The position numbers and the translations under genes are program-made. The notes beneath the pieces were generated by a model. The model made no database searches. It saw only the letters and a program-made list of their open reading frames with translations, and was not told the origin of the DNA. Positions 1 to 64,000 of a stretch of DNA of 64,000 nucleotides are shown here, one piece after another. The number at the start of each line of letters is the position of its first letter. Within the stretch, counting starts at the first letter, position 1. This stretch comes from a virus: IMG/VR virus record IMGVR_UViG_3300025120_000020, one strand, 5' to 3'.

Positions 1-2
1 TG

Positions 3-1529
3 GCCAAGAGCGCGTCAAACCTTGACCTTGTCGCGTCCTTAGAGAACCAAGTAAGCGGAGGCGCGAATGCGACCCAGACCACAGCATCCAAACAGCCCCG
101 CGCACACGCTCCAGTCGGCGGAGGTCATTTGTATCTATCAGGAGTGAGTGGGAACTACGCGAGTGTGCCTACAAGCACAGACTACGACAACCTTGCGAGC
201 TTCACGATCGAGACCGAAGTGAGCCTGACCGATTGGAACGACACCTCAGATGCTCAAGCTCTCATGGCGAGGGCTTATAGCTGGGAAATCAGAGTGCAAG
301 ACGGAGGCAAAATTCTTGTGGTTAATCGTAATTCATCGGGGTCGCAATACAATATCATATCGACAGCATCGCTGGGCCTCACCAACGGCACACTGGCTAA
401 GGTCAGAGTCATGCGTGATGGTTACGATTGGAGCTTTTATAAGGATGATGGGTCAGGCTTTGTGCAAGTAGGGTCTACCGTAACGACCGCGCAAAACACC
501 AATCAGGTCAACACAAGACCCATCGAGGTGGGTGCTTATAACAACGGCACTAATAAACCAGCAACGGGTTCGTTCAAACGTGCGCGACTGTGGGACAACG
601 CATCACCAGACTCGACTGACCCCATTCTGGATATGTCCTTCTCCGACGGCGACCATGAGGCATCCTCCTTCACCTGCTCGACAGGGCAGACGGTAACCAT
701 CAACACCTCAGGAACCGACCCCGCCACCATTGTTCGTAAATCATTCATGCGGATGGATATCGTCGATGACGAATATGAGTTCACAACGGATTCATCAGCG
801 GTCAACGGAACCATCGTCGTTGGAACACTTGAGGGAACCTACAGCGCAAACATCTCCCTTGATGCTTCTACGCAATACGACCTGCAAGCGCGTGGTGTGG
901 CATCTTCAGCGAACGTGGGATTCTTGAAGAACCCTGTGGGTTATCTCGTCTCCTCGTCGCCACTTAGTGAAAGTGAGGTCACTCAGATGGAGAACTACTT
1001 TGTTGATAAAGGGGCAGCAGCGAGGAGTGCATTTGGGAGTGTTACGAACTTCAATTCCGCATGGAAAGACTGCTCCTCAATCACATCATTCCCTGCGATC
1101 AACGCGCCATCAGTAACGGACTTCTATCGAGCATGGCGCCAATGCTCCTCTCTCACATCCTTTCCGCTGATTAATCCCGAATCGGCACTGCGCTTCCGTG
1201 AAACATGGTATGGCTGCACATCCCTCACCACGTTCCCTGCTAACTTCTTTGATGATTGGTCTCCCTCATCGCTATATACCAAAACGTTCGATAACGCATG
1301 GTATAACTGCACCTCCCTCACCGCTCAGTCCGTAGAAAACATCCTTGCCTCCATCGACACCAGCGGAGTCTACGGAACAAACACAGGGGCAAGCGGAGGC
1401 ACTCAGCTATCAGACATCACAATCGACATCGACTACGACGGAACCACGTTGTCATCCGCTACCGCCACGGCAATCACCAGCCTCAAATCTAAGAATTGGG
1501 CCATCTCAATCAACTCAGTAATTCAATAA
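3..1529 (+). CDS. Virion appendage/receptor-binding-like protein, 5'-truncated (LamG-like domain plus BspA/DUF285-like LRR repeats)
   Basis: Frame is open from base 3 (AKSASNLDLVASLENQ...ATQTTASKQP) into the 129..1529 ORF. Beta-sandwich segment (FTIETEV...IEVGAYN...FKRARLW). Repeats AWKDCSSITSFP/AWRQCSSLTSFP/TWYGCTSLTTFP. Visibly higher GC than the rest of the window. Confidence 0.6.
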   Translation, partial: AKSASNLDLVASLENQVSGGANATQTTASKQPRAHAPVGGGHLYLSGVSGNYASVPTSTDYDNLASFTIETEVSLTDWNDTSDAQALMARAYSWEIRVQDGGKILVVNRNSSGSQYNIISTASLGLTNGTLAKVRVMRDGYDWSFYKDDGSGFVQVGSTVTTAQNTNQVNTRPIEVGAYNNGTNKPATGSFKRARLWDNASPDSTDPILDMSFSDGDHEASSFTCSTGQTVTINTSGTDPATIVRKSFMRMDIVDDEYEFTTDSSAVNGTIVVGTLEGTYSANISLDASTQYDLQARGVASSANVGFLKNPVGYLVSSSPLSESEVTQMENYFVDKGAAARSAFGSVTNFNSAWKDCSSITSFPAINAPSVTDFYRAWRQCSSLTSFPLINPESALRFRETWYGCTSLTTFPANFFDDWSPSSLYTKTFDNAWYNCTSLTAQSVENILASIDTSGVYGTNTGASGGTQLSDITIDIDYDGTTLSSATATAITSLKSKNWAISINSVIQ

Positions 1530-1530
1530 T

Positions 1531-1920
1531 ATGCCTGAAGAAAATATAGAACTAACTCCAATCGAACAAAGCCGCGCCGAAACAGGACGGAGATATTTCG
1601 CGGTCGAACCTGATGTCTATGTCGCGATGTCTCAAGGAGTAGACCAAATTCGCAACTACCCAAAAGGTATAAATACAATTGCCCAGACACTGACGGGTCT
1701 AATCCCAATTGAGAAGCTGGAGACTGCAAATGATGACAGTGGCTTTGTCCTGACCTCTTTAGAGGTCTCGCGATTTACTGAGGCGGATGAAGCAATGATG
1801 GCTGATCCTATTGCATTAGGTCTGATTATAGAGATGACCAAAGCGGAGTTCGATACCCTAAAACCTTTGCCAATAGAGGAAATAGAGGAAATAGAGGAAA
1901 TAGAGGAAGATATAATTTAA
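1531..1920 (+). CDS. Hypothetical acidic protein (possible fibre-associated chaperone)
   Basis: 129 aa ORF starting 1 nt after the upstream stop; IEE-repeat tail. Confidence 0.6.
   Translation: MPEENIELTPIEQSRAETGRRYFAVEPDVYVAMSQGVDQIRNYPKGINTIAQTLTGLIPIEKLETANDDSGFVLTSLEVSRFTEADEAMMADPIALGLIIEMTKAEFDTLKPLPIEEIEEIEEIEEDII
1873..1908 (+). repeat. Tandem repeat (ATAGAGGAA)x4
   Basis: Four perfect 9-nt copies encoding IEE IEE IEE IEE. Confidence 0.95.
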
Positions 1921-1923
1921 AGG

Positions 1924-2175
1924 TTAAAAAGACTGCCTCTTCAAAGTTTTAAACATGTCATACAGGTATTGATCCTGCTTGCCAGCTTTTCTTACTTTAG
2001 TCTTCATTTCAAATGAATGTGATGTATGGGCGATCTCTCTTTTAATCACCCAGCCATCTTCAATAAAATAGTCGGTATCCCATTCAAATAACTCTGAAAT
2101 ATAATCAAGAGCAATCAAGTGTCTTTGACCCTCGGATATCTCAATTTCGACTTCCTGCTTACCTGTAATCTTCAT
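1924..2175 (-). CDS. Hypothetical protein
   Basis: 83 aa ORF with its own promoter-like element upstream. Confidence 0.7.
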   Translation of the reverse strand: MKITGKQEVEIEISEGQRHLIALDYISELFEWDTDYFIEDGWVIKREIAHTSHSFEMKTKVRKAGKQDQYLYDMFKTLKRQSF

Positions 2176-2183
2176 GAATTGTT

Positions 2184-2211
2184 ATTACACTATTTGTGTC
2201 CAGATTGTCAA
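2184..2211 (-). promoter_or_regulatory. sigma70-like promoter TTGACA-N16-TGTAAT (overlaps a GTGTA motif)
   Basis: Read from the minus strand; ATG 8 nt downstream of the -10. Confidence 0.6.
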
Positions 2212-2243
2212 GAGGATTATATTTGGGTTTTATTTCTTCACAA

Positions 2244-2933
2244 TTAATCTTTAATAAAAGTGGAGTGCATCAAAGGAGTATGGTCAACACCATGAAATCC
2301 AAATGTGTCATAAGTTGAGAGTTCATCCGTAATGTGCTTTTGTTCTGGACACGCATTCCACTCAACTCCGAATTTAGCTGCCAACTCAACGGGAGCAAAT
2401 TTAATTTTATAAAGGGACTCTAGCTCCTCCTTTGACTTTAAACAAATAAATACATCTTCATTTCCAAAGGGACCATTAAGAGGATCTGTTATCTTCTTAG
2501 TGGCTTGCAATAATTTCTTACTTCTAAGAGAGAAGCCTCCATTCCCAACCCTACGAGATTTATCATTTATTGGATCGCGCCAAGGAGAACCAATGTAATC
2601 ATAGTTAAGGAATTCATCTTTCCAAAGCGAAGCATCGATTATAAATCCATCGTTTTCAATCGTTAAAACAAAATCCGTATTTATGTGATTGTCCAAACGA
2701 TTAAGTTTGAAAAAATTATAAGATTCATAACTGGAGTCCAAGTCATCTTCAAAGACGAATCTAACTCCAAGCGCTTCAAATTTAGAGGTATCTAGGTTGG
2801 GGATTTTTGAGCAAATCACGAAATCATCGAATTCAAAAACAGAGATGCAATGTTTAACAATCCCCAAGGTTATCTCTACCTCATCTTCTGATGAAATATA
2901 AGTAAAAAGAGATATGGTTTTATTGGATTTCAA
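2244..2933 (-). CDS. DUF5672-like putative glycosyltransferase
   Basis: Motifs ENDGFI, YDYIGSPW, VGNGGFSLRS, NEDVF, FGFHG. Confidence 0.75.
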   Translation of the reverse strand: MKSNKTISLFTYISSEDEVEITLGIVKHCISVFEFDDFVICSKIPNLDTSKFEALGVRFVFEDDLDSSYESYNFFKLNRLDNHINTDFVLTIENDGFIIDASLWKDEFLNYDYIGSPWRDPINDKSRRVGNGGFSLRSKKLLQATKKITDPLNGPFGNEDVFICLKSKEELESLYKIKFAPVELAAKFGVEWNACPEQKHITDELSTYDTFGFHGVDHTPLMHSTFIKD

Positions 2934-2935
2934 GA

Positions 2936-3130
2936 CTAATCTTCAGTAAAAGTTATATCACGAACTTCAAGGTCTTCTGGGTTTTTCGCAGCGCGAGCTT
3001 CTGCTTTTTTTAGTTCATTTTCTGTAAAGAGAAAGTGTCTATCATCATCAGAACTAATCTGAATATAGACAAGCGCACCATTACCTCTCTTATCATTATT
3101 GACAACAGCCTTGATATATGCGTATTTCAT
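2936..3130 (-). CDS. Hypothetical protein
   Basis: 64 aa ORF tightly packed in a minus-strand run. Confidence 0.6.
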   Translation of the reverse strand: MKYAYIKAVVNNDKRGNGALVYIQISSDDDRHFLFTENELKKAEARAAKNPEDLEVRDITFTED

Positions 3131-3148
3131 GATGGTATTAGCCTGAAT

Positions 3149-3385
3149 TTATTCGTATTCAAAAAACGACTCTTCAATGCCACCCATAATATTGTCTTCC
3201 TCTATTGGACAATCGCTCAGAATGTTAGATAACATTTCATTTTCCTCTTCTGTAGGCTGTTCAGAGTCATCAAGTATCTTCTGAAATCTTTCGATAGAGC
3301 CAAAATTATCAATAATATCTCCATCCTCCAACTCATAAGTGCGAACTTGCTGGAGAGAGCGAAGTTCAATTTTTTTTATTTGCAT
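3149..3385 (-). CDS. Hypothetical acidic protein
   Basis: 78 aa ORF starting 3 nt after the thyX stop. Confidence 0.6.
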   Translation of the reverse strand: MQIKKIELRSLQQVRTYELEDGDIIDNFGSIERFQKILDDSEQPTEEENEMLSNILSDCPIEEDNIMGGIEESFFEYE

Positions 3386-3388
3386 AAT

Positions 3389-4006
3389 TTAATAACCCCA
3401 ACTATTTAAGGTATGTCTAAACGGATTTTCTTCGATATTCCTAACCAAGTCAAGCATTTTTTGAGCGATTTCTCTTATTTCTTTTTGAGCGTGTTCACTA
3501 TTCCTAAGTTTTAGGAAGTTTGCAAAGCTTCTCATGTTGAATTGAACATCTGCTTGAATACGACTATTGTAAGTCTTGAAGAACCGTGCGGATTCCTTTG
3601 CTCGTTTGCGCCCTAACTCTGGCTCAAGTTCAGCAATGCATTGGTGGTAAAGCTCATTCCCTTTTTGTGTGTAAGACACTAACATTTCCTGCCAAAACGC
3701 TGGCCAATCTTCAGGAAGAAACATTTTGTCTTCCTTAAGCTCTTTGTAGCGAGCCGATTCAGCATTGAGCGAAGAAATCCTATGTTTAAGCAAATGTATA
3801 TGACTGGCAATATCACAATCAACAAGAAAGTGAACGCTACCCTTCTCAAAGGGTGTCTCATGTCCGTTACTCCAAAGCATGTCGATGAGCTTCGGAATTC
3901 TCTGTCTTTTCTCTTCATTTAACTCTCTACTTGTTGAAGTCCATGCGCTACAAGCGATGACTTCATCAGATCCATAGTGTCCAAGTAATTCTACTGTATT
4001 TGTCAT
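3389..4006 (-). CDS. thyX: Flavin-dependent thymidylate synthase
   Basis: GHETPFE and ThyX signature variant HLLKHRISSLNAESARY; HAQKEIR. Confidence 0.93.
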   Translation of the reverse strand: MTNTVELLGHYGSDEVIACSAWTSTSRELNEEKRQRIPKLIDMLWSNGHETPFEKGSVHFLVDCDIASHIHLLKHRISSLNAESARYKELKEDKMFLPEDWPAFWQEMLVSYTQKGNELYHQCIAELEPELGRKRAKESARFFKTYNSRIQADVQFNMRSFANFLKLRNSEHAQKEIREIAQKMLDLVRNIEENPFRHTLNSWGY

Positions 4007-4012
4007 ATTTTA

Positions 4013-4783
4013 TCAATATTTAAATGGATTTGCCGTGATAAATGTATTTGGCATTATCTTCCTAACATAAACATACCCTGAATTACGATAAGAGTCAAGC
4101 ATGTGATTTGTTAATGTTCTAAAAACCTTTGGAGTTCTATCTTTTACGCCCTTATTATTCATGGTAATACTCCAATCAGAATAAGTGGTTGCTTGGCCCA
4201 TTTCAAAGTCCATGCCCAACTGTTTCGCTATTCCCCAAAAATAAAACTCATCAGCAAAGATAACTTTTTCTTTCACAAAGAACTGTGACCAGTGCTCAAA
4301 AGTCTCAACAAACACTTCCACATCTTTTCTTCGGCAAACAAAAAACTGACAAACAGCGTTATACTCACCAAAATCGTAACCTTTTATCCCCTCCTTGAAA
4401 ATCTTTTGACCTTTAACTTTTGTGTGGAAGCTAAAATGCTTGGTAAAAGTCGTTTTTTTATATTTTTTTTTGATCAGGTCTACTGTGGTATCCAAATCAT
4501 ACAGGGGGAAATGAGAATCGCTAATTAAAGTAAAGTATTCATTGTCCTCGTCCTCTAAAGCTGCCCTCATTAGCTCTATTGTCGCTTCTACTAATGAAAA
4601 ATGACCCCAAGCTGTTGGAACGGTATTTTTTATGCAGTAATTAGAGAATGGGTGCTTAGTTTGATGTTTTGAGTGCAAATAAAGATTAAAACAGTCCTTG
4701 TCTCCCTGATTAAAAAACTCCTCCCAAACGCGATTGTGATAAAAAGAATTGATTGTTAAATTCAAAAAAGCTACTTTTTCCAT
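4013..4783 (-). CDS. GT14 / Core-2 I-branching (Branch)-like glycosyltransferase
   Basis: KVAFLNL, W..FF, YLH, TAWGHFSLVEATIELM..AL..NEYFTLISDSHFPLY, ADEFYF. Start placed at MEKVAF. Confidence 0.78.
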   Translation of the reverse strand: MEKVAFLNLTINSFYHNRVWEEFFNQGDKDCFNLYLHSKHQTKHPFSNYCIKNTVPTAWGHFSLVEATIELMRAALEDEDNEYFTLISDSHFPLYDLDTTVDLIKKKYKKTTFTKHFSFHTKVKGQKIFKEGIKGYDFGEYNAVCQFFVCRRKDVEVFVETFEHWSQFFVKEKVIFADEFYFWGIAKQLGMDFEMGQATTYSDWSITMNNKGVKDRTPKVFRTLTNHMLDSYRNSGYVYVRKIMPNTFITANPFKY

Positions 4784-4829
4784 TAATTTGTGTTTATAGT
4801 GTATTATAATAGTATAACCCAATTATACT

Positions 4830-5186
4830 ATGGACAATTTTGAAAATCCCTTAGAAAGTCAGGCCAGCGTCAATGATGCTGGAGAAATGGAAGTAACCAT
4901 CGCCAAGAAGTATTCTCAAGCAGAAGCTGGAGTTTACAAGTCTTACATGCACATGTGCGCTATGGACGATAAAATGTTTACAGATACAGCTGGGATGGGT
5001 GATAAGGATACTTACGGTGCTTGTGCCATGCAATATGGTAAAATGCGAGCCATGATGATGGACGATAGCAAAGGAGAACTCACTGAAAAACAAAAGAAAT
5101 TACCCCCAGCATTACAAAAAGCCATCATCGAGAAGATGAAAAAAGAGGGTAAGAATAAAGAAGACGAGAAAGAAGAAAAAGAATAA
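4830..5186 (+). CDS. Hypothetical phage protein
   Basis: 118 aa with LTEKQKKLPPALQKAI segment; GTGTA motif upstream. Confidence 0.7.
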   Translation: MDNFENPLESQASVNDAGEMEVTIAKKYSQAEAGVYKSYMHMCAMDDKMFTDTAGMGDKDTYGACAMQYGKMRAMMMDDSKGELTEKQKKLPPALQKAIIEKMKKEGKNKEDEKEEKE

Positions 5187-5221
5187 TTGATTTTTATATC
5201 TTTTTTCTATAAAATCTTTTA

Positions 5222-5521
5222 GTGAAAACGATTGTTAAAAAGAAATTAGAAATCGAAACTAAAAGACATGATTTCGATAACGAATTTGCTTATATCGAAA
5301 CGTGGCACAACACACAGCTGAAAGATTGTTTTTTCGCAGAGAAGCAATTCCTCTGGCCTGATGGTAGCTTGAAGGCTGGAGGAAAAAAATATTTCTTAGG
5401 CAGGAGTCTTGATTCCCCAGAAAAAGAGATTAAATGTATTAATTATAATAATTTTAACTACTTCGACCATCTATACTTTTTTGGTGAAACTGGAGAGGTT
5501 ATAAATATATTGAACAAGTGA
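5222..5521 (+). CDS. Hypothetical protein
   Basis: 99 aa, GTG start 6 nt after TTGATT-N17-TAAAAT. Confidence 0.6.
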   Translation: MKTIVKKKLEIETKRHDFDNEFAYIETWHNTQLKDCFFAEKQFLWPDGSLKAGGKKYFLGRSLDSPEKEIKCINYNNFNYFDHLYFFGETGEVINILNK

Positions 5522-5522
5522 T

Positions 5523-6395
5523 ATGGCTGAAGAAGTAGAAGAGGTAAAATCGCTAACTTACCACGTTCAAGGAAATAGAGCAAACGCTGCTACATATACT
5601 TTTTATTCAGCTCCTTTCTTCCCAGAGATAAAAGAGGAAGCGGATACAATTAAGGTCAAATTCAATGAGGGTTATATTTACGATCATGCGAATATGACAA
5701 CGGATGATTTTGAGGATAAAACTAGCGATAATGCCTCCATCCCCCGAATTAAAGTCGAAGACTTAGAGCATACTCATGCCGAAGGTGAGAAGGTCGAATA
5801 TTCTATAGAAATCATAAGAAACGAGAAAACTGGAGAAGTAGTTTCAGCAAAAATTATTAGAACTGATCAAAAAACTAATGCCGAGACTTTTAGGAATTTT
5901 ATTGTAGAAAATGAATTAGAAACCCCCCCGCAACTTTTAAATCCACCAAATAAAACTCCAGAAGGGAAAGAAAGTTTTATCTACATCGATTTAGCTGATT
6001 TTAAAGGGTTTGAACTTAAAGAACTTTATGTAAGAGAAAATATTCACGTTTACTATAGGGGTTTTGAACAATTATCGGATAAAGATTCTGATAAAGTAGG
6101 CTCCGAAGAAGATCCATTCCCAATATTACTTACAACAGGAACGACTGGAGCGAATGGGATGATAGGAGTAAAGGCTTTAGTTGAGGAGAAAGATCGCTCG
6201 GACAATGTATCGGATGAAAACATCCTTGACATAACTGATGATGAGAATCAGATTTACCTATTTGTGCCAAAGTTCGACGATTCATTTTTGCAAGAGCAAA
6301 TTGACGCTTGTGCAACGACAGCACAACTAACCGCTTTGCAAGCCTCGGTCACCACCTCACTTGCGGCGATGCAAGCTCAAATTGATGATCTCTAG
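5523..6395 (+). CDS. Hypothetical acidic protein with C-terminal coiled coil (possible virion protein)
   Basis: 290 aa; ends TTAQLTALQASVTTSLAAMQAQIDDL. Confidence 0.65.
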   Translation: MAEEVEEVKSLTYHVQGNRANAATYTFYSAPFFPEIKEEADTIKVKFNEGYIYDHANMTTDDFEDKTSDNASIPRIKVEDLEHTHAEGEKVEYSIEIIRNEKTGEVVSAKIIRTDQKTNAETFRNFIVENELETPPQLLNPPNKTPEGKESFIYIDLADFKGFELKELYVRENIHVYYRGFEQLSDKDSDKVGSEEDPFPILLTTGTTGANGMIGVKALVEEKDRSDNVSDENILDITDDENQIYLFVPKFDDSFLQEQIDACATTAQLTALQASVTTSLAAMQAQIDDL

Positions 6396-6420
6396 ATTGA
6401 TTCGATCAATGCGGCAATCT

Positions 6421-6729
6421 TTAAAAATAAAGTTCATCAAAGAACCTATTTCCATTATATGCCTTGTCATCAATCCAAAAATCATATGCTGGCTTGTTCA
6501 TCTTAAGCTCTGTATATTTGACCCCCCACTCTTTAAGTTGCTTCTTTGTAAGCTCCGACCAATCTTTTCCTGAGTTCCCTCCTCTCGCAGTCCAGTAGAT
6601 TACTGTATTGCCACTATCAACCAATCCATTGAAATATTGAATACGAGCTTTCATAGGGCGAGCTAATTCATATCTGCCCCGACTATCTGTGCAAATAGTC
6701 CCATCAATGTCTACGATAAAAGTTTTCAT
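6421..6729 (-). CDS. Minimal HAD-family phosphatase (capsule-biosynthesis type)
   Basis: Motif I VDIDGTI, motif II WTAR, K-P and IDDK motifs III/IV. Confidence 0.85.
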   Translation of the reverse strand: MKTFIVDIDGTICTDSRGRYELARPMKARIQYFNGLVDSGNTVIYWTARGGNSGKDWSELTKKQLKEWGVKYTELKMNKPAYDFWIDDKAYNGNRFFDELYF

Positions 6730-7202
6730 AGTTCTTTAATTTTTGTTATAATTTTCGTGGCACTTATATCCTCAGAGAATGGAATGAAATATACCTCTGT
6801 TTGTCCACAGGATGCCTTCTCAGACGGATGTAATGTCGCAATGCTATAATCTCCACCTTTATACCAACGAGAGGGCTTAAGGTGTCTCAGGTAGCCAGAA
6901 ACTGTTGCGTCATTAAACACAAACACATGGTCAACGCACTCATGACAAGCTACAAGAAAGGCTCTCTGTTTTTGGCTGATAATAGGTCTTTCTGAACCCT
7001 TATTTTGCTTAACGCTTTCATCTCCATTCACGCCGACAACTAATTCGTAATCATCGGGCAAATCTTCCTTAATTGATTTCAGAAGGTGTGCATGACCTGC
7101 GTGAAACAAATCAAAGCAACCATTAGTAAAGGCCATATTTTTCGTTCCCGTCGAAAAATGGTGCATAATCTTAGTTATATTAGCTATTTTAGGATGATTC
7201 AT
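6726..7202 (-). CDS. rfaE2: Heptose-1-phosphate nucleotidyltransferase (RfaE domain II / HldC-like)
   Basis: FTNGCFDLFHAGH (HxGH), VGVNGDESV..NKG..RPI, KGGDY. Confidence 0.9.
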   Translation of the reverse strand: MNHPKIANITKIMHHFSTGTKNMAFTNGCFDLFHAGHAHLLKSIKEDLPDDYELVVGVNGDESVKQNKGSERPIISQKQRAFLVACHECVDHVFVFNDATVSGYLRHLKPSRWYKGGDYSIATLHPSEKASCGQTEVYFIPFSEDISATKIITKIKEL

Positions 7203-7948
7203 ATCGTTGCTGTTCCAGCTTTACTGATGACAATGCTACAGCAAGTCTGAGCGTAGTCAATCGCTGAATCTATATCTTGATTGAATAAATAGTTAGTCGC
7301 AAAAGCAGCAAGGAAAGTGTCTCCAGCACCACTCACATCTCTCACTTGAGCGACAGATTTCAAAGGGTATTTCTTTCCTTTGAACCTACATCCTCCACCC
7401 CCTAAAGTAACAATAAGGTTATCCATACCCATCCCTTTAAATCCATTCTCTTTGTATTCCTTTTCGTTGATTTTAATCAGATCAAATGAATTAGCCCACT
7501 TTGAATTATATTTCTTTTTAGTGTCTAAAAAAGACATTTGAGCATTATCTGCAATATATTTTAAATCTTTGTCTGTCAGATATCCCTTATTGTAATCAGA
7601 AACGATTACAGCATCATAAGACCACACGTTTGCTTCATGCAACTTTAATTCATCAATCTCTTTATACTCATCTGAATCAACGCGCAAAAACATTTGATTA
7701 GAATTAGAGTCAATATATCTAACCTTTGCTCCAGTGCTTTTATTGCTTTTAATCTCTACCTCTGCCTTTTTACCTAAATCATCAAGGCAAGCAATGACAT
7801 TTCTATGGACGTTAAAGGCCATACCCATAAAGGTAACTGAGTCCTCCTGCTTAAAAACAGGGACTGGAGCTTCTGGGCATAATCTATCAGCAGACCCATA
7901 AGTAAAAATGTCTAAGCATGACTCTCCAATAACAAGAATTTTTTTCAT
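7199..7948 (-). CDS. rfaE1: Heptose-7-phosphate kinase (RfaE domain I / HldA-like, PfkB family)
   Basis: ILVIGESCLD..G..RLCPEAPVPV, VSDYNKG, DVSGAGDTF. Confidence 0.88.
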   Translation of the reverse strand: MKKILVIGESCLDIFTYGSADRLCPEAPVPVFKQEDSVTFMGMAFNVHRNVIACLDDLGKKAEVEIKSNKSTGAKVRYIDSNSNQMFLRVDSDEYKEIDELKLHEANVWSYDAVIVSDYNKGYLTDKDLKYIADNAQMSFLDTKKKYNSKWANSFDLIKINEKEYKENGFKGMGMDNLIVTLGGGGCRFKGKKYPLKSVAQVRDVSGAGDTFLAAFATNYLFNQDIDSAIDYAQTCCSIVISKAGTATI

Positions 7949-8319
7949 TTCTGCGAATCTCCTTTTTGAACCCTGTAAGAATCTTCCTCAAAATGCTGAG
8001 TGCTTACTTCAAATACAGAAGATTCTTCTATAGCAATGAGTTTATGAGGTATACAAGGCTTTAAATGAATTGTCTCTCCAACCCGCAAGATCATTTCTTT
8101 TTCCTCGGCATTACTCAAATCATAATATTTTAAAAGAAGTTTACCTTTTATTACGGCCCAAGTTTCTTCCTTCTTGATATGGTAGTGCATGGAGAACTCC
8201 GCTCCTTTATTAAACTTTAGAATTTTTCCGCAATAAAGTTCGTTGTTCGTAATCCAGATCTCTTTACCCCAGCCCTTTGCATAAGTCTCAACAATACCTT
8301 TGATTGGCTCCATGCTCAT
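7945..8319 (-). CDS. Cupin sugar-phosphate isomerase-like protein
   Basis: KGWGKE, SMHYHIKKEETW, PHKL, EVST (mannose-6-phosphate isomerase type II-like cupin). Confidence 0.8.
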   Translation of the reverse strand: MSMEPIKGIVETYAKGWGKEIWITNNELYCGKILKFNKGAEFSMHYHIKKEETWAVIKGKLLLKYYDLSNAEEKEMILRVGETIHLKPCIPHKLIAIEESSVFEVSTQHFEEDSYRVQKGDSQK

Positions 8320-8325
8320 TAAGTA

Positions 8326-8353
8326 ATTTTAGCTAGAATACATGAAAATTCAA
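8326..8353 (-). promoter_or_regulatory. sigma70-like promoter TTGAAT-N16-TAAAAT for the heptose operon
   Basis: ATG 6 nt after the -10; lies just downstream of a terminator. Confidence 0.6.
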
Positions 8354-8363
8354 TAGCTAATCA

Positions 8364-8392
8364 TAAAAAAACCGTCCCGAAGGACGGCTTTT
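8364..8392 (-). terminator. Rho-independent terminator
   Basis: Minus strand GCCGTCC-TTCG-GGACGGT followed by a T run. Confidence 0.85.
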
Positions 8393-8552
8393 AAATTATT
8401 TAAAATGATTTATGTTTATTGCTGCTCTTTCCCCCTCTCCTTTCCTTTTACCTCGCCTTTATTAGAAATAGCTGAGTAACAAAAAAAAGATGAGATAGCT
8501 GACAATACAATTATCCTCACGGTTTAATCACATAAATTATGATGCGTTATTT

Positions 8553-8753
8553 TTACTTATCGCCTTTATCTTTGGCTTTACCAAAATTAATGCTGAGAAA
8601 ATCTACGACTTTGTAAGCTTTCGACAGCCAAGTCCCCTGTTTTGGGGTTGGGGAAGCAGCAGCAAATGCACTAGCCGCAGCAATAACAGCACAAGCCCAG
8701 TTAAACCAAACTTTATCTTCAACGAACGATGTAATAATCTCAATAATATCCAT
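8553..8753 (-). CDS. Small membrane protein, holin-like
   Basis: 66 aa, hydrophobic helix WACAVIAAASAFAAA then PTPK and a basic C-terminus. Confidence 0.55.
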   Translation of the reverse strand: MDIIEIITSFVEDKVWFNWACAVIAAASAFAAASPTPKQGTWLSKAYKVVDFLSINFGKAKDKGDK

Positions 8754-8803
8754 AACAATATTTTGTTTGTATAGCTTATTACACCAAGCGAGGCAACAGG
8801 GAA

Positions 8804-8935
8804 TTATCTGCCTTGTCCCCTGTAGGGTTTTTTGTAATTTTTAGAGCTTTTAATGCTAGAGGTCTTGCTTTTAGCATGAACTCCTTTGCGCCTAATCTTC
8901 TTCTTTTCCTCGTAAGTTTTGTTTGCTTTTTTCAT
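8804..8935 (-). CDS. Small highly basic protein ending YRGQGR
   Basis: 43 aa from MKKANK; ATGA-like coupling to the upstream stop region. Confidence 0.65.
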   Translation of the reverse strand: MKKANKTYEEKKKIRRKGVHAKSKTSSIKSSKNYKKPYRGQGR

Positions 8936-9477
8936 TTTTTTAATTCTTCTAATAAACTTTCTAAATTTCTCATTAGAGAGTCTTCTTTGAGCCAAATATT
9001 GTCACAAATTGTCCTGCGATATTCGCCATGTTTATCGACATCACTAGCGTAATTCCAACCTTTTAAAGTTACTTCTCCAGTCACAGAATCAGCCTCTGTT
9101 GTTGTCCAAATCACAATAGCACCTTTATTTAAGTATTGTTTCAATTGACGGGGAGGGATACACCTTTTAAATTTCTCCCAGTGAGAATTCCTTAAACCTT
9201 TTACTTCTATAAACGAATCTTTTATTGCAATGTCAGGCTTGCCTCTAGAGTTTTCAAAATCAATAAAGCATGGAGATACTTCTACATCTTTTAAATTTTC
9301 TCTTAACCAAACTACAGTAGCTACCTCGGACTTTACGCCAATTAAATTACTATCAACTCTATTGTGATTGTAAGATCCAGAGCCTTTGGTTTTATCGCCT
9401 CCGTATTTTTCAACAATTTTTTTGGCATGATCCTCACACCAATCCAGTTGTTCTTGCGATAACTCTATTTCAATCAT
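8932..9477 (-). CDS. PD-(D/E)XK nuclease-like protein
   Basis: GVKSE...PDIAIKDSFIEVKG. Confidence 0.6.
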   Translation of the reverse strand: MIEIELSQEQLDWCEDHAKKIVEKYGGDKTKGSGSYNHNRVDSNLIGVKSEVATVVWLRENLKDVEVSPCFIDFENSRGKPDIAIKDSFIEVKGLRNSHWEKFKRCIPPRQLKQYLNKGAIVIWTTTEADSVTGEVTLKGWNYASDVDKHGEYRRTICDNIWLKEDSLMRNLESLLEELKK

Positions 9478-9842
9478 TAATCTTTGACAAATTGTCCATC
9501 CACCATCTTTCCAGTGCGGCCCTTAATTACATCATAAGCTGCATTTAAACAGTCTGTAGTGTCTAGCTCTACCATCTTAGCGAGTAAAACAATAGTAACC
9601 AACATGTCTCCAATACCGTCCTTAACTTCTGCAAGAATATCCTCTTTATTTTCAGGAGGAATTCCAAGAACTTCCATCAAGTTAGGTTGACGATCAAGAT
9701 CATTTAGTTTTTTTAAAGCTGCTCTTGTTTCATCAAGCTCTTCTTGCGTCTTGTCTAGTTGTCTAAGTGGGGTAGAAGAATCTAAAATCCCTTTACTTTC
9801 CCCCCACTCAATCACTAATTTACTTAGTTCTTCGTGTTCCAT
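9477..9842 (-). CDS. MazG-like nucleotide pyrophosphohydrolase
   Basis: W...KG, QLDKTQEELDE, DGIGDMLVT, AYDVIKGRTGKMVDGQFVK. Confidence 0.85.
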   Translation of the reverse strand: MEHEELSKLVIEWGESKGILDSSTPLRQLDKTQEELDETRAALKKLNDLDRQPNLMEVLGIPPENKEDILAEVKDGIGDMLVTIVLLAKMVELDTTDCLNAAYDVIKGRTGKMVDGQFVKD

Positions 9843-9852
9843 ATCTGCTCTT

Positions 9853-9880
9853 AGTATAAGGAAATTTTAAGCCGTGTCAA
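9853..9880 (-). promoter_or_regulatory. sigma70-like promoter TTGACA-N16-TATACT
   Basis: Near-consensus; ATG 10 nt downstream. Confidence 0.75.
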
Positions 9881-9887
9881 CTATTTT

Positions 9888-10184
9888 TCATAATTTAACA
9901 GTCTTAGGGGATATTTCCTCTATTTCTTCGCATAACCTAAGTATCTCTGAAGTCTGCATATCAGGAGCTTTTGCTTTTAACTTAAAAAGCTCTTTATAAA
10001 AATAAATATAATCCCTGTCCTGATTAACATATTCTTGATCTCTGATATTAAAAATGTGATCTATGTATGTCTCGTAAATTGTAGCATCAATGCACTTCTC
10101 TACTGGATCATAAACAGAATTAGACACAACGTAGTCAAAGATGTCGTGACGGCTCACATTGATATGAAATATCTCTTCATTCAC
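9888..10184 (-). CDS. Hypothetical protein
   Basis: 98 aa ORF following the endolysin. Confidence 0.6.
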   Translation of the reverse strand: MNEEIFHINVSRHDIFDYVVSNSVYDPVEKCIDATIYETYIDHIFNIRDQEYVNQDRDYIYFYKELFKLKAKAPDMQTSEILRLCEEIEEISPKTVKL

Positions 10185-10186
10185 TG

Positions 10187-10819
10187 TTAAAGCTCTTTTA
10201 TACGTTTGATGACCATTTGGTAGGTTTCATCTGAAGGGTCATTCTTTCTATTCGGCGCAATCATTTTGTGCGTTAGAATGTTTTCTATTCCAAGGTCAAA
10301 TTTATCCATAAGGTATTTGCATTTCTTGGCAGCAGAATCAATTTCAACCGCACTTGGTGTGCGTTTATTAGTATCTCCATAAAAAGAAATGCCGACACTA
10401 TGGCCATTTAGACCACTTACACCTTTCCAAGAAGATCTTCCTGCATGCCAAGCCCTTTTTTTGTCATAAACAAATTGTGTGCGAGATCCATCAGGCGCAA
10501 TAAGATAGTGATAACTAACCTTTGATGCAGCATTTAAAATCCATGAACGAGTCCCATCATGACTTCCACTGCTATGATGCAGAACCACATACTTAGGTTT
10601 AATGGCTCCAGATTGGTTTGGAGAAGCTTTATAAACTTCAGGGTAATCATCTTTAAGTTCTTGAGCTTCAGGCTCTGGCTTTTCTGGCTCACCTTTATCA
10701 TCATGAATCAGATTCTCCCAAATCATTTTCCATGTAGCAGGACCATCAATCCCGTCAGCTTTAAGGCCAAGTTTTTTTTGAACTTGCTTAACGATACGGT
10801 CTTTACCAGAAAACTTCAT
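10187..10819 (-). CDS. Endolysin: PG-binding domain plus N-acetylmuramoyl-L-alanine amidase (Amidase_2)
   Basis: VQKKLGLKADGIDGPATW; VVLHHS, SYHYLI, RAWHAG, SVGI, THKMIAPNRKNDP. Confidence 0.9.
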   Translation of the reverse strand: MKFSGKDRIVKQVQKKLGLKADGIDGPATWKMIWENLIHDDKGEPEKPEPEAQELKDDYPEVYKASPNQSGAIKPKYVVLHHSSGSHDGTRSWILNAASKVSYHYLIAPDGSRTQFVYDKKRAWHAGRSSWKGVSGLNGHSVGISFYGDTNKRTPSAVEIDSAAKKCKYLMDKFDLGIENILTHKMIAPNRKNDPSDETYQMVIKRIKEL

Positions 10820-10828
10820 AATCACCTA

Positions 10829-10856
10829 ATTATATTCTTTGGCAAGATAAATTCAA
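10829..10856 (-). promoter_or_regulatory. sigma70-like promoter TTGAAT-N16-TATAAT
   Basis: Perfect -10; ATG 9 nt downstream. Confidence 0.6.
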
Positions 10857-10879
10857 GCAATTAATATTACATTAATTTC

Positions 10880-11194
10880 TTATTTTTTTAAAAATTTATC
10901 AGGATTCTTTTCAAACTTCTTCGCTAATGCAATTAACCCATTTGTAATCTCTGGAGCTACTACTCCAACTACGCCATAAGAAATAGCCTTAATAAAATCA
11001 CTTATAGGAGCATCATGCAATACGAACCATAAAATGCCTGATAATATAGCAGCAGCCAAAACATTCCTAAAAAAACATTTTAAGGAAACCCTTCCCTTAA
11101 AAGTAAGCATGCGAACAATCATACCTGATGCTCCAATAACAGGAATAACCCAGCCACCGTCTAAAAACTCCCTGATTATGCTTTTAAAATCCAT
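10880..11194 (-). CDS. Holin
   Basis: Three hydrophobic segments and a charged C-terminus; adjacent to the endolysin. Start placed at MDFKS. Confidence 0.7.
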   Translation of the reverse strand: MDFKSIIREFLDGGWVIPVIGASGMIVRMLTFKGRVSLKCFFRNVLAAAILSGILWFVLHDAPISDFIKAISYGVVGVVAPEITNGLIALAKKFEKNPDKFLKK

Positions 11195-11279
11195 ACAAAA
11201 TATATTACACAAAAATATGCCACAAACATATATTTATAAAAAGATTCTAGAAACAGAAGCCTTTAATAATGAAGGTTTT

Positions 11280-11531
11280 CTATTGGTTATAAACTTGTCG
11301 CTCTAGCTTTCTGTAACGAGCGTCTGAGTGCCAAACCTCATCGGTCTGCGGAGTATAAACGCCCTCTTCAGTCTGAATTGGCTGACCCTCCTTCAGCTTC
11401 AACGAAGACGGCTGATATATGTTTAAACTGCTTGTTTTCGGTGAGGAGCTGCCCCCGCAAGAAGTCAGCGCGATCACTGGACTCATTGTCGCCAATATCC
11501 CGTAGCTTTTCAATTTCTTCGATAAGTTCAT
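11280..11531 (-). CDS. Lipoprotein, o-spanin (Rz1-like) candidate
   Basis: Signal MNLSKKLKSYGILATMSPVIALTSC with lipobox LTSC; overlaps the upstream gene out of frame; in the lysis cassette. Confidence 0.65.
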   Translation of the reverse strand: MNLSKKLKSYGILATMSPVIALTSCGGSSSPKTSSLNIYQPSSLKLKEGQPIQTEEGVYTPQTDEVWHSDARYRKLERQVYNQ

Positions 11532-11637
11532 ATTTTCTTTTGTTATGTTTCTCTGTAATTTCAGAGAATGCGAGTTTATTTCTCAAATTGAGGTATAACT
11601 CCACGCTTTTTAATACAGATTTAATTAGAGATACCAT
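11368..11637 (-). CDS. Coiled-coil protein, i-spanin (Rz-like) candidate
   Basis: Amphipathic N-terminus plus coiled coil; 3' half overlapped by the lipoprotein gene. Confidence 0.45.
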   Translation of the reverse strand: MVSLIKSVLKSVELYLNLRNKLAFSEITEKHNKRKYELIEEIEKLRDIGDNESSDRADFLRGQLLTENKQFKHISAVFVEAEGGSANSD

Positions 11638-11644
11638 TTCTTTA

Positions 11645-12445
11645 TTATACACACTCTAAGACTTGTTTCCAATCCATTTCTCCAATCGCAGATGTTAGCT
11701 TTGTAATGTCTGCTTGGGTAAATTTTTGATACTTGCCCTTGAGTTTTGTGGGCATCGCTATCTGCTTGACCTTTGCCCCAGAGTTTTCTGCCATTTTATC
11801 TGCAATTTCTTTAAAAGAAACAGAGTTGCCAGTCCCAACATTAAAAACCCCATTAGTATCATGATGAAGCATCCTATAATGAACTTCACAAACATCTTCC
11901 ACATGCACGAAGTCTCTACTAGCTTTTCCCCTAAATACTTTGATCTCGCCATCTTCTTGAATTTGTTTGATGAATTTCGTTATCGGACTTGCCTGATCTC
12001 CTTTATGTTCCTCATGTGGACCATATACATTAAAATAGCGAAATCCTTGATAGGGATGATCTTCGTTCAAAAGCCAGTTGTCAAACATATATTTGCTATA
12101 AGCATAAGGGTTTAGAGGGACGCAGAACTGATCCTCTTCAAATGTCTCTGCTGCACCATAGACAGAACCACTGCTAGCGTATTGAAATTTAACACCCATA
12201 TTCGCACATAATTGATAAAGTGTGCCAGAGAATATAAAATTCTCATTTAAAATCTTTTTTAAGTCGGTTTCCGTAGTGCTAGAGTTAGCTCCAAGATGAA
12301 TGACGGCATCAATACCATTCAAAGGAGGCAAACTACCACCGAACTTAATATCGTAAGGAACGACCTCTATTCCTCTTTTCTCAAGATAAGGACAGAGATT
12401 TTTGCCAATAAACCCCTCACTGCCCGTAACTAATACCCTTTTCAT
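11645..12445 (-). CDS. rfaD: ADP-L-glycero-D-manno-heptose 6-epimerase-like SDR
   Basis: TGSEGFIG, HLGANSSTTE, YASSGSVYG, PLNPYAYSK..FD, FRYFNVYGP.E.HKG..AS, YQKFTQAD. Confidence 0.88.
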   Translation of the reverse strand: MKRVLVTGSEGFIGKNLCPYLEKRGIEVVPYDIKFGGSLPPLNGIDAVIHLGANSSTTETDLKKILNENFIFSGTLYQLCANMGVKFQYASSGSVYGAAETFEEDQFCVPLNPYAYSKYMFDNWLLNEDHPYQGFRYFNVYGPHEEHKGDQASPITKFIKQIQEDGEIKVFRGKASRDFVHVEDVCEVHYRMLHHDTNGVFNVGTGNSVSFKEIADKMAENSGAKVKQIAMPTKLKGKYQKFTQADITKLTSAIGEMDWKQVLECV

Positions 12446-12457
12446 AAAGGTATTATA

Positions 12458-13429
12458 TTACAGTTCGCCTTCGTCCTCTACAATTTCTTTTACTGATTCC
12501 AAGAATGGATAGCCATTCAATAAATCTTGATGCTCTGCGAAAGACTCGTCATCCCAACACCACTGAGAAAACTTTTCATCCTCATCCCAAGCAATAACCT
12601 CTTCTGAAGCCATTGAACTTACAGGTTTTTTAGACCAAAATTTACAACTCCAGTAACGAGGAGTAGTTTTATCTTTAGCTGTATCGCACTTGTGTCGAGC
12701 ACGGAAATTACGGCGACGATCTGGGTCATCACGCTTGATTTCCATGTTAGGGTCACCAAATTTAACCATGATGACATTACCAGTCTCTGGGTTTTTTACA
12801 TAAACGCCAAACTTCTTTTTACCGTCTTTTAATCGGAAGGGCTTATTTAAAGTTTTTTTTTCAGCGTCTGAATACTCAAGATCTTCGATGTCTTGGTCAG
12901 ACTCCTCTAAAGCATCGATTCTTTGAAGATCTAAGCGAGCGCAAGCAAAATCAAGCTCGTCAAAATCAACAAAAGCGCTGTTTGGATCTTCCATATAATA
13001 ATCTTCAGATCCTTTGGCGACATCTTGATCTGCTGCGCGGTAAGACTTCTTGACTTTACCTCCACGCACCATCTTCAGGAACATATTAACCCTAGCCATC
13101 GCCCACTGACCTCTGGTCTTGCCGGGCCTATGGCTAGAGCTGAATGCCCCCGAACCTCGACGGTATATTTTTTTAAGTTGTGTAAGCGAAACTTTTTTAG
13201 AATACTTCTTGTTATGCTCCTTAACTTTGTTTTTTAGAGCAGTAACAACTTTCTCTGAGAAGTTAATCTTCTTTCCATCTTTACCCGCGCTGCCCTTTTT
13301 GTTCTTACTAGAACCTTTCTTACGCTCACTAGGTTTTGCTGGAGTTTGTGCTTCACCTTTAGGCCCAGATCGCTTGGCAGCTTGAGACTCAAGAAATTCC
13401 TTAGCTTCTTTAGAGAAATCGTATTCCAT
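12458..13429 (-). CDS. Modular basic/acidic phage protein (DUF5824-like plus C-terminal KFGD...RARH.C...YWSC domain)
   Basis: LKKIYRRGSGAF..SHRP...QWAMARVN and KFGDPNM...RRRNFRARHKC...YWSCKFW modules separated by an acidic linker. Confidence 0.65.
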   Translation of the reverse strand: MEYDFSKEAKEFLESQAAKRSGPKGEAQTPAKPSERKKGSSKNKKGSAGKDGKKINFSEKVVTALKNKVKEHNKKYSKKVSLTQLKKIYRRGSGAFSSSHRPGKTRGQWAMARVNMFLKMVRGGKVKKSYRAADQDVAKGSEDYYMEDPNSAFVDFDELDFACARLDLQRIDALEESDQDIEDLEYSDAEKKTLNKPFRLKDGKKKFGVYVKNPETGNVIMVKFGDPNMEIKRDDPDRRRNFRARHKCDTAKDKTTPRYWSCKFWSKKPVSSMASEEVIAWDEDEKFSQWCWDDESFAEHQDLLNGYPFLESVKEIVEDEGEL

Positions 13430-13444
13430 CAAAGGATGTTACAC

Positions 13445-13627
13445 TTATTTTTCAAAAACTTCGTTATAACTTTGAAGTTTTTCTTCATCAGTCATTTTAC
13501 TAAGCTTTTCCTCAACCTCTTTGTTTACCAAGGTAGAAATAACTTCAATTAGCTCTGCGAAAGTCAAATTACTTGTAATATGATTTACGAAGGCTTCATG
13601 AAGCTCTTGTTCTTGCTCTGGAGACAT
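13445..13627 (-). CDS. Hypothetical protein
   Basis: 60 aa, TAATG coupling. Confidence 0.6.
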   Translation of the reverse strand: MSPEQEQELHEAFVNHITSNLTFAELIEVISTLVNKEVEEKLSKMTDEEKLQSYNEVFEK

Positions 13628-14022
13628 TATTTCTGTAGGGCTTTGCTTTTATAGATGCGTAGATCAGGCTGATTATCCTTCTCTTTGAATTTATTCTTGA
13701 AAATAACGATTTCCGTCTTTTCATCTTTTACCGACAAGCTTCCAGAATAAAAAGGCTTATCGTCACCTTTACGCCACAAAGCCCCGATTTCACGTTCTGA
13801 CCAGTCATCATTAGTCTGGGTAGAATCTTGCGGTCTACTCAGATAGATCCGAAGATCAGGTTGGGCATCCTTCTCCTTAAACTTATTCTGAAAAATAACA
13901 ATTTCGGTAGTAGAACCAGAAACGGTAAAGTTACCAGAATAAAATGGCTTTTCGCCACCTTTGCGCCAAAGAGCACCAACTTCTCGGTCACTCCATTCAC
14001 TATTTTTTTTATTTTCTTCCAT
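13627..14022 (-). CDS. Tandem DUF736-like domain protein
   Basis: Two copies of W.eREvGALWRK...PFYSG......EIVIF.NKFKEKD.QPDLRIY. Confidence 0.7.
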   Translation of the reverse strand: MEENKKNSEWSDREVGALWRKGGEKPFYSGNFTVSGSTTEIVIFQNKFKEKDAQPDLRIYLSRPQDSTQTNDDWSEREIGALWRKGDDKPFYSGSLSVKDEKTEIVIFKNKFKEKDNQPDLRIYKSKALQK

Positions 14023-14170
14023 GAGTCTTTAAGTAATCTTTGATTAGATGTTTTTTGTCGTGAGGGAGCTTAGTATAGCGCTGTTTAACGCGCTTGTAAA
14101 CCCTTTTCATGATCGGATCAGCTTGAAAATTAAGCAAACCTCTCAAATATCTTGAAGTAGACCCACTCAT
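14009..14170 (-). CDS. Small basic protein (53 aa, below the ORF-track cut-off)
   Basis: Own translation MSGSTSRYLRGLLNFQADPIMKRVYKRVKQRYTKLPHDKKHLIKDYLKTHGRK; TAATG coupling fills the gap. Confidence 0.6.
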   Translation of the reverse strand: MSGSTSRYLRGLLNFQADPIMKRVYKRVKQRYTKLPHDKKHLIKDYLKTHGRK

Positions 14171-14379
14171 TACTGACTAAACGAAACCCTATCAAGGCTA
14201 GTTTTAGCAAAACGACGAATAAGTCCGTTATTACGGTCAAATACCTGAATGTAGTTCCCAGTTTCTCCACGGAACTGAGCGTTCAAAGTTTCTCCTTGAG
14301 TGGTTTGGAGGCCGAAGAAGCGACCACGGGTTCCACGAATAAGACTTAAGGCAGTTTTCTGCTTTCGATTTAATTTCAT
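14170..14379 (-). CDS. Small hypothetical protein
   Basis: 69 aa directly behind a strong promoter. Confidence 0.7.
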   Translation of the reverse strand: MKLNRKQKTALSLIRGTRGRFFGLQTTQGETLNAQFRGETGNYIQVFDRNNGLIRRFAKTSLDRVSFSQ

Positions 14380-14387
14380 AACACGTT

Positions 14388-14415
14388 ATTCTAAGTGGAA
14401 TTGGGACTTTGTCAA
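14388..14415 (-). promoter_or_regulatory. sigma70-like promoter TTGACA-N16-TAGAAT
   Basis: ATG 8 nt downstream. Confidence 0.75.
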
Positions 14416-14442
14416 CTAAAAAGTCGAACAATTCGTCGCAGA

Positions 14443-14622
14443 TCAACGGGCTTCGCCCGTGTCTGGATAGTTAGCGTTCTCCTTGCAAAAAATAGGGTTA
14501 GCATCTGCTTCAACATCAAAAGGGGTGTCCACAAACTCGCAATGAAAAACCCTTGTATATCCGTCCCCCTCCATATTGCCCCCACAGTTAGGGCAACAGA
14601 ACAATATTCGTTCTTCGTTCAT
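14443..14622 (-). CDS. Small Cys-rich (zinc-ribbon-like) protein, 59 aa
   Basis: Own translation MNEERILFCCPNCGGNMEGDGYTRVFHCEFVDTPFDVEADANPIFCKENANYPDTGEAR; ATGA overlap with the clp gene. Confidence 0.7.
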   Translation of the reverse strand: MNEERILFCCPNCGGNMEGDGYTRVFHCEFVDTPFDVEADANPIFCKENANYPDTGEAR

Positions 14623-16901
14623 ACGTTAATTTTGTTCAGGTTTATTTCTGAGCAGTTTTCTGTGATTTTTTCGCAAATGAACTTGTTAATATGAGTTTCA
14701 AATCGTTCTTCAAAATCAACTAGATTTTTACAGGAGCGAGCAAACTTTTTCAAAAAACTCAAGGTGAATATAACTTCTATTTTGTTTAAGCGGAGATCAT
14801 CATTAATTTTTTGAAGCTTGTTATAAAGGATTCTAAAAATATCCTTCTTTTTAATGTGCTGCAATAATACATTGCAATCAACCAGAGATAATAATTCTTT
14901 AAAAATAGACGAGGTTGGAGATTCTTTGTCGGAATTAAAGCCCATTGATGAAGTATTTTCTACTCCGCTAGTCACAAAAATTTTGACGTTGGAAAAGTCA
15001 GCGATATCTCCATTGGACATTTGCAACTTTCCGTCCTTTAGTATTTGAGCAAATAGACTCTTAACAGACAAGTGTAACTTATGGAAATCGTCAATAATAA
15101 TGACGCTATTAGGATGTATATTGATCTTCTCGCATAAAGAAGTGTTGTTCATGATTTCTGGTAAGATTTTAAACTTAGCGAACTCATCTGAGAAATGAAC
15201 TCCACTATAATTTAAGACATTCACCCCACTCTTTTCCAGAGAATCCTTTAAGGTAGAGCAGAAAAAACTTTTGCCCGTAGACTCTTCACCAGTGATGCAG
15301 TAAATACTTGGAACTGAACTTTTTTTATGTATACCGTAACTTGAAAGTGATATTGATTCAATAAGAGAATCGATGATTTTATCATTACCCACAAACTTTT
15401 CTTTTAAGCTGACAGACAGATCTGATAAAATATTTGACTTCCTCAAGGGATTTTCCTTTTTAGAGAAAAATTCTTTTAAGTGTTTTACTGTAACATCCGG
15501 TAACTCTTCTTCTTTTTCGTTTGTCCAAGAAGTCAACTGATCTGTGACAAAAGAAAGAATAGAATCTTCAGAATCAAGGTCAATATTTTTTTCTTTTATA
15601 TTCTCTTTAATTTGTTTAAAAGAGGAGTCTTGGCCCCAATGAGAAACTTTTGCTTGTGCGCCACAATGATCTATAACATCAATAGCTTTATCTGGATAAA
15701 ACTTATTTGGAAGATATTTCTCACAAAAGTTAATGACATTGTTTATGAAGTTGTCTGTATAACGGACACAATGAAACTCTTCATAATATGAAGCAATAAC
15801 GGGTAATATCTCTTGCATCTGGAACTTAGAAGGCTCCTTGATGATTACCCTTTCAAAGCGACGATCTAGAGCAGTATCTTTTTTAATTGTATTAGTATAT
15901 TCATTAATTGTAGTCGCCCCGATACAACTTATAGTGCCTCTTGCTAATTCTGGCTTGAGTATATTTGAGGCTTCCAAAGAGTTCTCAGTTGTTCCTCCCG
16001 CTCCCACCAAAGTATGGATTTCGTCTATAAAGAGAATGATATTATCATACTTTTTAACCTCATTGACAAACTTCTCCAACCTCTCTTCAAACTGCCCCCT
16101 GTATTGAGTTCCAGCAACCATGCTAGACAAACTCAAGGAGTAAATAACCTTATTGGCTATAAGCTCTGGAGCCTCCTCATTAACAATATTAGACGCTAGT
16201 CCCTCGATCAAAGAGGTTTTACCCGTTCCCGCTGGCCCCACTAAAATCGCATTGGGCTTTTTCTTCCTACAGAGGATGGTGGCTATCTCTGATATTTTAT
16301 CATCAAAGTCCACAACCTTATCGAACTCGTCGCGGGAGGCTTTTAGGTTTAAATTTTCCGCGAATTGATCTAGGATCTTATTTTCGTCAAACATCCCGAT
16401 CCAGTTTCCCATAGGTAGATCAAAATCGTTGTTTTCGGAATTAAATTCTATTTCCACCTCTTCTTCATCTTTTACGAAAAAAGAAATGTCATTAATTAGT
16501 TCATTGCGATCATCTACGTCGAAAACTTCTGCTAAAGCCTTCGGAGTATATTCATCGCTTAACATACACAAAAGCATTGACTCTGTGCTAATATAATCTA
16601 ACCCAAAAAGCTGTTTTTGGATAAACTCAGAATGATCAATAAGCTGAGATAATTTTTTTGAATACTGCCTAGAAATCTCCTTATTTGGATTTTTCTTTTC
16701 AATAACACGTTGCGAAGCTATATTAAGTGCTTTGATGCTATCATATCTACCTAAAATAGTTTCACATGACAAACTTAGGTTATCCATGAAACAGGAGAAG
16801 AAAATATCTAAATCAACTTTATTCCTGCCAAGATGTTCAGTTAAGTCTTGAGATTTTTTTAATATAGAAGCTAGTTGAGGAGTGAAGGGCAAATCGTTCA
16901 T
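14619..16901 (-). CDS. ClpA/ClpC-like AAA+ ATPase
   Basis: Clp N-domain; GPAGTGKT, VAGTQYRGQFEER, ILFIDEIH, ALDRRF, PDKAID; degenerate second AAA (GEESTGKS, IIDDFHK); MGF loop. Confidence 0.9.
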   Translation of the reverse strand: MNDLPFTPQLASILKKSQDLTEHLGRNKVDLDIFFSCFMDNLSLSCETILGRYDSIKALNIASQRVIEKKNPNKEISRQYSKKLSQLIDHSEFIQKQLFGLDYISTESMLLCMLSDEYTPKALAEVFDVDDRNELINDISFFVKDEEEVEIEFNSENNDFDLPMGNWIGMFDENKILDQFAENLNLKASRDEFDKVVDFDDKISEIATILCRKKKPNAILVGPAGTGKTSLIEGLASNIVNEEAPELIANKVIYSLSLSSMVAGTQYRGQFEERLEKFVNEVKKYDNIILFIDEIHTLVGAGGTTENSLEASNILKPELARGTISCIGATTINEYTNTIKKDTALDRRFERVIIKEPSKFQMQEILPVIASYYEEFHCVRYTDNFINNVINFCEKYLPNKFYPDKAIDVIDHCGAQAKVSHWGQDSSFKQIKENIKEKNIDLDSEDSILSFVTDQLTSWTNEKEEELPDVTVKHLKEFFSKKENPLRKSNILSDLSVSLKEKFVGNDKIIDSLIESISLSSYGIHKKSSVPSIYCITGEESTGKSFFCSTLKDSLEKSGVNVLNYSGVHFSDEFAKFKILPEIMNNTSLCEKINIHPNSVIIIDDFHKLHLSVKSLFAQILKDGKLQMSNGDIADFSNVKIFVTSGVENTSSMGFNSDKESPTSSIFKELLSLVDCNVLLQHIKKKDIFRILYNKLQKINDDLRLNKIEVIFTLSFLKKFARSCKNLVDFEERFETHINKFICEKITENCSEINLNKINV

Positions 16902-19459
16902 TTCTTCTTGAGATCCATTAATTTCATCATAATCTTGGTATCTACGACCCTTGCTGAGTCTACGAAATTACTACCACGACCTTTGCTTGCATTCAAGATC
17001 AAAATACAGTCTTTTGAAATTTTGTATTGATCAAGAAAATCAGAAAGAGTTTCAGACCTTGAGTTATCCATAATTAGAAAGCTAGTTGAAGCAGTATTAT
17101 CTGAACCTTCAATAAGCATATATTTGTTGCCGTTTTGAGATATCCTTGTAAAGAAATCTTTAACTTGGCAAACAGTTTTGAACTTAGAGTTCTCTGGAAT
17201 CTCATCCAAGTCTTTCAGAGAATTCATTGAGCCAAACTCGTCCTCAAAGCAGTCCTTCAAGTCAAAAGAATAACTGTAGCCCAATAAACTATTTTCATAC
17301 CACCAATTAGAAAACTTGCGATATGGTTTATTCTTGTCAAAAATTTCTTTATAGCTCTTAAACTTCTTTTTAAAAGTCTCAAACCTAGACTCCTTCATTA
17401 TAGGGCGACCATCATCAGCGATAGCCTTAGCCTCAATGACTTTAGATATTGCATGTAAAATATCATCACCGAACCTGTCTTTAAAAAGAATAAAATTCCT
17501 CTTTTCTCTATCAGTCAAGATATTGAATGCTTGAGCTTCTAGAACCAAACGACTCCTTTTCTCTGTGGTTTCCCCCATAGCTCCAGCTTGAATTAACGCA
17601 ACTAGAACAGAAATATTAATACCACAGCTTTTCGCAGCGGAAAAAACATCATACTTACTCGAAAAGCCATCAGAACCCTTAAAGTTTATAAGACCCTCAA
17701 TCGATTTCGCTGAAATACCTTTAATGCTATTTAAGCCATATCTAATGTTGTCCCCTTCAATCGAAAAATTCATTTTTGATTTAAATAAGTTTGGGGGCAG
17801 TAGTTTGATGCCGAAATGATCTAATTCTTGGTGGACAGAGGCGACAACTGCCAAGGGATCTGGATCAAACTCTGAAGATTCAAGGACAGACAAAAAGAAC
17901 TCTCTAGGATACTTATACTTTAGATAAACCGTCTTAGCTGCCAACTCAGCATAAGCAAAACTGTGAGACTTGTTGAAAGAGTAATCTGCTGAAGCTTGAA
18001 GAGCACTCCAATAGAAGTCACTAATCTGAGAGTCTAATCCTAAATCTTCTGCTGCCTGATAAATCCTATCTCTCCACTTGGGCATCTCGTCAGCTTTCTT
18101 TTTGCCAACAATGCGACGAAGAGTTTCTGCCTCTTCTAGGGTCAAACCGAAAACCTTATTAGCAATCTGCATCAACTGCTCTTGATACAAAATAACATTT
18201 TTAGACCAAGATAGGATTTCGTCTAGTTCTTTATGAAGGTCACTTGATTGGGGGGCTTGTTTTTGTCGAATGTATTCGTCAACAAATTGTAAAGCACCCG
18301 GTCTAGCAAGAGCTACAACATCAGAAAGTTCATTTAAATTATCTGGCTTAACGTCTTGGCACACTCTAAAGTTTGTGCTAGCAGAAATCTGGAATAAGCC
18401 TTCTGGATGATTGTAATCCTGAAGCTTCTCGTATATGAATCCATCATTAGGGTCAACGTCATCTATATTGATTCCAATCTTGTCGCAAGTCCTATGAGCA
18501 ATAGTTAGAGTTCTTAGGCCAAGAATATCGAACTTAACCATAAGGTCAGCGACATCATGCATATTGTAGCCTGTTATAAGGTCTCCATCTTTAGTTTTTT
18601 GTAGAGGAACAACATCTCCTATTGATTGGGAGCAAATGGCGATACCAGATGGATGAACTCCCGTGTTTTTAATTAAATTTTCTATCTTCTTCGCGTTGGT
18701 GAAAGTCTTATTGTGTTTCTTAACCCAATCGTCGAATTTTTCATTATCTTCTCTTGCATTTTCCAGAGAGGATACTTTACCGTGAAGCTTCGGAATCATG
18801 TCGCTAACCGCATTAGCTTGTTCCTCCCTAGCTTCATCAAAATACTTGGTCGCTTCTCTGATACAGAGCTTAGAACTAAAAGTGTTGAAGGTTAAGATCT
18901 TTGCTGTCCTGCCCTCATGTTTTTCTTCGATGTATTGAATAACTCTCTGTCTTTGCTCATAACTAATGTCTGAGTCAACATCAGGAAGTAGGCTACCAAC
19001 AAGAAACTCTTTATTGCGTTTATCGTAAACTTTTTTAGCACGACTCTTCGAAACAAAACGCTCAAAGAATAAGTTGTGAGGGATAGGATCAATATTGGTT
19101 ACCCCAAGCAAATACAAAACTAAAGATCCAGCAGCAGAACCACGACCTGCTCCAGTGGGGATACTGTTTTCATGGCAGAAGTTTAGAACATCCCAGTTTA
19201 ACAAAATATAATCTGTAAACCCAAGCTCTTCGAAAGTCTCTAATTCTTGTTTCGCACGATCAAAATATTCTTTTTTATTCTCATGCTTTGTAATTCCTTT
19301 ATCCCGCAATCCTTTGCGGGTAAGCTCATACATAATTTCTTTAGTGGAGCTTTCTTTGCCAAGCCCAATACTACTCAATACAGCTTCGCTGACAGAAGTC
19401 TTAGGTAATTCAACGCCAATAGGCTCACAATCGTCGTAAACAGAAAAATCTCCAAACAT
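16898..19459 (-). CDS. dnaE: DNA polymerase III alpha catalytic core lacking the PHP domain
   Basis: GAGRGSAAGSLV, FFERF, PDVDSD, HPSG, KFDILGL, YSFNKSH, IRYGL..IKG, C-terminal OB fold. Confidence 0.95.
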   Translation of the reverse strand: MFGDFSVYDDCEPIGVELPKTSVSEAVLSSIGLGKESSTKEIMYELTRKGLRDKGITKHENKKEYFDRAKQELETFEELGFTDYILLNWDVLNFCHENSIPTGAGRGSAAGSLVLYLLGVTNIDPIPHNLFFERFVSKSRAKKVYDKRNKEFLVGSLLPDVDSDISYEQRQRVIQYIEEKHEGRTAKILTFNTFSSKLCIREATKYFDEAREEQANAVSDMIPKLHGKVSSLENAREDNEKFDDWVKKHNKTFTNAKKIENLIKNTGVHPSGIAICSQSIGDVVPLQKTKDGDLITGYNMHDVADLMVKFDILGLRTLTIAHRTCDKIGINIDDVDPNDGFIYEKLQDYNHPEGLFQISASTNFRVCQDVKPDNLNELSDVVALARPGALQFVDEYIRQKQAPQSSDLHKELDEILSWSKNVILYQEQLMQIANKVFGLTLEEAETLRRIVGKKKADEMPKWRDRIYQAAEDLGLDSQISDFYWSALQASADYSFNKSHSFAYAELAAKTVYLKYKYPREFFLSVLESSEFDPDPLAVVASVHQELDHFGIKLLPPNLFKSKMNFSIEGDNIRYGLNSIKGISAKSIEGLINFKGSDGFSSKYDVFSAAKSCGINISVLVALIQAGAMGETTEKRSRLVLEAQAFNILTDREKRNFILFKDRFGDDILHAISKVIEAKAIADDGRPIMKESRFETFKKKFKSYKEIFDKNKPYRKFSNWWYENSLLGYSYSFDLKDCFEDEFGSMNSLKDLDEIPENSKFKTVCQVKDFFTRISQNGNKYMLIEGSDNTASTSFLIMDNSRSETLSDFLDQYKISKDCILILNASKGRGSNFVDSARVVDTKIMMKLMDLKKK

Positions 19460-20073
19460 TACAAATTCATTTCTTTTTTAAGTGCAGAAAAAACCTTAAA
19501 GCACATCTTGTTGTCATATAAGGCATCATGCAGCTTCTCTTCTTCAAACTCTATGCCAAAGAATTTAAGCAATTGGTTTTGAGAAACTCTCGCCTTGAGG
19601 GATCGGTCATGGATTATCTTATACTGCCAACTCAATAAATCTTTCTTGGGCTTATCGAGATCTTCCCTGTAAGCCTTGCCGAAGGCTCTAGTGTCATAAA
19701 TTCGATTAAGATACGAGTAATCAGGAGTTTCCCCCAATAACCTTTGCATCCCAGCTACCATGTAGACATCAAAGCCCAAAAGGTTCTGACCAACAATTTT
19801 ATATTCTGGGTTGAATAAATCAGCTTTAAAATCAGCCCAAACTTTCTTCAAAGGTTCTTTTCTTTCGTCATACTTGTCCCAAGTGAAACCAGTAAGGCGC
19901 TCTACTAATTTATTGATTTGCAGATCTTTATGACTAATATACCTATCGTTCTCTTCGATGATTCTATTACCTTGACAGATCAACCATGAAACCTGCCAAG
20001 TGCGAGAAGAATGTAAATTAAGTCCTTCAGTTTCCGTATCGAAAACTAGATATTTTTGATTATGTGGTAGCAT
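19459..20073 (-). CDS. DEDDh 3'-5' exonuclease (DnaQ/epsilon-like)
   Basis: FDTETEG, GQNLLGFD, HDALYD. Confidence 0.9.
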   Translation of the reverse strand: MLPHNQKYLVFDTETEGLNLHSSRTWQVSWLICQGNRIIEENDRYISHKDLQINKLVERLTGFTWDKYDERKEPLKKVWADFKADLFNPEYKIVGQNLLGFDVYMVAGMQRLLGETPDYSYLNRIYDTRAFGKAYREDLDKPKKDLLSWQYKIIHDRSLKARVSQNQLLKFFGIEFEEEKLHDALYDNKMCFKVFSALKKEMNL

Positions 20074-20761
20074 CTTTATAAGACTCCCAGCAGAACTCGT
20101 CTGAGCAGAAGTGATTTAGGTTTGGGCTTTGGAAAGTTGGAGATTTGCCTCCAGATCTATTGCAAGTAGCTTTATACATTTGTGAAGCTGCAAATTCATC
20201 TTTGTTGTGATGAACAATTGTCTTAACTGCTTGCGTCTTGACTCCAAGTCCATCAATAACAGACTTGATTTGAAAATCAAAAGGATGATTATTATCTTCA
20301 ATAAAATAAACTGGGTCTAAGTGTTTAATATCTATATGAGATAATCCAAAATAAAATAAATTATTAAAAATATAAGAGTCGTAAAAGGGGACGCAAACCT
20401 TAAGGTTTTTAAAATCTTCCTTACTGTATTCGGATAAAATCAGGGAATTGCAATCATTCAAAGATGCACTGGAATACATTTTTTTTAAATCTTTTACCCC
20501 TTCATTATTTTTTGCAAAAAGAACTAACTTGCTAGACCTTTCGTTTTCATCAACTCCATTATTTATAACAGGAATCCTAAGACCAAATACTAAATTAATA
20601 CGCTCCTCTTGAAAAAGATTGTTAAATATTCTAAATCCATAAAAGCTATCCTCAACCAAGACAACGCGATCCAAGGAGTTGAGCTTTGCGATTTCCAATA
20701 TTTTCTCTGCGGTCAGAATAGACTTACCTATACTAAACTGGCTCTTAAAGAGAGGTATCAT
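20060..20761 (-). CDS. Stand-alone PHP domain of DNA polymerase III alpha (degenerate metal sites)
   Basis: FKSQFSIGKSIL, VVLVED..YG, LVFG, LVLFAKNNEG.K.L align by eye to the DnaE N-terminal PHP. Confidence 0.8.
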   Translation of the reverse strand: MIPLFKSQFSIGKSILTAEKILEIAKLNSLDRVVLVEDSFYGFRIFNNLFQEERINLVFGLRIPVINNGVDENERSSKLVLFAKNNEGVKDLKKMYSSASLNDCNSLILSEYSKEDFKNLKVCVPFYDSYIFNNLFYFGLSHIDIKHLDPVYFIEDNNHPFDFQIKSVIDGLGVKTQAVKTIVHHNKDEFAASQMYKATCNRSGGKSPTFQSPNLNHFCSDEFCWESYKDATT

Positions 20762-20767
20762 GCAGAA

Positions 20768-20796
20768 ATCTTAAAGGAGGTCACTTGGGCTGTCAA
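20768..20796 (-). promoter_or_regulatory. sigma70-like promoter TTGACA-N17-TAAGAT for the polymerase operon
   Basis: ATG 6 nt downstream. Confidence 0.65.
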
Positions 20797-21817
20797 ACGA
20801 AAAAGACGGACAACCAGAATATTTTTTCTTCTCGATATGTGTGCCTACTCCTTCGTCAAGCATGACTTGTAAATCTTCTTTTACATAAGATGACTTGATG
20901 AACTTATCTTTTCCCCCAAGCAGGTGATAATAATCGAATGGAAACTTGAATGGACAGTGCCACATCAAATCTCCATTCTTTTTCAATTGCCCTACATGAG
21001 TAGCTCTACCACAAACAATTTTACCAGCGAACCCGTCTTCCTTTGCTGGATAACCCTTGTCCCAAGCAAGACCGCTAACCGCAGTCTTTTCACTGAAGTT
21101 GTTGATTACCTGCTGAACATCCGTCAAAAAATATTCAAAACCTTCTAAGTCTAGTTCATCTAACGGCTCCATAGCCATAAGACCTTCCGCATTTAAGTCG
21201 AACTTTAAGAATAAGAACTCCATGCGCCTCTTCAGGTATTCTGGATACAAATATTTAACAGCAAGGCAATACATATAATCCTGCATGTTGTCTGTATACT
21301 CCTTACCTTCGAAAACATTTTTAGAGGTTTTAAAGTCTCGGATTATAGCTGTTTTTTTTCTTTTAAAGAGGAATAGCTTATCTATAAACCCTAGTATCCG
21401 ATAATTCTTATCTCCTTCATCTACAGATATATCGAAATCTTTCTCAGAGATAGCTTCTGTAGGTTTCCCCTCTGTATCCCCAAAGAAGTCAAAATTCAAA
21501 CCCTCAACTGTCATCTTATTGATTAGGTCCATATTCTCAAAGTCGTCTATCTCATACTTTTTAGCATAAGCTTCGACCATCCTCTTAATAGGAGAGCTAA
21601 CATTTATATCTTGAGCTTTAATAATAGCCCTATAATGCTTCCTATGTCTAGGGTTACCTAAGTTCTCAAAAATAGCATGACAGATTGTCCCACGCAAAGA
21701 TCCATGATTAGATTTGTCTGGTAGACGCAAATGATACTTAGCCCAATATTGCCAAGTGCAAGTCTGCATTGTTTTAATGCGTGAGGCTGACAGAGGCTTG
21801 TTTTCAGATTTCTCCAT
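20771..21817 (-). CDS. PD-(D/E)XK exonuclease, Cas4/AddB/RecB-like
   Basis: LSASRI....C, GTICH..FE, GFIDKL, DFKTSK, Q...Y, C-terminal cysteines. Start placed at MEKSEN. Confidence 0.85.
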   Translation of the reverse strand: MEKSENKPLSASRIKTMQTCTWQYWAKYHLRLPDKSNHGSLRGTICHAIFENLGNPRHRKHYRAIIKAQDINVSSPIKRMVEAYAKKYEIDDFENMDLINKMTVEGLNFDFFGDTEGKPTEAISEKDFDISVDEGDKNYRILGFIDKLFLFKRKKTAIIRDFKTSKNVFEGKEYTDNMQDYMYCLAVKYLYPEYLKRRMEFLFLKFDLNAEGLMAMEPLDELDLEGFEYFLTDVQQVINNFSEKTAVSGLAWDKGYPAKEDGFAGKIVCGRATHVGQLKKNGDLMWHCPFKFPFDYYHLLGGKDKFIKSSYVKEDLQVMLDEGVGTHIEKKKYSGCPSFSFDSPSDLL

Positions 21818-22853
21818 AATGGAAGTCGTATTTTTTTTCGAACTTCCGTAAATTAGAAGTAAATGTTTTATTGACCCCACGTTTATTCATCTCTTTGGCA
21901 AAATCAATAACGTTGGCTATTGTTTCATTATGCTTAATTGATGCACAATATTCAACATATTTGTTTATTTGGTCTTTATCCATGTCTCCGAAATCATTTT
22001 CTGGAGGTGGAGAAAAAAATACTTTATCAAAATCAATTTGATCGCAGAGCTTGAATATAGACTTAATTGAACCTTCAAATCCCCTGTTAGAACCTGAATT
22101 AAAATCATTATTAAATGCAATAAAAATTTTATCTAAGGGCAAGCCATGCAACTTAGATATGAACTTAGGTGAAATATTAAGACCGAAAGAAACAAGAACA
22201 TTTTTGATTCCAGCATCAAATAATGAAATACAATCTCCAATCGATTCTACAACATAAACACTGCGACTTTCTTCAATAGCAGTTCGAACTTTGTCAATCG
22301 TATAATATGGATAAAACCAATCAGAACACCTCCCATTGTGCAACCATTTAGGTCTAGGGTCATCCGTTACCTTTCGGCCCGAAAAGCCATGTATCCTCCC
22401 GTCAGGGCGGCAAATGGGGAATATGACTCGCTGATACATTTTTCCAGACATTGCCAATCCGCACTTGAACTTCTTCAAAGTGTCTTCTGATATCCCCCTA
22501 TTCAAATAAAAGTCATAATGGGGTAGCAAGCGATTTAAACAAGAATCTGGATATGTTTTTTCTTCATTCAAAAGTTTTTTTTGAGCAGAGCGTTCATATA
22601 TATTTACACTATTACTCTTTAGGTAAGAGCTTAAAATACTTTTGTCATTAGTATTTAAAGTTTTCTGAAGTAAGGCTTCAAAGGGGAGAAACATAGAGTC
22701 TTCCACATAATCTTTCCAAACCCCAGTATCTTTATAAATCTGTAGTGCTGTAGAATTATCACCAGACCTATATACAGCGCTAGTTCTCCAATAAGAGCCA
22801 TGATCTTTTAGTCGATAACCAAGATCTTCTAAAACAGATTTGTAATCGGTCAT
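21804..22853 (-). CDS. DnaG-like primase (Toprim; Cys-less zinc-binding-like N-domain)
   Basis: YLNRGIS, RVIFPI, GFSGR, PKW, VVESIGD, NND, NDFGDM. Confidence 0.85.
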   Translation of the reverse strand: MTDYKSVLEDLGYRLKDHGSYWRTSAVYRSGDNSTALQIYKDTGVWKDYVEDSMFLPFEALLQKTLNTNDKSILSSYLKSNSVNIYERSAQKKLLNEEKTYPDSCLNRLLPHYDFYLNRGISEDTLKKFKCGLAMSGKMYQRVIFPICRPDGRIHGFSGRKVTDDPRPKWLHNGRCSDWFYPYYTIDKVRTAIEESRSVYVVESIGDCISLFDAGIKNVLVSFGLNISPKFISKLHGLPLDKIFIAFNNDFNSGSNRGFEGSIKSIFKLCDQIDFDKVFFSPPPENDFGDMDKDQINKYVEYCASIKHNETIANVIDFAKEMNKRGVNKTFTSNLRKFEKKYDFHYGEI

Positions 22854-24400
22854 TGCGAAAGACTGATTGGGATGTCATCACTTTCGTTGCTAGACTCCAA
22901 ATTAACATCAACGTTATTAATAGAATTAACAATATCCTGAAGGTCTCCGCGCTCTTCGATTCTAAAGTTTTGAATATTCAAGTTTATAAAATTCTTGCGA
23001 TTAGAGCCATCTGGCATTTCTATGGGATTAATGTCACGAAGAGGGTTTTTACCTAGATGACGAGCTTTAAGATTTACTAGCTTGTGAGTTCCGAATCGAT
23101 CTCCATCTTCATGAATTTCATCTGGAACTTTCCTCCTCAATAAAAACAGATGAGAACAGAATTGAGTGATCCCATCAGAAAGAGAGACCACACTTTCATT
23201 ATCGACTATCGAATCTGTTCCCCTGTTACCCGTAATCCCAAGTCTATTTGCTTGAACAGAAGTCATCATTGAAACGCAGGGCTTGCCATCAAAACACAAA
23301 TCCCTATGGATAGTTTGCTTGAACAAGTGAACCATCAAAGAAACTTGCTGCCAACCAGAATCGTTTTTGCCAACGCTATTAAAGTCTGTCTTGATATAAT
23401 CAAAACTAAAAATCATTTTATTACCCCTGCCAACTTTAGAGTAGTAATACCTTTTTAGATAAGAGCACATTTCTTCAGCAGACATACCAGCAACATTCAC
23501 ATAATAAAACTGCATATTACCAGACTTTATCTTATCCCAAGTTTGACGAACCTTTGCTACAACCTCTTCAACAGACCAATTCTTATAACTAGAAGTCCTC
23601 CACTTCCCACTTTGCAAGAGGTAAACAGGTATGCCGCTCATTGCAGAACATTGACGAAAAATAAGCTCCTCTTCACTCATTTCACCATTGTCAAAATGTA
23701 AGACAGGAATATTGTATTTAGCTCCAGTTCTTATTGTGTAATCCATGCAGAACTGAGTCTTTCCCACGCCAGAACGAGCAACAATAACAGAGATGTTTCC
23801 CTCTAAAAGTAAAGATCCGTAAATCTCGTTTATTCTTTCATGTGGCCCCATTAATCCAGATTCTTCAATAGGATTATTTCCCCTATCTTCAACCAAATCT
23901 TCCATCATATCAAAAAGATTAATTGGCCCATCATCAGTAAACTCAAAATCTTTAATATTTTTGTTATAAATCTCGTCAGCTTTATCTATAATTTCTGAAT
24001 ATTTTATATCAGGATCGACCTTTTTGACATAAGAAGCTACGTCCCTTGCGGAGCGATAGATCTCTCTACGAGCAGAGAACTTTTTCAATTCCTTTACTGA
24101 AGAAATAAAGATATCTTCAGTAATCTTATGGTAAACAAGGGATCGGATGTATTCTGGCAGGTCAATACTGTCTGGGAAACTAACCTTTAGTTGCTCCAAT
24201 CTTGGAATAAGAATAGTGTCATCAATTGACTCCATATTATTCAATGCATTGCGGATCAATTTAAAAATAGAAAGATGAACCTGAGAGTCTTCACTAAAGA
24301 AATCTTTCTCATTGAGAAACACTGAAACTTCAGCCCACTTGTGAGGGTGCTGGAGAAGACCCTTTAATACAGTCTTCTCTAGATCCATGCTAGATATCAT
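22850..24400 (-). CDS. dnaB: Replicative DnaB-like helicase
   Basis: ARSGVGKT, GEMS, FDYI, SVQANR, SDGI, KARH; DnaB-type N-domain. Confidence 0.9.
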   Translation of the reverse strand: MISSMDLEKTVLKGLLQHPHKWAEVSVFLNEKDFFSEDSQVHLSIFKLIRNALNNMESIDDTILIPRLEQLKVSFPDSIDLPEYIRSLVYHKITEDIFISSVKELKKFSARREIYRSARDVASYVKKVDPDIKYSEIIDKADEIYNKNIKDFEFTDDGPINLFDMMEDLVEDRGNNPIEESGLMGPHERINEIYGSLLLEGNISVIVARSGVGKTQFCMDYTIRTGAKYNIPVLHFDNGEMSEEELIFRQCSAMSGIPVYLLQSGKWRTSSYKNWSVEEVVAKVRQTWDKIKSGNMQFYYVNVAGMSAEEMCSYLKRYYYSKVGRGNKMIFSFDYIKTDFNSVGKNDSGWQQVSLMVHLFKQTIHRDLCFDGKPCVSMMTSVQANRLGITGNRGTDSIVDNESVVSLSDGITQFCSHLFLLRRKVPDEIHEDGDRFGTHKLVNLKARHLGKNPLRDINPIEMPDGSNRKNFINLNIQNFRIEERGDLQDIVNSINNVDVNLESSNESDDIPISLSQ

Positions 24401-24618
24401 CGAGCACCTCCCTCGTCCAAAGAAATTTCGACCAACTTACTCAAAGCCATATCGACACAAGTATTTTCTGTCTTGGTTGCAAAAGTAGGTTGACCCACAT
24501 CATTAATATAATAAAGGAAGAATCCCTTGTTTCCTCCGCTCTCAGAACCCGTGCAATCAAAAAGCTTCGTTAGAATGCTTATAGGTAACGTATTATCCGT
24601 TTTGTCAAAATTGTTCAT
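24397..24618 (-). CDS. Hypothetical protein
   Basis: 73 aa, ATGA-coupled on both sides. Confidence 0.65.
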   Translation of the reverse strand: MNNFDKTDNTLPISILTKLFDCTGSESGGNKGFFLYYINDVGQPTFATKTENTCVDMALSKLVEISLDEGGAR

Positions 24619-25022
24619 ATAATGTCTAATGCTCTTAGAAGCTCCTCGTCAATGGTATCCCTTTCCAATATTCTGACAAGCTTAATTTGGTTAATTTCAC
24701 AAAAATACTCCTTTTTCTCATCTCTCTGCAACTGAGAAAGGAAATTTTGCCTAGAGTTTGAGTGGAAGAACTTGTTGTATTTGTAATGTTGATTGCCATC
24801 CACCTCTACTGCAAGTTTTTTATTTGCGTTGTAAAAGTCTAATGTCATTCGTGTCCCAAGAACGGGAAGCTCCTCGAAAACAACATCAGAAACCCAATTT
24901 GAGTATAAGAGATCTTTAACTTTTTTTTGAAGCTTACTCCGACACTTTTTGTCCCAATCAATTAAATACTTTGTAGAGTTTTTGAGCTTTTGTTCCCGAC
25001 CAGTTGTCGTTAAAAAGATCAT
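24615..25022 (-). CDS. DUF559/Vsr-like endonuclease
   Basis: LDFY, AVEVDGNQH, RDEKK..C....I.L. Confidence 0.8.
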   Translation of the reverse strand: MIFLTTTGREQKLKNSTKYLIDWDKKCRSKLQKKVKDLLYSNWVSDVVFEELPVLGTRMTLDFYNANKKLAVEVDGNQHYKYNKFFHSNSRQNFLSQLQRDEKKEYFCEINQIKLVRILERDTIDEELLRALDII

Positions 25023-26146
25023 GCGAAAACGTTTTCAGCAATAAATAAGTGCATTGCTTTTGTCACCTCTTCGTTGCTCTCCAAGAGATCATACAAAGCT
25101 TTCATTCCTTGATACTTCTCCTGAAGTTCAATGCCTCTATCGCCAAGATATTTGATCAACTCCTCATCAAACTTAAACCAAGAAGCTGACTTCTCAATAA
25201 AGTTCCACATTAGAAGCATTTCAATAATCTCACGCTCAATCCAAATAGACTTTCCATCAGATCGACCATGCTTAATTGGATAGCGGATACGCATTCCCGT
25301 GCTCTCATTCGTAGACTTTTGAATATGAACCTTGGCATAATGCCCAATGATTGGATTCTCTGGGCTTGGCCTTGCCTTTTGGTCTTGCAAGATCAAGTCG
25401 GCCTGATTTCTCTTTTCGAAGTTAATGATCCAGTCTGGATAGTGAAGTGCTGCATTGCCACCGCTAGAATTGGTTTGGTTGTTTGGATCACTAGCTGCAT
25501 ACTGACTCGTCTTAATAGTTGACCGAACCTGAGAGATCATAATGCACATGTGACCAAATTTACCCATCCCAAGACTAACTCGCTTTAAGAAATCTGAAGT
25601 TAAAGATGCACCTGCTGCAACTTTTGCTGCGTCACTGGTAGTCTTCTCTAGGTCAGATTTAGGAATCAAGCCATCCATACTGTCGATGACAATGCAAAAT
25701 TTTTCTTTATCTGGGTTATTCTTTAGTAGTTCTCTAAGACCATCGAAAACTACATCATAAATATTGCACTCCCAAACAAGGCAAGTGCCGACTTCCCAGT
25801 CTTCTGGGTCAGTCACAAACTTCAATCCAGAACGCTTTTGGATGTCTCCTGATAGGCGACCCTCTGCTTTAATATAAAGACCCTTGGTTTTCTCTACTGT
25901 CTCAAGCATGTTCTTCATAACATGAAGAGCCTCGTTTGTTTTACCTCCTTCATTGCAGCCGATAAAACGCTGCAAACCAGCTCCAAGACCACCACCAATA
26001 AACTGGTCTAAAATCAAAGAACCAGTCGAAACTATATAAGGCTTCGCAGTATCTTCATAATTGTAATGAAACTCTTTGTTACTCTTAAAAAACTTCGACA
26101 TAAATTGCGAAGTGCCGATTGTTTCTTTTGCGCTTTTCTTACTCAT
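25019..26146 (-). CDS. recA: RecA/UvsX-like recombinase
   Basis: VSTGSLILD..IGGG, EGGKT, IVIDS, ISQVR, SGGNA..HY. Confidence 0.88.
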   Translation of the reverse strand: MSKKSAKETIGTSQFMSKFFKSNKEFHYNYEDTAKPYIVSTGSLILDQFIGGGLGAGLQRFIGCNEGGKTNEALHVMKNMLETVEKTKGLYIKAEGRLSGDIQKRSGLKFVTDPEDWEVGTCLVWECNIYDVVFDGLRELLKNNPDKEKFCIVIDSMDGLIPKSDLEKTTSDAAKVAAGASLTSDFLKRVSLGMGKFGHMCIMISQVRSTIKTSQYAASDPNNQTNSSGGNAALHYPDWIINFEKRNQADLILQDQKARPSPENPIIGHYAKVHIQKSTNESTGMRIRYPIKHGRSDGKSIWIEREIIEMLLMWNFIEKSASWFKFDEELIKYLGDRGIELQEKYQGMKALYDLLESNEEVTKAMHLFIAENVFA

Positions 26147-26585
26147 CTAAAAAATCTCTCAGGGTTTTTCTTTTTTCGATCAATCTATCTTCTCCGCATT
26201 TAAGCCTATGGTCAACCATTTTTTCGGAGTTTTTTGGCTTGTAGTAAAATTCTCTGAGCTTCTTGTCTAAGTATTCCAATCCATCTTTGGTTAAAAAATA
26301 TTTTATTGAACCATCGAACTTAAACGGAGGCTTAACCTTCAACAAAAAATCAGCATCATTTTCAAAGCGCTTGAAAACCTTCGTAGCTGTGATCATATCC
26401 AGCTTGTAATTCGTTGAAGGCTGATTATTCAGCATCTTCTTTATAAACTGCTGCCTCTCTCTAAAATAAGTAGGCTTTTTGGGTGTTTTTTTGTGGTTTT
26501 TAAATATAAACCCACACTCACACTCTAAAGCTCGGCTAGAACACAAAGAAGAACACTTTGGACATTCTTTTTTACCCCTTGGCAT
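26139..26585 (-). CDS. Hypothetical protein with N-terminal zinc ribbon
   Basis: CPKC......CECG. Confidence 0.65.
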   Translation of the reverse strand: MPRGKKECPKCSSLCSSRALECECGFIFKNHKKTPKKPTYFRERQQFIKKMLNNQPSTNYKLDMITATKVFKRFENDADFLLKVKPPFKFDGSIKYFLTKDGLEYLDKKLREFYYKPKNSEKMVDHRLKCGEDRLIEKRKTLRDFLDE

Positions 26586-26594
26586 AAAGGTATC

Positions 26595-27623
26595 CTAACA
26601 TGCATTCATATCGTTTGCAACCATTTTTCTCACCAAGCCTAAAAAATCTGTTTTTGGAGACCAACCCAACTCTCTTCTAGCTAAGTCAGAATCTCCCAAA
26701 AGCAACTCTACTTCAGCAGGGCGATAAAAAGCTGGACTAATCTGGACTAAGATCTTGTCTTCATGGTAATACTTCTCGTTAACACTATAGCCATCCCATC
26801 GACATTGATCTTTAGCAAATCCTGCAAAATTGAAAGCCTCCTCAACAAATTCTCTAATCGAGTGTGTTTCGTCTGAAGACAAGACATATTCTTTTGGATG
26901 CTCTTGGTTGAGCATCAACCAAACACCTTCAACAAAATCTTCAGCATCGCTCCAATCTCGCTTGGCATCTACATTACCTAACTCAAGAGGCATAAAATCG
27001 CCACTAGGGTATTCCTTTTGAATACGAGATACATTTTTGGTAATCTTACGAGTTACAAACTCTTCTCCGCGACGAGTTCCTTCATGGTTGAATAACCATC
27101 CTTGAATAGCAAACAAATGATAGGAATCTCTCCATACTTTTACCATGTGCCTCGCACTAGCCTTAGAAACACCATAAGGGCTTCTTGGTCGCAACGGATG
27201 AAGTTCTGACTGTGGAGAATGTAAAACGTCTCCAAACTCCTCTGAGGAGCCAGCGTTGTAATAACGGCATTTAGGACAATGCTTGCGAATTGCCTCAAGC
27301 TGATACATTACAGCCATAGCATTTGTGTTCATGTGGTTTGCTGGTTGGGTCCAACTAACCCCCACAAAAGAATTAGCCGCAAAATTAATAAAATAATCTG
27401 GCTTCTCTTTAGAGATAACCTCTTCTGTATTTACAGAATCAGTAACATCTAAGTCAATGAGTTTAAAGCGTGGATTATCTACCAGATGAGCAATATTGCT
27501 ATGATTTTTGACACTTAAACGCCGAACTCCAGCGATAATAGTGTGCTCAGTATTCTTCAGAAGATAGTCAGCCATGAAGCTGCCATCTTGACCTGTTACT
27601 CCTGTAATAATAACTTTTTTCAT
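26595..27623 (-). CDS. gmd: GDP-mannose 4,6-dehydratase
   Basis: ITGVTGQDGS, SSEEFG, PRSPYGVSK, FNHE..RRG..FVTRKI, LGNVDAKRDW, RPAEV..LLGD. Confidence 0.93.
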   Translation of the reverse strand: MKKVIITGVTGQDGSFMADYLLKNTEHTIIAGVRRLSVKNHSNIAHLVDNPRFKLIDLDVTDSVNTEEVISKEKPDYFINFAANSFVGVSWTQPANHMNTNAMAVMYQLEAIRKHCPKCRYYNAGSSEEFGDVLHSPQSELHPLRPRSPYGVSKASARHMVKVWRDSYHLFAIQGWLFNHEGTRRGEEFVTRKITKNVSRIQKEYPSGDFMPLELGNVDAKRDWSDAEDFVEGVWLMLNQEHPKEYVLSSDETHSIREFVEEAFNFAGFAKDQCRWDGYSVNEKYYHEDKILVQISPAFYRPAEVELLLGDSDLARRELGWSPKTDFLGLVRKMVANDMNAC

Positions 27624-28456
27624 CTATTTTTTATCCAATCAATTAAATTTTTAGTTGGCTCCCAGCCCAAAAGGTCTTTTGCTAAGACTGAATTACAAAG
27701 AGTATCTTGAGCTTCACCCATCCTATCGCCATGATAGTTAATTTTTTTTTCGCCATACATTTCCGAAACCTCCTTTACAGAGTGATTATCTCCTCTACCT
27801 AATTCAAATAAATTTCCAAAAGATTTTTCCTCAAAAATTAAAATCAAAGCATCGACAATATCATCTACATGAGTGAAATCTCTACGTTTTGATCCATCTC
27901 CATAAATATTAAATGCCATACCCTCTCTGTAAGCTTTGTCCCAAATACCAATTAAAGTTGCTGCTCCTTCCTCTAATTGATGAGGTCCGTATACATTATA
28001 AAACCTTGCGGTGCTTGCTTGTATATTAAATAGTTTTTGATAAAGTTCAACCGTTTCTTCAGACAAATCTTTTGTGAATGTGTATGGATTTTTAAATTTA
28101 CCTGAATGGTGAGAAGAACTCCCAGCAAAAATTAGTGGGATATTATTGGACCTACAATATTCGCAAACATTAAATGTTGCAATCACGTTGTTTTTTGCAT
28201 ATAAAACTGGATCTTTAAATGAGGGTTGGATTCTAGCTGAAGCAGCCAAGTGATAAACTATATCAACATCTTCCTCAATGTTTTCTAGGGGGTATTCTAA
28301 AATGTCAGCATTAATGTAATTAACACCAGAAATTTCATTTTCTTTTTTACCAGTAGAGTAATTATCTATGCTTACAACATCATGGCCATATTCCAATAAT
28401 CTTTTGCAAAGATTATAACCTACAAATCCCGCTCCTCCTGTAACTAATATTTTCAT
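27620..28456 (-). CDS. NAD-dependent nucleotide-sugar epimerase/dehydratase
   Basis: TGGAGFVG, HLAA, PYTFTK (YxxxK), RFYNVYGP, GDG...RDFTHVDD. Confidence 0.9.
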   Translation of the reverse strand: MKILVTGGAGFVGYNLCKRLLEYGHDVVSIDNYSTGKKENEISGVNYINADILEYPLENIEEDVDIVYHLAASARIQPSFKDPVLYAKNNVIATFNVCEYCRSNNIPLIFAGSSSHHSGKFKNPYTFTKDLSEETVELYQKLFNIQASTARFYNVYGPHQLEEGAATLIGIWDKAYREGMAFNIYGDGSKRRDFTHVDDIVDALILIFEEKSFGNLFELGRGDNHSVKEVSEMYGEKKINYHGDRMGEAQDTLCNSVLAKDLLGWEPTKNLIDWIKNR

Positions 28457-29622
28457 TTGTTTTTAGATTGAAAGTCTTGGATATCATCAATAATAATTAT
28501 TAAGTTACCCACTTTGTAATGACCAAGCAAATTATTGGAAGATATAGCTGAACTTAGATTTTTTATTAAGTTGAAATCTTTCTGATCAAAGTTTCTCCCG
28601 TCAACATAAACCGTTACCTGATGATAATTAAACTCTGTTATTTTTTTAATTCTGCTATCCAAATTAAATAATGTTTTGTCGCAGTTTTCTGAAACATAAC
28701 TTTTTACATTCTCAGAGCTACAATCTTGATAAATTACATCACAAACAGGCTCAAGATGATAAAGAAGAGTTGGATTGCAGTATTTACAAACAATAGCTAC
28801 GTCATATTTAGGGAAAATAATCGGACTCAAATATTGATCTAGTAAAACATCAGTCCCCCATTTTCTAAAGAAGTTTCTCTCATTTTTGTGGTTTGTTTTT
28901 TGCCACTCTGGAGAATCTACCCCTGTATCACCACCAGAGATTTTGTTAAACCTACTGCCTCTAGAGGTGAAATGATAAACTAATCCATCCCAAGTTTGAA
29001 TCAATTCATATCCATTAATAACAAACCTATAAAAAAGATCGGAATCTTCCCTGCTTTGAGGAGCGAACAATTCATCATGTCCACCTATGCTCAAAAAATC
29101 TTCTTTATACATGCACCAAGGAGCGAACATTCCATTAGTCGTTTCGGAATCAGGCTTTTTCTGGTAATCATTTTTACACCAATCCACAAACTTATCATAA
29201 TCAAAGTCTTTCACTTCTGAACCTAGATCAACTAAAACTTTTGATTGGTGATCTGGGTGAATGGGAGGCTCTAATCTAGTAGCGCAAACAACCTTCCTTT
29301 TATCTAAATGTTTTAATATTTGATAATCTAAGTCGGGAGCAGCAACCATATCAGCATGAAAAGCCATGATTATATCTGTTGGGGCCATAGCTATCCCCTT
29401 GTCGAACATACCAACAATACCGACTCTTTCTGGTCCAGAATTTTTATAACAATGAAGTCTTTCATCATCCAATGAATCTAACCATTCTGAAGTTCCATCT
29501 GAAGAAGCGTCATCCAAAATTAAAATATGGTGAGAACCCTCCAATTTCTTTAAAGAATTGTAACATATTTTTAAGAATTCTAAATTATTTCTAGCTGGGA
29601 TTACAAAAGTAATAGCTCTCAT
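28453..29622 (-). CDS. GT2-family glycosyltransferase
   Basis: FVIPARN, DDASSDGT, HADM, GGHDE.F...REDSD. Confidence 0.88.
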   Translation of the reverse strand: MRAITFVIPARNNLEFLKICYNSLKKLEGSHHILILDDASSDGTSEWLDSLDDERLHCYKNSGPERVGIVGMFDKGIAMAPTDIIMAFHADMVAAPDLDYQILKHLDKRKVVCATRLEPPIHPDHQSKVLVDLGSEVKDFDYDKFVDWCKNDYQKKPDSETTNGMFAPWCMYKEDFLSIGGHDELFAPQSREDSDLFYRFVINGYELIQTWDGLVYHFTSRGSRFNKISGGDTGVDSPEWQKTNHKNERNFFRKWGTDVLLDQYLSPIIFPKYDVAIVCKYCNPTLLYHLEPVCDVIYQDCSSENVKSYVSENCDKTLFNLDSRIKKITEFNYHQVTVYVDGRNFDQKDFNLIKNLSSAISSNNLLGHYKVGNLIIIIDDIQDFQSKNK

Positions 29623-29623
29623 A

Positions 29624-30265
29624 TTATTTTTTAAGGTTAATTAAGAAAAAGAAAACTCTACAATTATTAAGATCATTTGTAATGTCTGTCCCATACTGAT
29701 TTCTAGAATTCAACAATAATTCTTGTAAACCAAATCCTGATATTTTAGAGTCTGGAAAGTTTTTTGTTAGAATTTCTATCATCTCCTTTGAGTCGTATTC
29801 ATATAAGTGAGTTCCTCCATCATACTCCCAAGTAGGGGTTAATCTTCTTGGAGTAGTTATAATTATTGTTTTTTCCGTAACAAATTTTAAGGACTGTAAA
29901 TATTGATCTATTTTTTCTGGAGGAAGATGTTCAAATGTTTCTATCGAAGTGCATACATCAAATTCATTCTCTTCAAATTCATCTTTCAAATTGAAAATAT
30001 CGCAAGTTAAAAAATGAACATTATCTCTTCCGAACCTGCTCTGACTTTCTTTGATTGAATCTTCATCTATGTCAATCCCTGTAACAGACTTTGCGCCAAG
30101 AGAATAAAGGATCATAGCTCCATATCCTCTACCAGTAGCTGCATCTAAAACTTTCTGACCCTTCGTCCAATAGTCAGCTATCACATAACGATCAATCATG
30201 GTTGAGGTTGCAGGATTTTTGAGTCTGTTTATCTCTTCAAGAGTGTGATTATCTGTAGTTTTCAT
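29624..30265 (-). CDS. Class I SAM-dependent methyltransferase
   Basis: VLDAATGRGYG, GIDID, FDV..SIETFEH, ITTP. Confidence 0.88.
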   Translation of the reverse strand: MKTTDNHTLEEINRLKNPATSTMIDRYVIADYWTKGQKVLDAATGRGYGAMILYSLGAKSVTGIDIDEDSIKESQSRFGRDNVHFLTCDIFNLKDEFEENEFDVCTSIETFEHLPPEKIDQYLQSLKFVTEKTIIITTPRRLTPTWEYDGGTHLYEYDSKEMIEILTKNFPDSKISGFGLQELLLNSRNQYGTDITNDLNNCRVFFFLINLKK

Positions 30266-30954
30266 TAAATTAAATCTTCAAAATTTTTAAAAGTAACTTT
30301 ATATTTGTCAAGAAGAATCTTCAAAGTATTTTTGAAATGAGTGTAATTTGACAAGTCCCAAACATTTTTATTAAATTTGCCTGATATGTGCGACTGAAAG
30401 TAAATAAACTTATCATCTACAATGGACTGCTCCTTACTTGTGATGCAGGTATTGTTCGCAAACAGTTTACAGTCTTCTCTAAAGTGGATGTTTTTATTAG
30501 TTAACTCGTGGATTGCTAAATACTTGAATTTTTCTTGTGCTGCATAAAAAGACCCTTGAGTAGCATTCCATCCACACATCCTCCATCCTAATGGATGAAC
30601 ATCAACAGAATCCCATTCAATTAGACAATCATTCAATCTTTTCTGAGATTCATAATAATCTAAATCCAAGAATTCATTTTCTCTACAGTAATTAGGATTA
30701 GTATATGGCCTACAGTGAGTGTGGCCATGACCAGCAAATTCTATCCAATCTTGATCTTTCCAAAACTTAACCCAATCTTTATGTTTCGAAAGGGGGTATA
30801 ATCCTTGGTAATTAGAGGGCGTAAACAAAACGAATTTACATCCAAACTCCTCATTTAAAAGTTGAATATATTTAGTGCATTCGTCATTAGGTAATCCCCA
30901 ACCTTCTTCTGGATGAAGGTCGTCAATTGCTATTACTATATCTAAACTTTTCAT
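30265..30954 (-). CDS. Polysaccharide deacetylase-like (NodB/DUF2334-type) protein
   Basis: IAIDDLHP, EFAGHGHTH, E F, R..GW, QSH. Confidence 0.7.
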   Translation of the reverse strand: MKSLDIVIAIDDLHPEEGWGLPNDECTKYIQLLNEEFGCKFVLFTPSNYQGLYPLSKHKDWVKFWKDQDWIEFAGHGHTHCRPYTNPNYCRENEFLDLDYYESQKRLNDCLIEWDSVDVHPLGWRMCGWNATQGSFYAAQEKFKYLAIHELTNKNIHFREDCKLFANNTCITSKEQSIVDDKFIYFQSHISGKFNKNVWDLSNYTHFKNTLKILLDKYKVTFKNFEDLI

Positions 30955-31888
30955 AAAATCTTTTTAAAAATATTTCTTCTGAATATTCTTTTTTATACAA
31001 TTGTTTTGTTTCCTTTGAGCAATGATTGTAAAAATCACTATCACTAAATAATTTTTCCATTAGCTTACGAGCCTTTTCTAAATCTCCATCTTCTACAGAT
31101 AAACTTGGGTGTAGCTTTCTTTGAGTATCTAAATAAGAATACGCTATACATGGTATACCTAAGTAAGAACAATTTAAAGAAAAAGTTCCTGCGGCAAAGG
31201 TTCTCATCAAATGGATTGAATATTTTCTCTTTGATAATTCAAACATCCAATTAGACCAATTTGTATAATCAATATGAGTTAAATTTTTTATTTTTGTCTC
31301 ATCTTCTTTAAACCTACTTCCGCGACCCATAGTTGGTGCATATAATTCTTCGCTAAACTTCGATGCAATAGCAAAAGAGTCAATACCTCCATACCAACTT
31401 GAACAATTACCTCCCAACATAACTCCAGACCTTTTATTCTCTGGGTGCAAATCTTTAATTGCGTCTTCAATCATTAACGATTGAAAAGTTTTTATGGATT
31501 TATTTGGGAAAATTCCTTTGTAATATTTTACATCTGATTCATTATGAGTAAATATAACGTCAGCTTCTGCCAAGTTATTAAGGTAGTGTAGTTGATCGTT
31601 AATTGAGTAATCTTGGAAATACCAAAATGGTCCTTCCTGCATAACTATTATGATCTTGCAAAATTTTTTAATTTCAGAGATTTTAAAGATGGAAGGATTT
31701 TTTTTAGATAAAATAACTATCCCAATGTCATAATGTCCATAAAGAGAATTATATTTTTCAAAAGGTGGGTTAAAAACATGAGCATTTAAAGAACAGGCCC
31801 AAGCCAAATCTGTTCTAATATTTGGATGTTCTCTACTAACCATATATGGAGCTGTAGAGTCTCCCTCTTGGAAAAAAGCCACCTTCAT
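30923..31888 (-). CDS. Putative GT-B glycosyltransferase
   Basis: MQEGP.W, ADVIF.HN, AGTF.LNC.YLGIPCI, C-terminal Y...YSE helix; embedded in the glycan cluster. Confidence 0.6.
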   Translation of the reverse strand: MKVAFFQEGDSTAPYMVSREHPNIRTDLAWACSLNAHVFNPPFEKYNSLYGHYDIGIVILSKKNPSIFKISEIKKFCKIIIVMQEGPFWYFQDYSINDQLHYLNNLAEADVIFTHNESDVKYYKGIFPNKSIKTFQSLMIEDAIKDLHPENKRSGVMLGGNCSSWYGGIDSFAIASKFSEELYAPTMGRGSRFKEDETKIKNLTHIDYTNWSNWMFELSKRKYSIHLMRTFAAGTFSLNCSYLGIPCIAYSYLDTQRKLHPSLSVEDGDLEKARKLMEKLFSDSDFYNHCSKETKQLYKKEYSEEIFLKRFYEKFRYSNSN

Positions 31889-31889
31889 T

Positions 31890-32501
31890 TTAAATTGTAT
31901 CGTATAAATTATTTTGACGCTCTTGCTTTTTGATATCTTTTACATGAAGAATACAAAAATGCTCAATAGGTTCACTAGATAATTTAACTTGATTCTTCGC
32001 TCCCGCTAAGACCTCATGAACTTTATTCTGCCACTTAACATGACCTTTAGTGGAAACAAAACGAGATTGAAAATCAGGAAATCCCTCCCAACCCATTTTG
32101 TTTATTTCCCAGTTGTATTTTTTGATATGTTCTTCTGTCGCCCCACGAACGACATTGATCCTTGGAATCCAAAGCAGATCAATATCTCCTTTTTGCACTA
32201 CTGCCCTTAATGCATTCAATAATGAAGGTGGTATTTGTTCATCAGCATCAATCTGCATCAAATAGTCTTTTGTAGATAACTCAAATAAAGTATTTTTAAA
32301 AGCAGAAAAATCTTTCTGAAAGTCAAAGTAGTTTATTTTCAACCCGCAAAGCTTACAAAAATCTTCGATATCTTTAGTTACTTTGTTCTGATCTGCCAAG
32401 ATGACAATCTCCTCATCTGGTAAAACATATGGTTCAAGTGAATTAATTAATCTTTTAAATTCAAAAAACTCGTCTGCTACCGTTATCCCGTAAGTAATCA
32501 T
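31890..32501 (-). CDS. GT2-like glycosyltransferase
   Basis: ITYGITV..E, DFSAFKN, IDADE, PRIN, PDFQ.R, W..KVHE. Start placed at MITYG. Confidence 0.85.
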   Translation of the reverse strand: MITYGITVADEFFEFKRLINSLEPYVLPDEEIVILADQNKVTKDIEDFCKLCGLKINYFDFQKDFSAFKNTLFELSTKDYLMQIDADEQIPPSLLNALRAVVQKGDIDLLWIPRINVVRGATEEHIKKYNWEINKMGWEGFPDFQSRFVSTKGHVKWQNKVHEVLAGAKNQVKLSSEPIEHFCILHVKDIKKQERQNNLYDTI

Positions 32502-32540
32502 AAAAAAACTCCTTCTAGGTAAGCACAACCTAGAAGGAGC
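32502..32540 (-). terminator. Rho-independent terminator after hsp20
   Basis: 12-bp stem CTCCTTCTAGGT/ACCTAGAAGGAG followed by T7 on the minus strand. Confidence 0.8.
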
Positions 32541-32561
32541 GATATAAGTCACTTCAAAGTT

Positions 32562-32987
32562 TTACTTAACTTCAATCATTATGTCTTTTTTCTCCTCTTT
32601 TTCAAGAGGTATTTTAACTCTCAGTAGGCCATTTTTATATTCTGCCTGAATGGAGTCTTTATCAACGTTCTGGTGCAAGGTAAAGTGCTTCTTGACAGAT
32701 CGTCGAGATATTTTTCTATGGTAGAATTCAGCATCATCGTCTTTTTGCTGAGATCCCGCCTCAATCTTCAAGGTCTGTCCAGATACAGATACGGAAATAT
32801 CTTCCTGATCTAATCCGACTAATGCAAACTCAAGAATAAAATTACCATCCTTGTCTTTGTAAGCATCGTAAGGCTCTGAGCCTGAATACAGTGGAGCATT
32901 AGCTTCGTTAGCCAATAACTGCATACGTTTAAAGATATCTCCCTCGAAAACCAAGGGAGCCAACATTTTGTTTATCATCATTGTCAT
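32562..32987 (-). CDS. Small heat-shock protein (Hsp20/IbpA-like)
   Basis: PYD, EFALVG....DI.V....L.I, R.F.L, A.Y.NGLL.V..P. Start placed at MTMMIN. Confidence 0.92.
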   Translation of the reverse strand: MTMMINKMLAPLVFEGDIFKRMQLLANEANAPLYSGSEPYDAYKDKDGNFILEFALVGLDQEDISVSVSGQTLKIEAGSQQKDDDAEFYHRKISRRSVKKHFTLHQNVDKDSIQAEYKNGLLRVKIPLEKEEKKDIMIEVK

Positions 32988-33065
32988 ACTACTATTTTTA
33001 GTTAGTTTTGTTTTTCTAGCCCCATTTGGGTGCTGGAAATTCTCAGACAATAGAGATATACTAAA

Positions 33066-33167
33066 TCAATCCTCTTCTAATTGAGCTTCGTCAATACGAT
33101 CTAGTATAAATGCTATTGTTTCGTCGAGTTCTACCTCGTCTGTAAAATTAATTTCTGGTTCGGTCAT
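33066..33167 (-). CDS. Small acidic peptide, 33 aa
   Basis: Own translation MTEPEINFTDEVELDETIAFILDRIDEAQLEED; GTGTA motif 12 nt upstream. Confidence 0.55.
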   Translation of the reverse strand: MTEPEINFTDEVELDETIAFILDRIDEAQLEED

Positions 33168-33205
33168 AGTGCATGTATATACACAAAACCAAAACTTGGG
33201 GAATT

Positions 33206-34852
33206 CTACCCCTCACAAGACTTACATTCCATCATAGACCTTGCTAATTCTTGGCTAGGATTAGCACTTCTCTGGTAATAAAAGCCTTTAATGCCATTCT
33301 GCCATCCATAAATCAAAAGCTGATTAACCTCTTTGGCAGGAGCTTTTGGGGCGACCATGATATTCAGGGATTGTCCTTGGTCAATATACTTTTGCCTTTG
33401 GGCTGCTTGAATAACAATTTCTTTTTGGCTAATTTCTCCAAAAGTTTTAAATACTTCCTTCTCCTCATCAGACAAGAAAGATAAATGCTGCACTGACCCT
33501 CCTTTTCCTAAGATACCCATCCAAACATTATCATTGTCTTTACCCTTCTCGGCTAAGAGGGTTTTGAGGTAAGGATTCCTAAACGTGAATTTACCTTTAG
33601 CAAGATCTTTAGTAAAGTAATTGCCGTTGAGAGGTTCGATAGATGGAGAAACCTGACCCAAGATAAAGGAGCTACTTGTAGTTGGGGCGATAGCTAAGGT
33701 GGTAGTATTCCGACGACCGTAACCCTCACAATACATAGGCTCTCCTAAACCTAGCGACAATTCTTCTGTAGCTTCATCTGCCCGATTACGGATAATCTTC
33801 CAAATAGAGCTATTCTCCATTTTAGCCTCCATACTTTCAAAGCCAATCATCTTGCTTTGTAGGTAAGAATGCCAACCAAGAACCCCCATACCCAAAGCCC
33901 TATGACGCTTGGCGAAGTTGTGGGAGGACTCCATGAATGGAATATTAATTGTTTTCTGGATATATTCCTCCATTACTGCATCAAGAAATGCAACTAATGT
34001 TTCAATAGCGTCTGTCTTTACAATATCGTCCCATCTGACTAGATTTAAAGAAGATAAACAGCAAACGAAAGACTCGTCTTCTTTGGACGGCAAGCTAATC
34101 TCATTGCAAAGGTTTGAAGCATAAATCTTCATGTCTTTGTCTTTATAGCAGTCGGGGGCATTATTATTTGCTGTATCTTGGAAAAAAATATACGGATATC
34201 CAGTCTCAAAGCGCTTTCTAATTACAGAAGCCCAAAGCTGACGCTTTTCTGGATCGCCATCAATCATACTTTGCATCCAACCATCAGTCACAGTTACAGC
34301 GAAAGACATATCTTGGATTGCATTGCCCTCACTCTTAATACGAAGAAACTCTTTCACATCAGGATGCTCAATAGGTAGGTAAGCTGCAAAAGAACCACGA
34401 CGAACATTCCCTTGAGAAACAACAGCAGCAACCTTGTCGAACAGTTCCATAAAATGGACTGCCCCAGATGATTCACCACCAGAATTAATTGGTGCTCCAC
34501 GCTCGCGAAGATCACCAAAGTAAGCAGAAGTCCCTGACCCATGCTTAGTCTGCATTCCAACCTCAGACTGTTTAGCTAAAATACCATCCATTCTGTCGGG
34601 AACATAAACTCCATTACAAGATATAGGTAAACCTCGATCACGACCAAAATTAGACCAAACAGGGGAAGCTAAGGAATAAAATCCCTGCTTCATATAACCC
34701 TCAAACTTGTCAGCAAACCCGTCTATACCGAGATACGCTTCAGCAGTCTCTGCAATATCACGGATTCTACGCTCTGGAGTTTCGCCTTTCTTTAGATAGC
34801 CCCTCTCAAGAAATAACCTTGAGTCATCATTTAGCCAATAGTAATCTGTCAT
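33206..34852 (-). CDS. nrdA: Class I ribonucleotide reductase alpha subunit (no ATP cone)
   Basis: SPVWSN, ISC, QGNVRRG, SNLCNEI, LGMG, IAPTTSSS, DQGQS.N, YY, C-terminal CKSCEG. Confidence 0.95.
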   Translation of the reverse strand: MTDYYWLNDDSRLFLERGYLKKGETPERRIRDIAETAEAYLGIDGFADKFEGYMKQGFYSLASPVWSNFGRDRGLPISCNGVYVPDRMDGILAKQSEVGMQTKHGSGTSAYFGDLRERGAPINSGGESSGAVHFMELFDKVAAVVSQGNVRRGSFAAYLPIEHPDVKEFLRIKSEGNAIQDMSFAVTVTDGWMQSMIDGDPEKRQLWASVIRKRFETGYPYIFFQDTANNNAPDCYKDKDMKIYASNLCNEISLPSKEDESFVCCLSSLNLVRWDDIVKTDAIETLVAFLDAVMEEYIQKTINIPFMESSHNFAKRHRALGMGVLGWHSYLQSKMIGFESMEAKMENSSIWKIIRNRADEATEELSLGLGEPMYCEGYGRRNTTTLAIAPTTSSSFILGQVSPSIEPLNGNYFTKDLAKGKFTFRNPYLKTLLAEKGKDNDNVWMGILGKGGSVQHLSFLSDEEKEVFKTFGEISQKEIVIQAAQRQKYIDQGQSLNIMVAPKAPAKEVNQLLIYGWQNGIKGFYYQRSANPSQELARSMMECKSCEG

Positions 34853-35824
34853 TTAGAACAAGTCCTCTGCGTTGAACGTCTGCGAATTTTTTGAATACTC
34901 AACTGGTCGAGCATAAAAGAAGTCGGTGGCATTATTGCCAAGCAACTCCTCTTCAAACCAGATGGTATCTTTCAGCAGGTTTTTGTCAACATCAAAAGCT
35001 TGTTTGAAGCCAATTCTTTTTAGAGAATCATTTATCCTATTCTTAATGAATTCTTTTAGAACGACAGCGTTGAGTCCTTTCTCTCGGATTCCATTAATCA
35101 TCCAATCAACAATCTTACTCTCAGCATTGAATGCTTGTTGAGCCTCGTCGAGAATTCGCTGCTCTAATTCCTCGTCGAAAAGCTCAGGATGTTCTTCGCG
35201 AATAGTGTTAATGATCTTCATCCCAACAAGAGCGTGGACATTCTCTTCATTCCGTGTGTATTTGACCTGTTGATCAGTATCCTTCAGAACATTTTTATTT
35301 CGAGCAAACCAGTTTATTACATAAAATTGAGAAAACAAAGACACGTTCTCTACAAAGAGGGTGAATAGTATTAAAGCGTAAACATATTGCTTCTTGCTAT
35401 TCTTGTAAAATTTATGAGTATATTTCCTTAAATAATTTACCCGTCCTTCAATAAAGTCTAGCTTCAGATTCTCCTCAAATACATCTTCCAAACCCAAAAC
35501 CTCAAGCAACCTCTCGTAAGCATTATTGTGAATAACTTCAACGTTCGCCATAACAAATCCCAAGTCACTCAATGATGGGTGCGGCAAATTGTCTCCCAAC
35601 TTACTCCAGAACTTTTTGACAGCAACTTCGATCTGTCCGATGGCAGAAAGTGTTCTAACGATTATCTCTTTGTCCCTATCTCCAAGCACCACATTGAAGT
35701 CCTGAATATCGGAAGCGAAGCTGAATTCATTGTCAGTCCAGAACCCATTATGCATTGCCTCAATAAACTCTCCTGCCCACGGATAATGGTCAGGCTTTCT
35801 CGATATTTGTTCTTCAAAAATCAT
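34853..35824 (-). CDS. nrdB: Class I ribonucleotide reductase beta subunit
   Basis: FW...E, EVIHNNAY, ENVSLFSQF, EENVH, DFF..RP..Y. Confidence 0.95.
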   Translation of the reverse strand: MIFEEQISRKPDHYPWAGEFIEAMHNGFWTDNEFSFASDIQDFNVVLGDRDKEIIVRTLSAIGQIEVAVKKFWSKLGDNLPHPSLSDLGFVMANVEVIHNNAYERLLEVLGLEDVFEENLKLDFIEGRVNYLRKYTHKFYKNSKKQYVYALILFTLFVENVSLFSQFYVINWFARNKNVLKDTDQQVKYTRNEENVHALVGMKIINTIREEHPELFDEELEQRILDEAQQAFNAESKIVDWMINGIREKGLNAVVLKEFIKNRINDSLKRIGFKQAFDVDKNLLKDTIWFEEELLGNNATDFFYARPVEYSKNSQTFNAEDLF

Positions 35825-35845
35825 GTCTCATCTATTTACACGAAC

Positions 35846-35989
35846 GGGGTTAATGAGCAAGGAAAAAATGAAAAAATCTGGCGAAGCCATTCTATTAATG
35901 CGAACGTAGTGAGTATTAATAGAATACGAATCCTAACAACGAATCCTAACTGCACTGTAAAGGTTCGTATCCTTGCTACTTCGGCTCCA
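35846..35989. other. Highly structured intergenic element (candidate replication origin or structured RNA)
   Basis: Nested inverted repeats, a TG-GCGAAGC-CA mini-hairpin and a 12-nt direct repeat ACGAATCCTAAC x2, between divergent nrdB and sigma genes. Confidence 0.5.
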
Positions 35990-35997
35990 ATACGTCT

Positions 35998-36025
35998 ATT
36001 ATACTGAAAATAAAAAATCCGTCAA
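35998..36025 (-). promoter_or_regulatory. sigma70-like promoter TTGACG-N16-TATAAT firing into the structured element
   Basis: Near-consensus; the nearest gene start (nrdB) is about 170 nt downstream. Confidence 0.7.
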
Positions 36026-36081
36026 GAAAAAAATTTTACTTGACATTTATTGACTTAATGAGAGTATATCCATATTAAATT

Positions 36082-36669
36082 ATGGATTATGACCCAACAG
36101 ATCCTGAATTAACTGATTTAGTTAAACAGAGTGACCATGAAGAAGCTTTAGGTTTGCTGATAGAGAGGCATTCAGGAATTTATGTTGATATGGTGAGGAG
36201 ATACGCATCAAAATCCCTACCTTCAAATGACGTTATTGACATAATTGATGAAAAAGATTACATAATTTACAAAGCAGCCTTAGATTATGACGAAAACAAA
36301 GCTAAGTTTTCCACCCATGTTGGCAACAAAGCAAAATATCTCTGTTTGAGCAAAAAAACAGCAAGGAAAAACGGTAAAATCATGTTGCCATTCGATTCAA
36401 TCGATTACTCCAAAGAGTCTGACGACTTGCACCCAGATGAAAGTTGCGAAATTAAAGAAAGCATGTTTTCAATTGTCGAACTTATAAATAGTCATCGCGA
36501 TGAAAGAGTAAAAACTATTTTTAAAGAACGCTACTTTGGAGGAGAAAAAGGTAAACTTCAAACTTGGAAAAATATTGGAGAACAAATTGGTGTCTCTGCT
36601 CAGGGCTGCATAAACATTCATGACCGAACATTAAAAGAATTTAAAAAACAATTTAAAAAAAATGCATAA
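36082..36669 (+). CDS. Phage RNA polymerase sigma factor (sigma70 family, regions 2 and 4)
   Basis: LIERH.G....VRRY, KAALDYD..KAKFST; IF.ERY....TW..IG..IGVS..G....H. Confidence 0.85.
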   Translation: MDYDPTDPELTDLVKQSDHEEALGLLIERHSGIYVDMVRRYASKSLPSNDVIDIIDEKDYIIYKAALDYDENKAKFSTHVGNKAKYLCLSKKTARKNGKIMLPFDSIDYSKESDDLHPDESCEIKESMFSIVELINSHRDERVKTIFKERYFGGEKGKLQTWKNIGEQIGVSAQGCINIHDRTLKEFKKQFKKNA

Positions 36670-37744
36670 ACTAAATTTCGACGCTCCGTTCAATTCTCTA
36701 AGCTTAGGCAATGTTTCTTTAAACTTTCTTAGGGAATTAAAGAAAAAAAATATAGATCTTAATATATTTCCAATGGGTAATTTAGACTTCTCGGCCTTTG
36801 ACAAGTTACCAAAAGAAGATCAAGACTACATAAATGAAAATGCAGACAAAGCACTAAGTCGTTTAGATAGGTCAACTCCCACCCTAAAAGTTTGGCATAT
36901 TAACGGGTCAGAAAAAAAGATCGGAGATAATCAATTTTTATACACTTTTTATGAAGTGGACTCTCCTACAGAAGAGGAGGTTAGTATTGTAAAAGCTCAG
37001 AATCACGTTTTCTTTTCTTGTTCTGAAGCTGCTCAATCATTTAAGGATAAGGGTTGTGGCAATGTGTCCTATGTCCCGCTTGGTTTTGATACAGATTTTC
37101 ACAAGACAGATAAAGAATACCTTGGTGATGATGTGATTCACTTCGGTCTTATTGGTAAAATGGAAAGAAGAAAAAACACTCAAGCTCTTATTCAGCTATG
37201 GTGCAGTAAATTTGGCAATAACCCAAGATACCAATTAACTTGCTTGGTTGGAAATCCTTTTTTAAAGAAAGAACAAATGGATCAAATGATCACTCAAGCA
37301 ATGAATAATCAAAAGTATTCTAATGTTAACTTCCTGCCTCGACTTAAAACAAACAGTGAAGTTAACGACCTAATCAATTCAATTGATATCGATATTTCTG
37401 GCTTATCTAATGGAGAAGGATGGAATCTACCCGCATTTAATGCAACCGCTCTAGGCAAGTGGTCTATTGTGAGTAATTGCTCTTCTCATAAAGATTGGGC
37501 TACTAAGGATAACGCCATCCTTGTAGAGCCAGTCGGCAAACAACCTTGTTACGATAATGCCTTTTTTGTTAAAGGTAGTAAATACAATCAAGGAGAGTAT
37601 TACCGACTCCACCAAGATGGCATCTCTAATGGTTTGGATCAATCCGTTCAATTTGCTAAATCCGAAAATACAGAAGGTCTAAAGCTTCAACAGGAGTTTA
37701 CATACGCAAAGACCGCTGAAAAAATCCTAGAAAAAATTTATTAA
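36662..37744 (+). CDS. GT4-like glycosyltransferase
   Basis: VPLGFD..F, GKMERRKN, GEGWNLP...A.A.GK. Confidence 0.85.
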   Translation: MHKLNFDAPFNSLSLGNVSLNFLRELKKKNIDLNIFPMGNLDFSAFDKLPKEDQDYINENADKALSRLDRSTPTLKVWHINGSEKKIGDNQFLYTFYEVDSPTEEEVSIVKAQNHVFFSCSEAAQSFKDKGCGNVSYVPLGFDTDFHKTDKEYLGDDVIHFGLIGKMERRKNTQALIQLWCSKFGNNPRYQLTCLVGNPFLKKEQMDQMITQAMNNQKYSNVNFLPRLKTNSEVNDLINSIDIDISGLSNGEGWNLPAFNATALGKWSIVSNCSSHKDWATKDNAILVEPVGKQPCYDNAFFVKGSKYNQGEYYRLHQDGISNGLDQSVQFAKSENTEGLKLQQEFTYAKTAEKILEKIY

Positions 37745-38128
37745 ATGCCTATTTATATTTTTAAACACCCAGAAACAGAAGAATACAAGGAAATCGTTCA
37801 AACTATGAACGAAGAACATGTATATACTGACGAGTCTGGGCTAAAATGGAAGAGAATTTTTACAATCCCCAATGCAACTATTGATACAAAAGATGACGCT
37901 TGGAGCCACAATGGATTTGTAGAGAAAACTGGCAAGATGAAAGGAACTGTAGGCGATGTTCTAGATTATTCCTCAGAATTGTCTGCGATAAGGGCAGAAG
38001 CTAATGGTGGAGAAGATCCAGTCAAAAGAAAGACTTTCGATGACTACGAAAAGAAAGTGGGCAAAAAGCACATTTCTGATAAAAATAAGACTATCGAAAC
38101 CTCTAAGATCAAAATAGATCTAGATTAA
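37745..38128 (+). CDS. FmdB-like protein (Cys-less)
   Basis: MPIYIF......E..E....M..........KRIF..P. Confidence 0.6.
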   Translation: MPIYIFKHPETEEYKEIVQTMNEEHVYTDESGLKWKRIFTIPNATIDTKDDAWSHNGFVEKTGKMKGTVGDVLDYSSELSAIRAEANGGEDPVKRKTFDDYEKKVGKKHISDKNKTIETSKIKIDLD

Positions 38129-39027
38129 ATAACTGAGTATAGTCCACTGAAGGGAATGCAACCAGTAAAAGTTGGTGAGCTAAATACCAAGTAAGCTTCA
38201 CTAGCTCCAGTCACAATTTGCCCAGTGATAAATGTATCCTTGCTTCCTATAGATCCCCCGTCAGTCCCCGTGAGTATATTTTTTAAATTAGGTGTGCCAC
38301 CCACTTTCGCATCAGCAAAATCAGTAACTGCGGCAGGAGTTTCGCTACTGTTAACAGTTCTTGAACCAATGTAAAGATCTGATACAGCATCTCCACTATC
38401 ATTTAACGTGACTGAACCGCCAAAGCTAGCAGCGCCGATAACATCACAAGTTCCAGCAACACTCAAATTTCCACTAAATATTCCAGAGTGACTTGAATCG
38501 ACTTTTAGATGGGAATTAAAATTAACGTCACCAGCTTCGAAGTTCACTCCACTATTGAAAGAAACTAATAGAGAGTGATTAGTGCTATTGGTGGTAGTTC
38601 CTTCATGGTCTGCTAATATAACAGCTCCAGTGGTCTTATCAGCGAAAGTTGCTAATTTTCCTGCTAGAATTGTATTTTGTTGGCCAGAAGCTCCAAAATT
38701 TACCTGAGTCCCATTTAAGAGGGTATTAAAGTTACCAGATACATTAGTGTTAGCAGAACCATTAACCACGACATTATTTGTCCCCGTAACCAAGTTATTT
38801 GTCCCCCCTAAAACAGAACAACTACCGTCAATAGAGTTAGTAGATGATGTAGTTATAATTGGATCATTGTCAATTGTAGCACTACCATTGAAGTCTATTG
38901 GCCCATTAATATCCCTTGCTAGGTTAATCTGAACCCCAGTCGAAAGGTCAGTAAATGAAAAATCACCACTAGGACTCGTAAAAGTAGGTAATTGTAATTG
39001 TTGTGGTTGAATTTTAGTAAATGCCAT
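38125..39027 (-). CDS. Tail fibre/spike-like beta-helical protein
   Basis: SVLGGTNN.VTG..NVVVNG..N..SG repeats; S/T/G/N-rich; GTGTA motif upstream. Confidence 0.6.
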   Translation of the reverse strand: MAFTKIQPQQLQLPTFTSPSGDFSFTDLSTGVQINLARDINGPIDFNGSATIDNDPIITTSSTNSIDGSCSVLGGTNNLVTGTNNVVVNGSANTNVSGNFNTLLNGTQVNFGASGQQNTILAGKLATFADKTTGAVILADHEGTTTNSTNHSLLVSFNSGVNFEAGDVNFNSHLKVDSSHSGIFSGNLSVAGTCDVIGAASFGGSVTLNDSGDAVSDLYIGSRTVNSSETPAAVTDFADAKVGGTPNLKNILTGTDGGSIGSKDTFITGQIVTGASEAYLVFSSPTFTGCIPFSGLYSVI

Positions 39028-39065
39028 GTTACAATAGATTATCTAAATAAGAATACACTTTTTCT

Positions 39066-39644
39066 ATGAAATTTACACTTTATAAGCCTAATGCTAAAAA
39101 TACTGGATCAGCATTCACCTTTGACTGCACTAAAGACAGAAACGGTAATCCAGTTCTTTTTGTCTCCATGATTCTTCAGCATAGCTGGAATAATGAACGT
39201 AAAACGGGTTCTTTTAAGGAGAACGCCAAGAATCCAGATAAATCTACTACAATTAAACTCACAGACATTGAAGCTGGAGAGTTCTTGTCCTCAATGAAAA
39301 CTAGGATTCCATTCTTAGGTTTTCACAAAACAGAAGAAAAAACAACAATCATTAAATTCACCCCTTGGGATAAAAATCGTATCATCAAAAACAAAGATGG
39401 TCAAGAAACCTTTAAATCGCCAGCTTGGGGTCTGACAGTTACAAAAAATTCTTCTCAATTCTTTAAACTTCCAATCGAAGCTGGAGAGGCTGAATGCCTA
39501 GCTGTTTTGCTTGAAGGCTATATAAAAGAGAGTTTAACTGCTAAATCAGAAGCTTATAAGCAGGATCAGCCCAAAAAAACTTACCAAAAATCCACACCTA
39601 AAGCGTCCGTAGTTGAGGACGACGATGACGATGTCCCATTCTAA
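39066..39644 (+). CDS. Putative single-stranded DNA-binding protein
   Basis: Aromatic/basic beta-rich body; acidic tail EDDDDDVPF like the bacterial SSB tip. Confidence 0.6.
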   Translation: MKFTLYKPNAKNTGSAFTFDCTKDRNGNPVLFVSMILQHSWNNERKTGSFKENAKNPDKSTTIKLTDIEAGEFLSSMKTRIPFLGFHKTEEKTTIIKFTPWDKNRIIKNKDGQETFKSPAWGLTVTKNSSQFFKLPIEAGEAECLAVLLEGYIKESLTAKSEAYKQDQPKKTYQKSTPKASVVEDDDDDVPF

Positions 39645-41337
39645 AATCAAAGTCTTAGTTCAGTCTAATTATTCCCGTATGGTAACGGGTTTCGGGAAGA
39701 ATATTAAAAATATTCTTCTCGCTCTTTATAATGATCCAGATATTGAAGTCGTAGAAGCTGCCAACGGAGTTCCTTATGGTAGGGATATAAGCACCCCTTG
39801 GGAGTCCTACGGCACTTATCCTTCTAATCCCAAGATCCTTAGTGCTATAGAAAAAGAACCATCTAAAAAAAGAGCCGCGCAATATGGATTTTATGTAATT
39901 GATGAGATCGTAGAAAAAGTAAAACCAGATGTATTTTTGGGGATCGAAGATGTCTGGGCTTTCAGGGAATATGAAAATAAACCTTGGTGGAATAAAACAA
40001 AAAAAATCATTTGGACAACTTTAGATAGCTTACCTATTTTAGATCAAGCTATTAAAATGGAACCAAAATGTGACAAAATGTTGGTTTGGGCTAGCTTCGC
40101 TGAAAAGGCAATGAAGGAGCTTGGTCATGAGACAGTGGAGACTGTTCACGGAGCCGTAGACTACAGTCACTTTAAACCTCTGGATAACAGAGAAGAGTTG
40201 CGAAAACTCCACGGTCTTCAAGACGATTTCGTAATTGGGTTTGTATTCAAAAACCAACTAAGGAAGTCTGTCCCCAATCTATTGGAAGGATTTAAAAAGT
40301 TTAAAGAGAAAAACCCAAGGGTCTCTGCAAAGCTCCTCCTGCATACGGACTGGGGAGAAAAAGATCATGGATGGGATATCCCAAGATACCTAAAAGAAAA
40401 AAACCTTGAAGACGGAAGCGTATTAGCAACTTATGTATGCCACAAGTGTGATGATTACTTTGTTCGGCCATATTCTGGAGAAGATAAAGACTGTCCTTCA
40501 TGCGGTTCTAAGAAATCTTTAAAAACGAAGAATAGCGGAAAGGGAGTAGGAGAGAAGGAGCTAAACGAGCTATATAACATGATGGATGTTTACTGTCACC
40601 CATTCACAAGTGGAGGTCAGGAGCTACCAATTCAAGAGGCTAAAGCTGCTGGACTAATCACTCTGGTTACAGACTACTCTTGTGGAACTGATTCTGCATA
40701 TGAGCATCAAGGTGGACTACCTCTATCTTGGAATGAATATAGGGAACCAAGCACTCAGTTTATTAAAGCTACTACATGTCCAGATAGTATTTGTGAGAGA
40801 ATACAGCAAGTTTACGAAATGGACGAAGACTCTAAATCTAAACTCATTGAAACTGGCAAAAAATATGTTAAAGAAAAATTCTCAGTTCGCAATACTGTAG
40901 ATAAATTAAAACAACATATAAAGTCAGTCGAAATAAGAACAAATGAAGAGGAGGAAAAGGAGGATAAGAAGCCTAGTATCTCAGTAGAGGATTTCTTAAA
41001 AGACACCCCACTTAAAGATAGAATTGCCGTAGTGCTTCCTAGATCGGCGGGTGATGTCTTAATGGCTAACTCTCTTATGGAGAACCTTCATAATCTCTAT
41101 CCAGACAAGAAGATATTCTTTGTCACCCAGCCAGAATTTTACGACCTTATTAACGATAATCCTTTTGTTCATAAAGTTATCCCTTATTCAAACTCATTTG
41201 AAGACTTGCATGTTCTTGAAGGCAGGGGGGATCATCAGGGTCTTTTCGATATAGCCTTTCTCCCTCACTGTATGACACAGAAGACATATAGCTATAACCA
41301 CAATGGGAAAGATAAAACTCAATTTAAATTAAGATGA
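39631..41337 (+). CDS. GT4 glycosyltransferase with zinc-ribbon insert, fused to a GT9 N-terminal domain
   Basis: TGFG, KNQLRKS, CHKC..CPSC, LYN.MDV.....SGG.ELP..EA.A.G; C-terminal PRSAGDVLM......L...YP...I.FVT......I..NPFV. Confidence 0.82.
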   Translation: MSHSKIKVLVQSNYSRMVTGFGKNIKNILLALYNDPDIEVVEAANGVPYGRDISTPWESYGTYPSNPKILSAIEKEPSKKRAAQYGFYVIDEIVEKVKPDVFLGIEDVWAFREYENKPWWNKTKKIIWTTLDSLPILDQAIKMEPKCDKMLVWASFAEKAMKELGHETVETVHGAVDYSHFKPLDNREELRKLHGLQDDFVIGFVFKNQLRKSVPNLLEGFKKFKEKNPRVSAKLLLHTDWGEKDHGWDIPRYLKEKNLEDGSVLATYVCHKCDDYFVRPYSGEDKDCPSCGSKKSLKTKNSGKGVGEKELNELYNMMDVYCHPFTSGGQELPIQEAKAAGLITLVTDYSCGTDSAYEHQGGLPLSWNEYREPSTQFIKATTCPDSICERIQQVYEMDEDSKSKLIETGKKYVKEKFSVRNTVDKLKQHIKSVEIRTNEEEEKEDKKPSISVEDFLKDTPLKDRIAVVLPRSAGDVLMANSLMENLHNLYPDKKIFFVTQPEFYDLINDNPFVHKVIPYSNSFEDLHVLEGRGDHQGLFDIAFLPHCMTQKTYSYNHNGKDKTQFKLR

Positions 41338-42443
41338 GCCACTTAGTAGAAGTTTATGCAAAAGATTTGGGAGTTAAAATTGGCGACCCACATTTCAAAC
41401 CTCATTTTTTTCCTGTTCTTGAAGATAACTATATTACCATCCACAATGACAATAAAGTTCAATCCAAAGAATACGATTATTGGGAAGAGGTTATTTGTTT
41501 AGTTAAGGAGCAAGTTCCAGATATTAAGTTTATTCAAATAGGCTCTGGACAAGAACCAATAATAAAAAATGCAACAAAGTTCGCTGCCACTTCCAGCATA
41601 AAGCAGTCTGCTTACATCATTAAGAATGCATTAATGCACGTTGGCATAGATAGTTTGCCAGTTCATATTGCATCATCGTTTGATAAACCTATTGTCTCGA
41701 TATACGCACATACTTATGCCTCTACTTGCAGACCAATCTGGGGTTCAAAAAATAATCATACGATAATTGAGTCCCACAGAGATGGTAAAAAACCATCTTA
41801 CTCTTTAAAAGAACAACCCAAGCAAATAAACTTGATCAAGCCAGAGGAAATAGCTAATGCCGTTCTGAAAAGGCTAGGGAAAAACAAAAGTTCTAGAAAA
41901 ACAATTTTTATTGGCGACAAATATAAGGAAAAATTTATCCATATTATACCAGATAAGAAATATGGGGTATCCTCCAAGCAAACAGTTCTTAGGTTTGATT
42001 TACATCATGATGAAGAAAATACTCTTCATTTATTCGCAAATAATAATATTTCTATTGTGACAAACAAGCCATTAGGAGATAAACTTTTAAGTCAAAAAAA
42101 TATAAATTGCATTAATTATTTTTGTGATCGATTCGACTCGGGGTTTGTCGAAAGAGCGAAAAATAAAGGTATAACTTTACGTTTATTTTGCACGGACGAG
42201 GGAAACCTTAGTGAAGAAAGGCTTAAGTTTTTTGACAACCAAATCCTTTTAATAGACGAATCTAAAAAAATAGAAGAAAATAAAAAACAAATTGAATTGC
42301 CCGAAAAAGATTTAAAAATAAAATCTTATACAATTTACTTTAAGAACGGGCAAGCACATCACTCTCTCTTTGAGGCAAATAACAAAGAGAGTTTAGACGA
42401 TATTTTTATTGACTTGGACAAACTTATGCTTTATACTGATTAA
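41334..42443 (+). CDS. GT9 (heptosyltransferase-like) C-terminal domain protein
   Basis: HLVEVY...LG, YITIH, K.Y..W.EV, IQIG, Q.A.II.NA..HVG.DS.P.HIA....KP.V.IY. Confidence 0.82.
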   Translation: MSHLVEVYAKDLGVKIGDPHFKPHFFPVLEDNYITIHNDNKVQSKEYDYWEEVICLVKEQVPDIKFIQIGSGQEPIIKNATKFAATSSIKQSAYIIKNALMHVGIDSLPVHIASSFDKPIVSIYAHTYASTCRPIWGSKNNHTIIESHRDGKKPSYSLKEQPKQINLIKPEEIANAVLKRLGKNKSSRKTIFIGDKYKEKFIHIIPDKKYGVSSKQTVLRFDLHHDEENTLHLFANNNISIVTNKPLGDKLLSQKNINCINYFCDRFDSGFVERAKNKGITLRLFCTDEGNLSEERLKFFDNQILLIDESKKIEENKKQIELPEKDLKIKSYTIYFKNGQAHHSLFEANNKESLDDIFIDLDKLMLYTD

Positions 42444-42444
42444 A

Positions 42445-43227
42445 ATGAGTGATAAAAAGATTTACGGACCTGATCTTTACAAGCGTAATGAGCATGGGCT
42501 TTTAGAAAATGCAGAATACGAATTTAATGAAGATGGCTCTGTAAATTGGAGAGCCATGATTAAGCCAGAGTTTCTTTACCCAAATAAAGATTGGTTTGAA
42601 GCTCGCAAAAAGGATGTTCCTACTTCACCAGAGGGCTTGGATGACAAACAGCTTTTGATCATGCTTGGTGGCATTAAGGAGTTGGCTCGACTCAGGGGAT
42701 TTCAGAGTGTTTCGTTCAAAACCGACCACCTTAGTGATACTTATGTTGTGGCTAATTGTGAAATTGTTTGGTCTCCTAATTATGAAAGTCATGATCAAGG
42801 TGTTGTTTACCAAGATGTCGCAAATGCGACACTACAAAATACAGGTTCTTTCGCAGCTAAGTTCTTAGAAACTATCGCTTGCAATAGAGCTTTTGTGAGA
42901 TGTGTTCGTAATTTTCTAAACATTCACATCGTGGGAGCTGATGAGATTGATAAATCAAAAGGAGCTGTAAATTCTCAATCAGTTGAATCTTCTGCTGATG
43001 AAACTATAGGAAGCATTCTTTCCCCTCACACAAGACTATTTCAAGACTGGCAAGACTATACTGGTGGGGGTAACAATTTCGAAGACTTCAAAAAAGGAGC
43101 CTTGCGCTCTCTATGGAAGCAAGAGATTTATCAAAATAAAGATGCTCAAAACTGGAATAACTTTGACGAAATACCAGTCAAAGAGGTTCGCAAAATTAGA
43201 GCTGCTATTAGAAAACTAAAGTCCTAA
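42445..43227 (+). CDS. Rad52/Sak-like single-strand annealing protein
   Basis: GGIKELA..RG, V.A.C.I, ETIA.NRA.VR.VR..L.I...G.DE; promoter TTGACT-N17-TATACT at 42409-42437. Confidence 0.6.
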   Translation: MSDKKIYGPDLYKRNEHGLLENAEYEFNEDGSVNWRAMIKPEFLYPNKDWFEARKKDVPTSPEGLDDKQLLIMLGGIKELARLRGFQSVSFKTDHLSDTYVVANCEIVWSPNYESHDQGVVYQDVANATLQNTGSFAAKFLETIACNRAFVRCVRNFLNIHIVGADEIDKSKGAVNSQSVESSADETIGSILSPHTRLFQDWQDYTGGGNNFEDFKKGALRSLWKQEIYQNKDAQNWNNFDEIPVKEVRKIRAAIRKLKS

Positions 43228-45645
43228 GTAGTTTTTTTGAATTGCTGTAAAATTATTATTCTTTATAGCGGTTAATGATGCTTTTTGATTTCTGTCAATA
43301 ATTAATTGTTCGCTTGGTCTAAGAAGCTTAACGCTAGATTCATTAATTGTTGTGGTTGCTCCAGAATCACCTAACTCAAGAGTAATCGCAGAAATTGTTG
43401 GTTTAAAATCACCCGGCAAAGAAATCCCAAGTATAGTTCTACTAGATTGAATTTGAGGTCTTGGGATAGATTGAAGCGCAGATAGCGAACTGTTTTCTAA
43501 TGCTATTATATCTGCGATTTTACCTTTCTTAATGTCTAATGTAATTGGCCTATAAGAATCACCACTAGATCCATTATCCTGAACACTATAATATCTAGTG
43601 TCGAACCTCTCAGCTAATTCGGATATCTTCTGCGCTGCGGCATCAAGACCCGCCTGTCTATCAGCGTCATTTTTTTCTTGCGCCCTAGTTTTATCAGTCT
43701 CTACTTCATCTGTTGGTCTTTTCGATCTAGTAAAATAAGCTCTCGCAGTTTGTGGGGCTTGTTTTTCTTTATTCTGAGCATTATAAAATTCTGCTGATTT
43801 TCTCGCAAGCTTTATTATCTGGCTTTTCAACGCTTTACTTACTCCTAAATATTCAGACACACCATTAGCTTCGAATCGATACTCGTTCGAATTGAATAAT
43901 TCAAAATCAATATCTGCCTTCTTCATCCCATAAGTTGCCTTATTTGCTCCGTTAATCACTCCAACAAAACCATAACTCCCTCCCCCTTTCGACCCAGATG
44001 CTTTCATCAATTCGTTAAGGTTCCCATCAAACCATCCAAGTGATTTCCAAACGGTGTCAGCACTAGCTAAAGCTTCTATGTCTGAAAATTGGTCGAAAGT
44101 ATCAAAAGGACCGCTTATGGTCATCTCAGATCCTGCCCAGTTTGTCCTCCTAGCTGAATACTGCCTATAGTAATTAGAAACATAAATTGTATTATGCAAT
44201 ACATCAAAAAGAGCCTTTATGTATCTAAAAGCATTCCCCTGCGATGGTCTTTCTATCTTTTGGCCAGTTGCTTTATCTTTTAACTGTATAAACTCTGCAT
44301 CATCAAGATCCATATCTCCCCCTTTTTGCAACTTCTGTTTATGCCTAGAAATGCTAGTTAGTAGTTCAACACCTCCTGATCTTGCATCCTCCATAGAACT
44401 AGCCCCATTCCAATCCTCTTTTTGCCACTCAATATCAATCCCCGTTTCCGATGAGAATTTTGTCGCAACAATCCCCATTATATCAAAATTTTCCTCATTT
44501 AAAGCTCCAGCAAGATACATAGTGTAATAAAGTTTTAATATACTTTCGTTAACAAGTAGCTTCTCTATTATCGCTTCAGGCGCGTCCTCAGTCCCCTCTG
44601 AGAAAGGAACTTTTCTAAATCTAGTAATCCTTTCTCCTTGGTCAAATTCAAAACTTTGTTCTTGTTTTTCTATACTTCCACTAAAAACGTTAACAAATAC
44701 GGGATAAATTGAATCTTCCGTAAAAGAAGCGCTAATATATTTTTTTTGCTCTGAAAGAGATTGTTTAAATGGATTTAAGGGAGATAAACTTAATGCTGCA
44801 TTAGAATTTATAAAATTAATAATCCCATCTGCAAATGGATTAACATACCAATAATAACCAAATTTAGTAGCAATATTAGAAATAATTGCATCTAAAGTGC
44901 CAGATTCCTCAAATAGTATGTTATCATCAGTATTTGGTAGCCCTCTCAGGAAAATTCCACACTTTTCCAATCCAGCTTTCGCCTCTGCGAGTGTGTATCC
45001 AAACCTCAATTCGTAATTAGCATAATCTGGGAATTTACGATAGAATTGACTTACATTCTCTAAATTATAACATAAATTCTCTTTTAATAATCCTGATTGA
45101 TATACCAAAGAAGTTTTAACGCCGTCTGCGACAATATTACGTTCTTTATTATACACTGAGGTGACAGAACTTTCTTCGTTAAAAATATTTCCTATTCTTA
45201 CAACGCCACCCTTCCTAGACGGTCCTTTTCGGGGAAACTGTTGTGATGCTGGAACAGGAGTATTTGAGCATTCGCTAAAATAAGGCATTACAATAGTTCC
45301 TGATTGATCTTTAGGGTGGCTTTGACTTCCCCTAACAATAAAACAATGAGACCTCAAATCAAGCGCAGTTACATGACTCAATTCTCTGAATATTCTTGTT
45401 GATCTTCCATCTTTTTTAACGGTCTTTTTAACGGTCTTGAATCTTTGCGTCATTTCCTGAAGCCTAGCATCAGAAAACGTAATCCGTCCAGACCTAGAAC
45501 CAATAACTGTTCCAAGATCATTGCCATCTCGCGCTAAGTCTTTAGCGTCTAAAACAGTCTCCATTGATAACGAGTGATCCCCTCCAGAACTTGAAAAATT
45601 AAAATTCAAGGACACCAGCGATTCTCTATCTGATAAAAAGGCCAT
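43216..45645 (-). CDS. Tail tip/hub-like protein
   Basis: 809 aa, last gene of the tail run; GTL..IISNIA..FGY.WY motif. Confidence 0.55.
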   Translation of the reverse strand: MAFLSDRESLVSLNFNFSSSGGDHSLSMETVLDAKDLARDGNDLGTVIGSRSGRITFSDARLQEMTQRFKTVKKTVKKDGRSTRIFRELSHVTALDLRSHCFIVRGSQSHPKDQSGTIVMPYFSECSNTPVPASQQFPRKGPSRKGGVVRIGNIFNEESSVTSVYNKERNIVADGVKTSLVYQSGLLKENLCYNLENVSQFYRKFPDYANYELRFGYTLAEAKAGLEKCGIFLRGLPNTDDNILFEESGTLDAIISNIATKFGYYWYVNPFADGIINFINSNAALSLSPLNPFKQSLSEQKKYISASFTEDSIYPVFVNVFSGSIEKQEQSFEFDQGERITRFRKVPFSEGTEDAPEAIIEKLLVNESILKLYYTMYLAGALNEENFDIMGIVATKFSSETGIDIEWQKEDWNGASSMEDARSGGVELLTSISRHKQKLQKGGDMDLDDAEFIQLKDKATGQKIERPSQGNAFRYIKALFDVLHNTIYVSNYYRQYSARRTNWAGSEMTISGPFDTFDQFSDIEALASADTVWKSLGWFDGNLNELMKASGSKGGGSYGFVGVINGANKATYGMKKADIDFELFNSNEYRFEANGVSEYLGVSKALKSQIIKLARKSAEFYNAQNKEKQAPQTARAYFTRSKRPTDEVETDKTRAQEKNDADRQAGLDAAAQKISELAERFDTRYYSVQDNGSSGDSYRPITLDIKKGKIADIIALENSSLSALQSIPRPQIQSSRTILGISLPGDFKPTISAITLELGDSGATTTINESSVKLLRPSEQLIIDRNQKASLTAIKNNNFTAIQKNYLGL

Positions 45646-46484
45646 TATGAGAAATAATTTAATGTTTGTTTATTTACTAAGTAGACAGAAGAGTCTACTC
45701 CCGACTCTATCATATACACTCCAGTATGAATTTGAAGCAAATCTTCGGTGGTTTGCTCCATTCCATTTACGTAAAAATCAACGTGATTTTCTACAAATTT
45801 TGGCCCAAATATATCAGGTTCATTAGAACGCACTTCAATTGTTCTATCTTGTTTGGGTATAGCGAATAAGTCCCCTGTAGTGCCGTGGACTGGAACTTCA
45901 ACACCAGTGAATTCCGCGACTGGATCTTCAGCATATTTTAATTTTTGTCCGTTAAAAAAAACATGGTGATTTTCGAATAAATCACTTTCGGTTCCAGCAT
46001 TAGAATAAGCAGTGTTTACCTTAGATCTAAGACCATCAATATCTAAAGCGTTAAGAGGCGAGTTAATTGAAATCCCAGCGGCAAAATCTCTTTTATCATA
46101 ATAAATAATATCTTTACTATTTAAGTTCAAAACTGGATCAAACATAATTTCCCCTTGAGAATTATCTATATCAAAAATATAATTACCTAAATCATCAGCT
46201 GCTTGTATGTAATAATTTTGATTAACATCTTGTGAGATTGTAACTCCAGTAGCCTCAAGCATAGTTTGAGAGTTAAGTGACACTAAAGATACTCCACTAC
46301 CAGTAATAATATCGATATCAAAAACAAAAGGGTAATCTTTCTTTTTCCCGTTTTCATCTAATCTAAAGTGTTTTTTATCAAATAAATTTGCACCAAAATA
46401 CGGGGATTGATTTTTATGTGATATGTTAAGTTGGCTACCTGATATAGTAGAATGACCAGTAGCTATTACATAGTTATATGTCAT
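45645..46484 (-). CDS. Virion structural protein
   Basis: In the tail operon; VFFNGQKL and FYVNG..Q repeats; S/T-G rich. Confidence 0.55.
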   Translation of the reverse strand: MTYNYVIATGHSTISGSQLNISHKNQSPYFGANLFDKKHFRLDENGKKKDYPFVFDIDIITGSGVSLVSLNSQTMLEATGVTISQDVNQNYYIQAADDLGNYIFDIDNSQGEIMFDPVLNLNSKDIIYYDKRDFAAGISINSPLNALDIDGLRSKVNTAYSNAGTESDLFENHHVFFNGQKLKYAEDPVAEFTGVEVPVHGTTGDLFAIPKQDRTIEVRSNEPDIFGPKFVENHVDFYVNGMEQTTEDLLQIHTGVYMIESGVDSSVYLVNKQTLNYFS

Positions 46485-47902
46485 GATTTACCTCCCATGT
46501 AATAAATATAATTCTTTTTAAATTTATCAGCATTTTCTGTTAAATTTACACCAGATGATGCTGGTTCCACAAACGTAACAGACTCCGTGAGGGCTGTTTG
46601 ATTTACACCACTAACCTCAGACAAAACTCCAGTAAGAGGAGTTTTACCGTATAGATCAATTGTGATTTTATCTTGAGTTATTCCAGTAAACTCTGCATAA
46701 GTTTGTATTGATTCCGATACATCATTTAATCCTAAAGTATCGTAAGCACCTTCTCCAGTGGGATAATAAATGTATCCAGAGTTTGAATGAAGTTGGCCCA
46801 ACTCTTCTTTGTAGAACGTCTTAACATCACCATTATTCAAAGTATAATACTTGTAGTAACGCTCTCCCTCGCTTCTACTTTCTGACGAAGTCAGTGATAT
46901 GCTACCAGTGAATTCTTCTCTTCCAGTTATAATCTCTAATGTCCCTGTAGAGTTATAATTGTATCCTGTAATTCCAGTTTTGAAAACAATGGTCTCAGAA
47001 TAACCTGTGACTCTTTCTACCGATGTTTCAATGGCAGGATCCTCAAAATAACTACCAATAAGCCCTTCACCCAATTCTTTTAAAAAGTCTGGGTCCATAA
47101 ATCCAGAGATGATGGCCAAACCATGTAAACTTCCACTAAATGTCGCAGTCTTATTATCTGTTGACCTAAAGTAAGTGTCGCTTCCTCCAAAATATAGAGA
47201 TAGAGTCTCAGGACCAATCAGTCGGATCACCTCATTGTCAATAAAATTTTCAGATATAGGGATCTCTACCTCTTTCGTTAAACTATTGAAATAATCAAAA
47301 TAGCTAACAATAATCTGGCTTCTACCCACAGAAACGCCGATAATATTTCTTTTAGATAATTCTACTGAACCAATTACTTTGATTGAATCTCCATCATCCC
47401 TATAAGTTTGACAAAATAAGTGTCCTCTGTCAGTAACTCCAATATTATACCCCTGTGAGTGCCTTATTTCATTACTAGATATAACAGTAACGCCAGTTTC
47501 AAAACACCCAAGTATAACGCCATCATCAATATCCCCATCTTGAAACTCAAAGTCAATTACAAACGAAATATCGGCAGCGTTTAGTCCATTTAGAGGGACT
47601 TGAAAATTACCATAGGTTAAGTCTAATTTATCTCCGACACTGGATGAAGAATCAAAAATATCACTAGCTTTATTTATAACGGCTGTGTTATCAACACCTG
47701 TTGCCCCAAGTAAAAAACCAGTGTGTAAAGAAGGTTGATTAGAATAAATAGAGTTGGGGTATGTCCCAGTAACATTTCCATCTGCCCCAGTAAAAAATCC
47801 TATGCTCAAGGCAGATGCCCCTTCAAAATCATAAAGAGCAGATAACCGTTGGTTTGAACTTTGGCCGTTCAATAAAATAGCATTTAACGCTTTCTCACTC
47901 AT
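46481..47902 (-). CDS. Virion structural protein (LamG-like N-part, TG-repeat C-part)
   Basis: In the tail operon; ALYDF, lectin-like strands, multiple xTG repeats. Confidence 0.55.
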   Translation of the reverse strand: MSEKALNAILLNGQSSNQRLSALYDFEGASALSIGFFTGADGNVTGTYPNSIYSNQPSLHTGFLLGATGVDNTAVINKASDIFDSSSSVGDKLDLTYGNFQVPLNGLNAADISFVIDFEFQDGDIDDGVILGCFETGVTVISSNEIRHSQGYNIGVTDRGHLFCQTYRDDGDSIKVIGSVELSKRNIIGVSVGRSQIIVSYFDYFNSLTKEVEIPISENFIDNEVIRLIGPETLSLYFGGSDTYFRSTDNKTATFSGSLHGLAIISGFMDPDFLKELGEGLIGSYFEDPAIETSVERVTGYSETIVFKTGITGYNYNSTGTLEIITGREEFTGSISLTSSESRSEGERYYKYYTLNNGDVKTFYKEELGQLHSNSGYIYYPTGEGAYDTLGLNDVSESIQTYAEFTGITQDKITIDLYGKTPLTGVLSEVSGVNQTALTESVTFVEPASSGVNLTENADKFKKNYIYYMGGKS

Positions 47903-49515
47903 TAATAATACTTGGCTAAGTTATAAGATATTGAATTTTGACCCGTGGCATAAGATTCTTGTATAAGTAAATTTCCGCTACACAACCCAGAAACAACTTC
48001 TTTTAGTTTATCTAATTTACTACCATCCTCACTACAATTAGCCGATACAGAATAGTTTCCTAAGCTTCGCGAAATTACCTGAGAAGCCCCAAATCCACTA
48101 ATGGTTTCTTGGACATTATTAACAGCAAGAGGCTGTTTGTTTGATATATTTAAAGATAAATTTTTCAAATTTCCTGATGAGAAATCCACTTGGTTAGAAT
48201 AATTATAATTATAAGATATGGTATTTTCAACAGGATTTTTTGATATAGAGAAAGCTAGTGGCTCTTCATTCACATAAGATGAGTTAATTTCATATCCAGT
48301 AGCAACACCAGAAAATTTCTGTAAAGCAGATATCGCTATTGCCTGTTGATCAACTTGCCCAAAAGCAGTTTCCACAGCTTGAAATCTAGCATTGCTTTCA
48401 AACTCTCCTGTAGAATCAATAAACAAAGATCCCAAATATTTCAAGTTCCCCTGAACCGCGATAGAAGAGACTGAAGCATCTTTTGATAAACTTATTGAAG
48501 ACACATAAGAGTGTAAAACATTATTATTAATAAGATCAACTTTGTCTGGGTCAGCGAAAGCGAAAGAAAAATTAAGAAGGTTGGCTCCAGTATTTAAATT
48601 GTAATTAAATGCAGACGGGCCTTCTTGAACAAAACTATAAACACCTGATTCATAATCAGAGTAGGAATTAACCAATGCATTAGTTGCTACCTCTGTGGCT
48701 TGCTCTGGAGTAAAGTTACCAGTTGATAATAAACCAACTTGACTCCCTGTATTTGCGTCCATACTGCCCTGAAGACTACCATCAATACTGATAGAGAGTT
48801 CAGAGTTGTTGCTAAATGAAATTGATGTAGAGAGGTTTAAAACACCACTATCGGAGTAAGACTTATCAGAATTATCTCTATCTCCAGCCGAGTAAGAATA
48901 AACTTCTGTAATCCCATAAATATTTTCTTTTCTATCTACGTTTTCTGTCCTAGAATTTAAAAAGGCGTTGCTCCCGCTGTTGAAGAGAGCAATATTTTCA
49001 AATCCATTAATAACCTTCCCGCTAACAAACTCACGAGCATTATCAAAAGGATCTTTAGAATTAACTTTTAATCCTTTGGCTGAAACAGTATGGGTAGCAG
49101 TAATTATTTTATTATCTCCCTCCCCATAAGACCAAGAGTTTTGTGGGTCTGTAACTCCAAAATATTCTGAAAATGTTTCTCCAGAATAATACAAGGCACT
49201 TAAGCTATAAGGAAGGACTGTAGTCGAGTCGCTTTCATTAAAATCAATACTTTCTATAAAGGCGCAAGGACAGGTTTTAGCCTCATTTTCGATGGTTATT
49301 GTTAGGTCTTGATATTCATTAAGGAAACCACTGACCATTTGCATTTTTTGCAAATCTAGCCCACTCAAGTCACTACCAGTCAGAAAGCCTATTATGTTAA
49401 CCCGAATGGTGCTATGATCTAATAATCCACCAAGCTTAACTGATTCATCTTCTTCAGAAAAAAGGGGGATTGGCTCAGGGAAAGAGTAGCTTCCGTATGT
49501 AATAGAAGTCGCCAT
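47902..49515 (-). CDS. Tail tip/distal tail-like protein
   Basis: Downstream of the tape measure; beta-rich. Confidence 0.55.
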   Translation of the reverse strand: MATSITYGSYSFPEPIPLFSEEDESVKLGGLLDHSTIRVNIIGFLTGSDLSGLDLQKMQMVSGFLNEYQDLTITIENEAKTCPCAFIESIDFNESDSTTVLPYSLSALYYSGETFSEYFGVTDPQNSWSYGEGDNKIITATHTVSAKGLKVNSKDPFDNAREFVSGKVINGFENIALFNSGSNAFLNSRTENVDRKENIYGITEVYSYSAGDRDNSDKSYSDSGVLNLSTSISFSNNSELSISIDGSLQGSMDANTGSQVGLLSTGNFTPEQATEVATNALVNSYSDYESGVYSFVQEGPSAFNYNLNTGANLLNFSFAFADPDKVDLINNNVLHSYVSSISLSKDASVSSIAVQGNLKYLGSLFIDSTGEFESNARFQAVETAFGQVDQQAIAISALQKFSGVATGYEINSSYVNEEPLAFSISKNPVENTISYNYNYSNQVDFSSGNLKNLSLNISNKQPLAVNNVQETISGFGASQVISRSLGNYSVSANCSEDGSKLDKLKEVVSGLCSGNLLIQESYATGQNSISYNLAKYY

Positions 49516-49516
49516 A

Positions 49517-51061
49517 TTAAGCTATTATATACTCTATTACACGAGTTGTTGTTCCATCAACTAAATTAGATGTGACTACATCGCTTATTCCGTGAAAATC
49601 TGTTTCTTCTAAAGCTGCATTCATTTCCGTCGTTTTGCCATTTAAAAAATTTTTACCATGATGAACTCCATATGCAGGGTCTGCTGTAGTAGTAGCAGTA
49701 ACAGTCGCTGAACCTAACGAGTTCAAACTAGAAGTAACAACTTTTTGCTTCAGATCTAATAAATCAAGAATTACACCATTCCTTTTTACTTTTTCTTGTT
49801 TTTGAACGGAAATATTAAATTTTAAAATTCCTTTGGGCAAAGGGCCAGAGTCATAAGAGTCATCTGTAGTGTATTTTATATTCTCTGTTACCAATCCTTT
49901 TGGTTTGTCAATCGTAGCAGATCTTGATTTCTCGTATATTTCTGTAGCTTCTGAAAACAACCCTACAACTTTAGTCTCATTTTTGTCTTTGTTGGAAGTC
50001 CACAAAGCTATAACACTATCATATCTTGTTTGTGAATTTTTATCTTTAGCTTTGTATGTTACACTTAAATCGTATTCGAAAAACACTCCTGCTTTATTTT
50101 TAGTGCATTTATAAGAAATGCTATTTTCTTGAGATAACTCTGGGTTAGTAGAGAAACTAATAGATAGAGAAGCTTTTTTGGAGTCTTTTGTTACGCCCTT
50201 TTGTATAGCGAATGGCTTTCCAAACTGGCTGTCTTCGTCAGATATTATACTATCTATAGTCGATCCTATAGCATCCCCCAAAACTTTAGACGAGTGATGC
50301 TTTAATGACGTTAACTCAACACTAATAACTTTGGTGAGATATCCTTTTTCATCAACTGAGGTAGAGGTGGTTATCTTTTTAGAAACATTTTCTGAATCAA
50401 CAACAAAAGAAGAGTCAAAATCTTCTTGCAGATCAACAGATAAGTTTACTAAATCTATTGTTTGGTTGAGAGTTCCATTGTAATTTTTATTAAATCTAGC
50501 ATTTTCAGATATACCATCTTCATAGTGTCCTAAACTGGGTCTATTGGCATAGTAGTAATTAGTGAGGAAGGCTTTTGCGTTTGTTAAAAACTGATTTCCC
50601 GCATCTTGAGAATATTTTATAGATATACTTCTATTATAAGAGTAGTCTGCCCCCGATCTTGTAAAAGTATAGCTTTCAGAAAAATCATCTAATAAATGAG
50701 GACTTGGAATATATTTAGCGAAGGTTTTTGAGCTATAATCATCTAACCGCCTTCTTTCTTCAATTGTTATGTCTACAGTATCTTCCCCGTTTAGCGAGCC
50801 TTCTGCAAAAGATACCCTAGTAACTAACCCGTTTAATATTTCATCTCCAGCTATACGAGCTGTTATGTTTTGCCTCTTGTAAGCTGATCTAATGGCGGCT
50901 CTTCCAGAAAGTAGAACGCCGTCATTATTGTCGAACTGTATATCTTCTACCTTTAGAGTATAATTCAAAGTAACCAAATACCCAAAAACTTCCTGACTCC
51001 CAAAATAAGAATAGGAAATTTGAGAGTTAGAGTTGATTACATTATTTACTAATAGGCTCAT
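49517..51061 (-). CDS. Distal tail-like protein
   Basis: Immediately after the tape measure; beta-rich. Confidence 0.55.
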   Translation of the reverse strand: MSLLVNNVINSNSQISYSYFGSQEVFGYLVTLNYTLKVEDIQFDNNDGVLLSGRAAIRSAYKRQNITARIAGDEILNGLVTRVSFAEGSLNGEDTVDITIEERRRLDDYSSKTFAKYIPSPHLLDDFSESYTFTRSGADYSYNRSISIKYSQDAGNQFLTNAKAFLTNYYYANRPSLGHYEDGISENARFNKNYNGTLNQTIDLVNLSVDLQEDFDSSFVVDSENVSKKITTSTSVDEKGYLTKVISVELTSLKHHSSKVLGDAIGSTIDSIISDEDSQFGKPFAIQKGVTKDSKKASLSISFSTNPELSQENSISYKCTKNKAGVFFEYDLSVTYKAKDKNSQTRYDSVIALWTSNKDKNETKVVGLFSEATEIYEKSRSATIDKPKGLVTENIKYTTDDSYDSGPLPKGILKFNISVQKQEKVKRNGVILDLLDLKQKVVTSSLNSLGSATVTATTTADPAYGVHHGKNFLNGKTTEMNAALEETDFHGISDVVTSNLVDGTTTRVIEYIIA

Positions 51062-51083
51062 ATTTAAAATTGCATATACTTAC

Positions 51084-54000
51084 TTAATATCCCGGCCCCA
51101 ATAGTGGCCGCTCACTACCCGAAAGAGCGTTATTGTCTTTTTTTCTAGCCGCAGTATCGGCAGCAAGATTCTTTAGTATTGTGTTTTGGGCTTCTATTGC
51201 TGCTTTTGCAGTTGTGGCCATCTCAAAAACTGTCACTGATAAATTTGCTATTTCTGTCGAAGCGCTTGTGTATCCCTCAAGATCGGTAGCAGCATTAGCC
51301 AAAACCATCTCTGTTTCTTTGATGACTTTTGTTAAACCCTCAACATCAAAAGCGGCGGCATAATTTTGCATTTGTGTTTTTATAGCCTCTTGTTGGGTCG
51401 CTAAAGCTCTCATTTGTTCTTCATTAGCGGTTAGCGCCTTATCAAAAGCATCTTCGTCTACGCCAGCAGACATAAACCTTTCTTTTAATGAAAGTCCAGA
51501 TGCGTCTACTTGTTCTCCACCAATGGCTCTCTTTCTAGCAACCATTGAACGATCTTCGGGAGTCATAGTCCCAATAGTAATATCTTTTATAAGCTTTTGC
51601 CTTCCTTCGTTAAGGCTGGAAGTAGCTTCGCTAATTTGAGCAACTAATTCAGCCATTCTTACGGATTGTTCATCTCCAGAAAGGCTGCTATTTCTGATAT
51701 TTTTTAACTCTTCTTGGAATCTGCCGACAATACCAAGGTCGAATATTTCACCAGTCCCTGCTTTAGTCATGTCAGACACATTTACATCGCTTCTAGCTTT
51801 ATCTCGTTCTGATATAAGATTTAACCTATCTTTTGCAGCTGCTCTTAATTCTTTAGTAACTTCATTTTGCTTTTGCTGCATGAATATCGCGCCTTCTTTA
51901 ACTCTTGCTTTAAAATCCTCTGAAGCTTTCTTTAATTCTTCTGCAAGACCTTTGTCCCCCGGCGCTGCGGCCACTTGACTCGTTAATTGTTGAATTAGAT
52001 TTTGAGCTTGAGTCGTTTCTCCAGTCATTGAAGATATACTAAAATCTCTTTTCAAAAGACTTGCGAATGGCCCCTCCTTTCCAGTCATTAAGCTCCCACC
52101 TATGAATGATTTTTCGCGTTCCTCCAAGAGTGATTTTCCCACCCTCTCAGCAATGAGATTTTTTCTTTCTTTTTCTAATGCAATTTCATTTTTCTTGATT
52201 TGATTTACATTCGCCTGAATCTTTGCTGCATTTTTTAGTGTGAAGGCAGTCTTTCGGGTTACTCTTTGAAATTCTTCTTCAAGTCTAGTGCGATCATTTG
52301 CAGAGATCTTAGAGTCGGACAATGCCTTTGTAAGCTGCTCTAGCTCCCGCGAAGTATCAAGAGACGCGATTCCAGTGTCTTTAGCTAATGTGCTTAACCT
52401 TTTTTGAATTTCTTTTTGACCGATCCTTCTACCTCGACCAGCAAGCGTGTCTCCAGCGTTATCACCTCCTTTCATTATACCCGACATAATAAACGTTCTA
52501 AGCTTCTTTACCTCAGCACCTCGTTTCTCGTCTGCCGAGAGTTTTGCGTTTTTCGCTTCAATCTTATTGGCTTCTTCCGTCATTGCTCTTGAATCCAGCA
52601 CCGCCTTTCCAAAACCCACCATAGCACCAGCCGCTGCGCCCAGTGGCCCACCAATCATAGCTCCAGCCGCAGCGAATGTTGTGATTGTGCTAGTTGCGTC
52701 CGTAAAAGCGGCAGCTGTATCCGCCCCTGCTGCTTCAAGAGGCGATGAAAAAGCACCTACAGCTTGCCCAGCCATACTAAGCCCCATACCCCCTCTCATA
52801 GAGGGAGTTCTATTTCTTAAAGCTCTGCCAGTAACACCACCAATCCTTGAATTCGCTATACCAGATCCAATTTGGCGAGCGGGGTGCATAAGATTAGCTC
52901 CAAATTGACGAACATTTCCTAAGCTAGGTCTTGCTAAGTTTCCCGCTCTAGCCCCCAAATTAGAAATGCCAGACCCGATTCGTCCAACTCTTTGGCCTAC
53001 TCCAGATCCGACTTTAGATATATTTGACCCAGCCCTATTTATAAATTGTCCAGCCCTTGAATTGTTGAAATTTTGTTGCGCTTGTGCAGCGCGTTGCTTC
53101 TTAACGAGATCGCTAACTATTTTTTGATTTCGTTTTTTAATGTCTTTAATCGGGTCTTTTCCTTTTCCCTTGCCTCCTGATCCCGCCATTCCCATGCCCA
53201 TCGCCAAGAACATCAGTGAGTCCATGTCCATACCCATAGACCCTTCATTGTATCTTTTGATTTTTAGGTTGGGCAATGAGCCTTTTGCGAAATTCCCTAG
53301 CCTACTAGCTCTTTGTGCGCTAACTGCTTTCCTTCTAGATACTCTAAGGTTCGTTCCTTTTTTGTCATGTTCTCTGGCAGCTTGTGCTTTAACTTCGCCT
53401 TCGGTGAAAGATCCAGCCCCCTTCTCTCTTCTTACTTTTCTTACGAATGATCTCTTGTTTCCATCAGAGCTAGAATTTTTAAAATCACCAATAGTCTGAC
53501 GTATCCCAAAAAGCTTTTGAATTTTGCTGATATTTGGCCCTCCTCTAACATCAAAATCACCACCCAAATCTCTTTCTCTAGCTTCATATTGTAAAGATTT
53601 GCTTATGCCCACTTCAAATGCAGATCCAATAGCACCGTTCAAAGCTCCTTTGGCTCCACGGATAGAGTCAAATCCTTTTGCTATTTCAGATACTGGGGCA
53701 GATTTATCTAATGGTTTGATCCTTGAAGTCCAATCAGCAGCCTCTTTAAATAAAGTGTTTTTAACTTTTTCCTCTAGAGAATCTTCTGTCTTGTCAGAGA
53801 TTCCTTTAATTTGGGATGACTTTATTCCATGAATTTGATGAGTCGCTTTGTGCTTCACTTTATCCACCGTCATTGGACCGAAAGAACTTCTTTCGTCTAT
53901 TTTTGGAGTCAAAAATACGAAACGATCTCCAAGTTGTTTATCATTCGCAATATTAGTCCCTTCGGCTGATCCTTTTTTCCCTTTAAATATTTTCCTCTTC

Positions 54001-55790
54001 CCGCTACCTTTGTTAAATCTAGGGATTTGATCTTCGCGTAAAATCTCTTCTCTTCCATTAATGCGAACTTGCATTTCGGAAGTGTTCATGACAGCGGGGC
54101 TACCTCTAAAATTAGTAACGAAAGGCGTTGCTCCTCTAGGAGCATCTCTAGCCTCATTCATCATGGCAGACATCAAGTTTGGTTCCATTTCTCCTGCTCC
54201 TCCAGCAGCGAAGCGCTTGCCTCCCTTGCCAGCAAAACCACCTGTTCCACTAAATCCTCTAACACCCTTTGAAGCAGCTAGCATACCGATCCTTCTTACT
54301 AGCTGTTCTTGTTGAGTTAATAATTGGTTTTCTTTTTGAATGGCCGCGATTACAGCTTGTTCTTTTTGAGCTTGTGTAGCCGTGGTGCTTGCGAGCACCT
54401 TTCTTAAGTTAGCGTCTTTTTGTAATAAGCTAACAATACCACCTTCAATATTCTTAATTCTTTCGGTAGCAGAACCCATCTGCATAACAGTCTTAAATCC
54501 ATCTTTAGCAAATTTAAGAACTGTCCCGAAAATTTTAGCGAAAGCAACTGTAAAGATAGCCAACCCCGGCCCAGATAAAAAGCCTCCAATAATTTTAAAT
54601 AAACCCTGTATAAACTTATTACCCTTTTCTGGATCGAATGCTCCATCAAGCATCTCTGAAAATTTAGTGGCAAGCCCAACTAAATTCTTTAAAAGTGGTC
54701 CGAAAGTAATGCCACCCAGTTTTGCTCCTAAGCTTGTAACAGAGACAACAAGGGAATTAATTTGAGCTGCAAGCTGCTCATTAAGTGCAATGTTTTTACT
54801 TGTAGCTTCATTAGTAGCATTAAAAGATTTTGATGTAGCTTGTCCAAAAACAGAAGCTTCACTCCCAATATCTTTTAACGCAGCACTAACAACGTTGATT
54901 TGGAAAACTCCACCAGCGAGTTCTTTAATTTTACTTGCTACAGTGGGATCTGATATATTGTCTAAAGCTTTAGAGAGTGCCTGTAGTTTTTGAACTCCAG
55001 TCTGGGTGGCATTAATCTCAACTCCCAACGACTTAAGATCTTCAATGGTAGTTCCCCTGCTCAAGCGAGTAAAAATTGATTTAAAAGCGTTACCAATAAC
55101 GGCTCCACCTCGCGCAGTTCTCTGCTCAACAGCAGTAATTAGTCCCAGTAGTTCATCAAAACTAACTCCAGCATCTTCAGCCGTAGACCCAGCTCGACTA
55201 AAACCCTCCGCAAGGTCTTGAGCGGAAACAGCAAAAGCCGTATCGACAGCAACAATTTTGTTGACCACTTGCTCCGCACTAAGTCCAGCAGAGGTGAAAC
55301 CATTCATAGCTGCCGTCAGAGCCTTTACAGACTGTTCTGCTCCCAGCCCAGATATTCTGGTTAATATAAGGGAAGCTTGCAACCTTCTAGCACTTTCTGT
55401 AGCGCTCAAACCCTGCCTCGCAAGTTCAGCAGCACCTTCAGCTACAGTCTCAAATGACTGCCCTGTAACTTTGGCCACTTGAAAAATTGAATTTCTATAT
55501 TTATTAAACTCTGAAGCTCCTGCTCCCAAGATTGAGTTAATTTCAACTAATTTAGATTGAACGGTTACTGTAGTGGAGAGGAGAGCTTTAAATGATTGGG
55601 TTACTCCATTAATAATAGCAGTCGTTGCTCCGAACGCAAAAACACGAGCAGTAGAAGCATCTAGTGATTTTTGGAACTCAGAAGCTTGACCTGTAATTCT
55701 ACCTAAAGCTTGCTGCACCTGCTTCGCAGAGGCATTGATACTAGCTGGGTTTAGGTTTAGATTAGCATTAATATTTAGTGGAGCAGCCAT
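51084..55790 (-). CDS. Tail tape measure protein
   Basis: About 1570 aa, Ala/Gly-rich helical; TP901-like core (AAELARQG, LAEGFSRAG, GNAFKSIFTR), RFAAGG/RFNKG repeats. Start placed at MAAPL. Confidence 0.92.
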   Translation of the reverse strand: MAAPLNINANLNLNPASINASAKQVQQALGRITGQASEFQKSLDASTARVFAFGATTAIINGVTQSFKALLSTTVTVQSKLVEINSILGAGASEFNKYRNSIFQVAKVTGQSFETVAEGAAELARQGLSATESARRLQASLILTRISGLGAEQSVKALTAAMNGFTSAGLSAEQVVNKIVAVDTAFAVSAQDLAEGFSRAGSTAEDAGVSFDELLGLITAVEQRTARGGAVIGNAFKSIFTRLSRGTTIEDLKSLGVEINATQTGVQKLQALSKALDNISDPTVASKIKELAGGVFQINVVSAALKDIGSEASVFGQATSKSFNATNEATSKNIALNEQLAAQINSLVVSVTSLGAKLGGITFGPLLKNLVGLATKFSEMLDGAFDPEKGNKFIQGLFKIIGGFLSGPGLAIFTVAFAKIFGTVLKFAKDGFKTVMQMGSATERIKNIEGGIVSLLQKDANLRKVLASTTATQAQKEQAVIAAIQKENQLLTQQEQLVRRIGMLAASKGVRGFSGTGGFAGKGGKRFAAGGAGEMEPNLMSAMMNEARDAPRGATPFVTNFRGSPAVMNTSEMQVRINGREEILREDQIPRFNKGSGKRKIFKGKKGSAEGTNIANDKQLGDRFVFLTPKIDERSSFGPMTVDKVKHKATHQIHGIKSSQIKGISDKTEDSLEEKVKNTLFKEAADWTSRIKPLDKSAPVSEIAKGFDSIRGAKGALNGAIGSAFEVGISKSLQYEARERDLGGDFDVRGGPNISKIQKLFGIRQTIGDFKNSSSDGNKRSFVRKVRREKGAGSFTEGEVKAQAAREHDKKGTNLRVSRRKAVSAQRASRLGNFAKGSLPNLKIKRYNEGSMGMDMDSLMFLAMGMGMAGSGGKGKGKDPIKDIKKRNQKIVSDLVKKQRAAQAQQNFNNSRAGQFINRAGSNISKVGSGVGQRVGRIGSGISNLGARAGNLARPSLGNVRQFGANLMHPARQIGSGIANSRIGGVTGRALRNRTPSMRGGMGLSMAGQAVGAFSSPLEAAGADTAAAFTDATSTITTFAAAGAMIGGPLGAAAGAMVGFGKAVLDSRAMTEEANKIEAKNAKLSADEKRGAEVKKLRTFIMSGIMKGGDNAGDTLAGRGRRIGQKEIQKRLSTLAKDTGIASLDTSRELEQLTKALSDSKISANDRTRLEEEFQRVTRKTAFTLKNAAKIQANVNQIKKNEIALEKERKNLIAERVGKSLLEEREKSFIGGSLMTGKEGPFASLLKRDFSISSMTGETTQAQNLIQQLTSQVAAAPGDKGLAEELKKASEDFKARVKEGAIFMQQKQNEVTKELRAAAKDRLNLISERDKARSDVNVSDMTKAGTGEIFDLGIVGRFQEELKNIRNSSLSGDEQSVRMAELVAQISEATSSLNEGRQKLIKDITIGTMTPEDRSMVARKRAIGGEQVDASGLSLKERFMSAGVDEDAFDKALTANEEQMRALATQQEAIKTQMQNYAAAFDVEGLTKVIKETEMVLANAATDLEGYTSASTEIANLSVTVFEMATTAKAAIEAQNTILKNLAADTAARKKDNNALSGSERPLLGPGY

Positions 55791-55804
55791 TGTAATTAAA
55801 TACA

Positions 55805-56662
55805 CTAAAAGTCTTCAGCAGTCAGCTTTCCTCCTTTTTGTGCCATTTTTGCTCTAAGGTCAGAGACCCCTTCTTTGACTTTATCTCCCTGCGCCCTATC
55901 TTCTTTTGGCTGGAAATTATATATTTTTACAGCGTCTTCCCTAATGTCATCAGGAATATCAAGATTTTTAAGTTTACTCAAAAGGACGGAAGCGTAAGAT
56001 AATAGGTTTTTTTGCCATATTGTTATTTTGTAAATGTTTGTGTCAAGAATCTGATTTGGATCTCTATAATTTAAACAATATACATCAAAAAAGTAAGATT
56101 CATAAGAGACTTTCAATAAATTCTCAATATTTGTTAGTTCTTCTATCTTTGAATTAACCTCTGAAATTAAAAAAAACAAATCTTCCTCATTTACATTTCT
56201 AGTCATCTCCTTATCGTAAAAGAGGCTTAGACTTATTTCCTTATTAGCCCTTTTTCTTTTTCCTAGATTTTCAGCGCTATGATTAGTAAATTGATTCTTT
56301 TTTGTTTCTAATTCAGTAAGCTGACCTAACTGTTTTGCAACAGAATCTTCAAAAGCTTTTTTAGTATTATTATCTGCTATTTTTGCAGAAGCCTTTTTGG
56401 ACTTTTCAATAATCCATTTTAAGTCCTTCATTGAAGACTCTTCCTCTTTCGACCACCCTCCTCTATTTATTGCTAACTCTAGAAGCTCATCTTCGCCCTT
56501 GATACCTTGCTTTTTAGCTTCAGTAATACAATCTAACTCAAACTCTTCAAGCTTTAAGCTATCATATACTCCAAAATGTTTGAAGTAATAGTTTTTATAC
56601 TTGTGAGTTATTTTACTGTAACCTCGCAGTATATCTAAGAGTAGTGAATTGCACTTGTTCAT
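55805..56662 (-). CDS. Tail assembly chaperone-like protein
   Basis: Helical, directly upstream of the tape measure gene. Confidence 0.55.
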   Translation of the reverse strand: MNKCNSLLLDILRGYSKITHKYKNYYFKHFGVYDSLKLEEFELDCITEAKKQGIKGEDELLELAINRGGWSKEEESSMKDLKWIIEKSKKASAKIADNNTKKAFEDSVAKQLGQLTELETKKNQFTNHSAENLGKRKRANKEISLSLFYDKEMTRNVNEEDLFFLISEVNSKIEELTNIENLLKVSYESYFFDVYCLNYRDPNQILDTNIYKITIWQKNLLSYASVLLSKLKNLDIPDDIREDAVKIYNFQPKEDRAQGDKVKEGVSDLRAKMAQKGGKLTAEDF

Positions 56663-57441
56663 TCATCACCGAAGACATCTTTCATTTTCTCTTCGATCTC
56701 TTTTTGATTCGCTCCCATTTTGTTATACCACAAATTAGCGACCCTAGCTAAAGTCTCAAAGGATAAATCAAAAATTGCCTTGTTGTCTAAAAGAGAAATG
56801 TCTTCAATGTCTTCCTCATCTTCACACAACTGCAAGTAATGCTTTCGCTTCTGATCAAAATCGTCTCCCAAGAATAAAGGGAAGACTTCTACGGAATCAT
56901 TTACCTTATCTTCATAATAAGAAAAGTTAAAGATAAACCATTCAATAAGCTTCTGCTCTGCTTTTGCTTCTGCCGTCTGGTTGTATTGAATTCGATAAAA
57001 CTCTTCGAACTCCGCTACAGTTCTTTGTGTTTCAGCAAATGTTGCTTTTGCTTCTTCAAGTTTTTTTTCCTGCTCTTCATCAAGGTCTTTCTGGCCTTCG
57101 TAAAATTCAATAATCTTGGCAGCTTCCATATTTTCAACAAAAGCTTTATTGATTATCTCATTACTCAACTTAGAAGAAGAACCTCCTGAGTCGCCAATTT
57201 TATTGTTAAGCAGGAATCTGGTTAAATATCCAGCGTTGATAAAATCATTATACTGCTGACCATAAAAGAACTCTGCATTTTCAATCTCAGCAAAAGAAGG
57301 TTTAGCGAACACAACCCTATTAGAGATAGTTTTAGTTTTTATTTTCGAGGTTTCTACGATCTCCCCTTTAGCGTTCTCTTTCTCTACCGAAACCTTTTGC
57401 TTGACTTTTCTTTTAATTGGGAATGAATACAGCTCTTTCAT
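56659..57441 (-). CDS. Tail assembly chaperone-like protein
   Basis: Position between the tail tube and tape measure genes. Confidence 0.55.
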   Translation of the reverse strand: MKELYSFPIKRKVKQKVSVEKENAKGEIVETSKIKTKTISNRVVFAKPSFAEIENAEFFYGQQYNDFINAGYLTRFLLNNKIGDSGGSSSKLSNEIINKAFVENMEAAKIIEFYEGQKDLDEEQEKKLEEAKATFAETQRTVAEFEEFYRIQYNQTAEAKAEQKLIEWFIFNFSYYEDKVNDSVEVFPLFLGDDFDQKRKHYLQLCEDEEDIEDISLLDNKAIFDLSFETLARVANLWYNKMGANQKEIEEKMKDVFGDE

Positions 57442-57445
57442 AAAC

Positions 57446-57485
57446 TTTTTACGAAATATTATCGTAAAAAAAACAAATATATCAA
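57446..57485 (-). promoter_or_regulatory. Promoter TTGATA-N16-GATAAT with an overlapping palindrome
   Basis: TTTTTACGA-N7-TCGTAAAAA at 57446-57470 covers the -10. Confidence 0.45.
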
Positions 57486-57491
57486 CAAATA

Positions 57492-57863
57492 CTAAAAAAT
57501 ATATTCGATCTCAATAGTGGAATCTCCATGTTTTTCAAACTCAATGTGGTCAAAGCCAGTTGAACCAGAAACATTATTTGCGATTAGAGCATCATCAATA
57601 AAATAAGAATAAGTGTCATTTCTCTTCATGTGAACTGAAATATCAAATGAATTATTAGGAGAATAACCCCCAACAAACCTACCTGATTGATCAAAAATAT
57701 ACCCCACGCTTCCAGAAAAAACAAACCCACTATTCAGTAACCCATCTCCTCCAGCATTGCCAGTCCCAGCAGCTACAGAGAATCCAGAAAAAGTATCATC
57801 AATAGAAATAGTTAAATTTGTAATTGATTCTTCATAACCATCGACTTGTTGGTAAACCTTCAT
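57492..57863 (-). CDS. Small virion-associated protein
   Basis: 123 aa, S/T-G rich, GTGTA motif upstream. Confidence 0.55.
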   Translation of the reverse strand: MKVYQQVDGYEESITNLTISIDDTFSGFSVAAGTGNAGGDGLLNSGFVFSGSVGYIFDQSGRFVGGYSPNNSFDISVHMKRNDTYSYFIDDALIANNVSGSTGFDHIEFEKHGDSTIEIEYIF

Positions 57864-57879
57864 TCTCTATATATTACAC

Positions 57880-57913
57880 AAAAAAACAGCCCCACCTTTC
57901 GGTGAGGCTGTTT
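57880..57913 (-). terminator. Rho-independent terminator after the tail tube gene
   Basis: Minus strand CAGCCTCACC-GAAA-GGTGGGGCTG followed by T7. Confidence 0.9.
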
Positions 57914-57929
57914 GTATTTTTAAAATAGA

Positions 57930-59141
57930 TTAACTAATTGGTTGAGCAGTCAACTTGTTATTTGTTCCACTTACAACAGTAAAGGCTGGAACATCAGCCT
58001 GTGGGAAGAAGAACAGCCCTTGGTCAGTGGTAGAAGCACCACCGATTTGAGCAGAGAAAGTGAGATCAACAGTTTCGTTATCATCAAGTCCTTGCGAGAA
58101 TGACTGACTATCAAGAACAGCTCCACTAAGAACATACTCTACTGCGGCTGCGCCATCGTTTGTAATGTTCAATGTGATGTTAGTCTTATTATTCTCAGCA
58201 GTTCCAGTCAAAGCATACTCAAGTGCGCCTGAAGCAAAGTCCCTAGTAAGAGTATTGACGCTCATAGTAACGTCAATTGGGAATTCAAGGAGTTTGGCAT
58301 AAGCCAACTCATTTCCAAGAGCCTCAATAACTTCACGAGCTAATGGAAGCTCAACAGAAGCACTTTGAATAGGTAAAGCACTAAAGGTAGGTCCACCAAT
58401 TTTCGAAACTCCATCAGTCCCATCATTGAAAGTAATAGTTACATCTTGAGGACGAAGAACCAATGGAAGATTGTCAGCATCAGAACTTGGAGCAGGAAGT
58501 TTAACAATCCCAGTGTGAGTTCTTTCTCCTTCCAAGTCTAGCGATGGGTTAAGCAGACCAGAATTAATTCCAGTATAGAAAACCACATTAGAAGCTTGCA
58601 TTTCAATATCAGCCCGTGGGATCTCTCCAACACTGAAGTTTGCACTGTAGCTGGAAAGGAAACAGTTTCCGAATCCAACAACATCGTGGTTATCTTCATT
58701 TGTTATCATTGTTGCCTCCGTTTCATTAAAAGCATCTTCTCCCTCTGCAACTGTTAGTAGGAAAATATTGCGCTCTTTAAGAATAGGATCTTCTGTCAAT
58801 TGTCCAGAACACATTTGACCCTTAACTGATGCCGTTGATTTCTGGAAACCAAGAGCCAATTCATTTTCTCCATCCCCCAAGAAGTATCCGAAACTTAAAG
58901 TTGGATTCACTTCAGTAAGGTTAACGGTTCCGATTCGTGCTAATTGACCAAATTCTCTGACATCTTGACGCGCTCCAGCGAGATCCATTTCGAATGAAAA
59001 GGTATCAACACGATGCAGGTGATGACCTGTTACCATGCTATTGCCAGTTAAAGGAGTTCCTGCTTCGGGATATGCGCCCCATCCAGTAGGAGTTACATAG
59101 ACCGCCTTGTTTTGTGAAATTACTCTTGTTCTTGTAGCCAT
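57930..59141 (-). CDS. Major tail (tube) protein
   Basis: L.RV.......RQDVREFGQL, CFLSSYSANFSVG, two related halves; own promoter motif and terminator. Confidence 0.75.
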   Translation of the reverse strand: MATRTRVISQNKAVYVTPTGWGAYPEAGTPLTGNSMVTGHHLHRVDTFSFEMDLAGARQDVREFGQLARIGTVNLTEVNPTLSFGYFLGDGENELALGFQKSTASVKGQMCSGQLTEDPILKERNIFLLTVAEGEDAFNETEATMITNEDNHDVVGFGNCFLSSYSANFSVGEIPRADIEMQASNVVFYTGINSGLLNPSLDLEGERTHTGIVKLPAPSSDADNLPLVLRPQDVTITFNDGTDGVSKIGGPTFSALPIQSASVELPLAREVIEALGNELAYAKLLEFPIDVTMSVNTLTRDFASGALEYALTGTAENNKTNITLNITNDGAAAVEYVLSGAVLDSQSFSQGLDDNETVDLTFSAQIGGASTTDQGLFFFPQADVPAFTVVSGTNNKLTAQPIS

Positions 59142-59176
59142 ATTTATATAAAAAGGTTTACCTTAAATACACTGAT

Positions 59177-60055
59177 TTAAGACCTTGGGAAACGATAGGT
59201 TGATAAATCAAAGTCTAAGAATGCTATAGAGAAGTCTTTATTCAGTTTTTCTCGCAAAGCCTCAGAAACAACTTTTGAAGCTGTAACGCTATCAATATAA
59301 GAACATAGAGGGCTAGTCCCTTGATTTCCTACAATGCCAGTATAAGTATAAGGAAAATCTTTTACAGAGTAAGAATAAGCATATGGGAACTCCTCATAAG
59401 GAATGTGAGTTACTTTTTCTCTTACGGTATCTCTAAGCCTAGAAATAACAGAATCTAAAATATAAGAATCTTTAGTTAAAATCATGACACGAACCCTACT
59501 TTGAGTGTTTTCCTCCCCACCAAATGCGAACTCTTCATTCTCAGAAGAAGCTAGAGAAACAAAACAAGCTGGAAGGAAATAAGCCCCTTTGTCTATAATT
59601 CCTGTTTCATTATAAAAGTAAGGCGAATCTTGCCCATTCTCTAAAAAATCAGAATAGACCAAAAACTCTACATCATCATCGTGAGAGATGTAAGTATTTA
59701 CTTCTTTTACAGAATAAGTCCCAGATATATTTAATCCAGTTCCAGAAGCTTCAGGAAATAAAAGTCTTCCATTTTCGTAATCAGTATGAACCCCTCCATT
59801 TGCACTAGAATCTCCAGTGACAAGACCCCCGCTCACCATAAACCCAGAGTTTACAACATCGATATCATAATCAGCGACAAGTTGACGATACTCTCCCTGA
59901 TAACCAACCATATCAGCAGGAATATCATCAAAATCTACATAGCGAAAATTATTGTCTAATCCAGTTATATAAGCTTTAGTGTCAGTCTTTAACAAGCGGT
60001 TTTCTAACCACAAGTAAAAACTGGACAATAAATTCTGATCAAATTGAGCTTTCAT
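59177..60055 (-). CDS. Tail terminator/neck-like protein
   Basis: Position before the tail tube; DYENGR..F, LPACFV, FAFGG. Confidence 0.55.
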   Translation of the reverse strand: MKAQFDQNLLSSFYLWLENRLLKTDTKAYITGLDNNFRYVDFDDIPADMVGYQGEYRQLVADYDIDVVNSGFMVSGGLVTGDSSANGGVHTDYENGRLLFPEASGTGLNISGTYSVKEVNTYISHDDDVEFLVYSDFLENGQDSPYFYNETGIIDKGAYFLPACFVSLASSENEEFAFGGEENTQSRVRVMILTKDSYILDSVISRLRDTVREKVTHIPYEEFPYAYSYSVKDFPYTYTGIVGNQGTSPLCSYIDSVTASKVVSEALREKLNKDFSIAFLDFDLSTYRFPRS

Positions 60056-60675
60056 TTTATGATGTTTTTGTAAAACTTATCTACAAGTTTGGAGATATAG
60101 GGTTGGGTTTTGAAGTTAGTGGATCTTAAATTCTTTAAGACTTGTATCCCCGTCCCAGCTCTGGACTGATTCAAACCCCCTGCTTTATATAAGAAAGATC
60201 CTAAGTTCGAAATTCCCTTTTCTATACCGTCTGCCCAGCTAGATCCACTAGCCCAAGGTATTTGAGACACGCTAAAAAGTTCGTCTTTAGAAGGGGGGTT
60301 TGTGATAGATATTTTAAATCTACCATTAGATATTGCCCGAACTGTAACTACAAGTTTTTGTTTTAATATTTTTTCAATTCCTGCTGTTGGGTCAGACCCC
60401 TTATCAAAACCAATAAAAGAAAAAAGGTTTCCATAACCACCTAAAGTGCCAGAGCTATTTGAGGCATTTGGCCCAGCTTTAATTTCTTTCGTAACAGAAT
60501 GATTAAAAAAATCTTTAATTAAAGTTTTTTGTGCATCTTCAATAATAGGAACAACATATTTTCTTATTTCTCGCCCAGTAACTTTACCATTGTTGCCAGC
60601 AGTCACCTGCCTGAGAAGTGCGGCTTTGTTTATTGTTACTTTAAACCGAGTTGCTGATATAAATGCTTTAGCCAT
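60052..60675 (-). CDS. Neck/tail completion protein
   Basis: Position in the head-tail joining run; GNLFSFIGF, W..GIE.G. Confidence 0.55.
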   Translation of the reverse strand: MAKAFISATRFKVTINKAALLRQVTAGNNGKVTGREIRKYVVPIIEDAQKTLIKDFFNHSVTKEIKAGPNASNSSGTLGGYGNLFSFIGFDKGSDPTAGIEKILKQKLVVTVRAISNGRFKISITNPPSKDELFSVSQIPWASGSSWADGIEKGISNLGSFLYKAGGLNQSRAGTGIQVLKNLRSTNFKTQPYISKLVDKFYKNIIK

Positions 60676-61124
60676 TAGTTTTCTCGTTTAAGGGACACAG
60701 TATAGTATTGAGTCGAGAATGGTCCCACATTTTTAGCATCAGTATCTACAGTAAATAAAGCATCATCAATTTCAATCCTCGTAGAATCCTTTACCTTATC
60801 GTAACCATCTGAATCAACTTTGATTCTCACCTTACCATGAGAAGCAGTTAAATTAAATTGCGCTCCACCATCCACTACAGACTCACCCTGATTTGGCGCG
60901 TAGCTGACTCTAGCTTGCACTGTGTGCTTAACTAGCGTAGTTTGCGAACTCAACCTAGAGTCGTCCTTAGCCCTACCATACAGTGGATTATAGTTCAAAT
61001 TAGCGGGTCTTGTAGTCACCCTCTTCTCAATATAGACATAAATATCTCTAGCAAAAGTATCGTGAACTTCGCTTAACGCACTTTGGATTGCTGACTTTTG
61101 AGTAGATGTAAGTAATGAAGCCAT
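60675..61124 (-). CDS. Head closure/stopper-like protein
   Basis: 149 aa, beta-rich, in the connector run. Confidence 0.55.
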   Translation of the reverse strand: MASLLTSTQKSAIQSALSEVHDTFARDIYVYIEKRVTTRPANLNYNPLYGRAKDDSRLSSQTTLVKHTVQARVSYAPNQGESVVDGGAQFNLTASHGKVRIKVDSDGYDKVKDSTRIEIDDALFTVDTDAKNVGPFSTQYYTVSLKREN

Positions 61125-61645
61125 TAGAATGATCTGTAAGAGCTTGTAGATTGGTATGCGTCAATATTGTCAACAGGATCAATTCCATCTCGGCCAAACA
61201 CCTGCAAGGGAGAAGACTTATATTGATTATAGCGGCCAACTAAGTCATTTAAACGATCAGAAGTATCAACCTTCAAGTCTCTGTATGTTTTCGCGACAGA
61301 GTTTTTGTTTTGTCTTTGAATGGTTGTATCGCCCTCTTTTAGAGTAATCCAATCCGTATCTCCTCCATAAGTGAACCCACGCAGAGAGTCTCTAGAAGCT
61401 TTCTCATAATAGTGGATCTCATAAAGGGTCGAGAAAATATTTTCTTCAATTGGCAATAAACCTGATCCAGTAGCAATTTCTATAGCCCCCGTATTATTAA
61501 CATAAAATTCTTCATTAGTAAGACCGTTAAGCTCGCCAATGTTAGCCTCAAGCCAACCAGAAATATAAGACACGGGAAATCTTACAGTGTCATCTGGAAA
61601 CTCGTAATTTACTATTTTTGTTGCTAGTGAGCCAAGATCATTCAT
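61124..61645 (-). CDS. Head-tail adaptor-like protein
   Basis: Helical; ITLKEGDTTI hairpin typical of gp15/gp6-like adaptors. Confidence 0.55.
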   Translation of the reverse strand: MNDLGSLATKIVNYEFPDDTVRFPVSYISGWLEANIGELNGLTNEEFYVNNTGAIEIATGSGLLPIEENIFSTLYEIHYYEKASRDSLRGFTYGGDTDWITLKEGDTTIQRQNKNSVAKTYRDLKVDTSDRLNDLVGRYNQYKSSPLQVFGRDGIDPVDNIDAYQSTSSYRSF

Positions 61646-61682
61646 TAAATAACCTTACAGTAAAACCAGTCTTTAGGGAATT

Positions 61683-62066
61683 CTATAGCTCAAACAGCTT
61701 TTTTACTTCATCGTAATTTTCAGCCTTTGGATCAACAACAGGTTGTGCTTGTCCCGCTACTGTTACGTTATTTTGTTGAACATAAATATCAAAGGACTTT
61801 AGTAAATTCTTCTTTAATACTGATGGAGTGTCAATAGAGGAAGCTGGTAGACCAACCCTTTGAGCAAGAGTCGTCATTTCTCCGACAGACATGCTACCCA
61901 GATTACTAGAAAAAACATTCTTGTTATTTGTGCCATATGGATTAACATCCTTAATCCCCAAAAGATCTTCTAATTCCTTTGTTTTTTGAATCTTCTCTTC
62001 TCGCTCAGAACGCTCTTTACCATCAATAACGTTAAACTCTTCTAAAAATTCTTTCTTATTCTCCAT
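61683..62066 (-). CDS. Hypothetical protein after the major capsid gene
   Basis: 127 aa; GTGTA motif upstream. Confidence 0.6.
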   Translation of the reverse strand: MENKKEFLEEFNVIDGKERSEREEKIQKTKELEDLLGIKDVNPYGTNNKNVFSSNLGSMSVGEMTTLAQRVGLPASSIDTPSVLKKNLLKSFDIYVQQNNVTVAGQAQPVVDPKAENYDEVKKLFEL

Positions 62067-62098
62067 ACCTTATCATAATAGATTACACTAAAAAAATC

Positions 62099-62132
62099 AA
62101 AAAAAAAAGAGCCGCCCCGTAGGGCGACTCTT
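62099..62132 (-). terminator. Rho-independent terminator after the major capsid gene
   Basis: Minus strand GAGTCGCCC-TACG-GGGCGGCTC followed by a long T run. Confidence 0.9.
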
Positions 62133-62150
62133 AAATTTAGGAAACCTCGA

Positions 62151-63254
62151 TTAGAGAACGATTCCGACAAGAGCGCGGTCGTCGATACAAACGCGACCCT
62201 CTTCGACTTTACCGTAGTAACCAATCTTGTTCTGACGAACGGAGAACTGGTCATCAACGAGAACGTTGAGTTCACCAGTAGAGCCTTCATCAAGAACGAC
62301 AGGACGGAGTAGAGCGTCACGAGAACGATCAACACCGATAAGGATCTGTTCGGAAGCTTCAGTGAAGCTCACGCCACCCTTAACAGCATCAAAGATCTTG
62401 TTGAAACGCTGTCCTTTACCCATTTCAAGAACTTCGACGATATTGATACCGTAGAAGCTTGGGAGTCCAGCACCACTGTAAAGCTGAGAGCGAAGCTCTG
62501 CTGGAGCAGCGATGCTAGTCTTAAGAGCTGAAGTCATAGGAGCAGCAGCAGTGTTAATAGGATTGTATGCCATAGCACGAATATCTTCAACAACTTCAGG
62601 AGAAACGAGGAGATCCGTAACACCAGCCTTAGAACCACCAACAGGCGTTCCACCGACAAACGAGCTATTCACACGCTTAGAGAGTGTGATAAGCTTGTTC
62701 AAGTCATCAAGAACAAGGCTAGTTCCAGCAGCAGCAGTGATATGATCACCAGCAGCAGCAGTTAAGCTATCTCCAGCAACAAGAGCGGAAGCGAGCACGT
62801 TAAATGCAGTGCGCTCCTGCTTAAGCATAATTTCCTGAGCCATACGAGTGAAGGTCTTGGAAACAACGTCAACGCGAGCCTTCTTAGCATACTTACGGTC
62901 GAAAGCGAGTGCGCTGTCAAGAGTGTAAGTGCTAAACTTCAGCTCGTTGTGAGCTGGAAAGACTTGGTTGTAAGGGAGTCCACCAGCAACTTGCTGGGAG
63001 TAAACCTGCACATAATCTTCATCAGTAATGTCGTGGAAGAGATCAAGAGGAAGGGAAGGATTGTCATCAGACTGATAGGTCAGAGTGGTGAAAAGATTTC
63101 CAACGGTCACGGCATTGTTGATAACTTCACTGACCACAGGTCCGAGAAGTTCTGCAACAGCTGCCTGAGCCTCGTAAGCCTCTTCACGATTATTCGAACC
63201 CATTGCGCGAACAAGGGCTAACTGATCTTCAGTTTTTTTAATAGTAATTTTCAT
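62151..63254 (-). CDS. Major capsid protein (HK97-like)
   Basis: 367 aa with strong codon bias; preceded by decoration and scaffold-like genes, followed by a strong terminator; LLVSPE, IGYYG..EEG. Confidence 0.85.
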   Translation of the reverse strand: MKITIKKTEDQLALVRAMGSNNREEAYEAQAAVAELLGPVVSEVINNAVTVGNLFTTLTYQSDDNPSLPLDLFHDITDEDYVQVYSQQVAGGLPYNQVFPAHNELKFSTYTLDSALAFDRKYAKKARVDVVSKTFTRMAQEIMLKQERTAFNVLASALVAGDSLTAAAGDHITAAAGTSLVLDDLNKLITLSKRVNSSFVGGTPVGGSKAGVTDLLVSPEVVEDIRAMAYNPINTAAAPMTSALKTSIAAPAELRSQLYSGAGLPSFYGINIVEVLEMGKGQRFNKIFDAVKGGVSFTEASEQILIGVDRSRDALLRPVVLDEGSTGELNVLVDDQFSVRQNKIGYYGKVEEGRVCIDDRALVGIVL

Positions 63255-63269
63255 AATCTGTGAGTAAAA

Positions 63270-63848
63270 TTAGAAGTTAATGTTAACAATTGCGTATCCT
63301 CCTGCGTGGGTATCACCAGCAGGACGAGATCCAGTAGCAAGGACTTTACCGACAACAGTGTCAGCGGCAACAGCAGTAGCAAGCGTTCCACCAGCACGAA
63401 GTCCAAGCTCGACATTAGGAGCAGGGATAAGTGAGCCAGAGAAAGCTCCTTCCATAAAGGTAAATACACCCTTAGTAGCTACAGGGACAGATTCTCCAGA
63501 GAGAACGCACTGAAGCTCTTCTTTCTTCTGGGGGTAAAAGCGCAGCTTCTCTCCATTCTCATCGGTGTCGCGAACGTCACGGACGATAATTCCAAGAGCA
63601 GCATCACCAGAACCAGCCGTTGCCACCCTCAGAGGGTTAACAGCAAGAGGAGAATAAGCATTTCCTTGAGTAGTAAGGAAAGCAGATCCACCGTCTACGA
63701 GATCTATAAGATCATCGTTGAGATTGGCGGCAGAAACCTTTACAATGGTTCCAGCCCCGACATCAGTGCCTTCGTAAGCAAACATGTTGATAACATCGTT
63801 ATCATCATATTGACGGTAGGGCAATATTTTAGTAATTTCACTAGCCAT
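63270..63848 (-). CDS. Capsid decoration/cement protein
   Basis: 192 aa directly upstream of the MCP; ALGI, GESVPVATKG, VVGKVL. Confidence 0.7.
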   Translation of the reverse strand: MASEITKILPYRQYDDNDVINMFAYEGTDVGAGTIVKVSAANLNDDLIDLVDGGSAFLTTQGNAYSPLAVNPLRVATAGSGDAALGIIVRDVRDTDENGEKLRFYPQKKEELQCVLSGESVPVATKGVFTFMEGAFSGSLIPAPNVELGLRAGGTLATAVAADTVVGKVLATGSRPAGDTHAGGYAIVNINF

Positions 63849-63855
63849 AATATAA

Positions 63856-63890
63856 TTTAGTTAGATTTTTTTTTAGTTAGATTTTTTTTT
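63856..63890. repeat. Direct repeat of AGTTAGA(T)9 x2 upstream of the decoration gene
   Basis: tttagttagatttttttttagttagattttttttt. Confidence 0.75.
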
Positions 63891-63999
63891 ATTTTGTAAC
63901 TTCTACAGAGAAGTTTTCTTTCAGCTTTGCAACCAAAGAAATTTGTTCGGAGGCTTCTGCGTTGTTGTTAGGAATGGGAGCGGCCTCGACCTCTTCAAC
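63889..63999 (-). CDS. C-terminal fragment of a scaffold/prohead-protease-like protein
   Basis: Own translation ...VEEVEAAPIPNNNAEASEQISLVAKLKENFSVEVTK*; position upstream of decoration and MCP genes. Confidence 0.55.
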   Translation of the reverse strand, partial: VEEVEAAPIPNNNAEASEQISLVAKLKENFSVEVTK

Positions 64000-64000
64000 T

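Follow-up and report, generated by a model that had tools for sequence, protein, structure and literature searches.

The window analysed here, a 64,000-nucleotide stretch of viral DNA, contains two overlapping genes whose products share between them the domains of a glycosyltransferase of the GT9 family, the N-terminal part being carried at the end of a glycosyltransferase of the GT4 family. The start of the first gene is placed at 39631, with an ATG at 39625 or a TTG at 39613 as alternatives, and the features of the locus are the following.

39631-41337: ORF1, 568 aa, a GT4 followed by a C-terminal GT9 N-half
39631..40935, + strand: GT4 glycosyltransferase body, ORF1 residues 1-435 (PF00534, phrog_2170)
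40438..40503, + strand: zinc-ribbon insert inside the GT4, of the form CxxC...CxxC (C270, C273, C288, C291)
40936..41019, + strand: charged low-complexity linker between the GT4 and the GT9 N-half, poorly conserved in a 74-sequence alignment
41020..41337, + strand: GT9 N-half, ORF1 residues 464-568 and the stop codon, with the Gly-Asp motif inside
41334-42443: ORF2, 369 aa, overlapping ORF1 through an ATGA and read in a different frame
41334..41888, + strand: ORF2 residues 1-185, comprising the last N-domain helix (residues 4-12), the linker and the GT9 donor-binding C-domain
41889..42443, + strand: ORF2 residues 186-369 and the stop codon, an alpha/beta domain of 184 aa specific to this viral family

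The description of ORF1 as a GT4 with a zinc ribbon, first proposed from the sequence alone, is borne out. PF00534 matches residues 306-411 with 32.3 bits against a cut-off of 26.4, thereby placing the protein in GT4, and phrog_2170, annotated as 'glycosyltransferase', matches residues 12-433 (E 8e-25). The four cysteines of the insert are all invariant in an alignment of 74 homologues, and residues 266-298 give weak Pfam zinc-ribbon matches. At the position of the linker, longer ORF1 relatives carry a DUF4214 domain (PF13946), found with an E of 1.6e-5 in the 640-aa relative of locus L082.

The GT9 N-terminal signature announced for the C-terminus of ORF1 is real as well and occupies its last ~105 residues. 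Profiles were needed at that stage because single-sequence PDB searches were weak for this tail (RfaF at E 1.7, ranked below an unrelated match) and returned no match for ORF2. Compared by hhalign with E. coli WaaC/WaaF/WaaQ/WaaU, a profile of 17 tails reaches a probability of 96.1% (E 3e-9), tail residues 26-82 pairing with WaaC 2-58, and among PDB sequences the tail profile best matches residues 8-66 of 3tov, a GT9 structure (E 0.0022). In addition, position 1 of four NCBIfam heptosyltransferase models (position 2 in the case of the RfaF model) falls on ORF1 residue 464. When the model of the tail is submitted to Foldseek, the top matches are GT9 structures, WaaC chains superposing at 1.5-1.9 Å over 56-57 residues. 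D475 of ORF1 (41053-41055) aligns with WaaC D13, and this catalytic Gly-Asp is invariant in the 17-tail alignment, whose mean column identity is 57%. On GT9 structures, the tail superposes over its first ~60-75 residues only; the phage N-domain is ~40 residues shorter than that of canonical GT9 enzymes and of the LPS heptosyltransferases, and a conserved motif in its last ~45 residues is without a WaaC counterpart.

As for ORF2, the claim that it carries the GT9 donor-binding C-domain is supported both by sequence models and by structure comparison. The requested HMM boundary falls within this domain, where PF01075 matches residues 80-148 (35.1 bits for a gathering cut-off of 22; E 1.2e-8). 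The model of residues 4-184 gives VIA Z scores of 15.0-16.8 with WaaC, 3tov, RfaF, TibC and a plant NDH subunit; for the GT9 structures, the Z scores are 16.8 (WaaC), 16.4 (3tov), 16.0 (RfaF) and 15.1 (TibC), with rmsd values of 2.6-3.0 Å over 152-165 residues, and the next fold after GT9 reaches a Z of 10.7. D106 (41649-41651) and H111 (41664-41666) correspond in the alignment to WaaC D261 and H266 and are conserved in 253 and 251 of 258 family members, respectively, as is, in 251 of 258, a K/R at position 45, which corresponds to WaaC K192 by position only. The ~180 aa of additional sequence noticed at the outset correspond to the 184-aa domain, modelled by AF2 with a pLDDT above 90. By hhalign, this domain shows no similarity to GT9 N-domains, to the ORF1 tail or to the N-terminal part of ORF2; in the Atlas, it neighbours hypothetical proteins of viruses, 199-236 aa long, and no recognisable relative of known function was found. 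Radical-SAM and aldolase barrels also came up in the Atlas search with weak TM values of 0.42-0.57, and were not trusted.

Concerning the exact place of the break, the original prediction put it at the GT9 domain boundary, with ORF2 starting at the interdomain linker. The split exists and the linker is present in ORF2, but the break aligns with about WaaC residue 138, approximately one helix before the true domain boundary, and ORF2 therefore supplies the last helix of the N-domain ahead of the linker. At the junction, ORF1 ends with AAA TTA AGA TGA and the ATG of that ATGA is the start of ORF2 in the other frame.

The catalytic first part of the GT9 thus lies on the end of a GT4 while the rest is a separate protein, so that the enzyme probably works only when the two proteins dock. 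The distribution of the active-site residues, with the catalytic Asp on ORF1 and the donor-binding Asp and His on ORF2, fits the proposal of a GT9 active only when assembled, which is thereby supported as a prediction. In the same line, the interface looked for between the two chains is present in the predicted complex, with an ipSAE of 0.76 compared to 0.00 for the best of three controls, a mark that 58 of 80 solved complexes and 2 of 110 mismatched pairs attain; the model may nevertheless partly remember single-chain GT9 structures, and the score hence shows likeness more than proof of binding. At least 88% of the contacts agree between runs, the pLDDT of the partner is at least 66, and the contacts link residues 4-22 and 108-115 of ORF2 to the helix following the Gly-Asp.

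Taken together, ORF1 and ORF2 likely form a GT9 glycosyltransferase that requires both chains and is joined to a GT4, its activity and assembly, as well as the second, GT4 activity, being predictions. According to this model, ORF1 would provide a complete zinc-ribbon GT4, a flexible linker and the first ~105 residues of the GT9 N-domain including the Gly-Asp, and the starting helix of ORF2 would complete this N-domain before the linker, the nucleotide-sugar-binding C-domain and the 184-aa domain. The ATGA overlap would couple the translation of the two genes, after which the N-terminal helix of ORF2 would pack on the ORF1 tail and thereby rebuild the GT-B cleft, one chain contributing the Asp and its partner the donor site. 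This would yield a 1:1 complex that combines GT4 and GT9 transferase activities and probably attaches two sugars, one after the other, to a single acceptor.

Regarding the substrates, two further regions of the window are of interest.

6421..8319, - strand: operon of a cupin, a heptose-7-phosphate kinase-like protein, a heptose-1-phosphate adenylyltransferase-like protein and a small HAD phosphatase, a likely donor supply
11645..12445, - strand: ADP-glyceromanno-heptose 6-epimerase-like gene (HldD; TIGR02197)

The operon gives matches to TIGR02198 (E 5e-35) and TIGR02199 (E 1e-37), together with Cupin_2, HAD_PNKP, PfkB and CTP_transf_like matches, and the HldD-like gene matches TIGR02197 with an E of 1.4e-70 and 238 bits, compared to a cut-off of 274.6. 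Genes related to HldA, HldC and HldD are thus present within the window, as part of a five-gene ADP-heptose pathway, and the likeliest donor is ADP-heptose from the phage's own synthesis. However, the scores against the LPS heptosyltransferase equivalogs TIGR02193, TIGR02195 and TIGR02201 (14-16 bits for ORF1, 18-30 for ORF2 and 24-57 for the fused relative P0218 described below) are far below the cut-offs of 134.6-185.3, so that the donor could be another nucleotide sugar. As to the acceptor, the favoured guess is a structural protein of the phage, or a glycan under construction on such a protein, and the second is the host envelope, bins giving a weak hint of Bacteroidota as hosts; Kdo2-lipid A appears unlikely. 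The full scenario, in which a fixed 1:1 GT4-GT9 complex would transfer phage-made heptose and a second sugar onto phage virion proteins, is tentative and rather doubtful as a whole.

A different explanation of the locus would be a single gene interrupted by a sequencing or assembly frameshift, or two frames that programmed ribosomal frameshifting would merge into one GT4-GT9 polyprotein. The 4-nt overlap of ORF1 and ORF2 and a minor clade of proteins in which the N-half is fused to ORF2 could speak for it. Nevertheless, in all 80 related viral loci, at 35-89% identity, a stop located 0-27 codons upstream closes the ORF2 frame, and the type of junction differs among loci, from the ATGA overlap to 7- or 10-nt overlaps and small gaps. 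Besides, a whole gene is inserted between the halves in five of them (a glycosyltransferase in L033, a cupin in L055 and L062-64; the cupin of the window is 46% identical to that of L055), and contigs from other, independent sequencing runs that span the junction differ there by substitutions alone, free of indels. Read in the ORF1 frame, the bases ahead of the stop do not form a canonical X XXY YYZ slippery site, and a search for a triple fusion found no ORF2-related protein of more than 646 aa, which is weak evidence. A sequencing frameshift is thereby excluded, and the single-gene reading in general is extremely improbable. The question raised in the original prediction, whether the split is conserved in related phages, is also answered positively. 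The GT9 N-half tail is present in the 80 loci, about 72 of which have an ORF1 of 567-672 aa ending at the start of ORF2, and among the 635 clusters at 50% identity that make up the family (E<=1e-30), 149 of the best 150 are of the split type, their representatives being 263-414 aa long with a match that begins at or near the first residue. The split is therefore old and stable, and the two halves are separate proteins.

The fused clade consists of three clusters, P0218, P0268 and P0269, 66-72% identical to P0218, in which tail and ORF2 form one continuous frame, giving proteins of 551-554 aa. Fused relatives had been named as one observation that would speak against a split enzyme; such ORFs do exist, but none is a single GT4-GT9 ORF, the N-half being apart from the GT4 and tied to ORF2 via a 12-residue linker, so that they are no refutation. 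For the same reason, they are ruled out as repaired versions of this gene. In the fused protein, residues 1-317 of the 319 of WaaC are aligned (probability 97.4%), NCBIfam heptosyltransferase models match both ends of P0218, and the fused relatives score 24-34 bits with PF01075; the existence of such a fusion supports the two pieces being one enzyme. A quick tree with midpoint root suggests that the fused form likely derived from the split one. An IMG/VR scan with P0218 recovered only the split loci L082 and L083, and a metagenome scan gave a true fused locus, L084.

These data also bear on the possibility that ORF2 would be active alone, as a permuted GT-B whose C-terminal alpha/beta domain binds the acceptor, the ORF1 tail being a docking tag or a relic. 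ORF2 does contain two alpha/beta domains, its whole-length Foldseek alignments reach two-domain GT-B proteins and epimerases, albeit with rmsd values of 16-21 Å, and some eukaryotes have Alg13-Alg14 fusions in reversed order (PMC8993221). The reading is nevertheless improbable, in the light of the dissimilarity between its C-terminal domain and both the GT9 N-domain and the tail, of the invariant Gly-Asp in a tail with a mean column identity of 57%, of the fused clade, which puts this tail at the place of a normal GT9 N-domain, and of the predicted interface, in which the donor loop of ORF2 faces the helix of the Gly-Asp. Just as improbable is a non-catalytic GT9 module whose halves would only heterodimerise and tether the C-terminal domain of ORF2 to the GT4. 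While the low scores against curated heptosyltransferase models and the shortened N-domain are in its favour, nearly all members of a set of several hundred diverged sequences retain the counterparts of WaaC D13, D261 and H266, and the phage invests in a five-gene heptose pathway with no other GT9 gene seen within the 64,000-nt window.

The preferred reading, an obligate two-chain GT9 joined to a GT4, has architectural precedents. Alg13/Alg14 and the bacterial EpsF/EpsE (of the Cps14F/G type) are split GT-B enzymes with the active site between the chains, of which both split and re-fused versions exist naturally (PMC8993221). The phage pair likewise distributes an acceptor-side half and a nucleotide-sugar half over two polypeptides, docking being predicted here. 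However, these systems belong to a GT1/GT28-like family and the phage pair to GT9; with no Glyco_tran_28_C or Alg14 domain in ORF1 or ORF2 by Pfam at E<=1, the likeness appears to be one of architecture and not of descent. The phage enzyme also differs by a break located one helix inside the N-domain, by an N-half covalently attached to a complete GT4 instead of being free or membrane-anchored, and by the extra domain of the C-half. With WaaC, WaaF and WaaQ (GT9; PDB 2h1f, 1psw), it shares the fold, the Gly-Asp base and the donor-site Asp and His, but these are single-chain enzymes, and the phage proteins reach 16-57 bits with TIGR02195, for a cut-off of 134.6.

The TibC/Aah-type enzymes are GT9-like O-heptosyltransferases that act on proteins. 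These bacterial autotransporter heptosyltransferases (PDB 4rap/4rb4) have a GT9-like fold too, matched over ORF2 residues 7-184; the Z score obtained with TibC lies near the WaaC and RfaF values, so that the match does not separate subfamilies. TibC is a single chain forming an iron-containing dodecamer. A 21-sequence alignment of ORF2 shows no invariant Cys and no conserved Cys cluster. To our knowledge, every GT9 enzyme described so far is a single chain, and no report was found of a split GT9 or of a transferase half carried on another transferase. Split GT-B enzymes being already known, the novelty would lie in the split of a GT9 and in the half borne by a GT4. If the full scenario holds, with heptose transferred to virion proteins, the complex would set three precedents: a split GT9, a transferase that bears half of another, and viral protein heptosylation.

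GT-B domain closure is an active question for WaaC, an antibiotic target. A naturally split GT9, with fused and split variants side by side in nature, offers a ready-made system for the closure and cooperation of two GT-B domains, and a half-transferase carried on another transferase would be an uncommon means of fixing the stoichiometry of two glycosylation steps and of passing the substrate from one to the other. Marine pelagimyophage genomes are known to hold rfaE-type heptose genes and several glycosyltransferases (PMC7029224), and phage glycosyltransferases can glycosylate phage virions in mycobacteriophages (Freeman et al. 2023, via PMC12619734); neither PMC7029224 nor PMC12619734 mentions a split GT9 or a GT4/GT9-half fusion. 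In ocean viromes, the present family amounts to hundreds of clusters at 50% identity, and the phage of the window has its own ADP-heptose pathway, which suggests that these abundant uncultured marine phages build a heptose-containing glycan themselves. This has a bearing on how virions are shielded, hosts recognised and superinfection excluded at sea. The nearest record, G001, is without ORF2. Searches of cultured phages by blastn and tblastn, with the region and with ORF2, gave no match, and the relatives of ORF1 there are only distant GT4 genes, found in cyanophages and in one Pontimonas phage.

The GT9 heptosyltransferase is distributed over two open reading frames, whose coordinates bear out the ATGA overlap noticed in the original prediction:

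39631 (alternative starts 39625 and 39613) to 41337, + strand: ORF1, from the ORF reading
41334 to 42443, + strand: ORF2, in another frame of the same strand, overlapping ORF1 by ATGA

Residues 1-435 of ORF1 constitute a GT4 glycosyltransferase, as predicted, with PF00534 scoring 32.3 bits against a cut-off of 26.4 and a phrog_2170 match spanning residues 12-433, and the zinc ribbon ascribed to it corresponds to a CxxC...CxxC insert in which all four cysteines are invariant among 74 homologues. This GT4 is followed by a charged linker and then by a tail of ~105 residues. In longer ORF1 relatives (630-670 aa), a DUF4214 domain is found between the GT4 and the GT9 N-half (L082:940-2862 and L083:4504-6456, on related contigs), and it is this domain that the shifted gene boundary of the fused clade interrupts (L084:3072-4640).

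The identification of this tail as a GT9 N-half, proposed from a signature at the end of ORF1, is clear once relatives are included. While the tail taken as a single sequence gives a weak match to RfaF residues 2-66 (E 1.7), a 17-sequence profile has GT9 structure 3tov (residues 8-66, E 0.0022) as its best PDB sequence match and, when compared with E. coli WaaC, WaaF, WaaQ, and WaaU from the annotated K-12 record, reaches a probability of 96.1% (E 3e-9), WaaC 2-58 being aligned with tail residues 26-82 and the invariant tail aspartate (ORF1 D475) with the catalytic D13 of WaaC. As for the domain boundaries, the NCBIfam heptosyltransferase I, II, and III models place their position 1, and the RfaF model its position 2, at ORF1 residue 464. 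Besides, a Foldseek search of 350,542 chains with the AlphaFold model of the tail (pLDDT 79.5) returned GT9 structures as best matches (3tov, E 6e-4), WaaC chains, at 26-27% identity, superposing on it over 56-57 residues with an rmsd of 1.5-1.9 A. The superposition is limited to the first 60-75 tail residues; the last ~45 carry a motif strongly conserved across this viral family and absent from WaaC.

ORF2 supplies the donor-binding GT9 domain expected of it, PF01075 scoring 35.1 bits against a threshold of 22, where residues 80-148 cover positions 165-230 of the profile. In its confident structure model (pLDDT 90.1), residues 4-184 match WaaC (Z 16.8), 3tov (16.4), RfaF (16.0), and TibC (15.1), as well as a plant NDH subunit (15.0), the next fold being at 10.7. 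ORF2 D106 and H111 are aligned with WaaC D261 and H266; among 258 family members, D106 is conserved in 253 and H111 in 251. The remaining ~180 residues, described from the start as of unknown sequence, form a confidently modelled alpha/beta domain (residues 186-369) in which no resemblance to the GT9 N-domain, the tail, or any named family was detectable; its closest neighbours in the Atlas are hypothetical proteins from viruses, 199-236 aa long. Regarding the position of the break, a naturally fused relative can be aligned with nearly all of WaaC (residues 1-317 of 319, probability 97.4%), which puts the ORF2 start (Met-Ser-His-Leu) at WaaC H139, the beginning of helix 'HAVER...AKSLGY'. The break, first placed at the domain boundary, is therefore close to it but lies about one helix upstream of the interdomain linker, the last N-domain helix being, as judged from this alignment, supplied by ORF2.

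A sequencing frameshift, or an obligatory frameshift fusion of the two products, could in principle give the same layout, and both are ruled out by upstream stops, intervening genes, and indel-free contigs. Across 80 IMG/VR loci, all of which carry the tail, a stop lying 0-27 codons before the ORF2 start terminates the ORF2 frame; in ~72 of them, a 567-672 aa ORF ends right at that start, the two overlapping by ATGA or by 7 or 10 nt, or being a few bases apart. In five loci, a further gene separates the tail-bearing gene from ORF2, namely a second glycosyltransferase (L033) or a cupin (L055:5577-5999, L062:5559-5999, L063, and L064), and the halves are therefore separate proteins. In addition, where contigs from other sequencing runs span position 41334, they differ by substitutions alone, without insertions or deletions. 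The split is thus genuine and old, and conserved in related phages. Among 120 listed of the 151 ORF2 relatives in the 90%-clustered database, lengths range from 209 to 412 aa, nearly all being 369-397 aa, and the N-terminus M(S)HL is common to 21 aligned diverse members, down to 32% identity. An exhaustive HMMER search gave 2,962 cluster representatives when the cut-off was E<=0.001 and 635 when it was E<=1e-30; 149 of the best 150 are 263-414 aa long and match from at or near their first residue.

The sole exception, P0218 (553 aa), carries the tail in frame with an ORF2 homologue through a 12-residue linker, and P0268 and P0269, 66-72% identical to it over its N-terminal 175 residues, share this architecture. 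Relatives with one fused ORF, envisaged as a sign of error, do therefore exist, but they join the N-half to ORF2 without the GT4. The fused protein is matched at its N- and its C-terminal end by full-length NCBIfam heptosyltransferase models. Metagenome contig L084 keeps the original gene order, with a 522-aa GT4 gene that ends with TAA inside a DUF4214-like linker domain and a next gene that begins one codon later in the same frame; the boundary has therefore shifted from GT4 plus N-half followed by C-half plus extra domain, to GT4 followed by N-half, C-half, and extra domain. The three fused proteins group as a single clade (SH-aLRT 100) in a quickly built maximum-likelihood tree. Under an assumed midpoint root, this clade lies within the split forms, which suggests that the fused form may be a secondary re-fusion.

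The interface on which the proposed two-protein enzyme depends was recovered by complex prediction from alignments of ORF2 residues 1-195 and the tail, with an ipSAE of 0.76 compared to 0.00 for the best of three controls, a score to be taken as likeness and not as proof of binding. This mark was attained in 58 of 80 solved complexes and, by comparison, in 2 of 110 mismatched pairs; single-chain GT9 structures are already solved, so that this pass may partly reflect the model's memory. Contact agreement between runs was at least 88% and partner pLDDT at least 66. The confident contacts link ORF2 residues 4-22 (the N-terminal helix and following stretch) to the tail helix after Gly-Asp, which the donor loop (ORF2 residues 108-115) is also predicted to touch, as would be expected for a rebuilt GT-B cleft. 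The split itself is confirmed, and its interpretation as a two-protein GT9 machine is supported as far as sequence and prediction allow.

The window also encodes a sugar pathway and further glycan genes:

6421-8319, - strand: heptose operon with a cupin, an HldA-like heptose-7-phosphate kinase (TIGR02198, E 5e-35), an HldC-like heptose-1-phosphate adenylyltransferase (TIGR02199, E 1e-37), and a 102-aa small HAD phosphatase
11645-12445, - strand: HldD-like ADP-heptose 6-epimerase (TIGR02197, E 1.4e-70)
26595-32552 (-), 2244-4822 (-), and 36662-37744 (+): GDP-mannose 4,6-dehydratase, SDR epimerase/reductase, two GT2s, methyltransferase, DUF2334, GT14-like 'Branch', DUF5672, and a second GT4 sharing its PHROG with ORF1

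No SIS-type GmhA was seen among the ADP-heptose pathway genes, and the cupin may fill this step or modify the heptose. Since it is 46% identical to the L055 cupin inserted between the GT9 halves, it links the pathway to the transferase; on this ground, and because the pathway genes lie in the window where no other GT9 was found, we infer ADP-heptose as the putative donor. The acceptor is probably other than canonical Kdo-lipid A, since all matches to curated LPS heptosyltransferase models are far below cut-offs and the N-domain is ~40 residues shorter; the candidates are a virion protein and the host envelope. In this context, PMC7029224 describes marine phages that encode rfaE and numerous glycosyltransferases, interpreted there as modifying the host O-chain, while virion glycosylation is documented in mycobacteriophages (work cited in PMC12619734). 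A 300-aa Ser/Thr/Gly/Asn-rich protein without family match, encoded on the opposite strand within the glycosyltransferase island (38125-39027, -), might be a fibre-like target of glycosylation.

The closest known architecture is that of Alg13/Alg14 and bacterial EpsF/EpsE, GT-B enzymes encoded as two polypeptides that enclose the active site and that have re-fused in some lineages (PMC8993221). However, those systems are GT1/GT28-like whereas the phage pair belongs to GT9, its break falls inside the N-domain, its N-half rides on a complete GT4, and its C-half bears an extra domain. Targeted literature searches and the marine-phage papers PMC7029224 and PMC12619734 yielded no description of a split GT9. 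The phage pair is widespread in ocean viromes.

Regarding the neighbouring genes, a 192-aa protein without family match (39066-39644, +) ends in DDDDDVPF, a terminus resembling the acidic tip of bacterial SSB. In L082, L083, and L084, a homologue of this protein immediately precedes the ORF1 homologue, and two of these three homologues end in ...EAPF. A 272-aa protein of no assigned function (42409-43227, +) overlaps the ORF2 end, and in the same three contigs a homologue of it immediately follows that of ORF2, so that this protein may share a module with ORF1 and ORF2. ORF2 relatives also occur on five short MAG-binned contigs (L085-L089), four from Bacteroidota (two Flavobacteriaceae, one Cytophagaceae, one 'Bacteroidetes') and one from Bacteriovoracaceae, a weak host hint because these contigs may be mis-binned phage DNA. 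Finally, the DnaE-type polymerase (16898-20761, -) also looks divided into separate ORFs, namely a PHP-domain ORF (20060-20761), an RNase T/epsilon-like exonuclease (19459-20073), and a pol III alpha core (16898-19459) whose PHROG profile is matched only from position 330, all on the - strand, and a 760-aa Lon-like ATP-dependent protease (14619-16901, -; phrog_4871, E 3e-108) adjoins these replication genes.
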